This document shows positions 1-34,535 of a stretch of 34,535 nucleotides of DNA, piece by piece. Position numbers and translations under genes: made by a program. Below the pieces are notes generated by a model. That model saw only the letters and a program-made list of their open reading frames with translations, did not search any database and was not told where the DNA came from. Source of the stretch: Candidatus Eiseniibacteriota bacterium (GTDB lineage Bacteria; Orphanbacterota; Orphanbacteria; Orphanbacterales; Orphanbacteraceae); assembly GCA_043809585.1 (NCBI GenBank), contig JBDROZ010000072.1, positions 62,001 through 96,535 on the forward strand, read 5' to 3'. The stretch's first letter is position 1. Every line of letters starts with the position of its first letter.

Positions 1-808
1 GCCGACGAAATCCCCGTCCTTCTTCCGCACCGTCCATCCCAGCCCCGCCTCGACGGGGCTCGTGTCCTCGCCGATGTCGTTTCCGTAGAGACAGTATCTC
101 ATCTCGAGCCGGAGCGAATCCCGGGCGCCGAGTCCAATCGGGACCAGCCCCTCGTCCGCGCCCGCTTCGAGCAGGGCGTCCCAGATCTTCGGGCCCTCGT
201 CCCAGGGCATGTAGATCTCGAACCCGAGCTCCCCCGTGTAACCGGTGCGGGAGACGAGGGCGTGGACCCCGAGCACCTCGGTCCAGAGGGCGCGGTAGTA
301 GGGAAGACCTGTGGCGTCCGCCCCGGTGATCTTCGCGAGAATCTCCCGTGAGCGGGGCCCCTGCACGGCGATCTGGCTCGTTCTCGCGGAGCCGTCCTCC
401 ACCGTGACGCCGCCCCCGCACTTCCCCTTCACCCAGGCGAGGTCCTTCTCTCTGTTCGCCGCGTTCACCACGAGAATAACCGAATCGGGCATCTTGTAGA
501 CGAGGATGTCGTCCACGATCCCGCCCCGGTCGTTCAGGAGGAGAGCGTACTGGACTTCGCCCGGTTCCCGGTCCGAGATCCGGGCGGTGGTGATCCGGTC
601 GACTTCCGCCTCCCGCCGCTCCCCCCGGAAGACGAACTCCCCCATGTGGGAGACGTCGAAGAGCCCGGCCCGTTCCCGGACCGCCCGGTGCTCCTCGAGG
701 ATGGAGGAGTAGTGGACCGGCATCTCCCACCCCGCGAAGGGAACCATCTTCCCCCCCGCGGCGAGGTGGCATTCGTAGAGGGCCGTCCGGAGCGGCCGTT
801 TCGTCTCG

Positions 809-819
<11 letters not shown>
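1..819 (-). CDS. gcvT: Glycine cleavage system aminomethyltransferase T (3' end runs off the window)
   Basis: Manual translation from GTG at 819: [61 protein letters not shown], the typical GcvT N-terminus. Overlaps the uvrA stop. Not in the ORF track because it is open at the window edge. Confidence 0.95.
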
Positions 820-3642
<2,823 letters not shown>

Positions 3643-3733
3643 ACCGCCCCCCGCCTTCCCGATCTCAGAACCGTCTCACGCCGTTCCCCGCCTCTCGGGA
3701 GGTCGCGCAGGATTCCCGCCCTCCCCCCCTCGT

Positions 3734-4879
3734 CTACTCGGTTCCGAGGGCGCGCGCGATCACGAGCCGTTGGATTTCGTTCGTCCCCTCGTAGATCTGG
3801 GTGATCTTCGCGTCCCGGTACGCCCGCTCTACCGGAAAATCCCGGGTGAAGCCGTACCCGCCGAGAACCTGGACCGCCCGGTCCGCCACCCAGACGGCGG
3901 TGTCGCCGGCGAACAGCTTCGCCTGGGCCGACTCCTTGGTGTGCACGACCTTTCGCTCTTTCATCCACGCCGCCTTGTAGGTCAGGAGCCGGGCCGCCTC
4001 GGTGCGGGTCGCCATGTCGGCGAGGTAGTTGCCGATGGTCTGGTGGGCGATGATCGGCTTGCCGAAGGTCTCCCGTTCCTTGGCGTACTTGATCGCGGCG
4101 TCCAGGGCGCCCTGGGCGATGCCGACCGCCTGGGCCGCCACGCCGATGCGGCTCTTGTCGAGAGCCTGGAAGGCGACGCGCATCCCCTTCCCCTCGCCTC
4201 CGAGCACGTTCTCCGCCGGCACCTCGCAGTTCTCGAGGACCAGGCTCACCGTGTCGCTCGAGCGGATGCCGAGCTTCTCCTCTTTCTTCCCCACCGAGAA
4301 CCCGGGCGTCCCCTTCTCCACCATGAACGCCGTGATCCCCTTCGCGCCTTTCGCCTTGGAATCGCTCCGGGCGAAAACGATGAAGTAGTCGGCGATGCCC
4401 CCGTTCGTCACCCACATCTTCTCGCCGCTGAGTGCCCACCGGTCCCCCTTCTTCTCCGCCACGGCCGTCATGGCACCCGGATCGGAGCCGGCGCCCGCCT
4501 CGGAGAGGGAGTAGGCGGCGATCTTTTCGCCCGTGGCCATGTTCGGGAGATACTTCTTCTTCTGCTCCTCCGTGCCGTGATCGACGATGACCGAGGCGGT
4601 GAGGCTCGTGTGGACACTGACGATCACGCCGAAGGAAGCGTCCACCCGGGAAAGCTCCTCGATGACGATCGCTTCGGAGACGTCGTCCAAGGGAAGGCCG
4701 TCGTACTCCTCCGGGATGGTCATCCCGAGGAACCCGAGCCCGGCGAACTCCTTCAGTTCCTCGAGCGGCGGCCGCTCCTCGTGGTCCCGTTCCGTCGCGG
4801 AGCCGGCGAGCCTCTCCTCCGCGAACTTCCGGACCGTGTCACGGACCATTCTCTGTTCATCGTTCAGCGCGAATTCCAT
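3734..4879 (-). CDS. Acyl-CoA dehydrogenase (short/branched-chain type)
   Basis: Motifs [53 protein letters not shown] at 4879 is preceded by AAGGGAG. Confidence 0.93.
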
Positions 4880-5189
4880 CTCGATCAACTCCCTTCCGGG
4901 GAAAAGGGTCCGCCGGCCGGGCCCCCTGGCGTCCGATTCCTTGGTGCGGGTCCTCCATCGAGGGTCCCCGAGTGTGTCCGCTCACCGTTGTCTCTCGCCG
5001 ACCTGCCTTTCTCCGGGTTACGGGACGGAGGCGCGCGATTCGAATCCCCCGGCGGCCGGCCCCTCGATCGTGCCGGGGGCCGCCCCGGTCCCGGGAGAGA
5101 CGATCAGGGGGGGCCGCCCGCCGCCGCGAAGCATTCGATGCAGGCTCCACGACTCGAACGACCCCGGCCGGCGGAGATCGAGGGGGCGG

Positions 5190-5606
5190 TCACGCCTCCC
5201 GCCCGCTCCTCCGCCCGCCGATCTCCTCCTCGAGATAAGTGACGATATCCTTCGTGTTCGTGCCCGGGCCGAAGAGCCTGCCGATGCCGAGGGCGCGGAG
5301 CTCTTCCTGGTCTTTCTCCGGGATGATGCCCCCCCCGCAGAGGAGGATGCGTTCCCCCCCCGCCTCGTGGAGCAGCTTCCGTACCCTCGGAAAGAGGGTC
5401 ATGTGCGCCCCGGAGAGGATGCTGATGGCGACGACGTCCACATCCTCGTCGACCGCCGCCCCGGCCACCTTCTCCGGGGTCTGGTGCAGTCCCGTGTAGA
5501 TCACTTCCATGCCCGCGTCGCGGAGGGCGCTCGCCACGACTTTCACGCCGCGGTCGTGGCCGTCCAGTCCCACCTTCGCCACCAGGACTCGAATCGGTCT
5601 TTCCAT
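5190..5606 (-). CDS. Cobalamin-binding small subunit of an acyl-CoA mutase (IcmB/MutB-like)
   Basis: C-terminal part of ORF 5190..6677, from ATG 5606: [24 protein letters not shown]...SILSGAH...GGGIIP, carrying the DxHxxG B12-binding motif. Confidence 0.92.
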
Positions 5607-5623
5607 GACTCCCCCCGCTCCTC

Positions 5624-7239
<1,616 letters not shown>

Positions 7240-7243
<4 letters not shown>

Positions 7244-8217
7244 CGGCCCGTCCCCTCATCGATGTTCGTCGAGTTCAACAGGAGCTCCGCCTCCCTGTAG
7301 GGGGAGGAGTGCCCCGAGTCGATCCGCTCCAATCCCTCTCTCAGCGTGGGAAGAGCGCCCGGCCTCCTCCAGAAGCGGTCGCCGAGTTCCGCCCCGATCA
7401 GCTCCCTGATTCTCTGCTCCGCCCTCTCCCGTTTCAGCGCGCCGAGGGCGCCTCGCGCGGCCAGGTGGTCCCGGTGCCGCTCGATGCTCTCGATCAGCCC
7501 GTCCACCCCCTCGCCCCGGAGGGCCGAGAGGGGGAGCACCGGAGGGCTCCATCCGTCCGGGCTCGGCGGGCGGAGCTTCAGCATGTCCTGAAGGCCCCGG
7601 GTGATCCTCGCCGCCCCCTCGCGGTCCGCCTTGTTGACCGCGAAGATGTCGCCGATCTCCATGAGGCCCGCCTTCATCGCCTGCACTTCGTCGCCCGACT
7701 CGGGCACGAGTACGACCACCGTGGTGTGGACCGCCGCCGCCACGTCGAGTTCCGATTGCCCGACACCGACCGTCTCGACGAGTATCAGGTCCATGCCGAA
7801 GGCGTCCACGAGATCACACGCTTCGCCGGTGCGATAGGCGAGACCGCCGGGACTCCCCCGGGAGGCCATGCTCCGCACGAAGATTCTCGGGTCGCTCGGC
7901 ACATCCTGGAATCGGATGCGGTCGCCGAGAAGGGCTCCCCGCGTGAACGGGCTTGATGGATCGACGGCGACCACGCCGACCCAGAGCCCCCGCTCCCACT
8001 GCTTGACCGCGAGCCGTCCGACGAGAGTGCTCTTGCCCGCTCCCGGCGGTCCGGTCACGCCGACGCGGAAGGCCCGGCCCGTCTTCGAGTACAGGCGGTC
8101 GAGCAACGCCTCCGCCCGGGGGGAACCGTTCTCCACGAGGGAGATCGCCCGGGCGAGGGCGACCCGGTCTCCCTGAAGCAGGCGCTCGGCCAGTTCGTTA
8201 TTCTCTTCGTGGTCCAA
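7240..8217 (-). CDS. meaB: MeaB/ArgK G-protein chaperone for B12 mutases
   Basis: [57 protein letters not shown] overlap with the mutase gene; TTG start. Confidence 0.92.
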
Positions 8218-8352
8218 AGCTGTCCCCGGACGAATCCACGGATTTCCCCGTCCTATCTGTCCCGGCGGGCCGCCGCGGGAGGCGGGCGAGAGGCCCGCCG
8301 GTTCGGGTGGGGTTTGCCGACGGCCGAAAGAGGCCGGCGAAGACCGATCTCC

Positions 8353-8381
8353 AGAATATACAAACCGTTAGGGGCTGTCAA
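8353..8381 (-). promoter_or_regulatory. Sigma70-type promoter for the meaB-mutase-acyl-CoA dehydrogenase operon
   Basis: Minus strand TTGACA (8381-8376), 17-nt spacer, TATTCT (8358-8353). Confidence 0.6.
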
Positions 8382-8420
8382 CCGCCCGGGGAGGGATCGA
8401 AGGGGAGGGGAAGTGATTCG

Positions 8421-8942
8421 TCATCGGCGGAGCAGGGTCTCGATCGAACGTTCCCGGTCCTGATCGACCCCCTTCTGGGCGAGTGACCACGAGAGGCCGA
8501 GGAACGCCGCCACGAGGAGTCCGACGCCGATGAGGAGGATCCGGGCGAGCAGGTCGGAACGGGATCGGGCGGCGGGGGCGGCCGCGCCTTGCCCCGGACC
8601 GGCGGCCGGGCGGCCGCTCACCGGAGGATGGGGAGACTTTTCGACGCCCTGCTCATGGAGCGCGTCGATGAGGTCGAAGAGAAGGTCCCGTTCGACGATC
8701 TCGTCGAGCCTAACGACCGAGCTCGCATCCTTCGATTGCACGGGGAAGGGGAGCCCGCCGAAGAGATCCTCGATCGTCTGACGGGGGACGGGGAGAGTGA
8801 GTTTCCTCCCCGAACCGTCCACGCGAAAGACCTCCCCTCCCCTCTTGGAGCGGAACGCGCGGCCTCCTCCCCCCTCCTTCTCGACCGAGAGCTCGGGGAA
8901 GCGGGTCTCGAGCAGATCCGGGTGACGGGCGTTTTTCTTCAT
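8421..8942 (-). CDS. Hypothetical protein with a C-terminal transmembrane helix
   Basis: 173-aa ORF with RBS GGAGAGG. Globular N-terminus, Pro/Ala linker, then hydrophobic ILLIGVGLLVAAFLGLSWSL. Confidence 0.65.
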   Translation of the reverse strand: MKKNARHPDLLETRFPELSVEKEGGGGRAFRSKRGGEVFRVDGSGRKLTLPVPRQTIEDLFGGLPFPVQSKDASSVVRLDEIVERDLLFDLIDALHEQGVEKSPHPPVSGRPAAGPGQGAAAPAARSRSDLLARILLIGVGLLVAAFLGLSWSLAQKGVDQDRERSIETLLRR

Positions 8943-9008
8943 CGAGGGCTCCTCTCCTACCGAGAATCGGCAAGGAGGGGACGTTCTTGAACGGACGGCG
9001 AGGGAATA

Positions 9009-9953
9009 TCAGACGGATTCGATCGATTCTTTGGCCAGTTCCGCGGCGCCCCAGAGCCCGGCGTCGGTCCCGAGGTCGGCGGGGTGAAGCCGGAAGCCCT
9101 TTCGCTGGGATTCGAACAGGTTGTCCCGGGCCGTCGCCTCGGCGGGCTCGACGAGAAGATCCCGCTCCCGGGAGAGGCCGCCGCTCACGAACACCCGCTC
9201 GGGATCGAGGACCTTGACGATCGAGGCGATGCCGAGACCGAGGATGCGTGCGCTTTCGGCGATCACCTCCGACGCTTCGGCGTCCCCGTCGCGGGCAAGA
9301 TGGAAGATGCCGTGGCACGACATCTCCTGCGCCTCCGGAACCCGGCGCACGTACGTCCTCTTGATCCCTTCGGCCGACGCATACGCCTCGAGGCAATCGA
9401 GGGCGCCGCATCCGCACCGGATCCCTTCGCCGCCGACGTAGATGTGTCCGATCTCGGCGGCCATGCCGTGGGCCCCGACCAGGATCTCCCCGTCTTTCAC
9501 GAACCCGCCGCCGACACCGGTGCCGAGGGTGATCCCGAGGAGACTCGAGGCCCCGCGCCCCACGCCGCGGCGGTACTCGCCGTAGGTGGCGGTGTTCGCG
9601 TCGTTCTCGAGAAAGACGGGGACGCCGTACCTTTCCTTCAGGAGGTCCCGGAGCGGCGTCTTCCGCCACCCCGGCCGGTTCGGCGCTTCTTCGATCGTGG
9701 AGCGGTCCCGATCGAGGGGCCCGAAGGACCCGACGCCGATCGCCAGGAGACGGTGCCGAGGTTCTCCGCTCAGCAGCTCGTCCAGGATGCGGAAGAAGGG
9801 CTCCTTGTCCTCGGGGCCCGACGGTTCCCGGGAGTGGCGGCGCTCGATGCGGTTCCCGATTTCCCCTTCCATCGAAAAGAGGCCGGCCCGGCAATGGGTC
9901 GCGCCGAGATCGGCGCCCACCACGAATCGCCGGAATCGGCCGGGCTGGTTCAT
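9009..9953 (-). CDS. ROK-family sugar kinase (glucokinase-like)
   Basis: GADLGAT, LENDAN, TLGTGVGGG, EIGH and CGCGALDCLEAYAS zinc motif. ATG 9953 overlaps the rpoZ stop (ATGA). Confidence 0.9.
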   Translation of the reverse strand: MNQPGRFRRFVVGADLGATHCRAGLFSMEGEIGNRIERRHSREPSGPEDKEPFFRILDELLSGEPRHRLLAIGVGSFGPLDRDRSTIEEAPNRPGWRKTPLRDLLKERYGVPVFLENDANTATYGEYRRGVGRGASSLLGITLGTGVGGGFVKDGEILVGAHGMAAEIGHIYVGGEGIRCGCGALDCLEAYASAEGIKRTYVRRVPEAQEMSCHGIFHLARDGDAEASEVIAESARILGLGIASIVKVLDPERVFVSGGLSRERDLLVEPAEATARDNLFESQRKGFRLHPADLGTDAGLWGAAELAKESIESV

Positions 9954-10180
9954 TCCCTCGCCCCGTCCTCTTCCTTGTCCGCGATGCGGTATTCGAGATT
10001 CTCGGAGGCCGCCTCGCGCATCGCCTGGTCCACGATGGGCCCGGGCCGCTCCCGGTCGCGAAGGCGGGGGAAATCGTTCAACTGGCGCGCCCGGAGCGCG
10101 GCCACCACCACCAATTCGTAAATGTTCTCTTCCTCGGGAAAGACCACGGAAAACGTCGATTCCGGTCGATCGTGGTTCAT
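9950..10180 (-). CDS. rpoZ: RNA polymerase omega subunit
   Basis: 76 aa with NIYELVVVAALRARQL...IVDQAMREAA, matching the omega pattern. Translationally coupled on both sides. Confidence 0.75.
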   Translation of the reverse strand: MNHDRPESTFSVVFPEEENIYELVVVAALRARQLNDFPRLRDRERPGPIVDQAMREAASENLEYRIADKEEDGARE

Positions 10181-10914
10181 CGGTCACTACCCTTCGGGGC
10201 ATCCTCCGCCTCCTCCCGCGGGCCGAGATGGAGATGGAGTTGGGGGCGATCTTCTTCCGCGCTCCGGGCCTCGCCGGGCCGGGGGCGCTCGAAAGACCGG
10301 AGTCGATCTCCGATCTCCTTCTGGATCTGGCGGATCTCCTTCTCGCCGTCGAGGCGAATCACATTCATGCTCTCACCGATGGGGCTCGCGGCGAGGCGGA
10401 GATAGTTCTTCCGGACCACGACCAGCTTGTCGAGCCCCCCGAAAAGCTCCGTTTCCCAGCGGGCCTTCTCGATCCGCCGGATGCAGACGGGGGCCGGGAC
10501 GTCGATGAGAAAAGTGATGTCCGGAAGGAGCGCGTGGGCATTCACTTCTCGGACCCACTTCAAGTCGCATCCGAGGGACTGGTACGCGTAGGAGGAGAGG
10601 AGGTACCGGTCGCTGATGACCACCGTTCCTTCTCTCAGCTTGGGCAGGATCTCCGCGTGAAGATGATCGATGCGATCCGCCGCGAAGAGGAGGGCGAGGA
10701 GTTCGTCCGGAAAGGGGTCGAGGGGACGGCCGACGGAAGGGGACACGAGCCGCCGTTTCAGCACGAGCGAGATGAGATTGCCGACGGGACCCTCGGAGGG
10801 TTCCTTGGTCAGATGAACGGGGAACCCCTCCGATTCGAGGCGGTCCGCGAGGAGCCGCGCCTGCGTCGTGGTTCCCGCCCCGTCCAGTCCCTCGAAAGCG
10901 ATGAACAGGCCCAT
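10177..10914 (-). CDS. tmk: Thymidylate kinase
   Basis: FIAFEGLDGAGTTTQ, KEP, LLFAADR, VISDRYLLSSYAYQ, PDITFLID. Confidence 0.93.
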   Translation of the reverse strand: MGLFIAFEGLDGAGTTTQARLLADRLESEGFPVHLTKEPSEGPVGNLISLVLKRRLVSPSVGRPLDPFPDELLALLFAADRIDHLHAEILPKLREGTVVISDRYLLSSYAYQSLGCDLKWVREVNAHALLPDITFLIDVPAPVCIRRIEKARWETELFGGLDKLVVVRKNYLRLAASPIGESMNVIRLDGEKEIRQIQKEIGDRLRSFERPRPGEARSAEEDRPQLHLHLGPREEAEDAPKGSDR

Positions 10915-10999
10915 GGGCCTCCGTCCTCGGGCGGCGCGGGCAGACGGCCACGTTCGGCGAAACGCGCGGGCTGCCCTTCGCCGGCCGGAAGTGTGCGAA

Positions 11000-11284
11000 C
11001 TACGCTTCGTCCTGATTGATGCGGGTTTTCAGCTCCTTCGAGACCTTGAAAACCGGTACCTTGCGCGCCGGCAACGGGACCGGGTCCCCCGTTCGGGGGT
11101 TCCTGGCCGTACGGGCCTTGCGCTCTTTCACTTTGAAAGTCCCGAAGCCACGGATTTCGATGTGTTTCCCGTCTCGAAGAGCGCCTTTGATCGCCTTGAG
11201 GAATTCGTCCACCGCTTCGGCGGTGTCCTTCTTCGTGAGTCCGGTGCTTCCGGCGATCTGTTCGACCAGGTCCGCCTTCGTCAT
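11000..11284 (-). CDS. hup: HU/IHF-family DNA-binding protein (copy 1)
   Basis: MTKADLVEQIA...IEIRGFGTFKVKERKARTARNPRTG...VPVFKVSKELK. RBS AAAGGAGG. Confidence 0.92.
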   Translation of the reverse strand: MTKADLVEQIAGSTGLTKKDTAEAVDEFLKAIKGALRDGKHIEIRGFGTFKVKERKARTARNPRTGDPVPLPARKVPVFKVSKELKTRINQDEA

Positions 11285-11348
11285 GGAGTTGCCTCCTTTC
11301 TCGGCGCCGCGCGCCGGGGGAGCGGGCTTCACCAATCAGAACAGGCTC

Positions 11349-11377
11349 ATTGAACCACCCCGCCCCCCGCCTGTCAA
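11349..11377 (-). promoter_or_regulatory. Sigma70-type promoter of HU copy 1
   Basis: Minus strand TTGACA (11377-11372), 17-nt spacer ending in TGG, TTCAAT (11354-11349). Confidence 0.55.
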
Positions 11378-11418
11378 GCGAAACCGCTTGGTTTTTCAAT
11401 CGGTTCCAAGGACCCCCT

Positions 11419-12243
11419 TCAGGAGATCCGGAGGGCCGTCCCCGCCGCGGCCAGGAGGGCCGACGACGTGGCGGCGAGGAAGTTCACTTCTTCGTTCCCG
11501 AGGCGCCCCGCCCGCTCCGCCGTGGCCCCGAGAAGGCTGTCCGTCAAGGTCCCCGCAAAACCGGCGAGCGCCACCACCGGCAAGAGATCCGGGGGAATGA
11601 CCCCCCAGGCGGCCGCCGCGAGGGAGAGAACGGCGGAACCGGCGGCCCCGGCGGCGGTTCCGAGAGGCGTCACTCCCCCGTCGGTCCCCGGAGCGACCCG
11701 TGCCCACCCGAGAATCAGCCGGGGAGGCCGGCGGGAAAGGAGCCCCACCTCTCCGGAGACCGTGTCGGAGAGGGAGGCGGCCAGGGAGGCCGCGAAAGCC
11801 GCCCGGAGGACCGGCCCGCCGGCGGCGAAGACGAGAAGGGAGAGAAAGGCGGGGAGCGAGAGGTTGGCGAAGGCGTGCCGGGCGCTCCGTGGCATTCGTC
11901 TCCCCCGCCGGAGCCGGGAAGCGGCCGATCCGAGGAGGACGAAGAGGGCCGCCGCGCCGAACCCCCCGGGCCCCATGCACCCGTAGATCAGAAGCCCAAG
12001 AAGAGATCCGACCACCGCCCCCGCCCGGTCCGTCGCCCGGAAGAGAATCCCGGCGAGAGCGGCCGCCCCCACGGCGAGGAGTCCGGCGGGAAGACGGCCG
12101 GCGAACTCTCCGAGCGAGCCCCCCTTTCCTCCTGCACCGACCACGAGAAAGAGGCCCGCGCCGAGAAGGAGCGCCGTCAGGGGAAGGGCGGCGTGGGCCC
12201 TCTTCCGGGCCCCTTCGCTCAGACGGGAGTCTCCAGTTCCCAT
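11419..12243 (-). CDS. DUF92/TMEM19-family membrane protein
   Basis: Multiple hydrophobic helices, SDTVSGEVG, APGTDGGVTPLGT, DSLLGAT, NEEVNFLA. ATG 12243 follows GGAGGAGG. Confidence 0.85.
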   Translation of the reverse strand: MGTGDSRLSEGARKRAHAALPLTALLLGAGLFLVVGAGGKGGSLGEFAGRLPAGLLAVGAAALAGILFRATDRAGAVVGSLLGLLIYGCMGPGGFGAAALFVLLGSAASRLRRGRRMPRSARHAFANLSLPAFLSLLVFAAGGPVLRAAFAASLAASLSDTVSGEVGLLSRRPPRLILGWARVAPGTDGGVTPLGTAAGAAGSAVLSLAAAAWGVIPPDLLPVVALAGFAGTLTDSLLGATAERAGRLGNEEVNFLAATSSALLAAAGTALRIS

Positions 12244-13025
12244 CCCTCCTCCTCGGCGGTGCGGGCAATCCGGTCCAAAAGGTACCGGTGGATCGCGGGG
12301 TTCCCCGCCACGAGTTCTTTGCGCCGGATCATCTCGTCGCCTCCGAGAAAGTCGGTGACCACGCCCCCCGCCTCCCGTACGAGCAAGATGCCCGCCGCCA
12401 CGTCCCAGGCGTTCAGGTTCATCTCCCAAAACCCGTCGAACCGGCCGGCGGCGGTGTACGCCAGATCGATGGCCGCCGATCCCCCCCGCCGCACTCCCTG
12501 CACCTCGTGAACGACCCGGCCGAAGATGGGCACGCCGTCCGGGATCCGGTCGGAGCGGACACAGGCGAAACCGGTCGCCACGAGAGAGAGGATCGGCCGG
12601 TCCACGGCGCTCACCGAAAGACGCTCCCCGTTCAGGAACGCCCCTTCCCCCTCCCGGGCGCGGAAGGTTTCTCCGAGCACCGGAACGTGGACCACCCCCA
12701 GGCGGACTTCTCCCTCCCAGGCGCGGGCGATGGAGACGGAAAAGAGCGGGTAGCGGTGGACGAAATTCGTCGTGCCGTCCAGAGGGTCCACGTACCAGAC
12801 CGCATCCCCCCCCTCGCTCTTTCCCCCCTCCTCCTCCGCGACGATCCGGTCGTCGGGGAACCGCGCGGCGATGCGCTCCACGATCAGCCGCTGCGCCGCC
12901 TCGTCGGCGGCGGTGACCAGGTCCTTCTCCCCCTTGAAGCTCACGCCGCCGGGAATCCCCTCCCGGTAGTGTCGGAGAAGCAGTTCCCCCGCCTCCCGGG
13001 CCGTCGCTTCGGCGAAGCGGATCAT
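12219..13025 (-). CDS. suhB: Inositol monophosphatase family protein
   Basis: DLVTAAD, EE, WYVDPLDGTTNFVH, GSAAIDLAYTAAGRFDGFWE, WDVAAG. ATGA overlap with the tatC stop. Confidence 0.92.
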   Translation of the reverse strand: MIRFAEATAREAGELLLRHYREGIPGGVSFKGEKDLVTAADEAAQRLIVERIAARFPDDRIVAEEEGGKSEGGDAVWYVDPLDGTTNFVHRYPLFSVSIARAWEGEVRLGVVHVPVLGETFRAREGEGAFLNGERLSVSAVDRPILSLVATGFACVRSDRIPDGVPIFGRVVHEVQGVRRGGSAAIDLAYTAAGRFDGFWEMNLNAWDVAAGILLVREAGGVVTDFLGGDEMIRRKELVAGNPAIHRYLLDRIARTAEEEGWELETPV

Positions 13026-13840
13026 CCCTCCTCCTCCTCCCCCCCCGGCGGCTCCTCGACTTCCTCTTCGTCCTCTTCGCCTTCCTCCTCCTCCGCCGCC
13101 TCCTTCTCCCTCCTCTTCCGGCGCTCGATCAGGATCGAGAGCCCGGCGGAGAGGAAGTAGAGTGCCGTGACCGGGATCCCCATCATCATCTGGGAGGCCA
13201 CGTCGGGGGGCGTCAGGAATGCGGAGCATATGGCGATCACGACGAGGGCGAGCTTCCAGTTCCGGAGAAGCCAGTCCGCCTTCACCAGACCCGCGTAGGT
13301 CAGCATCGAGACCACGAGGGGGAGCTGGAAGACGACGCCGAAGGCGATGACCAGCTTCGTGACGAAACCGAAGTAGTTCCCCGCCGAGATCATGGGCTGG
13401 AGGTTGTCGGTCGCGAAACCGAGAAGGAAGCGGAAGGCGAAGGGAACGAGCACGAAGAATCCGAAGAGCGCGCCGGCGATGAAGAGGACCGTGGAGCCGA
13501 CCACCACGAGGCCGAGGGCCTTCTTTTCCTTCTCGAAGAGACCGGGCGCCACGAAGCTCCACACTTTGAACAGCACGAAGGGGAGGGCGACGAGGAATCC
13601 GAGGAAGAGAGAGACTTTCAGCCGGAGCGTGAAGGCCTCGGCGGGCCCGAGGAAGACGAGCCGTCCCGCGGGGGCGGTCATGACGTCCACCGCCCCGGGG
13701 GCGACGAACCAGGCGACCAGGGCGAGGGCCCCGACGACGACGAACGATTGGAGGAGGACGCCCCGGAGTTCCTCGAGGTGCTCGAGGAAAGGCATCTCCT
13801 TGCCTTCCCGCTTCTTTCCCGTCTTCTCTTCCGGCGCCAT
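13022..13840 (-). CDS. tatC: Twin-arginine translocase subunit TatC
   Basis: MPFLEHLEELR, WSFVAPGLFEKEK, FQLP, LTPPD and several TM helices. ATG 13840 follows GGAGG. Confidence 0.93.
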   Translation of the reverse strand: MAPEEKTGKKREGKEMPFLEHLEELRGVLLQSFVVVGALALVAWFVAPGAVDVMTAPAGRLVFLGPAEAFTLRLKVSLFLGFLVALPFVLFKVWSFVAPGLFEKEKKALGLVVVGSTVLFIAGALFGFFVLVPFAFRFLLGFATDNLQPMISAGNYFGFVTKLVIAFGVVFQLPLVVSMLTYAGLVKADWLLRNWKLALVVIAICSAFLTPPDVASQMMMGIPVTALYFLSAGLSILIERRKRREKEAAEEEEGEEDEEEVEEPPGGEEEEG

Positions 13841-13865
13841 CGGCCCTCCGCGCCTTTCCACCCGT

Positions 13866-14317
13866 TCAGTCGAGCAGCGACCGGACCTCGTCGAGGAACT
13901 CGCCCACGTCCTTGAAACGGCGGTAGACCGACGCGAACCGGACGTAGGCGACCTCGTCCAGCGTCCGGAGTTCCTTCATCACCGCTTCGCCGATCTCCTG
14001 GCTCATCACCTCCCGTTCCCCCCCCCCTCGCCGATGGCGGCCTCCACCCGATCGACCAGGGCGTCGATCTCGTCCCGGGAGACGGACCGTTTCTCGCACG
14101 CCGTGAGCACGCCCCCCGCGAGCTTCTCCCTGTCGTACGGTTCCCGCCGCCCGTCCTTCTTCACCACCGAGAGCGTGGAGGGCTCGACGTACTCGTAGGT
14201 GGTGAACCGGTGGCCACAGTCGGAACAGAGCCGCCGGCGGCGGACGGCCCGCCCCTCCCGCACGGAACGGGAATCGACGACCCGGTCGTTGTCTTCTCCG
14301 CACGAGGGGCACCGCAT
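13866..14317 (-). CDS. nrdR: Transcriptional repressor NrdR, frameshifted at a G10 tract (14018-14027)
   Basis: ORF 14006..14317 gives MRCPSC...DSR...[17 protein letters not shown]...KKDGRRE. The other frame continues [35 protein letters not shown]. Confidence 0.9.
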
Positions 14318-14334
14318 TCCGTCCTACCTCTCTC

Positions 14335-16047
14335 TCATCCCCGGTACAAGGGGAACCGTGCGCACAGATCTTCCACATCGGCGCGGACCGCCGCGAGATG
14401 TTCCTCGTTCTTCGGGTCCTCCACGACCCGGGCGATCAGGTCCGCGATCCGGTCCATCTCGTCCGTCCCCATGCCGCGGGTCGTCACCGCCGGCGTCCCG
14501 AGCCGGATGCCGCTCGTGATCCACGGCTTCCTCTCATCGAAGGGGACCGTGTTTTTGTTCGCCGTGATGCCCGCCTCGTCGAGGGCGATCTCGATCTTCT
14601 TCCCCGAAACCCCCTTGTCGGTCAGGTTCACGAGCATCAGATGGTTGTCGGTCCCCCCCGAGACGATCGCGAACCCCCGCTTCATCAGGGAGGCGGCGAG
14701 GGCCTTGGCATTGTCGATCACCCGCTGCTGGTACGCCCGGAACTCGGGGGTCATCGCCTCCCGGAAGCAGACAGCCTTGGCCGCGATGCAATGCTCGAGG
14801 GGGCCCCCCTGCATGCCGGGGAACGTCGTCTTGTCGACTGCCTCCGCGTGCTCCGCCTTGCATAGAATGAGACCCCCCCGGGGGCCGCGGAGGGTCTTGT
14901 GGGTCGTGGACGTCACGAGGTCCGCGAAAGGCACGGGGTTCGGGTGGAGCCCCGCGGCGATGAGGCCCGCGATGTGGGCCATGTCGACCATCAGGTACGC
15001 CCCGACGTCGTCGGCGATCTTCCGGAACGCCGCGAAATCGATGGTCCGGGAATAGGCGGAGTACCCGGCGATGATCATCTTCGGCTTTGCCTCCCGGGCG
15101 ACGGCGGCGACGGCGTCGTAGTCGAGGGCCTCCGTCTCCCGGCTCACCTCGTACTGGGCGACCTTGAAGAAGCGGCCCGAGAAGTTCACGGGATGACCGT
15201 GGGTGAGGTGCCCGCCGTGGGAGAGGCTCATGCCGAGGATCGTGTCGCCGTACTCGAGGAGAGAGAAGAAGGCCGCGATGTTCGCCGACGCCCCCGAGTG
15301 GGGCTGCACGTTCGCGTGGTCCGCCCCGTACAGATTCTTCGCCCTCTCGATGGCGAGCTCCTCGGCGACATCGACGAACTCGCACCCGCCGTAGTACCGC
15401 TTGCCCGGGTAACCCTCGGCGTACTTGTTGTTCATCGGCGTCGCGAGGGCCTCGAGCACCGCCTCGCTCGCGAAGTTCTCCGAAGCGATCAGCTCGAGCT
15501 TCGTCTCCTGGCGGCGTCGCTCCCCGACCACCGCCGCGGCGATCTCCGGGTCCGCGGCGAAGAGGAACGACGGGTGGCCGCCCCCCGGCGGGGACATCAG
15601 ATTCCCGCCGCCGAAGGCGGGGCGGTCGATCTCGTCGACCCGCCGCCCGTGGCGTCCTCCTTCGAATTCCACGGCGAGCCAGGCGTCGAGGATCTCCTCC
15701 GCCTCGCCGTCGGAGAGGAGCCTTCCCGGGAGGACGAGCACGTTGGCGTCGTTGTGGGCCCGGGCCAACTTCGCCATCTCCGGCGACGTGCAGAGGGCTG
15801 CGCGGACGCCGCCGACGCGGTTCGCCGCCATCGACATGCCGATGCCTGTGCCGCAGAGGAGCACGCCCCGCTCCGCGTCGCCGGCCCGGAGGCTCCGGGC
15901 GACCGCGTAGGCGTACTCGGGGTAGTCACATGAGCCGTCGCTCCGGGGCCCGAGATCGAGCACTTCGTGGCCGGCCGCGCGGAGCCACCCGGCGACCTTC
16001 TTCCTTCTCTCGAAACCCGCGTGATCCGATCCGATGGAGATTCTCAT
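14335..16047 (-). CDS. glyA: Ribose-5-phosphate isomerase B fused in frame to serine hydroxymethyltransferase
   Basis: N-terminal RpiB ([32 protein letters not shown]) followed by GlyA ([42 protein letters not shown]). Internal ATG at 15597. Confidence 0.88.
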
Positions 16048-16134
16048 TTCGTCACCTTGTCCGTCGCGCGATCGGTCCTTCTCCGTGAGCCGCCGGGGCG
16101 TCCTCTCCTCGATTTCTGTGGCCGTCCTCCCGGG

Positions 16135-16629
16135 TCACTCTCCCCCCGGGGACCGCCGGAGGAGCCGCGTCAACCGCCGCCGTCCTTCGCTCAGGGCTTC
16201 CGCGATCTCGCGAAAAGTGGCCTGGTACTCCTCGAGAGATCCGCCGAAGGGATCGGGGAAGTCGGTCCCCGCCCGGGGGTCCCCCGGAGGGAGCAGATCC
16301 CGGAGAAGAAGAACCTCGGCTCCTCCGGACGGCAGAAGTCGGAACACCTCTTCCCGGTGGACGGCGGTCATGACCACGATCGCGTCCGCCCGCCCCGCGA
16401 GTTCCGCCGTCAACGGCCGGGCTCGGTGATTCCCGATATCGACGCCCTCCGCCGCCGCCGCGCGGACCGCGAAGGCCGACGCGGGCGCGCCCGGGGCGGC
16501 CTGAATCCCCGCCGAGAGGACATCGACGTTCCATCCCGGATCTTCGGAGATCAAGCGCCGGAAGAGACCCTCCGCCATCGGGCTCCGGCACGTGTTTCCG
16601 GTGCAGACGAACAGGAGCAGCTTCTTCAT
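16135..16629 (-). CDS. Low-molecular-weight protein phosphatase, YwlE (arginine phosphatase)-like
   Basis: LFVCTGNTCRSPMAEG P-loop, SAG, DPFGG. Confidence 0.85.
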   Translation of the reverse strand: MKKLLLFVCTGNTCRSPMAEGLFRRLISEDPGWNVDVLSAGIQAAPGAPASAFAVRAAAAEGVDIGNHRARPLTAELAGRADAIVVMTAVHREEVFRLLPSGGAEVLLLRDLLPPGDPRAGTDFPDPFGGSLEEYQATFREIAEALSEGRRRLTRLLRRSPGGE

Positions 16630-16733
16630 CTTCCCTTCCGGGCACTTCACCCCGGCGGAGCGCCGCCGCAGGGAATCCGCGAGACCCGAGCCTATCGGAT
16701 CGCCGCAACTAAATCAAGAAACGGGAGGTAGGG

Positions 16734-17345
16734 CTATGGGGCGAATGGCACGGCGCCCGCGCGGACGAGCAGGGGCGGATCGACGGTGCCGTCCACCACC
16801 GTCGAGGGGGGACCGTCCGCGGGAAAACGGGGGCCCGCGACGAGAAGGTCGATCCCGCCCCCGAAGAGCGCGCGGAGTTCCGCCGGGTCACGAACGGGAC
16901 CCTCGCCGCTCCGGTTCGCGGATGTGGAGAAGAGGGGGACGCCGGCGGCTTCGATCCACCGGCGAAGGGCGGGAAGATCGGGAACCCGGACCGCCACCTT
17001 CCCCTCCCGGGCGGCGACGCAGTCGACCCTCGCGGGCAGGAGGATCGTGAGCGGTCCCGGCCACCACTTTCGGGCGAGACGGCGGGCCGCCTCGGGGAAC
17101 CGGGAGGCCACGGAGCGCCATCGATCCTCGTCGTCGAGAAGAAGAAGAAACGCCTTGTCCGACGGGCTCCCCTTGAGAGCGGCGAGCCGGACGGCGACGT
17201 CGGCGCGAAGACCGTCTCCGCCGAGGCCGTACATGGTCTCCGCCGGATAGGCGAGGACGCCTCCCGACCGGATCACCCGAACGATCCGGTCGACGCCCGG
17301 CGCCGCGCGCGCGTCGGCGAGGAGGATCTCCGCGGGTCCGGTCAC
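16734..17345 (-). CDS. tsaC: L-threonylcarbamoyladenylate synthase (YrdC/TsaC domain)
   Basis: YPAETMYGLG, WPGPLTILL, VAVRVP, STSANRSG, PSTVVD. GTGA overlap with the purE stop. Confidence 0.88.
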   Translation of the reverse strand: MTGPAEILLADARAAPGVDRIVRVIRSGGVLAYPAETMYGLGGDGLRADVAVRLAALKGSPSDKAFLLLLDDEDRWRSVASRFPEAARRLARKWWPGPLTILLPARVDCVAAREGKVAVRVPDLPALRRWIEAAGVPLFSTSANRSGEGPVRDPAELRALFGGGIDLLVAGPRFPADGPPSTVVDGTVDPPLLVRAGAVPFAP

Positions 17346-17830
17346 TTCTTCTTCTCCCGCGCCCCCCCCCGGAGGGCGCTCATGTAGCGGGCGAGGCGGG
17401 TCCGGAGCGCCCCGTCGCTCCGCGCGAGCATGCGCGCGGCGAAGAGGGCCGCGTTCTTTCCCCCCGTCTCCCCGAGACCGAAGGTCCCCACGGGCACGCC
17501 CGACGGGAGCTGGACCATGGAGAGGATCGCGTCGATCCCCTTCAGATGTCCCACGGGCACGGGGACTCCGAGCACGGGCAGCTTCGTGTGGCTGGCGATC
17601 ACACCGGGGAGCGCCGCGGCGAGGCCGGCCACGGCGATGATCACCTTGAGGCCCCGCCGCTCGGCCCCCCGGGCGTAGCGACGCACCTCGTCCGGATGAC
17701 GATGGGCGGAAGCAATCACCACCTCGAAGGGCACGCCGAGCCGGTCGAGGATGGCCCCCGCCGCGTTCGCCACGGCCCGGTCGCTTTCGCTGCCGAGCAC
17801 GATCCCCACGGCCGGTCTCCCCCGGCTCAT
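17342..17830 (-). CDS. purE: N5-CAIR mutase / AIR carboxylase
   Basis: GSESD, SAHRHP, AGLAAALPGV, LSMVQLPSGVPV, KNAALFA. Confidence 0.94.
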   Translation of the reverse strand: MSRGRPAVGIVLGSESDRAVANAAGAILDRLGVPFEVVIASAHRHPDEVRRYARGAERRGLKVIIAVAGLAAALPGVIASHTKLPVLGVPVPVGHLKGIDAILSMVQLPSGVPVGTFGLGETGGKNAALFAARMLARSDGALRTRLARYMSALRGGAREKKK

Positions 17831-19098
17831 CCCTGCACCCCCGGCTTACCGATGTCTCTCCGCATCTGTTTCCCCCGGAATCGGACTTTGTCCGCTTCTT
17901 CGTACGCCCGTGCGAGGGCTTCCTCCACGGAAGCCCCCCGGGCGACCACGCCGAGAACCCGCCCCCCCGCGGTGACCCACCTCCCCTCCCGCCGGGCCGT
18001 GCCCGCGTGCAGGTGGAGCACCCCCTCCGGCGGGCCGTGGTCCAGCCCCTCGATCGGATCGCCCTTCTCCGCCTTCGCCGGATATCCGGCCGAGGCGAGG
18101 ACGACGCACGCCGCCGCCCCGTCGCGGGCGCGAAGGGGCGCCGGGTCCCACTCCCCCCGGGCGACCGCCGCGAACCGGGGGAGGAGATCGTCCTCCAGCC
18201 GCTCGAGCACCGCCTGGGTTTCCGGATCGCCGAAGCGGCAGTTGAATTCGAGGAGCTTCGGCCCCTCCGCGGTCAGCATGAGCCCCGCGTAGAGGATCCC
18301 CCGGTAGGGGGCGCCCCTCTCCCTCATGGTCCGGAGGACCGGACGAAACACCCGGTCCCCGATCTCCTCGAGAAAGCCGCCGTCGATGCCGGGGACGGGC
18401 GAGATCGCACCCATGCCCCCCGTGTTCGGTCCGGTGCCCCCCTCGCCAATCCGCTTGTAGTCCCTCGACGGGGGAAACAGGACGAAGTCCTCGTCCCGAA
18501 CGAGGGCGAGCACCGACAGTTCCTCTCCCCGGAGGAACTCCTCGAAGAGCAAAGTATCCCCCGCTCCCCCGAGCGTCTTCCCCACGAGAAAGGCACGCGC
18601 CGCCGCCGCCGCCTCTTCCCCGGTCCCGGCGATGACCACCCCCTTGCCCGCGGCGAGACCGTCCGCCTTGACCGCCGCCGGAAGGCCGAGGGCGGCGATC
18701 GCGCCGGGGACGTCCTCCATCGATCGGACTATCACGGACCGCGCCGTGGGGACGCCGCTCGCGGCGACCACCTCTTTGGTGAAGCACTTGCTCCCTTCGA
18801 GCCGCGCCGCCTCCCGGGAAGGACCGAAGAGGGACATCCCCTCCGCGGCGAAGAGATCCGCCACGCCTTCGACGAGAGGCGCTTCCGGGCCGATCAGCGT
18901 GAGGTCCGCCCCTTCCCGCCTCGCCGCCGCGAGGATCTCGACGGGAGAGAGCCCCCCGCCCCCGGCGGCGACCCGGGCGGGCGGATCGAAACCCTCCCGC
19001 CCCGGATAGGCGACCAGTTCCGGCTTTTCCGGAGACCGGGCCAGAGAATGGAGCATCGCGTGCTCCCTTCCCCCGTTGCCGACGACCAGTACTCGCAA
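17827..19098 (-). CDS. purD: Phosphoribosylamine-glycine ligase
   Basis: TTG at 19098 after GGGAGG gives MRVLVVGNGGREHA. Also LEGSK, KADGLAAGKGV, NTGGMGA, EFNCRFGDPETQ, GGRVL. Confidence 0.94.
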   Translation of the reverse strand: MRVLVVGNGGREHAMLHSLARSPEKPELVAYPGREGFDPPARVAAGGGGLSPVEILAAARREGADLTLIGPEAPLVEGVADLFAAEGMSLFGPSREAARLEGSKCFTKEVVAASGVPTARSVIVRSMEDVPGAIAALGLPAAVKADGLAAGKGVVIAGTGEEAAAAARAFLVGKTLGGAGDTLLFEEFLRGEELSVLALVRDEDFVLFPPSRDYKRIGEGGTGPNTGGMGAISPVPGIDGGFLEEIGDRVFRPVLRTMRERGAPYRGILYAGLMLTAEGPKLLEFNCRFGDPETQAVLERLEDDLLPRFAAVARGEWDPAPLRARDGAAACVVLASAGYPAKAEKGDPIEGLDHGPPEGVLHLHAGTARREGRWVTAGGRVLGVVARGASVEEALARAYEEADKVRFRGKQMRRDIGKPGVQG

Positions 19099-19187
19099 AT
19101 CGAACCTCCCTTTTCTGGTTCCCGTTCCGCTCAGAATCCGTACCGAGAATGATCCGAAGGGACTCCTCCGCCCGATCAGTTTTCCAA

Positions 19188-19368
19188 TAGCCGGTGGATG
19201 GCGGGAGGATTCGTCGCGAGGTCCAGGGGGAGGGAGGCGAGAGGGCTTTCCGCACGAGGAGCTCCCGGAATCGTAGCCGAAGCTACAATGAGGAAGCGAC
19301 GTAGGAGGAAAGTTCTCGCAGCCCCTGATCCCGGACCGCAGCGGAATCCTACCGGGATCCACCGGCTA
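19188..19368 (-). repeat. Imperfect palindromic intergenic element, copy A (181 nt)
   Basis: Perfect 12-bp terminal inverted repeat TAGCCGGTGGAT (19188-19199) / ATCCACCGGCTA (19357-19368). Further arm complementarity (AGGATTC/GAATCCT) and a central GTAGC-TTCG-GCTAC hairpin. Shares phased motifs with copies B and C. Confidence 0.85.
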
Positions 19369-20316
19369 CTTGAAGACCCATGAGAAGGAGAAGCGATGGG
19401 TGCCTCCCAGATCCGCCATGGAAGCGTAGGCGTAGTCGAACCGGTACCCCCGGATCTTCCGGAGGCCGAGCCCGAAGGTCAGCCCCGCAAGATCGCCGTC
19501 CTCGCTCCGGTCGCGGACCTCGGAGAAATGGGACCGGTAGCCGGCGCGGAGGAAGAAATCGGTCACCCCTTCCCATTCGACGCCGACATCGAGGCTGTTG
19601 TCCCAATCGACCGCCCAGCTCCACTCGCCCGCGACGAGGAGCCGCCGGTCGAAGAACGGGTAGGCGGCGGCGGCGGCGACCCGCGTGGGGAGAGGGTCGG
19701 CCTCCTGGAGGTAACCGGAGTTCACCGTGCCGAAATTACGGACCGTCCCCCCGATCCGGAGCCGGCGCCAGAAGTTCCTCATGAGCAGCCCGAAGTCGGC
19801 CGACATGGCGAGGGCGCTCTCCTGATCGATGGCGCCCGTGACGATCGCGCCCGAAGCCCCCACGAAGATGTTCCGGCCGAGCCGGTACGCCAGGGAGCCC
19901 TTGAGGCAGAGGTCGGTGGAGGTGAAGTCGCCGAGCCCGTCGCCTGTCGGATTCTCGAGGGTGGTCCGGGGGATGTCGCGGATCGAAAAGAAGCGGAGGG
20001 AGAGACCGAAGGTCGTTCTCCGTCCGACCGGCTGGGCGAAGACGACGGACCCCCCGTGAATGTCCTCGAGGTAGCTCATGTACTCGGTCGAAAGGGCGGC
20101 GTGGTTGAGCTGGCCGATCCCTGCCGGGTTCCACTCGAGCCCCTCGGCCCCTTCGGCGACCGCCGTGTACGCCTCCCCCATGCCGACGGCCCGGGCCCCG
20201 ACGCCGATCCGCAGGAAGGGAAAGCTGCGCGTACCGACCTGGTCGTTCGCCGACACGCCGGCGGCGGTGAGGACCGCCCCGATCGCCATCGCCGAGAGCC
20301 CCGCACCCCGTTTCAT
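19366..20316 (-). CDS. PorV/PorQ (UPF0164)-family outer-membrane beta-barrel protein
   Basis: Signal peptide, FLRIGVGARAVGMGEAYTA, WNPAG, LRAGY, C-terminal DYAY...LGGTHRFSFSWVF. Confidence 0.8.
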   Translation of the reverse strand: MKRGAGLSAMAIGAVLTAAGVSANDQVGTRSFPFLRIGVGARAVGMGEAYTAVAEGAEGLEWNPAGIGQLNHAALSTEYMSYLEDIHGGSVVFAQPVGRRTTFGLSLRFFSIRDIPRTTLENPTGDGLGDFTSTDLCLKGSLAYRLGRNIFVGASGAIVTGAIDQESALAMSADFGLLMRNFWRRLRIGGTVRNFGTVNSGYLQEADPLPTRVAAAAAYPFFDRRLLVAGEWSWAVDWDNSLDVGVEWEGVTDFFLRAGYRSHFSEVRDRSEDGDLAGLTFGLGLRKIRGYRFDYAYASMADLGGTHRFSFSWVFK

Positions 20317-20348
20317 CGAGAACTCCTCCTCTCAAGTTCGAAGCATAC

Positions 20349-20377
20349 CCTATACCATCCGCTCCCGCGAGCGTCAA
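20349..20377 (-). promoter_or_regulatory. Sigma70-type promoter for the PorV-family gene
   Basis: Minus strand TTGACG, 17-nt spacer ending in TGG, TATAGG. Confidence 0.5.
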
Positions 20378-20565
20378 CCTCCACGGTCTCTCCGCCGGAC
20401 CTCCGGAGTGGCGTTCACGATCAGCCTCCGCAACCCATTGCCGGAGGACCGGTTCAGGTCCCGCTTCGGGCGGCCCCCGGAACCCTCCGCCGGGGCAGGG
20501 GGTATTTCCGTCGAAGCATGTGGAGAAGGCGCGGAGCGGTTCCCCCCGGGGCGCGGGCGGCGATC

Positions 20566-20595
20566 TTGACACGCCCGGCGGCACCTTGGTACGGT
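20566..20595 (+). promoter_or_regulatory. Sigma70-type promoter for the TPR gene
   Basis: TTGACA (20566-20571), 18-nt spacer ending in TGG, TACGGT (20590-20595). Confidence 0.45.
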
Positions 20596-20651
20596 CGGAC
20601 CGCTCGAATCGAAACGCCGTTCCTTCTCCAAGTTCACGGAGGTGTGAAGAC

Positions 20652-21662
20652 ATGATGGTGAAGCGATCGCCTCTGATTCTCGGAATCCTGGTCCTGCTCC
20701 TCGCGGGCGCCACGGCCGCTCTCGGGGTGAGCGAAGAGGCCTTTCAGCTGAACGAGGAGGGCATCGCCCTGATGGACCGGGGGAAGTTCGAACAGGCGAA
20801 GGAGAAGTTCCTCGCCGCCGTCGAGGCGGACGGCGAGTACTGGGATGCCCGGGTGAACGCCGCCCGGGCCGCGGAGAAACTGGAGGATTGGGTCACGTTG
20901 AAGACCCAGTATCTGACGGTCCTCGAGTACGACGAGGAAAACTACGACGCTCTCGTCGGCATCGGCCACTACGAGGTGGCGACTTCGAACTTCGCCGACG
21001 CGGAGAAGCACTTCCGCAAGGCGCTGGAGATCGAGCCCCGGAGCGCCAGTGTCCGTTACGGCCTCGGAAACCTGTACCACAAGATGAAGAAACCCACGAA
21101 CGCCAAGGCGGAGTACGAGAAACTGATCGGCCTCGACCCGCGGGGTTACCCGCGGGCCTATCTCCGGCTCGGCCTGTACGAGTTCGACGGGGCCAAGCAG
21201 ACCAAGAAGTACGACGCCGCGGCCGCCCACCTCGAGAAGTACCTTACCCTCGACGACGATCCGGAGGGCGTGGGACTCGCCCATTACCGGCTCGCCCTGA
21301 TCTACTACCAGCAGAACAAGAACGAGAAGGCCCTCGCCCATTTCACCGAGGCGAAGAAGGCCGACCCGAGCGACTACCGGAGTTACTACTACTCCGCGGA
21401 GATCCACCGGAAGGCCGGGAACCGCGCGGCAGCGGAAAAGGAATACCTCGACGCGGTGAAGCGGAAGCCCGACCTCGGCGAGGCCCACTTCCAGCTCGCC
21501 ATCATGTATCAGCAGGACTACCGGGACGAGGACGCCCTGAACCACTACAAGCAGGCGGCGGCGGACAGGACTTTCAAGCAGCGAAGCCAGGCCCAGGCCC
21601 AGGTGGCGGCCCTCGAGGAGTACTTCCGAAAGCTCCGGGAGGCGGAGGCGGCCAACCAGTGA
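20652..21662 (+). CDS. Exported tetratricopeptide-repeat protein
   Basis: RBS GGAGG, signal peptide MMVKRSPLILGILVLLLAGATAA, and repeated TPR units (AEKHFRKALEIEP, AHYRLALIY, AHFQLAIMY). Confidence 0.88.
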   Translation: MMVKRSPLILGILVLLLAGATAALGVSEEAFQLNEEGIALMDRGKFEQAKEKFLAAVEADGEYWDARVNAARAAEKLEDWVTLKTQYLTVLEYDEENYDALVGIGHYEVATSNFADAEKHFRKALEIEPRSASVRYGLGNLYHKMKKPTNAKAEYEKLIGLDPRGYPRAYLRLGLYEFDGAKQTKKYDAAAAHLEKYLTLDDDPEGVGLAHYRLALIYYQQNKNEKALAHFTEAKKADPSDYRSYYYSAEIHRKAGNRAAAEKEYLDAVKRKPDLGEAHFQLAIMYQQDYRDEDALNHYKQAAADRTFKQRSQAQAQVAALEEYFRKLREAEAANQ

Positions 21663-21777
21663 TTCCGGATTCGGTCCGGGCCTACCGGTCCCTTGGGGCC
21701 CGGGTTTTCCGGGTACGCCCTCCCGGGAACCCACCCCCCTCGCGGGGACGGGCCCCGGGGGAGTGAAAAAACGTGAG

Positions 21778-21804
21778 AAAAACGCGGGTTTCCGCGTTTT
21801 TTTT
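21778..21804 (+). terminator. Intrinsic terminator hairpin after the TPR gene
   Basis: AAAAACGCGG-GTTT-CCGCGTTTTTTTT. Confidence 0.7.
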
Positions 21805-21805
21805 G

Positions 21806-21834
21806 TTGACACTCCCCCGGTCCGACGATAATTT
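21806..21834 (+). promoter_or_regulatory. Sigma70-type promoter of HU copy 2
   Basis: TTGACA (21806-21811), 17-nt spacer, TAATTT (21829-21834), with a T-rich upstream tract. Confidence 0.6.
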
Positions 21835-21878
21835 ACGGCCGGTTCGGAACCATTAACTCTCAACCCAGGGGGTGAGCC

Positions 21879-22148
21879 GTGAACAAAGGAGAACTGGTAG
21901 CGAAGGTCGCGCAGATGACCAACCTGTCCCAGCGTCAGACCCGGGACGTCATCGACGCCACGTTCGACACGATCAAGAAGAACACGAAGAAGAAGGAAGG
22001 CGTCCAGCTGGCCGGCTTCGGCAGCTTCACCGTGAGCCGCCGCAAGGCCCGCATGGGACGCAACCCGCAGACCGGCGAGAGCATCAAGATCTCGGCGAGC
22101 AAGAACGTTCGGTTCAAAGCGGGCAAGTCCTACAAGACCATGCTGTAG
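21879..22148 (+). CDS. hup: HU-family DNA-binding protein (copy 2)
   Basis: MNKGELVAKVA...VQLAGFGSFTVSRRKARMGRNPQTGESIKISASKNVRFKAGK. Confidence 0.93.
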   Translation: MNKGELVAKVAQMTNLSQRQTRDVIDATFDTIKKNTKKKEGVQLAGFGSFTVSRRKARMGRNPQTGESIKISASKNVRFKAGKSYKTML

Positions 22149-22163
22149 GACTCGGATCGATCG

Positions 22164-22196
22164 AAAGACCGCCGGGACCCTCCCGGCGGTTTTTTT
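22164..22196. terminator. Intrinsic terminator between the convergent HU and DUF4340 genes
   Basis: AAAGACCGCCGGGA-CCC-TCCCGGCGGTTTTTTT. Confidence 0.8.
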
Positions 22197-23466
22197 ATCG
22201 TTCCGGAGGCGTCGCGGGAACGAGCAGATCGCCGAGGGTGACGGAGAAGACCGCCCTCGCGCCGTCCGGAAGAATCAGAGCGCCCCTCTCCCCTTCACGG
22301 CGCGCGACGAACCCGGCACCCCCCTCGATGACGGAGACCGTCTCGCCGTCCGCTTCCACCGTCCACCGGGGCGTCACCTCTTCGTCAGGCGCGCCGGGGG
22401 GGAGAAAGGCGATCGCCTCCAGGTTCCCGAGGTTCCGGAGCCACGCCCGGGTCCGGGCCGGATCGGCGGGGAAGGTCTCTCCCTTCGTCACCGTCCACCC
22501 CTTTCCCGTTCTCGCGAGAGTGCACACTTCATTCCCCCCCTCGATGAGTCTGACACGATCCGCCTCCAAGGGATCGAGCCCCAGGAGCGACCGATCGAGG
22601 GGCTCCGCGGCGTGGGCGAAGAGGGAGTCCCGAACGTACCGGGGCAGGCGAAACAGACCCGGGCGGTCGGTGGCGCGGGCGAGGAGGAGCGAGGTCTCGG
22701 GAACGGCGTCGCCGATTTCGAGGGTCCCCTCTCCCCCCGCCCACCCCACGGTCACGCGGAAAGGCCTCGGCCCCTCCCGGAACTCCGTCTCCTCCGAGAA
22801 CGAGTGGATCCTCGAGACGTTCACTGCCCGGACGACCCCCCACGGGAACTTCGGATCCGCCCGGAGCCCCGCCTCGGCGACGAACCACCGATCGTCCCCG
22901 CGCCGTTCGATCGTCCAGCTCCGGCCGCGTTGCTCCACGCTCACGCGGCGAACCTCGGAGGGGGGAAAACGGAGGAGTCGATGGTCCCTCAGGCGGCGAA
23001 GGGGAAGATCGAGAATCGGAGCCATCTTCCCCGTCGCGAGGAGCACCCGTTTCACGCCGGGTTCGGAGATGTAGACTCCCTCCCCGCCGGGGCTGCGGAG
23101 GCCGACGAGGATCTCCCGTCCGCCGACCGTCACCCGGGCCCGGGGGGGACGGAGCCCGTACGACCGGGCGAATGGGGGGTCTTCGTCCGCGATGCCCAGC
23201 ACCGCCGCCCCCCGAAGACTGCGGATCAGCCCGTCGATCATCGACGAGTCCGCCCGGTCCTCGATGGGGGAGACGATCCACCAGACGCCGTCCCGGACGG
23301 CGAGGGCCGCCGTCGTCGAGTCGTTTTCGATGTCGAACCGGAGGATGGGATCGGGAAAGCGGGGAAAGACGAGGGCCCCGTCCTCTTCTCCGCCCCCCCC
23401 GCAGTGAAGGGAGAGGACGACAAGAAGCAGAGCAACTTCCGTTCTGATCCGGTTTGCATCAGCCAC
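22195..23466 (-). CDS. DUF4340-like exported (lipo)protein
   Basis: Hydrophobic N-terminus ending LSLHC, then three repeats of a W-x-V/I...AD...L pattern (WWIVSPIEDRAD, WFVAEAGLRAD, WTVTKGETFPAD). Confidence 0.6.
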   Translation of the reverse strand: MADANRIRTEVALLLVVLSLHCGGGGEEDGALVFPRFPDPILRFDIENDSTTAALAVRDGVWWIVSPIEDRADSSMIDGLIRSLRGAAVLGIADEDPPFARSYGLRPPRARVTVGGREILVGLRSPGGEGVYISEPGVKRVLLATGKMAPILDLPLRRLRDHRLLRFPPSEVRRVSVEQRGRSWTIERRGDDRWFVAEAGLRADPKFPWGVVRAVNVSRIHSFSEETEFREGPRPFRVTVGWAGGEGTLEIGDAVPETSLLLARATDRPGLFRLPRYVRDSLFAHAAEPLDRSLLGLDPLEADRVRLIEGGNEVCTLARTGKGWTVTKGETFPADPARTRAWLRNLGNLEAIAFLPPGAPDEEVTPRWTVEADGETVSVIEGGAGFVARREGERGALILPDGARAVFSVTLGDLLVPATPPER

Positions 23467-23523
23467 ATCTATTCCCGCCCTGTCCGCACAGTCGTTTCCC
23501 CCCGAGTCCGTAAACGGAGCCGG

Positions 23524-23770
23524 AAGGCCGCGGTTCTCGCCAGTTTCCGTAGCGAGGATGTGGATCGGACGGCGAGAGGCCGACTGGGACGAGCCGCTCC
23601 CGGAGGCGGGGCCATAAGATCCTCCCCCCGGGCGCTAACACTTATCGCTCCTAACCGTCGCGATAAGTCAAAGCGCCCGACGGGCCCCGCTGAGGAAGCG
23701 GCGACGGAAAGGAGGCCTCGCAGCCTCCGAGCCGCGGCCGCAGTAGGAAACTGAAGAGAAACGCGGCCTA
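23524..23770 (-). repeat. Imperfect palindromic intergenic element, copy B (about 247 nt)
   Basis: Terminal arms AGGCCGCGGTTCTCGCCAGTTTCC / GGAAACTGAAGAGAAACGCGGCCT. Nested stems GCGGGGCC/GGCCCCGC, CGGGCGCT/AGCGCCCG, CTTATCGC/GCGATAAG. Clear similarity to 34376-34535. Confidence 0.88.
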
Positions 23771-24544
23771 GCCGGTCTCCTTCAGCTTCTCCTTCGCAAG
23801 AGGCGCTTCGACGGACCCCGGAAACTCGTCGACGAGGCGGGTCAGGATCTTCCGCGCCTCACCCGGGTCCCCCAACTCGAGAAAGCAGGTCGCCCGCTTC
23901 AGCAGGGCCGCGGGAATCCGCTCCGAGTCCGGGAAGTCCCGCTCGATCCGGGCGAACCGTTCCGCCGCCTCCCCGGGCTCCCCTTCGGCGAGGTAGCACT
24001 CTCCGATCCAGTAAAGGGCGTCGTCGGAGAGGGAACTCCTCGGATAGGCCTGGAGATAGGCGTCGAATCCGGCAAGGGCCGCCCGGTAGTTTCCCCGGAC
24101 GAGGTCGAGATAAGCGGCGTCGAAGAGCGGTTTCGGATCGACGACCACCGCGGCCTCGTCCGTCTGCCCGGTTTCGGAGCCGGCGGGAGGAGACGGCGCG
24201 GAGCCGAGCCGGTAACGTACCCGGTCCAGCTTCCCGTCCATCCTCTCCACCCGCTCGTTGGTCTCTCCGAGGCTTTGGTCGAGAGCGTCGATCCGGCCGA
24301 GCACCTCCTCCCTCCCCGCGGTGATCTCGGCCCGCAGGGCGCGGAGGATCTCCATCTGCTCTTCCGAGAGCCCCTCGATGCGGACCAGCCGCTCTTCGCC
24401 CTCCGCCTGCCCCTCCCGGAGGGCGGCGATCTCCCGGGCGTTCTCGTCGGTGGTGATGGGGCCCCGCACCAGCTGCTTGCCGTAGCAGCCGGCGCCGAGG
24501 AGGGCCCCGATCCCGAGAAGCGCGCCGATCCGGAACGGTCTCAT
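23768..24544 (-). CDS. cpoB: Tol-Pal associated protein CpoB/YbgF
   Basis: Lipobox LGAGC, coiled-coil segment, TPR C-terminus (YLQAYPRSSLSDDALYWIGE, PAALLK). Lies directly after pal. Confidence 0.88.
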   Translation of the reverse strand: MRPFRIGALLGIGALLGAGCYGKQLVRGPITTDENAREIAALREGQAEGEERLVRIEGLSEEQMEILRALRAEITAGREEVLGRIDALDQSLGETNERVERMDGKLDRVRYRLGSAPSPPAGSETGQTDEAAVVVDPKPLFDAAYLDLVRGNYRAALAGFDAYLQAYPRSSLSDDALYWIGECYLAEGEPGEAAERFARIERDFPDSERIPAALLKRATCFLELGDPGEARKILTRLVDEFPGSVEAPLAKEKLKETG

Positions 24545-24552
24545 CGATCCCC

Positions 24553-25068
24553 CTAACGACTCACATGAAACTCGGCGCGCCGGTTCTTCGCCCACGCCTC
24601 TTCGTTGTGGCCCGCGTCGACGGGGCGCTCCTTGCCGTAGGAGATAATCCCGATCTTGTCCGCCTTGACGCCGTAGCGAACGAGAAAGTCCTGCGCCGAT
24701 TTCGCCCGCTTCTCGCCGAGGGCGAGGTTGTACTCGACCGTGCCCCGCTCGTCGCAATGGCCCTCGATCCGCACCGACCAGCCCGGGTTCCGCATGAGGA
24801 CCTTGGCGTGCTCGGTCAACATGCTCTGGGCCTGCGGCTGCAGACGGAACTTGTCGAACTCGAAGTGGATGTTCTGGAAGTCGTACTTCTGATCGGGATC
24901 GACTTCCACCACCGGCTTCGGTTCCGGCACCGGCTCGGTTTTCACCGGCGCGGGAGCCTTCTCGATCGGCTCGGGCAGCGGAATCTCCTTCTTCGATCCG
25001 CACGAGGCGATGAGGGGTAGGATCATGAGCATGACCACCAAGATCGCGAACGGGGTTCTCTTCGACAT
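24553..25068 (-). CDS. pal: Peptidoglycan-associated lipoprotein
   Basis: Lipobox IASC, IHFEFDK, IEGHCDERGTVEYNLALGEKRA, SYGKERP, NRRAEF. Confidence 0.95.
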   Translation of the reverse strand: MSKRTPFAILVVMLMILPLIASCGSKKEIPLPEPIEKAPAPVKTEPVPEPKPVVEVDPDQKYDFQNIHFEFDKFRLQPQAQSMLTEHAKVLMRNPGWSVRIEGHCDERGTVEYNLALGEKRAKSAQDFLVRYGVKADKIGIISYGKERPVDAGHNEEAWAKNRRAEFHVSR

Positions 25069-25097
25069 TTCTGCCTCTCCCTTTCGTGGCCGCCGCT

Positions 25098-26342
25098 CTA
25101 GAAGCGGGGCCGTGGAGACCAGGACGGCGAGTAGTCCTCTCCCTCGCCCGGCACAAGAAGGCGGACACCGCTGCCGTCCGCCTGCATCACGTAGAGCCTT
25201 CTCTTCCCGGTTCGTGAGGAAGTGAAAACCAGGTGCCTTCCATCCGGGGACCACTCCGGATCCTCGTTGTTGCCACTCTGGGCGGTCAAAAGATACGATT
25301 CCTGATCGACCAGGTCAAGAACGCGGATTTGGAACCCCCCCTCCTCCCGGGAGGCGTAGGCGATCCGGTCCCCCCGGGGGGACCACTTCGGGGAGGCGTT
25401 GTAGTCCCCGCCGAAGGTGAGCCGCCGGACATCCGATCCGTCGTCGTTCATCCGGTAGACCTGGGGTCCGCCGCTCCGGTCGGAGACGAAGAGGATCTGC
25501 CGCCCGTTCGGCGCCCACGCCGGCGAGGTGTCGATCCCCCGGTGATGGGTCAGCCGCCCGAGACCGGTGCCGTCCCTCTTCATCACGTAGATCTCCGAGT
25601 CCCCGTCCCGGGTCATCATGAGGGCGATCCGCTTCCCGTCGGGGGACCAGGCGGGGGCGCTGGTCATGCCGGGGGAACGGATCACGGGGCCGCCGGTCCC
25701 CCGCTCCACTTCGCGCCAGAAGATGTCCGGGTCCCCTTCGGCGTAGGACGTGTAGAGGAGGATCCCCCCCTCGGGGGACCACTCCGGCGTCAGGTTCACC
25801 GTGCCGTCGGAGATCACCTTGCGGAGATTCGAACCGTCCCAGTCGACCACGCAGATCTCCGAGTTTCTCCCGTCGGAGCGGACGAAGGCAATCCGGGTTC
25901 GGGAGATTCCCCGCTCTCCGGTCAGATGATAGATCACGTCATCCGAAAAGCGGTGCGCCCCGTCCCGGGGACCGGAGGCGCCGAGGTCCTGGAGGGACGA
26001 CGCGATCCGCTCCCCCCCCGGCGCCTGGTGGATCGACCCCTGCAGAACCCCTTCCCCGGCGTCGATGAAGGCGTCGACGGTCGCCCGGGCCCTCACCGAG
26101 TCCGCACCGTGGGGTGGGATCATGTCGAAGAACCCCGAGATCGAGAGGTCCCGGGAGACCACGGCGTTCAGGGTCTCGGCGAGGCGCTCGTCCCCCGTGA
26201 AAGGCCGGAGGATGATCGGGATCCGCTCGGTCCGGTACTTGGTGACGCCGAGCCAGACTTCCGTTTGCGCCTGGGCCGCCCCGGCGGCGGCGAATAGAAC
26301 CGCCAAGACGACCGGCAGGCTAACCTCCAAACGTAAAGACAA
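25098..26342 (-). CDS. tolB: TolB beta-propeller protein (start may be TTG 26330)
   Basis: Signal peptide, AHRFSDDV...TRIAFV, and multiple P-x-WSPDG (PD40) repeats. Confidence 0.92.
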   Translation of the reverse strand: MSLRLEVSLPVVLAVLFAAAGAAQAQTEVWLGVTKYRTERIPIILRPFTGDERLAETLNAVVSRDLSISGFFDMIPPHGADSVRARATVDAFIDAGEGVLQGSIHQAPGGERIASSLQDLGASGPRDGAHRFSDDVIYHLTGERGISRTRIAFVRSDGRNSEICVVDWDGSNLRKVISDGTVNLTPEWSPEGGILLYTSYAEGDPDIFWREVERGTGGPVIRSPGMTSAPAWSPDGKRIALMMTRDGDSEIYVMKRDGTGLGRLTHHRGIDTSPAWAPNGRQILFVSDRSGGPQVYRMNDDGSDVRRLTFGGDYNASPKWSPRGDRIAYASREEGGFQIRVLDLVDQESYLLTAQSGNNEDPEWSPDGRHLVFTSSRTGKRRLYVMQADGSGVRLLVPGEGEDYSPSWSPRPRF

Positions 26343-27045
26343 AGTTCACCCCCAGCCGCTCCCCCGGGAATCCCTCCGGAAGAGGCGGAAAAGGATTGCA
26401 CTCGTTCACCGCCCGGAGCGCCGACTGATCGAAAAAGGGAACACCCGACGAGACCGAAAGGTGGGCGCTCCGGACCGAGCCGCTGCGCTCGATCTCGAAG
26501 CGGACCGTCGCCTTCGGCATCCTCCCCCCCCCGACCAACCCCCGGGGGGGCATCCACCGACCGCCGATCCGGGCCTCGATCAGCGCCAGGTAGTAGGCGA
26601 AAGGAAAATCCTCCGCCTCCACGGTCACGGCGCCCGTGCTGGAGGTGACCCCCTTCGGCGTCTCCGCCTTCACGGTCTCTTTCATCGGCTCAGCCTTCTT
26701 CTCTTCCTTCTCGGGTTCCGGCTTCTTCTCCGGCTCCTTCTTCTTCGGCCGAGGCTTTTCGGGGATCCGCTCCGGGATCTTCTCCGGCTCCGGTTCCGGG
26801 ACCATCTGCACTTCCGGCTCCGGGAGCTTCTCCGGTTCCGGCTCCGGGAGCTTCACCTCTTTCTTAGGCGCTTCGGGAACGGGAACCGCCTTCTTCTCCG
26901 GCTGCAGCTCGACGATGCTCACCCGGTAGACCGGAGGGCGGGGAACGGGGACCCTCGCCCGCACTGCGTTCACGTAAAGGAAACAGAGAAGCACATGGAC
27001 GGCGATGGACAGGAGAACGAAGGGACGGAGGTTCCTACCGTCCAC
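26320..27045 (-). CDS. TolA/TonB-family energy transducer
   Basis: TM helix with SIAVH (SHLS-type motif), Pro/Glu/Lys-rich spacer, C-terminal domain ending SSGVPFFDQSALRAV...FPPLP. Confidence 0.85.
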   Translation of the reverse strand: MDGRNLRPFVLLSIAVHVLLCFLYVNAVRARVPVPRPPVYRVSIVELQPEKKAVPVPEAPKKEVKLPEPEPEKLPEPEVQMVPEPEPEKIPERIPEKPRPKKKEPEKKPEPEKEEKKAEPMKETVKAETPKGVTSSTGAVTVEAEDFPFAYYLALIEARIGGRWMPPRGLVGGGRMPKATVRFEIERSGSVRSAHLSVSSGVPFFDQSALRAVNECNPFPPLPEGFPGERLGVNFVFTFGG

Positions 27046-27445
27046 CGGCCGCCTCCTCCGGACGGGAGACGAGACCGACGTTCTGGATGCCCGCCCCCTT
27101 CAAGATGCCGATCAGGCGGACCACAGTCCCGTACGGGACCGCGCCGTCCCCCCGGACGTACACCTCCCGCGCTCCGGAGGCGACGACCCGGGTCTCGATC
27201 TCGGCGGCCATCTCCTCGAAAGAGAGTCGCCGCTCGTTTAGAAAGACCGAGCCGTCCTTCGCCACCGTGACCACCCACGAATCGCTCATGTCGATCCCCT
27301 GGACCTTCGCCTGGGGAAGATCGACGTCCACCCCCTCCGAGAGGAGAGGCGCCGTAAGCATGAACACGATGAGAAGAACCAAAGTCACATCGACGAGGGA
27401 AGTCACGTTCACCTGGGAGAGGGGCTCGTACTCATGCATCGGCAT
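27035..27445 (-). CDS. tolR: TolR/ExbD
   Basis: NVTSLVDVTLVLLIVFMLTAPL, VDLP, VRGD...YGTV. Confidence 0.9.
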   Translation of the reverse strand: MPMHEYEPLSQVNVTSLVDVTLVLLIVFMLTAPLLSEGVDVDLPQAKVQGIDMSDSWVVTVAKDGSVFLNERRLSFEEMAAEIETRVVASGAREVYVRGDGAVPYGTVVRLIGILKGAGIQNVGLVSRPEEAAGGR

Positions 27446-28172
27446 CGCTTCCCTCCCGGGTGAGACGGTCGGCGAGGGAAGACCGGAACCGCTCCAAGTC
27501 GATCGACAGGCGCCGGAGCCGGCCGAGGAAGTGGTTATAGGCGACCACCGCGGGGATCGCCGCAGCGAGGCCGGCGACGGTCGTGATCAGCGCCTCGGCG
27601 ATTCCGGGACCGACGACGGAGAGGCTGGCCGATCCTTTCACGCCCATGGCGAGGAAGGCGCTCATCACGCCCCACACCGTGCCGAAAAGGCCGAGAAAGG
27701 GGGATACGTTCGCCGTGGTGGCGAGAAAGGGAAGGTGTCTTTCGAGAACGGCGAGCTCCGCGAGGGCGCTCCTTTCCATGGCCCGCTCGATCCGGTCCTT
27801 CCGGGCCCCGGGGAGGCCGCCGGGACGGTCCCAGACGGTGCCGGGGAGTTCGCCCGTCGCTCCCGCTCCGTGCCCTTCCCGGAGGCCGGCGATCAGCAGG
27901 TTCCGGAGGGGGGTCGCGGCGTAGGCGGCGGAGGTGCACCGTCTCAGGGCGGCGCCGAGATCGCCCGGTCCGTCGTACACGGCCCAGAAGCGGCGCGACC
28001 CGAGCACCAGGGACCGGAACCGGAAAAGCTTCTGGAGCATGATCGCCCAGGAGACGACGGAGAAGAAGAGGAGCACCAGAAGCACGGCCTTGGCCACCGG
28101 CCCCGACTGCATGATCAAGGTCGGTATGCTCCGCTCCATGTCGCCGGACAGCAGGATGTTGGAAACCGGCAT
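27432..28172 (-). CDS. tolQ: TolQ/ExbB proton channel
   Basis: FLATTANVSPFLGLFGTVWGVM, PGIAEALITTVAGLAAAIPAVVAYN. ATG 28172 follows a purine-rich RBS and lies downstream of the promoter. Confidence 0.92.
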   Translation of the reverse strand: MPVSNILLSGDMERSIPTLIMQSGPVAKAVLLVLLFFSVVSWAIMLQKLFRFRSLVLGSRRFWAVYDGPGDLGAALRRCTSAAYAATPLRNLLIAGLREGHGAGATGELPGTVWDRPGGLPGARKDRIERAMERSALAELAVLERHLPFLATTANVSPFLGLFGTVWGVMSAFLAMGVKGSASLSVVGPGIAEALITTVAGLAAAIPAVVAYNHFLGRLRRLSIDLERFRSSLADRLTREGSDADA

Positions 28173-28238
28173 GCCTTCCTCCCCCTCCTCAGACGCTTCG
28201 ATGGCCTTCGAGGTTCTCGTTCTGTCGAATTCGGCGCG

Positions 28239-28267
28239 AGTATAGGCAAGGGGATGGGGAGTGTCAA
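28239..28267 (-). promoter_or_regulatory. Sigma70-type promoter of the tol-pal operon
   Basis: Minus strand TTGACA (28267-28262), 17-nt spacer, TATACT (28244-28239). Confidence 0.7.
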
Positions 28268-28288
28268 CGCGACGTGGGCAATGCGGGG

Positions 28289-28324
28289 AGAAAAGAGAAG
28301 CGCCCACCGCGAACGGTGGGCGCT
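28289..28324 (-). terminator. Intrinsic terminator after the atypical HU gene
   Basis: Minus strand AGCGCCCACCG-TTCG-CGGTGGGCGCT followed by TCTCTTTTCT. Confidence 0.75.
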
Positions 28325-28349
28325 CTCGTCGGACCTCGTTCGTCCGGCC

Positions 28350-28625
28350 CTACTTCATCACGTATTCGCGGTACATCTTGTTCGGAGTGAACTGAACGGT
28401 CTTCGGGCCCTGCACGTAGGTGTACTTCTTCGTGCGGGAGTTCCATTTGCGCTTCGGCTTGTCGCCGACGCACTTGAAGTTGCCGAAACCGGTCAGCTTG
28501 ATGCCCGTGCGGGACTTCGAGTAGTACTTGATCCCGTCCAGGGTCCAGTCGACGGCCCACTTCGCCTCTTTCGGCGCCATCTTCGTCTTCCGGCTCACAT
28601 AAGCGACGAGCTTCGTCTTGTTCAT
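28350..28625 (-). CDS. Divergent HU/IHF-family protein (copy 3)
   Basis: 91 aa, MNKTKLVAYVSRKT...IKLTGFGNF...WNSRT...VQFTPNKMYRE. Has the HU-type N-terminus, GFG-x-F and F-x-P motifs, RBS AAAGGAAG and its own terminator. Confidence 0.8.
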   Translation of the reverse strand: MNKTKLVAYVSRKTKMAPKEAKWAVDWTLDGIKYYSKSRTGIKLTGFGNFKCVGDKPKRKWNSRTKKYTYVQGPKTVQFTPNKMYREYVMK

Positions 28626-28724
28626 TTTCTTCCTTTCCCGGTTCGCCTCCCCCGGTTCCAAACGCCTCGAGCGCCGAGCGCCACGTCCGGGCGGCGGAGA
28701 CATCACGATCCATTGCGCGGTCTT

Positions 28725-28741
28725 AGCATCTCCCATGCCAA
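28725..28741 (-). promoter_or_regulatory. Putative sigma54 (-24/-12) promoter
   Basis: Minus strand TTGGCATGGGAGATGCT compared with consensus YTGGCACGNNNNTTGCW. Exact GG-N10-GC spacing, with an AT-rich tract just upstream. Confidence 0.5.
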
Positions 28742-28887
28742 CACAGTGAAATGGGTTGGGCTGCCTAATGGTATTTTATTATATTACAACGAGATACCGA
28801 GTTTCTTCGAGAGGTCGGAGGAGCAAGAGGGCAGAGGCCCGATCGAGCGGATGCGGGTCCTCATATGGCATGTTTTTGGGCGTTCGA

Positions 28888-30213
28888 TCAAAAACCGTGC
28901 GGGGCTCCGGGGGAGAGAACCGACCGGAGGAAGCGGTCGAGCGCCTCGGTCTGCCGGGGGAAGGAGAGTTCTTCGATGCCGGGCCGGTCCGGATCGTGCC
29001 GGAGGGTGCCGGAACGCCAAGCCTCGTAAGCGGCCGCCAGGGCGCCGGCCACCTCGTCGGGCCGCGTCACCTCGGCGCGGGCGCCGAGACGGAGTCGCTC
29101 CACCATGACGCGGGCCTCGCCGGGAGGGCCGATGGTGAGCACCGGCCGGCCGGCGGCCATGTATTCGTACAGTTTTCCGGAGACGATCTGCTCGCTCCCC
29201 GGACCGGCGGCGATGACCTGAAGGAGGAGGTCCGCCGACGCCATCCACGCGAGGCTCTCCCGGTGGGCGAGAAAGCCGGTGAACTCCACGTCCTTCTCGA
29301 GGCGAAGTTCCCGGGCCGCCTCCCGCACGCGCTCGCTCTGAGCGCCGACCACGACGAGCCGTGCCTTCCCGCGGTCGATCCGCCCCGACTCGAAGCATCG
29401 CCGGAACGGTTCCAGCAGGAGGCGCGGATCGGTCCTCCGATGAAAGGTGCCGACGAAAACCATGGTGAACCGGTCCGACTCGATCTTCCGGAGGCCGTCG
29501 AAATCCTCGGGGTCATAGCCGTTGTGGATGGTCGTGAAACGCCCACCCCGCCCCCCCGCCGCTCCCGCGAGGATCCCGCGGATCGTGTCGTTCACGGCGA
29601 CCACGCCGTCCGCCTCCCGGAGGACCGATCGCTCGAGCCTTCCCGAGAGGAACCGGTGGAGGGGCGTCGGGGCCGGAAGGTCGGGATTGGCGGTCCAGGC
29701 GTCCCGGAAATCGGCCACCCACGCCACACCCGTGGCCCGCTTGATCGCCCGGCCGATCAGATGGCAGGTCTGGGGGACGTTGATCGTGTAGACCAGATCG
29801 ATCTTCTCCTCCCGGACGAGGCGCGTCCCCGCTCGGGAAGCGAAGGGGAGCCAGCCGATCTTGTTGTCGGGGACGAAGAGCCAGGTGTTCACGCCCTTCG
29901 CGGCCCGGGTGATCCGGCCGAAGAGCGGGTCCTTCCCGGCGCCGTCGGTGGCCGATTCTTTCGAAGGTCGTTTGACGCGGCCGAAGAGTCGGAACGGATC
30001 GAGGCTTTCCGTCCGGATCACCCGAACCGATTCGTCGATCTCGCGGGAGAGCGTCGGGTCGATGCAGTAGTAGTAGGCCGGCTCGGGAGTGAGCACCCAC
30101 GGCTTCCAGCCGAGGCGGGGAAGGTATCGTGCCAGCTTCAAGGCCCGGAAGGCCCCCACGCCGCCGAGGGGGGGGAAGTAGTAGGAGACGAGAAGGACTC
30201 TACGTTCCATCAT
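28888..30213 (-). CDS. Glycosyltransferase family 4 (GT-B)
   Basis: VLLVSYYFPPLGG, WVADFRDAW, IHNGYD, SGKLYEYMAAGRPVL. The start could be 30234. Confidence 0.88.
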   Translation of the reverse strand: MMERRVLLVSYYFPPLGGVGAFRALKLARYLPRLGWKPWVLTPEPAYYYCIDPTLSREIDESVRVIRTESLDPFRLFGRVKRPSKESATDGAGKDPLFGRITRAAKGVNTWLFVPDNKIGWLPFASRAGTRLVREEKIDLVYTINVPQTCHLIGRAIKRATGVAWVADFRDAWTANPDLPAPTPLHRFLSGRLERSVLREADGVVAVNDTIRGILAGAAGGRGGRFTTIHNGYDPEDFDGLRKIESDRFTMVFVGTFHRRTDPRLLLEPFRRCFESGRIDRGKARLVVVGAQSERVREAARELRLEKDVEFTGFLAHRESLAWMASADLLLQVIAAGPGSEQIVSGKLYEYMAAGRPVLTIGPPGEARVMVERLRLGARAEVTRPDEVAGALAAAYEAWRSGTLRHDPDRPGIEELSFPRQTEALDRFLRSVLSPGAPHGF

Positions 30214-30246
30214 ACCATCCCGCCCCGTGGCCATCGGCGTTCGGGA

Positions 30247-30665
30247 TCAGACCAGTTCGCGCTCGGCGAAAAAGAAACCGATTTCCCGGGTCGCGTTTTC
30301 CGGCGAGTCGGACGCGTGGACCGAGTTGCGTTGGATGTCGACCCCGAAGTCCCTCCGGATCGATCCTTCCCGCGCCTTGGCCGGGTTGGTCGCCCCGATG
30401 AAATCCCGGAGGGCCGGAACGGCGTTCTCCATTTCCAACACCACGGGGACGACCACGCCGGAGATCATGTATTCGACGAGCTCCCCGTAGAAGGGGCGCT
30501 CCCGGTGAACGGCGTAAAAACTCTCCGCTTCTTCCTTCCGGAGCCGGAGCGCCCGAATCCCCCGCACGTGGAATCCGGCCCCTTCGAGGCGCCCGAGAAT
30601 CCTGCCGGTGAGGTTTCTCTCCGTGGCGTCGGGCTTCACCATGAGCAGGGTACGACTCACCATGA

Positions 30666-30669
<4 letters not shown>
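30247..30669 (-). CDS. ndk: Nucleoside diphosphate kinase
   Basis: [38 protein letters not shown] overlap with the sucD stop. Confidence 0.95.
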
Positions 30670-31757
<1,088 letters not shown>

Positions 31758-31759
31758 GA

Positions 31760-32902
31760 CTACGCCTCCCCTCTCTTCGCGACCTTCACCACGGCTTTCA
31801 CCGCGTCGTCCATGCCGGTCACGCTCGTGTAGCCCGCGTCCCGGAGGATCTTCTTCGCCACCTCTTCGTTCGTCCCGGTCAGGCGGATGACGATCGGCAG
31901 GCCCGTGGGCCTCTTGGCGAAGGCCGATTTGATGCCGTTTGCCACGTCGTCGCACCGGGTGATGCCGCCGAAGATATTAAAGAGGATCGCCTCCACCTTC
32001 GGGTCCCCGGTCAGGATGCCGAGGGCCGCCTCCACCTTCTCGGGAGAGGAGCTCCCGCCGATGTCGAGAAAGTTGGCCGGCTCGGCGCCGTAGTGTTTGA
32101 TCACGTCCATGGTCGCCATGGCGAGGCCCGCCCCGTTCACGATGCAGCCGATGTTGCCGTCCAGGGGCACGTAGGAGAGTCCGTTCTCCCGGGCGAGGAT
32201 CTCCGCCGGGAGCTCGGCGTCCGGGTCGCGCATCGCCGCGATCTCCGGCTGACGGAAGAGGGCGCTGTCGTCCACGTTGATCTTGGAGTCGATCGCCCAC
32301 ACATCGCCGGATGGGGTGGTGATGAGCGGGTTGATTTCGGCCAGCGAAGCGTCGCTCGCGAGGAACGCCTCGTACAACTTCCGGATGACGGACGCCGCCT
32401 CCTTGATCTGTTTCGGATCCGTGTAGAGCTTCGCCGCGAGCCAGCGGGCCCCGTAGTTCCGGAGCCCCGCGGTCGGGTCCACGGTGTAGCGGAAGATCTT
32501 CTCCGGCGTCTCCCGGGCGACCTGCTCGATGTCCACTCCCCCCGCCGGGCTGACGAGGAATGTGAGCCGCTTCGTGTCCCGGTCGAGGATCATCCCCACG
32601 TACGCTTCCGTGGCGATGTCCACCGCCTTCGAGACGAGGACCTTCTTCACCGTGAGGCCCTTGATGTCCATCCCGAGGACGGCCCCCGCCGTCGGCTCCA
32701 CGTCCGCGAGGTTCGCGACGTACTTCACGCCCCCCGCCTTCCCCCGGCCGCCGACGTGGACTTGGGCCTTCACCATCACCGGCGCGCCGATCCGCTCCGC
32801 CGCGGAACGGGCGTCGGCCGCCGTGGTGACCGCCTCGCCGTCCGGCACCCGGACCCCGTGCCGGCGAAAGATGTCTCTCGCCTGGTACTCGTGAATCTTC
32901 AT
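31760..32902 (-). CDS. sucC: Succinyl-CoA synthetase beta subunit
   Basis: [58 protein letters not shown]. Confidence 0.96.
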
Positions 32903-32904
32903 GA

Positions 32905-34275
32905 CTACCTGCTCCGTTTCTTCGAGGTCCTCTTGCGCCCGGGCGCGCTCTTCGAAGCCTGCTTCCAAAACCGGGTGATGACTTCCTCCAGGTCGGGCTT
33001 GCCGATCTCCTGCAGGGAGTAGGTGACGCGGACCGTCGGGAGCGGGATGTCGATGAGCCGGGAGAGGTCGATGGGCGTGCCGATCACGACGACTTCCGCG
33101 TCGGAGGCCTTGATGGTCCGTTCCAGATCCCTCACCTGCTTCTTCCCGTAACCCATCGCCGGGAGCACCGGTCCGGTTTCCGGGTATTGCTCGAAAGTCC
33201 GGGCGATCGTCCCCTTCGCGAAGTCCCGGGGATCCACCGCCTCGGCGGCTCCGAATTTGAGGGCCGCGACCATGCCGGCGCCGAACTCCATCTCCCCGTG
33301 GGTGACGGTCGGGCCGTCCTCGATGATCAGGACCCGCTTGCCCGGGAGCAGCTCCGGCCTGTCCACCGAAACGGGCGAGGCCGCGTCGATGATCACGGCG
33401 TTCGGGTTCGCCGCCCGAACGTTGCGGCGGACCTCTTCGATGTCGTCCGCGTCGGCCGTGTCGATCTTGTTGATCACGACCACGTCCGCCATCTTCACGT
33501 TGGCCTCGCCGGGATGGTACGAGACCTCGTCCCCGGGCCGGTGGGGATCGACGACGACGATGGCGAGATCCGGCTTGAAGAAGGGCATGTCGTTGTTCCC
33601 GCCGTCCCAGATCACCACGTCCGCCTCTTTCTCCATCTCTTTGAGAATCGCCCCGTAATCGACCCCGGCGAAGACCGGTGTCTTGTTCATCAGGTGCGGT
33701 TCGTACTCCTCGCGCTCCTCGATGGTGCACTCGTGCTTCTCGAGGTCCTTGTACGTCCTGAAGCGCTGCACCGCCTGTTTCGCCAGGTCGCCGTACGGCA
33801 TCGGGTGGCGGGCCACCGCCGGCTTGGCGCCGAGGGCCCGGAGGATGTCGACGACCCGGCGCGTGGTCTGGCTCTTTCCCGATCCCGTCCGGCCCGCGCA
33901 AACCGAGACGACCGGCTTCGTGCTCGGAATCGCCGTGGCCTTCATGCCCATCAGGCGGTAGTCCGGCCCGGCGGCGAGCACCGACGAGCCGATGTTCATC
34001 ACGTACTCGTGGGGGATGTCGCTGTAGGCGAAAATCACTTCGTCGATCTTCTTCGCCTCGATGAACTCCAGGAGTTCCGACTCGGCGATGATCGGAATGG
34101 GCGCGTCGTAGTGGGGCCCGGCCAGCGCGAGCGGGTAGGCGCGCCCGTCGATGTTCGGGATTTGGGTGGCCGTGAACGCCACGACTTCGCTGTCCGGATC
34201 GTTCCGGAACACCGTATTGAACGTGTGAAAATCTCGGCCCGCGGCCCCCATGATCACCACGCGTTTCCTCTTCAT
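32905..34275 (-). CDS. COG2403 P-loop protein (cyclic 2,3-diphosphoglycerate synthetase / arginine synthetase-like)
   Basis: IMGAAGRDFHTFN, VAFTATQIPNI, RTGSGKSQT, RHPMPYG, TIEEREEYE, WDGGNND, EDGPTVTHG. ATG 34275 follows GGGAG. Confidence 0.8.
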   Translation of the reverse strand: MKRKRVVIMGAAGRDFHTFNTVFRNDPDSEVVAFTATQIPNIDGRAYPLALAGPHYDAPIPIIAESELLEFIEAKKIDEVIFAYSDIPHEYVMNIGSSVLAAGPDYRLMGMKATAIPSTKPVVSVCAGRTGSGKSQTTRRVVDILRALGAKPAVARHPMPYGDLAKQAVQRFRTYKDLEKHECTIEEREEYEPHLMNKTPVFAGVDYGAILKEMEKEADVVIWDGGNNDMPFFKPDLAIVVVDPHRPGDEVSYHPGEANVKMADVVVINKIDTADADDIEEVRRNVRAANPNAVIIDAASPVSVDRPELLPGKRVLIIEDGPTVTHGEMEFGAGMVAALKFGAAEAVDPRDFAKGTIARTFEQYPETGPVLPAMGYGKKQVRDLERTIKASDAEVVVIGTPIDLSRLIDIPLPTVRVTYSLQEIGKPDLEEVITRFWKQASKSAPGRKRTSKKRSR

Positions 34276-34364
34276 TCTCTCCCGTCCTTCATGCGGTTCT
34301 CGTTGACTCGGGACCGGCGGAGGCCGAACCGACTGAGGCCTGGGCCCCTGGAACACGGATGCCG

Positions 34365-34373
34365 ATTGTAACA
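34365..34373 (-). promoter_or_regulatory. Extended -10 promoter for the COG2403-sucCD-ndk operon
   Basis: Minus strand TGT-TACAAT (TGn + -10), about 90 nt upstream of the start codon. Confidence 0.45.
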
Positions 34374-34375
34374 CC

Positions 34376-34535
34376 TAGCCTGGATTATGCACATATCTCC
34401 TACTGCGATCTCGGATCGCCGCCTGCGAAGCCTCCTTTCCTTCGCCGCCTCCTCGACGGGGCCCGTGGCGCACTTTCATCTTCTCGCGACCGCTCGGAGC
34501 GAGAAGTGTTAGTGCGCCGGGGGAGCCCCCCGGGC
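34376..34535 (+). repeat. Imperfect palindromic intergenic element, copy C (truncated by the window end)
   Basis: TAGCC...TCCTACTGCG...CTGCGAAGCCTCCTTTCC-TCGCCGC-TCCTC...GGGGCCCGT...AAGTGTTAG...GGGGGAG aligns nearly gap-free with the reverse complement of 23610-23770. Confidence 0.88.

Follow-up and report, generated by a model that had tools for sequence, protein, structure and literature searches.

A palindromic repeat family with co-varying arms, probably a TA-targeting mobile element, at gene ends in Candidatus Eiseniibacteriota

The window, a 34,535-nt stretch of a Candidatus Eiseniibacteriota contig, carries three copies of one imperfect-palindrome repeat recognized by sequence inspection: copy A (19188-19368, minus strand), copy B (23524-23770, minus strand), and copy C (34376-34535, plus strand). 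We consider them probable representatives of a non-autonomous mobile element, a TA-duplicating MITE of the ERIC/Correia type with a basic form of 179 to 184 nt. The family is new, and the kind of small mobile DNA to which it would belong (ERIC, Correia, REPIN) is already known. Its copies persist over genus-level times while their two arms change together, and older copies have survived behind genes or tRNAs in the sense orientation, with hardly an exception.

Copies in the window and spread of the family

Copy A, the short (181-nt) form with a unique outer stem, folds into a hairpin and matches our covariance model R1 with 160.8 bits over model positions 1 to 180 (C72:81188-81368). Its first three nucleotides are the TAG (19366..19368, minus strand) that also serves as the stop codon of the upstream gene (19369..20316, minus strand; ORF 19366..20316), which encodes a 316-aa PorV/UPF0164-like outer membrane protein (Pfam PorV, 7.4e-9); downstream lies purD (17830..19104, minus strand), identified by its GARS_N, GARS_A, and GARS_C Pfam domains. 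In G003 and G004, the orthologues of the PorV-like gene end with the same last residue and lack the element, and the gene order around purD is identical, again without it. Copy B (155.9 bits; seven further full B-type copies in the genome) is the long (247-nt) form, which extends the short form by a further apical hairpin module of about 70 nt (23614..23683, minus strand) that appears as a gap in the three-way alignment; B query positions 88 to 157 are absent from short copies in blast comparisons, and the contigs of other copies jump from 23613 to 23684 with a 4-nt loop in its place. Copy B shares its TAG (23768..23770, minus strand) with the stop codon of a gene for a 466-aa TPR protein (23771..25168, minus strand; ORF 23768..25168; matches to TPR families), and a gene for a DUF4340 protein (22198..23466, minus strand; ORF and domain match) follows downstream. 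Neither the A nor the B insertion was present at the orthologous loci of five relatives. Copy C, a young class I copy of the long form with the terminal inverted repeat (TIR) TAGCCTGGATTATGCA, is represented by its initial 160 nt; it is incomplete because window and contig both end at 34535, and full equivalents of about 300 nt occur at C3:60214-60515 and also on C6, C45, and C58.

The sequence-only reading had expected many copies genome-wide and had suggested a covariance model and a comparison with Rfam as checks. The repeat is indeed abundant: blastn with A, B, and C found 132 merged places, and R1 gave at least 119 matches at E≤0.01 in the 4.24-Mb genome, 85 of them full length. Some copies are truncated or nested (the solo ends in G000 are truncated ones), and of 148 matches to the 16-nt TIR, more than 50 sit within 300 nt of contig ends because near-identical copies break the assembly. 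The family occurs in six of the ten species genomes of the phylum (2 to 110 matches each; 31, 2, and 65 copies in G003, G005, and G007, respectively) and in five genomes beyond the phylum set, four of which are AT-rich. These four (G016, G041, G042, and G043; about 43 to 48% G+C) contain full-length R1 matches of 44 to 90 bits, and G045 (0.68 G+C) contains a match of 168.4 bits. Rfam 15 returned no match at gathering score in the window and only a chance-level miRNA match (E 0.89) in a search of four element loci.

With offsets counted 1-based from the T of TAG, CTGCG (28-32), CTGCGA (48-53), and CG.CGC.TCCTC (68-79) are invariant in the alignment of A, B, and C. Among 129 copies of 176 to 186 nt (73 from G000 and 56 from G003, G004, and G007), CTGCG is found at offset 28 in 112, CTGCGA at offset 48 in 67 (CTRYGR within 2 nt in 93), and CGYCGCYTCCTC at offset 68 in 46, and CTCGYNAC, corresponding to the CCTCGC noted in the window 34 nt from the end, begins 33 nt before the 3' end in 107. 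The first two motifs are spaced by 20 nt in 59, by 23 nt in 24, and by 21 nt in 1 of the 84 copies matching both patterns, such that the 20-nt phasing described for the window is real and family-wide; the phased motifs may be protein-binding sites. The length of the basic form is fixed across distant genomes, and longer forms add apical hairpin modules; in ERIC, longer forms arise from inserts of about 70 bp at fixed internal sites. The center is conserved and the ends are variable, with core motifs at about 70% identity and outer stems down to 42%. Of 140 copies, 66 open with the triplet TAG, the preceding base being variable (many copies begin with (G)TAG), and 11 terminate in CTT instead of CTA; therefore, the second TA is not universal.

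Terminal repeats, insertion sites, and the search for an enzyme

A young subfamily, present in three genera, carries the conserved 16-nt TIR TAGCCTGGATTATGCA, which together with its complement is found in 17 of 83 G000 copies and in most G004 and G007 copies, while older copies have diverged, compensated ends. The initial impression that the family lacks a conserved terminal sequence thus has to be revised, as divergent outer stems are a property of the older copies. Mobility, which had also been proposed, is supported by two empty/filled pairs between congeneric genomes, G007 L171 versus G004:C1 and G007 L175 versus G004 L288; at the latter, the flanks meet at a single CTAG and the 181 nt are absent. 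In both of these clean comparisons, which come from the same genus and involve the young subfamily, the flank spacing fits a TA duplication upon insertion in the TA of CTAG, as the suggested search of relatives for empty TA sites had anticipated. A third compared locus held a truncated remnant, and L164 and L172 gave no clean junction. A TA duplicated inside CTAG is the classical signature of TA-targeting MITEs (IS630/Tc1-mariner type, ERIC, Correia) and displaces the earlier analogy with attC sites or IS200/IS605 ends.

IS630 prefers CTAG, and IS630-family elements in these genomes are TA or CTAG flanked. Young copies insert in the TA of (C)TAG and duplicate the TA; we hypothesize that they do so through an IS630/Tc1-mariner-type DDE enzyme working in trans, which would bind the terminal repeat and perhaps also the phased subterminal motifs. 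No cognate enzyme is encoded in the window, as the sequence-only reading had stated. None of the six IS630 copies examined (two in G000, one in G008, one in G041, and two in G043) shares the TIR, the best end resemblance being 14/20 between a G008 IS end and a G016-type MITE end. A metagenome search with the G008 IS630 transposase yielded five relatives, none with the TIR, and DDE_3 was undetected in G003, G005, and G007 despite their 31, 2, and 65 element copies.

Arm co-variation and retention at gene ends

Copy A folds as RNA into a single long hairpin (−102 kcal/mol; z −9.41; matched by none of 200 shuffles), the complementary strand folds just as stably (−103.8; z −7.29), and DNA parameters give −47.4 (z −5.81); copy B reaches −144.1 (z −7.25) and its opposite strand −145.5 (z −7.77). 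Across 55 pairs, 91.4% of cells are paired, compared with 68.6% in shuffles, and none of 500 shuffles reaches the observed value; double-change cells number 486 versus 138 in shuffles, slid controls pair at no more than 44%, and compensatory changes occur in 46 of the 55 pairs. The outer stem is <80% identical to that of any other copy in 60 of 83 copies, and helix 1 is nonetheless 89.2% paired. Hence, the self-complementarity of divergent outer ends of about 25 nt, first noticed in the window, is general, and pairing rather than sequence is preserved in most stems. Because both arms change together, the stems are renewed in sequence without loss of the hairpin or of the unpaired motifs spaced by about 20 nt. 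When the orthologous copies that follow tRNA-Gln in three genomes (two genera) are compared, 5 to 14 positions are doubly changed and still paired, versus 3 to 5 one-sided changes. A strand test gave a mixed picture: sense-strand G.U is less frequent than A.C in the outer, variable helix (7 versus 41 and 11 versus 65), whereas the conserved helix 2 has 70 G.U versus 4 A.C, and one-sided changes from G-C to G-U are nearly absent in the variable helices.

The copies are concentrated at gene ends. An ORF of at least 100 codons ends within 9 nt of the 5' end of the element in 58 of 85 copies (19 of 85 at the 3' end), compared with 3.7% of 2,000 random positions near such an ORF end, and the asymmetry was replicated in G003 (11/19 versus 0/19), G004 (8/17 versus 4/17), and G007 (13/20 versus 9/20). 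As the element begins with G, a stop is restored whenever it inserts into a TAG or TAA stop codon. The gene is not harmed, and copies accumulate exactly at gene ends. The 23 class I-like copies are orientation neutral (long ORF at the 5' end only in 7, at the 3' end only in 5, at both in 6, at neither in 5), whereas the other 62 copies are strongly biased (38, 1, 7, and 16, respectively; binomial p = 1.5e-10). Copies also lie 1 to 2 nt behind tRNA-Gly and tRNA-Gln in G000, and orthologous copies with compensated stems follow tRNA-Gln in G003, G004, and G007. However, copies that occupy the same site in different genera show no greater similarity than random pairs, such that recurrent insertion at one stop codon can mimic conservation.

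The arm co-variation may stem from selection for a strand that folds, from templated repair between the arms, or from the two combined, and the retained sense-oriented copies may be tolerated or useful as 3'-end RNA hairpins. It is conceivable, if somewhat doubtful, that old sense copies have become domesticated 3'-end modules of fixed length in distant lineages, acting as terminators without a U tract or as 3'-end protectors and corrected from arm to arm, with the base of the 181-nt hairpin containing the stop codon or abutting the tRNA 3' end. Templated correction between the arms would account for substitutions and indels that are mirrored without passing through G.U intermediates. Hairpin conservation, mirrored indels, and orientation bias are features for which a double-stranded-DNA cut-and-paste enzyme gives no reason, and to that extent they stand against the MITE view.

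Alternative origins and known systems

If the element were instead REPIN-like, with a Y1 (HUH) transposase of the RAYT/TIRYT type moving it in single-stranded, folded form, the hairpin would be the Y1 substrate, which would explain why structure is kept over sequence. The arm co-variation resembles that described for REPINs in part of PMC3116915, the many copies beginning with (G)TAG recall the GTAG-headed REPs that supply TAG stops (in the sections of PMC3733652 on REPs), and PF01797 matches occur in 10 of the 11 element-bearing genomes (all six of the phylum and G016, G041, G042, and G043) and in none of the three element-free genomes of the same family (G001, G002, and G006). We nevertheless judge this origin quite unlikely. 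PF01797 was not found in the element-bearing G045 and has a weak match in the element-free G009, Y1 genes are common anyway (6 of 14 control genomes), and the co-occurrence is weak evidence because the genomes are related. R1 detected no copy closer than about 1.5 kb to the Y1 matches at 15 of the 16 Y1 loci searched (L074, L075, L118-L123, L125, L126, and L293-L297), the exception being L127, with an element some 1.1 kb away from a partial match that is itself weak; the suggested search for copies flanking a transposase or RAYT/HUH gene thus came out against such an association. The flanks of the 219-aa Y1 gene in G000 carry GGGGACAC-type repeats, matching the TIRYT motif GGGGWSAS of PMC3733652, rather than the hairpin element, and the TA duplication at both empty sites is not made by HUH single-strand transposition. 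Of the proposed mobile or protein-bound hairpin family recognized through its structure, the mobile part stands, and recognition as a folded single strand is unsupported; the Y1 genes are unflanked by the element. A site for a tyrosine recombinase that recognizes the folded strand, attC-like or other, is barely credible: the outer stem does conserve structure more than sequence, but insertion duplicates TA. The dispersal of single copies behind housekeeping genes and tRNAs, with no cassette arrays, and the conserved center with variable ends, the reverse of attC, speak against integron attC identity.

A primarily functional transcript element (a terminator without a U tract, a 3'-end stabilizer, or an mRNA/tRNA processing signal), with mobility secondary or past, is likewise improbable. 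The sense-only retention of old copies (38 versus 1), the copies behind tRNA-Gly and tRNA-Gln in G000 and the compensated orthologous ones in G003, G004, and G007, the better conservation of core motifs than of outer stems, the fixed length, and the conserved sense-strand G.U positions in helix 2 are consistent with it. Against it, no Rfam family was matched, no U-run follows the hairpins, the variable helices have hardly any one-sided G-C to G-U changes and more A.C than G.U, young copies are orientation neutral and polymorphic between species, A and B are missing from orthologous loci, and same-site copies across genera resemble each other no more than random pairs do.

The TA-duplicating MITE remains our preferred reading: the element is short, non-coding, and multicopy, with conserved TIRs in its young copies and TA-duplicated empty sites, although an autonomous IS with matching ends was found neither among the six IS630 copies nor among the five metagenome relatives. 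Correia/NEMIS, RUP, and other TA-targeting MITEs are likewise non-coding, <300 bp, bounded by TIRs, TA duplicating, and present or absent between relatives; the element here differs in that none of the IS examined qualifies by its ends as the parent, its internal sequence and not the TIR alone is conserved across distant genomes, and its stems co-vary. Comparing architecture and behavior rather than sequence, we find that it resembles ERIC as a whole-length imperfect palindrome with TA at both ends; ERIC is located in transcribed 3' gene regions, where its orientation matters for the upstream mRNA, with effects on mRNA decay (these ERIC traits are from PMC3184786). ERIC is, however, about 127 bp, enterobacterial, and unrelated in sequence, whereas the element here measures 181 nt, falls exactly on stop codons, has very strongly sense-biased old copies, and occurs in several distant lineages. 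With REPs and REPINs it shares a hairpin with compensatory changes (as covered in part of PMC3116915), ends that provide TAG stop codons to flanking ORFs (in part of PMC3733652), and Y1 genes in the same genomes; REPs, however, are 20- to 40-nt GTAG-headed units, often in REPIN doublets, and RAYT genes are flanked by their own repeats, whereas this element is a single 181-nt hairpin with a TA duplication. The bcr1 element of the Bacillus cereus group and Chunjie of Geobacter uraniireducens are similar in size (155 to 235 bp) and in their very stable folds, and bcr1 in its compensatory changes (PMC3184786), but they have 5-bp and 9-bp direct repeats, respectively, without TA/CTAG targeting, and Chunjie is A+T-rich.

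Annotation pipelines and Rfam do not recognize the element. Dozens of genes in a phylum about which little is known have it at their 3' end, and it is one of the main reasons why this assembly is fragmented, with more than 50 contig ends falling inside it. It provides a clean example of a TA/CTAG-targeting element living on stop codons and leaving genes unharmed. The more than 140 copies across several genera, orthologues included, constitute a large natural data set of co-evolving hairpin arms with which palindrome-templated repair could be told apart from selection acting on the folded RNA or DNA. Should the retained copies turn out to act as terminators or stabilizers, they would define transcript ends in these bacteria.

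Abundance and distribution of the hairpin family

The three palindromic stretches that had been described in the window were found at 19188-19368 (copy A, minus strand, 181 nt), 23524-23770 (copy B, minus strand, 247 nt), and 34376-34535 (copy C, plus strand), with the sequence first described; copy C is incomplete at 160 nt because the window and the contig stop there. In an alignment of the three, the phased motifs proved invariant. On either strand, and with RNA or DNA parameters, each complete copy folds into a single long hairpin, and shuffled sequences fold far less well. No Rfam family matched, either at the gathering score or at an E value of ≤1. When DNA contigs of four runs were compared with window positions 17500 to 25500, no joint spanning copy A or B was found; the comparison returned only low-depth identical contigs and joints omitting the 70-nt module of copy B, the latter derived from other family copies.

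The sequence-only reading had predicted many copies genome-wide, and this was borne out: blastn placed the family at 132 positions in the source genome G000 (4.24 Mb, 123 contigs), and R1, a covariance model, gave at least 119 matches. R1 was built from alignment A2, comprising 38 copies, whose RNAalifold consensus is one hairpin of 55 pairs. Among the matches listed, 85 were full length (73 at 179 to 184 nt, nine long forms at 243 to 249 nt, and three shorter ones). R1 scores about 180 bits on the forward strand versus about 50 bits on the reverse, and the orientation of the element is therefore well defined. Further, of the 148 matches to a 16-nt end motif in G000, more than 50 are no farther than 300 nt from a contig end, which identifies the repeat as a main cause of assembly fragmentation. 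Since more than 50 contigs stop within copies of the young subfamily with a shared terminal inverted repeat (TIR), here class I, or within its long forms, the true copy number is higher, and both copy number and contiguity are underestimated.

The phylum comprises only 10 species genomes, all of which were scanned; six carry the family (G000, 110 copies; G003, 31; G004, 34; G005, 2; G007, 65; G008, 49), and G001, G002, G006, and G009 gave no match. Outside the phylum, G016, a genome of about 43% G+C from another phylum, has three full-length copies. Of the first 78 loci listed by a degenerate-motif scan of species genomes, R1 confirmed 11, and the other 67 were chance matches; the sampling of carriers beyond the phylum is therefore incomplete. 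The genomes behind the confirmed loci, labelled as Deltaproteobacteria, Pseudobdellovibrionaceae, and Latescibacteria MAGs, hold 12 (G041), 4 (G042), 7 (G043), and 2 (G045) copies. The AT-rich copies (G016 and G041 to G043) keep the length of 179 to 184 nt, the TAG start, and the internal motifs; the family end sequence, TAGCCTGGATTATGCA, takes the form TAGGGCACCTCTAAAAAC in them.

Target sites, stop codons, and survival of old copies

Five relatives lack copies A and B at the orthologous loci, although gene order there (a PorV-like gene and then purD) is preserved. The empty TA sites sought in relatives were recovered as two clean filled/empty pairs within one genus, namely, locus L171 of G007 versus contig C1 of G004 and L175 of G007 versus L288 of G004; in the latter the flanks meet at a single CTAG, with 181 nt absent. 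Flank-word distances in both pairs are consistent with TA duplication, as c-TA-[G...C]-TA. A third locus retains a truncated remnant in G004. All class I copies of G000 have C-TAG...CTA-G flanks, and some are nested in a CTAG that belongs to the apical module of a different copy. After two 247-nt copies (G000:C22:66208-66454 and C119:40-286) comes ggagcgataagtg, which is the right half of the apical module of another copy and indicates nested insertion at the CTAG in the loop of that module.

Because the first base of the element is G, insertion into the TA of a stop codon, either TAG or TAA, rebuilds a stop and leaves the protein intact. In G000, ORFs of 100 codons or more end no farther than 9 nt from the 5' end in 58 of 85 copies, mostly at offset 0, versus 19 of 85 for the 3' end and 3.7% of 2,000 random control positions. 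With ORFs limited to 150 codons by flank length, the corresponding 5' versus 3' counts are 11/19 versus 0/19 in G003, 8/17 versus 4/17 in G004, and 13/20 versus 9/20 in G007, and the placement recurs in AT-rich genomes. Two G000 copies begin 1 to 2 nt past tRNA-Gly and tRNA-Gln in the sense orientation, and an orthologous copy directly behind tRNA-Gln is common to G003, G004, and G007.

The family contains young and old copies. Class I ends are near-identical (TAGCCTGGATTATGCA...TGCATAATCCAGGCTA); they occur in the majority of G004 and G007 copies and, in G000, in 17 of the 83 copies whose flanks were usable. Copy C is of class I. In 60 of the 83, A and B among them, the outer stem is unlike that of any other copy. 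Since intermediates in G004 and G007 have class I ends bearing paired substitutions, the unique stems look like diverged, compensated descendants of class I ends. A class I variant of about 320 nt (L031, on G000:C82, 1443-1765) has a second GC-rich hairpin module inserted in its right arm, making the family mosaic as BIMEs are.

Orientation was classed by a long ORF at the 5' end only, the 3' end only, both, or neither. Class I-like copies (n = 23) are distributed 7/5/6/5, showing no bias, versus 38/1/7/16 for the others (n = 62; P = 1.5e-10). Insertion thus seems to be orientation-neutral and long-term survival not, which suggests an effect at the transcript level. Copies that occupy the same site in G000 and in other genera resemble each other no more than randomly paired copies do, so that, rather than being orthologues, they may have inserted independently at one stop codon. 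At one conserved flanking gene, the copies of G000 (C23:23505-23685) and G004 (L149) lie in opposite orientations, which could reflect independent insertion or inversion.

Co-variation between the hairpin arms

In A2, 91.4% of cells are paired, versus 68.6% in column shuffles, and 486 cells are doubly changed, versus 138; none of 500 shuffles reached any of the pairing measures, and a partner-sliding control gave at most 44% pairing. Among the tRNA-Gln orthologues, pairs changed on both sides and still paired number 5 (G007-G004), 8 (G004-G003), and 14 (G007-G003), with zero wobble intermediates and 3 to 5 one-sided changes; by eye, some indels in the alignment appear mirrored between the arms. 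The variable helices show almost no G-C to G-U steps on one side alone. Independent mutation followed by selection would not easily yield so many paired changes over such short distances, and the excess suggests that the arms are kept matched by arm-to-arm templated correction. Selection on sequence acts too, as conserved asymmetric loops persist. Mean identity between genomes is 0.70 in the core versus 0.42 in the outer arm. On the sense strand of the outer helix, A.C outnumbers G.U by 41 to 7 in A2, by 65 to 11 in the relatives' alignment, and by 70 to 23 on 78 de-duplicated stems, whereas the conserved helix 2 runs in the opposite direction, with 70 G.U versus 4 A.C.

Candidate enzymes and relation to known elements

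IS630 elements prefer CTAG targets. IS630-type (DDE_3) genes are present in G000, G004, G008, G041, and G043, with fragments in G001, and none was detected in G003, G005, G007, G016, G042, or G045. The IS630 copies are TA- or CTAG-flanked, as is the hairpin element; none of those in G000, G008, G041, and G043 has the family TIR, nor does any of five metagenome relatives of the G008 transposase, and the best likeness is that of the G008 IS end to a G016-type MITE end, at 14/20 identity. An IS630-family element of about 1.12 kb with ends cTAGAGAGTCTCG... (L110 946-2065 in G008; L298 710-1832) has flanks, GGCTAG...CTAGCC, that resemble abutting hairpin-element ends. Pairs of TIR-like ends 0.34 to 4 kb apart in G000 enclose no transposase and instead contain housekeeping genes (fbaA and a glycosyltransferase gene); solo ends are truncated copies. 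Short contigs had no recognizable transposase, a weak result because GC-rich sequence yields spurious ORFs.

Of the 11 carriers of the element, 10 also have Y1 (PF01797) genes. At the Y1 loci searched, no copy adjoins such a gene, the exception being a copy in L127 that lies about 1.1 kb away from a hit that is weak and partial. The Y1 gene of G000 (219 aa, IS200-like/TIRYT-like; L074, G000:C51:14169-17495) is bounded by GGGGACAC-type repeats at L074 1027-1046 and 2057-2100, of the GGGGGACAC(G/A)ATACCGAA type, which fit the GGGGWSAS motif given for TIRYTs (PMC3733652). Related GGGGGACA hairpins recur at contig ends, and together these appear to form a distinct family of TIRYT-associated repeats. 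Immediately after the Y1 gene lies an 85-nt CTAG-flanked mini-palindrome (L074 1125-1210), whose start, TAGCCTTGAT, matches the TIR of class I at 9 of the first 10 nt; given this likeness and about 20 TAGCCTTGATCTTTCA-type ends in G000, several MITE families may share one transposase. In the window itself, five overlapping repeats of 27/30-nt period rich in CTTCTTC/GCC (30672-30866; family D1) probably represent repetitive coding sequence of the minus strand.

Each single trait of the hairpin family has precedent. Forms with an insert of about 70 bp occur in ERIC. ERIC elements are described as imperfect palindromes that have TA flanks, lie at transcribed 3' ends, and act in a manner that depends on their orientation (PMC3184786), compensatory changes are reported for REPINs (PMC3116915) and bcr1 (PMC3184786), MITEPsy1 is a MITE with a CTAG-type target and duplication (PMC3189936), and REP ends provide TAG stops (PMC3733652). 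Chunjie is ruled out as a relative by its 9-bp direct repeats and A+T-richness. Within the literature collection searched, no published description of the hairpin family was found, and it is classed here as a new family of MITEs. What is unusual in it is the fixed length, the phased internal motifs conserved across distant genomes, the placement exactly at stop codons, and the survival of old copies in sense orientation only.

Follow-up and report, generated by a model that had tools for sequence, protein, structure and literature searches.

The window, the whole stretch of 34,535 nucleotides that we analysed, contains copies A, B and C of a family of palindromic repeats which we regard as putative miniature transposable elements (MITEs). 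Copy B lies at 23527–23767 on the minus strand, as delimited by blastn, nhmmer and a fold of the whole element (-144.1 kcal/mol, z -7.5), and its terminal arms are formed by 23746–23767, which is complementary to 23527–23548. A gene at 23768–25168, also on the minus strand, reads into copy B, and the CTAG at the 5' end of the copy (23768–23771, minus strand) includes the TAG stop codon of this gene (23770–23768). Copy A (19185–19371, minus strand) is a basic form lacking the optional module described below and was recognised by an nhmmer match (C72:81367-81189), by its inverted repeat and by its row in our alignment (L096); it begins at the TAG stop of a gene at 19366–20316 (minus strand). Copy C, a member of a young subfamily, is found at 34379–34535 on the plus strand, where a CTAG (34375–34378) is followed by the end sequence CCTGGATTATGCAC from 34379 onwards, and is truncated by the end of the contig at window base 34535. 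We also observed a CTTCTTC-rich direct repeat with a 27/30-nt period at 30672–30866 (five copies, 63–70% alike), which probably reflects low-complexity coding sequence of the minus strand.

Copies B and C each contain a hairpin with two tiers. In copy B this is located at 23629–23679 (minus strand; identified by reading of the sequence, DNA folding and pair counts), where CGGGCGCT (23679–23672) pairs with AGCGCCCG (23636–23629) to form the outer stem and CTTATCGC (23667–23660) pairs with GCGATAAG (23648–23641) to form the inner stem, with TTGA between the stems, an 11-nt loop and TGTT (23640–23637) left unpaired. The copy C hairpin (34467–34518, plus strand; sequence reading and DNA folding) has an outer stem of GGCGCACT (34467–34474) and AGTGCGCC (34511–34518) and an inner stem of CTTCTCGC (34480–34487) and GCGAGAAG (34499–34506), with TTCAT between the stems and TGTT at 34507–34510 unpaired. 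As read from their sequences, the two hairpins are homologous two-tier structures of 8+8 stem pairs each. Folded as single-stranded DNA they reach -22.5 kcal/mol (z -5.3) for copy B and -24.1 kcal/mol (z -4.9) for copy C, and in each case none of 200 shuffled sequences folded as well.

The initial annotation had reported four compensatory pair changes between these two hairpins, and we confirmed this, as four of the 16 stem pairs differ and the eight changed bases (of 32 in the stems) make up exactly these four pairs, with all differences two-sided and no one-sided stem differences between B and C. Going from B to C, outer pair 1 changes from C-G to G-C, outer pair 3 from G-C to C-G, outer pair 6 from G-C to A-T, and inner pair 4 from A-T to C-G. 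By our own arithmetic, the chance of eight random changes forming four Watson-Crick pairs in this way is C(16,4)/C(32,8) x (1/3)^4, or approximately 2e-6. The unpaired TGTT and the GGGGGAG which follows had also been described as invariant; this holds for copies B and C, where both motifs are identical, but not for the rest of the family, in which TGTT is found as TGGT, TGAT, CGTT, TATT, TCTT or TCCT and the AG of GGGGGAG is missing in some relatives. It should be noted that three of the Gs in GGGGGAG are predicted by the fold to pair with the CCC immediately upstream of the hairpin.

The two hairpins had originally been treated as independent copies of an RNA, a description that we would replace, as they are optional tip modules of a larger element. 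The basic form of this element is ~180 bp long (139–185 nt) and folds from end to end as one long imperfect hairpin or rod, made up of a terminal stem of ~22 bp, four short inner stems and a hairpin at the tip, with small near-constant bulges between them. Its layout runs from a TA-G start through a ~22-nt arm and a conserved core to the complementary terminal arm and a C-TA end, and the terminal helix of 22 pairs is 89% paired over 60 copies. The module is a two-tier hairpin of ~70 nt which replaces the 3–5-nt tip loop of the basic element, and in copy B a comparison of basic and long copies places it at 23613–23683 (minus strand, 71 nt). Long forms have either one module, as seen in copy B, or two head to head, as in the full form of copy C, whose full-length sisters carry a second, inverted module beside the first, and element lengths range overall from 139 to 331 bp. 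There are 35 modules in the genome, 13 with the C allele and 22 with the B allele. No reading frames are conserved, and an ATG after the module opens differing frames across copies. In copy B, the end of the module (window 23612–23628, minus strand) reads GGGGGGAGGATCTTATG, in which a GGAGG resembling a Shine-Dalgarno sequence precedes an ATG by seven bases; a 57-codon frame starts at this ATG and runs out of the element, and neither the frame nor the ATG is conserved in other copies.

A number of structural variants were noted amongst the copies. A second optional block of ~100 nt, starting GGAAGTCCGACC, replaces CTCGTCC in the 3' arm of some copies (C2:9803-10043, C82:21945-22264, C100:5610-5940, C25:52852-53086, C40:139-351 and C104:53732-53958), and this block is GC-rich, hairpin-forming and has AAGTC at both borders. 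Two basic copies are arranged in tandem at C84:50503-50862, the second lacking the 5' terminal arm and so representing a partial duplication, and minimal palindromes of ~44 nt consisting of two young-type ends back to back are found at C23:88708-88735, C111:93422-93449 and the Acidobacteriota locus L186. A different MITE of ~190 nt with related ends (TAGCCTTGATCTTGCATGAAATCTCG) and an unrelated inside is located at C112:14717-14909. Other insertion sequences have landed in family copies at C74:13549 onward and C104:53958 (ends CCCGACTT.GCGGATTCG) and at C40:139 (another element), and the landing sites include a CTAG inside a C-form element and the CTAG of the module loop, making the internal CTAGs of the MITE insertion targets in their own right. 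Nested insertions at the module-loop CTAG (C119 and C22) were considered as proof of target duplication and set aside, their junctions being rearranged.

The family is abundant in this genome, which is available as a 4.24-Mb draft of 123 contigs. A blastn search with copies B and C found 143 loci, and a profile built from basic copies and used with nhmmer gave 199 matches that merged to 176 loci. The young subfamily accounts for ~29 complete copies which are 97–99% identical, and many family copies are found at contig ends; the family accounts for many of the contig breaks in the assembly, which near-identical young copies interrupt. Further searches identified the family in six of ten genomes of the phylum (the relatives compared here come from uncultured organisms and are draft assemblies), and in no member of a set of 32 more distant genomes. 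Orthologues of the gene upstream of copy B were found in all eight relatives searched, although these are distant (41–58% protein identity), and in each of them the gene has a stop codon of its own (TGA, TAG or TAA), after which the next gene follows immediately and no element lies between the two. As the orthologous site is empty in all eight, copy B can be regarded as an insertion at a stop codon. We looked for orthologous copies in which compensation in place might be followed, and obtained no pairs with both flanks matching (27 copies; three genomes of a related genus).

Little can be added on transcription from public sequencing runs, which contain small shares of the window, all as contigs. 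One metatranscriptome run includes a 164-nt contig resembling another basic copy and a 235-nt exact piece of the gene upstream of copy B, both of which could derive from DNA and in which strand and ends are not visible.

Copies of the family are flanked by TA, mostly inside CTAG. Amongst the young copies, whose ends are CCTGGATTATGCAC and its complement, 97 of 110 ends are flanked by CTAG, and old copies have NTAG at one end and CTAN at the other, with the TA common to both, a pattern which fits a 2-bp or a 4-bp duplication alike. In this genome CTAG is 13-fold under-represented (1,011 sites found vs 13,177 expected), often holds a stop codon, and is located at family copies in 145 cases; separately, GATC is 3.3-fold over-represented (43,886 sites). 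The same CTAG|CCTGGATTATGCAC arrangement bounds a 1.62-kb element at three loci in Acidobacteriota assemblies (L179, L188 and L199), each flanked by CTAG, and this element contains an ORF of 440 aa that matches the IS1380 transposase model NF033539 at 369.9 bits (cut-off 180) and PF13701 at 451.6 bits. By this match of end sequences, the young subfamily shares its ends with an IS1380-family insertion sequence of other bacteria. Short elements with identical ends and different insides were also found in other phyla. A 16-mer scan of public genomes returned at least 109 loci, where ~1,100 chance matches would be expected by our own arithmetic, and single matches per genome were ignored.

No autonomous partner with matching ends was found in the draft assembly (123 contigs). 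The sole IS1380-family gene above the cut-off in this genome (C96:10995-12188) belongs to an element with the ends CCCAGATCCACGGG flanked by CTAAG, and the IS1380-family matches in a second genome of the set (G008) do not have the ends of the MITE. Three IS630-type (DDE_3) genes were also rejected, having ends (TTGACAATCGCATAAATAAAGTCCTAT) unlike those of the family, as was a REP/REPIN-RAYT system, since the two Y1 transposase genes (PF01797, on contigs C51 and C96) do not adjoin family copies. We note that two copies of an IS630-family element of ~1.1 kb with 29–31-nt inverted ends are present at C38:334-1439 and on C122 (L117, L118). The terminal arms of the old copies differ from one another far more than a single transposase should tolerate.

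We examined covariation over the full length of the element using an alignment of 60 diverse basic copies taken from 74 distinct full-length copies, with most of the near-identical young copies left out. RNAalifold produced a rod of 50 pairs from this alignment, 43 of which show compensatory changes, and the unpaired motifs and bulges between the stems are near-invariant. Across the stems 91.3% of cells are paired, compared with 66.9% when partners are shuffled and 36–48% when they are slid by 1–3 columns, and there are 737 double-sided cells vs 214 expected; none of 500 shuffles reached any of five measures, a count that overstates significance because of the kinship among copies. About 9% of stem cells are nevertheless unpaired in old copies, and a G.U pair is conserved in 52 of the 60. 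Among the 13 distinct copies of the young subfamily, uncompensated non-standard states occur in 15 paired columns, nearly all of them in single copies, and a compensated alternative pair occurs in two columns, one of these pairs being shared (C-G in seven copies and T-A in five).

For the module we made a second alignment of 50 sequences, 49 of them distinct, taken from this genome and from three of the related genus, and subjected it to the same controls. Here 99.0% of stem cells are paired compared with 90.0% after shuffling (reached by none of 500 shuffles, again subject to kinship) and 22–46% after sliding. Covariation is seen in four of the 16 module pairs, which are exactly the four that distinguish B from C. 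Inner pair 4 exists as three alleles (GC 26, AU 18 and CG 5), the G-C state coming from the related genus, and the A-T at outer pair 6 is common to both modules of the C form while the states of outer pairs 1 and 3 are common to C and the related genus. The module has undergone at least five double changes, representing few allele splits among related copies, and the distribution of its alleles is reticulate, making recombination between module alleles likely.

These comparisons bear on the earlier suggestion that the hairpin is selected or actively corrected and not simply decaying. Maintenance of the hairpin is borne out by the pairing of the module (99.0% vs 90.0% shuffled) and by the 43 of 50 covarying element pairs. 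Active correction, in contrast, is the weaker of the two options, with conserved bulges and mismatches surviving and non-standard states left uncorrected.

The wobble test proposed in the initial annotation to separate RNA from DNA was undertaken for the 60 copies and went against an RNA of the sense strand (sense being relative to the abutting gene), with isolated mismatches on this strand comprising 67 A.C and 33 G.U, and 91 pyrimidine-pyrimidine and 22 purine-purine. The antisense strand has the more stable fold in all 60 copies under RNA parameters (mean -118.5 vs -105.5 kcal/mol) and in 59 of them under DNA parameters. Together, the mismatch counts and the more stable fold of the antisense strand argue that the thing preserved is not a sense RNA tolerant of wobble pairs.

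The orientation of copies with respect to neighbouring genes differs with age. From crude gene calls, based on a codon-position GC test and the stop positions of long open frames, a co-oriented gene ends at the 5' end of 50 of the 70 old, diverged copies and a gene on the opposite strand ends at the 3' end of four, with three copies having both and 19 neither. The same calls gave ten sense and eight opposite for 29 young copies, and 13 vs 8 for module-bearing copies of the related genus (21 of 23 scored). TAG serves as the stop codon in 42 of the 60 sense cases, mostly as the first TAG of the element itself; both ends of the element rebuild TAG equally well, however, which means that the stop codon does not impose the bias of old copies, and this bias looks like orientation-dependent survival or an older mode of insertion. 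In the window, copies A and B fit the old-copy pattern, each following the stop of a co-oriented gene. Copies directly after stops are paired no better than the others (0.913, n = 40, vs 0.923, n = 18; p = 0.57; for two of the 60 there was no matching orientation call). No Rfam 15 family matched at gathering score over the window, with chance-level matches only on copy B at E up to 10, and a consensus scan at copy B found neither promoters nor terminators, including no U-tract terminator.

The explanation which we favour, and consider reasonably probable, is that the hairpins belong, as optional modules at the tip, to a non-autonomous DNA transposon (MITE) whose folding is selected in the lineages that propagate. 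An IS1380-type transposase acting in trans would move the element, and those lineages in which the single strand or cruciform folds back cleanly would be copied or tolerated better. Along the propagating lineages stems would then change in pairs, with inserted copies later decaying base by base, and the four double changes between B and C would be allele differences of such lineages. The importance of folding for mobility, the strand or molecule that folds and the identity of the acting transposase are all points that we infer. The level of selection is most likely the propagating element lineage and not each resting copy, as young copies carry uncompensated single changes and pairing is no better after stops. 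Observations that count against this explanation are the 50 to 4 orientation bias of old copies, which is not predicted by a pure DNA-level model, the fact that the two strands are not equivalent in fold stability, the failure to find a transposase with matching ends in this assembly, the divergent terminal arms of old copies and the small number of events behind the covariation of the module.

It is this bias at stop codons that gives some weight to a role at the level of the host, in which the element forms the 3' end of the transcript of the upstream gene, the hairpin serves as a cis terminator, insulator or protector of the mRNA end, and stems are kept site by site; the splits of 10 vs 8 for young copies and 13 vs 8 in the related genus, and the TAG stop in 42 of 60 cases, can be listed on the same side. 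We regard such a role as unlikely, given that A.C exceeds G.U (67 to 33) and pyrimidine-pyrimidine exceeds purine-purine (91 to 22) on the very strand that would be transcribed, that this strand is less stable than its complement in 60 of 60 copies (59 with DNA parameters), that copies after stops pair no better than others, and that copy B is missing from the same site in eight of eight relatives and has no U-tract terminator. A set of independent genes for structured RNAs (regulatory RNAs or ribozymes, for example) would account for conserved unpaired motifs lying between covarying stems, but with no Rfam match, no promoter-like site at copy B, terminal inverted repeats flanked by TA or CTAG, near-identical young copies which break the assembly, and a copy B site that is empty in relatives, we find this hardly credible.

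Pairing could also be kept up without selection if the arms were homogenised by template switching or by conversion of one arm by the other. The stem differences between subfamilies are nearly all full Watson-Crick swaps with one-sided counts of mostly 0–2, and the reticulate distribution of module alleles would suit such a process, yet asymmetric bulges and the G.U conserved in 52 of 60 copies persist throughout the family, 15 paired columns in young copies stand uncorrected and ~9% of old stem cells are unpaired. The persistence of conserved bulges and the conserved G.U in particular disfavours blanket arm-to-arm correction, and we think active correction quite improbable as the cause. A related concern is that the B and C modules might have had separate origins and been brought together by recombination, in which case their four differences would say little about stepwise compensation here. 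Chimeric 'B2' elements, in which a module with a left tip arm of GGGGC type is joined to a right tip arm of ACTAC type, are known from our set, and there are only three or four module alleles, each of them near-invariant, but the alleles are homologous over their whole length with stem differences that are only paired, and every stem of the element shows the same pattern, which makes such shuffling a very improbable account of the four changes.

Returning to the MITE as the preferred reading, we would add one tentative extension, which is rather doubtful as it stands: either the old copies have been retained, and possibly co-opted, as orientation-dependent elements at gene 3' ends, or an IS1380 transposase (related to piggyBac) acts on a single strand of one polarity in its folded state. 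If the latter were true, a single-strand substrate for an IS1380 transposase would explain jointly why the element covaries from end to end, why its bulges stay constant and why the better fold is always that of one strand.

The family represents selfish DNA of a known kind, of which it is an unusually clear case, and is set apart by four features, these being covariation over its whole length, nested modules, strand asymmetry and an orientation bias that depends on age. With dozens of diverged copies in one genome, including a young burst and an old layer, it offers a natural data set for studying how palindromic mobile elements stay folded. That old copies are biased and young ones are not suggests orientation-dependent survival, which would link selfish DNA to the 3' ends of genes in an uncultured phylum that has been little studied. 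It also serves as a warning for annotation, as the hairpins described here are repeats and not regulatory RNAs.

Several groups of bacterial repeats invite comparison with this family. The REP and REPIN sequences are GC-rich palindromes with many intergenic copies, long persistence and associated RAYT transposases (PMC3733652). They differ from our elements in being 20–40 bp long, in carrying GTAG or CGTC tags and in having no target duplication (PMC3733652). Another parallel is bcr1 of the Bacillus cereus group, which is reported to be a transcribed MITE-like repeat of ~155 bp with short direct repeats in which compensatory changes keep the fold (PMC3184786). The bcr1 repeat belongs to an unrelated phylum, has an unrelated sequence and is described structurally at the level of RNA, whereas the wobble test undertaken here does not favour a sense RNA, and it differs further from our family in the modular tip insertions of the latter. 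Compensatory changes that keep the fold are also known in other bacterial MITE-like repeats. The Correia elements of Neisseria, ERIC/IRU of the enterobacteria and RUP and BOX of the pneumococcus are likewise small palindromic intergenic mobile repeats, with TA flanks in Correia and RUP, a modular build in BOX and, for ERIC, reported effects on neighbouring mRNAs that depend on orientation, but they have different transposase families and no sequence similarity to the family described here. Integron attC sites resemble it in conserving structure over sequence, in having conserved unpaired bases and in having one strand that folds better, but our copies are dispersed and not found in cassette arrays.

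The IS1380 family of insertion sequences, examples of which include ISEcp1, IS1380 and IS1247, can also be compared. Our elements share with it the CTAG|CCTGGATTATGCAC end, which is identical to that of the transposase-encoding 1.62-kb element, as well as ends that start CC, and insertion at CTAG which rebuilds a TAG stop. We found no description of this family in the literature on IS1380 MITEs, though one may be in print elsewhere. As differences, no autonomous partner with matching ends was found for the family in the draft genome, the arms of its old copies are very different, and the element has more than two ends alone, being a covarying rod over the full length with conserved bulges and optional nested modules.
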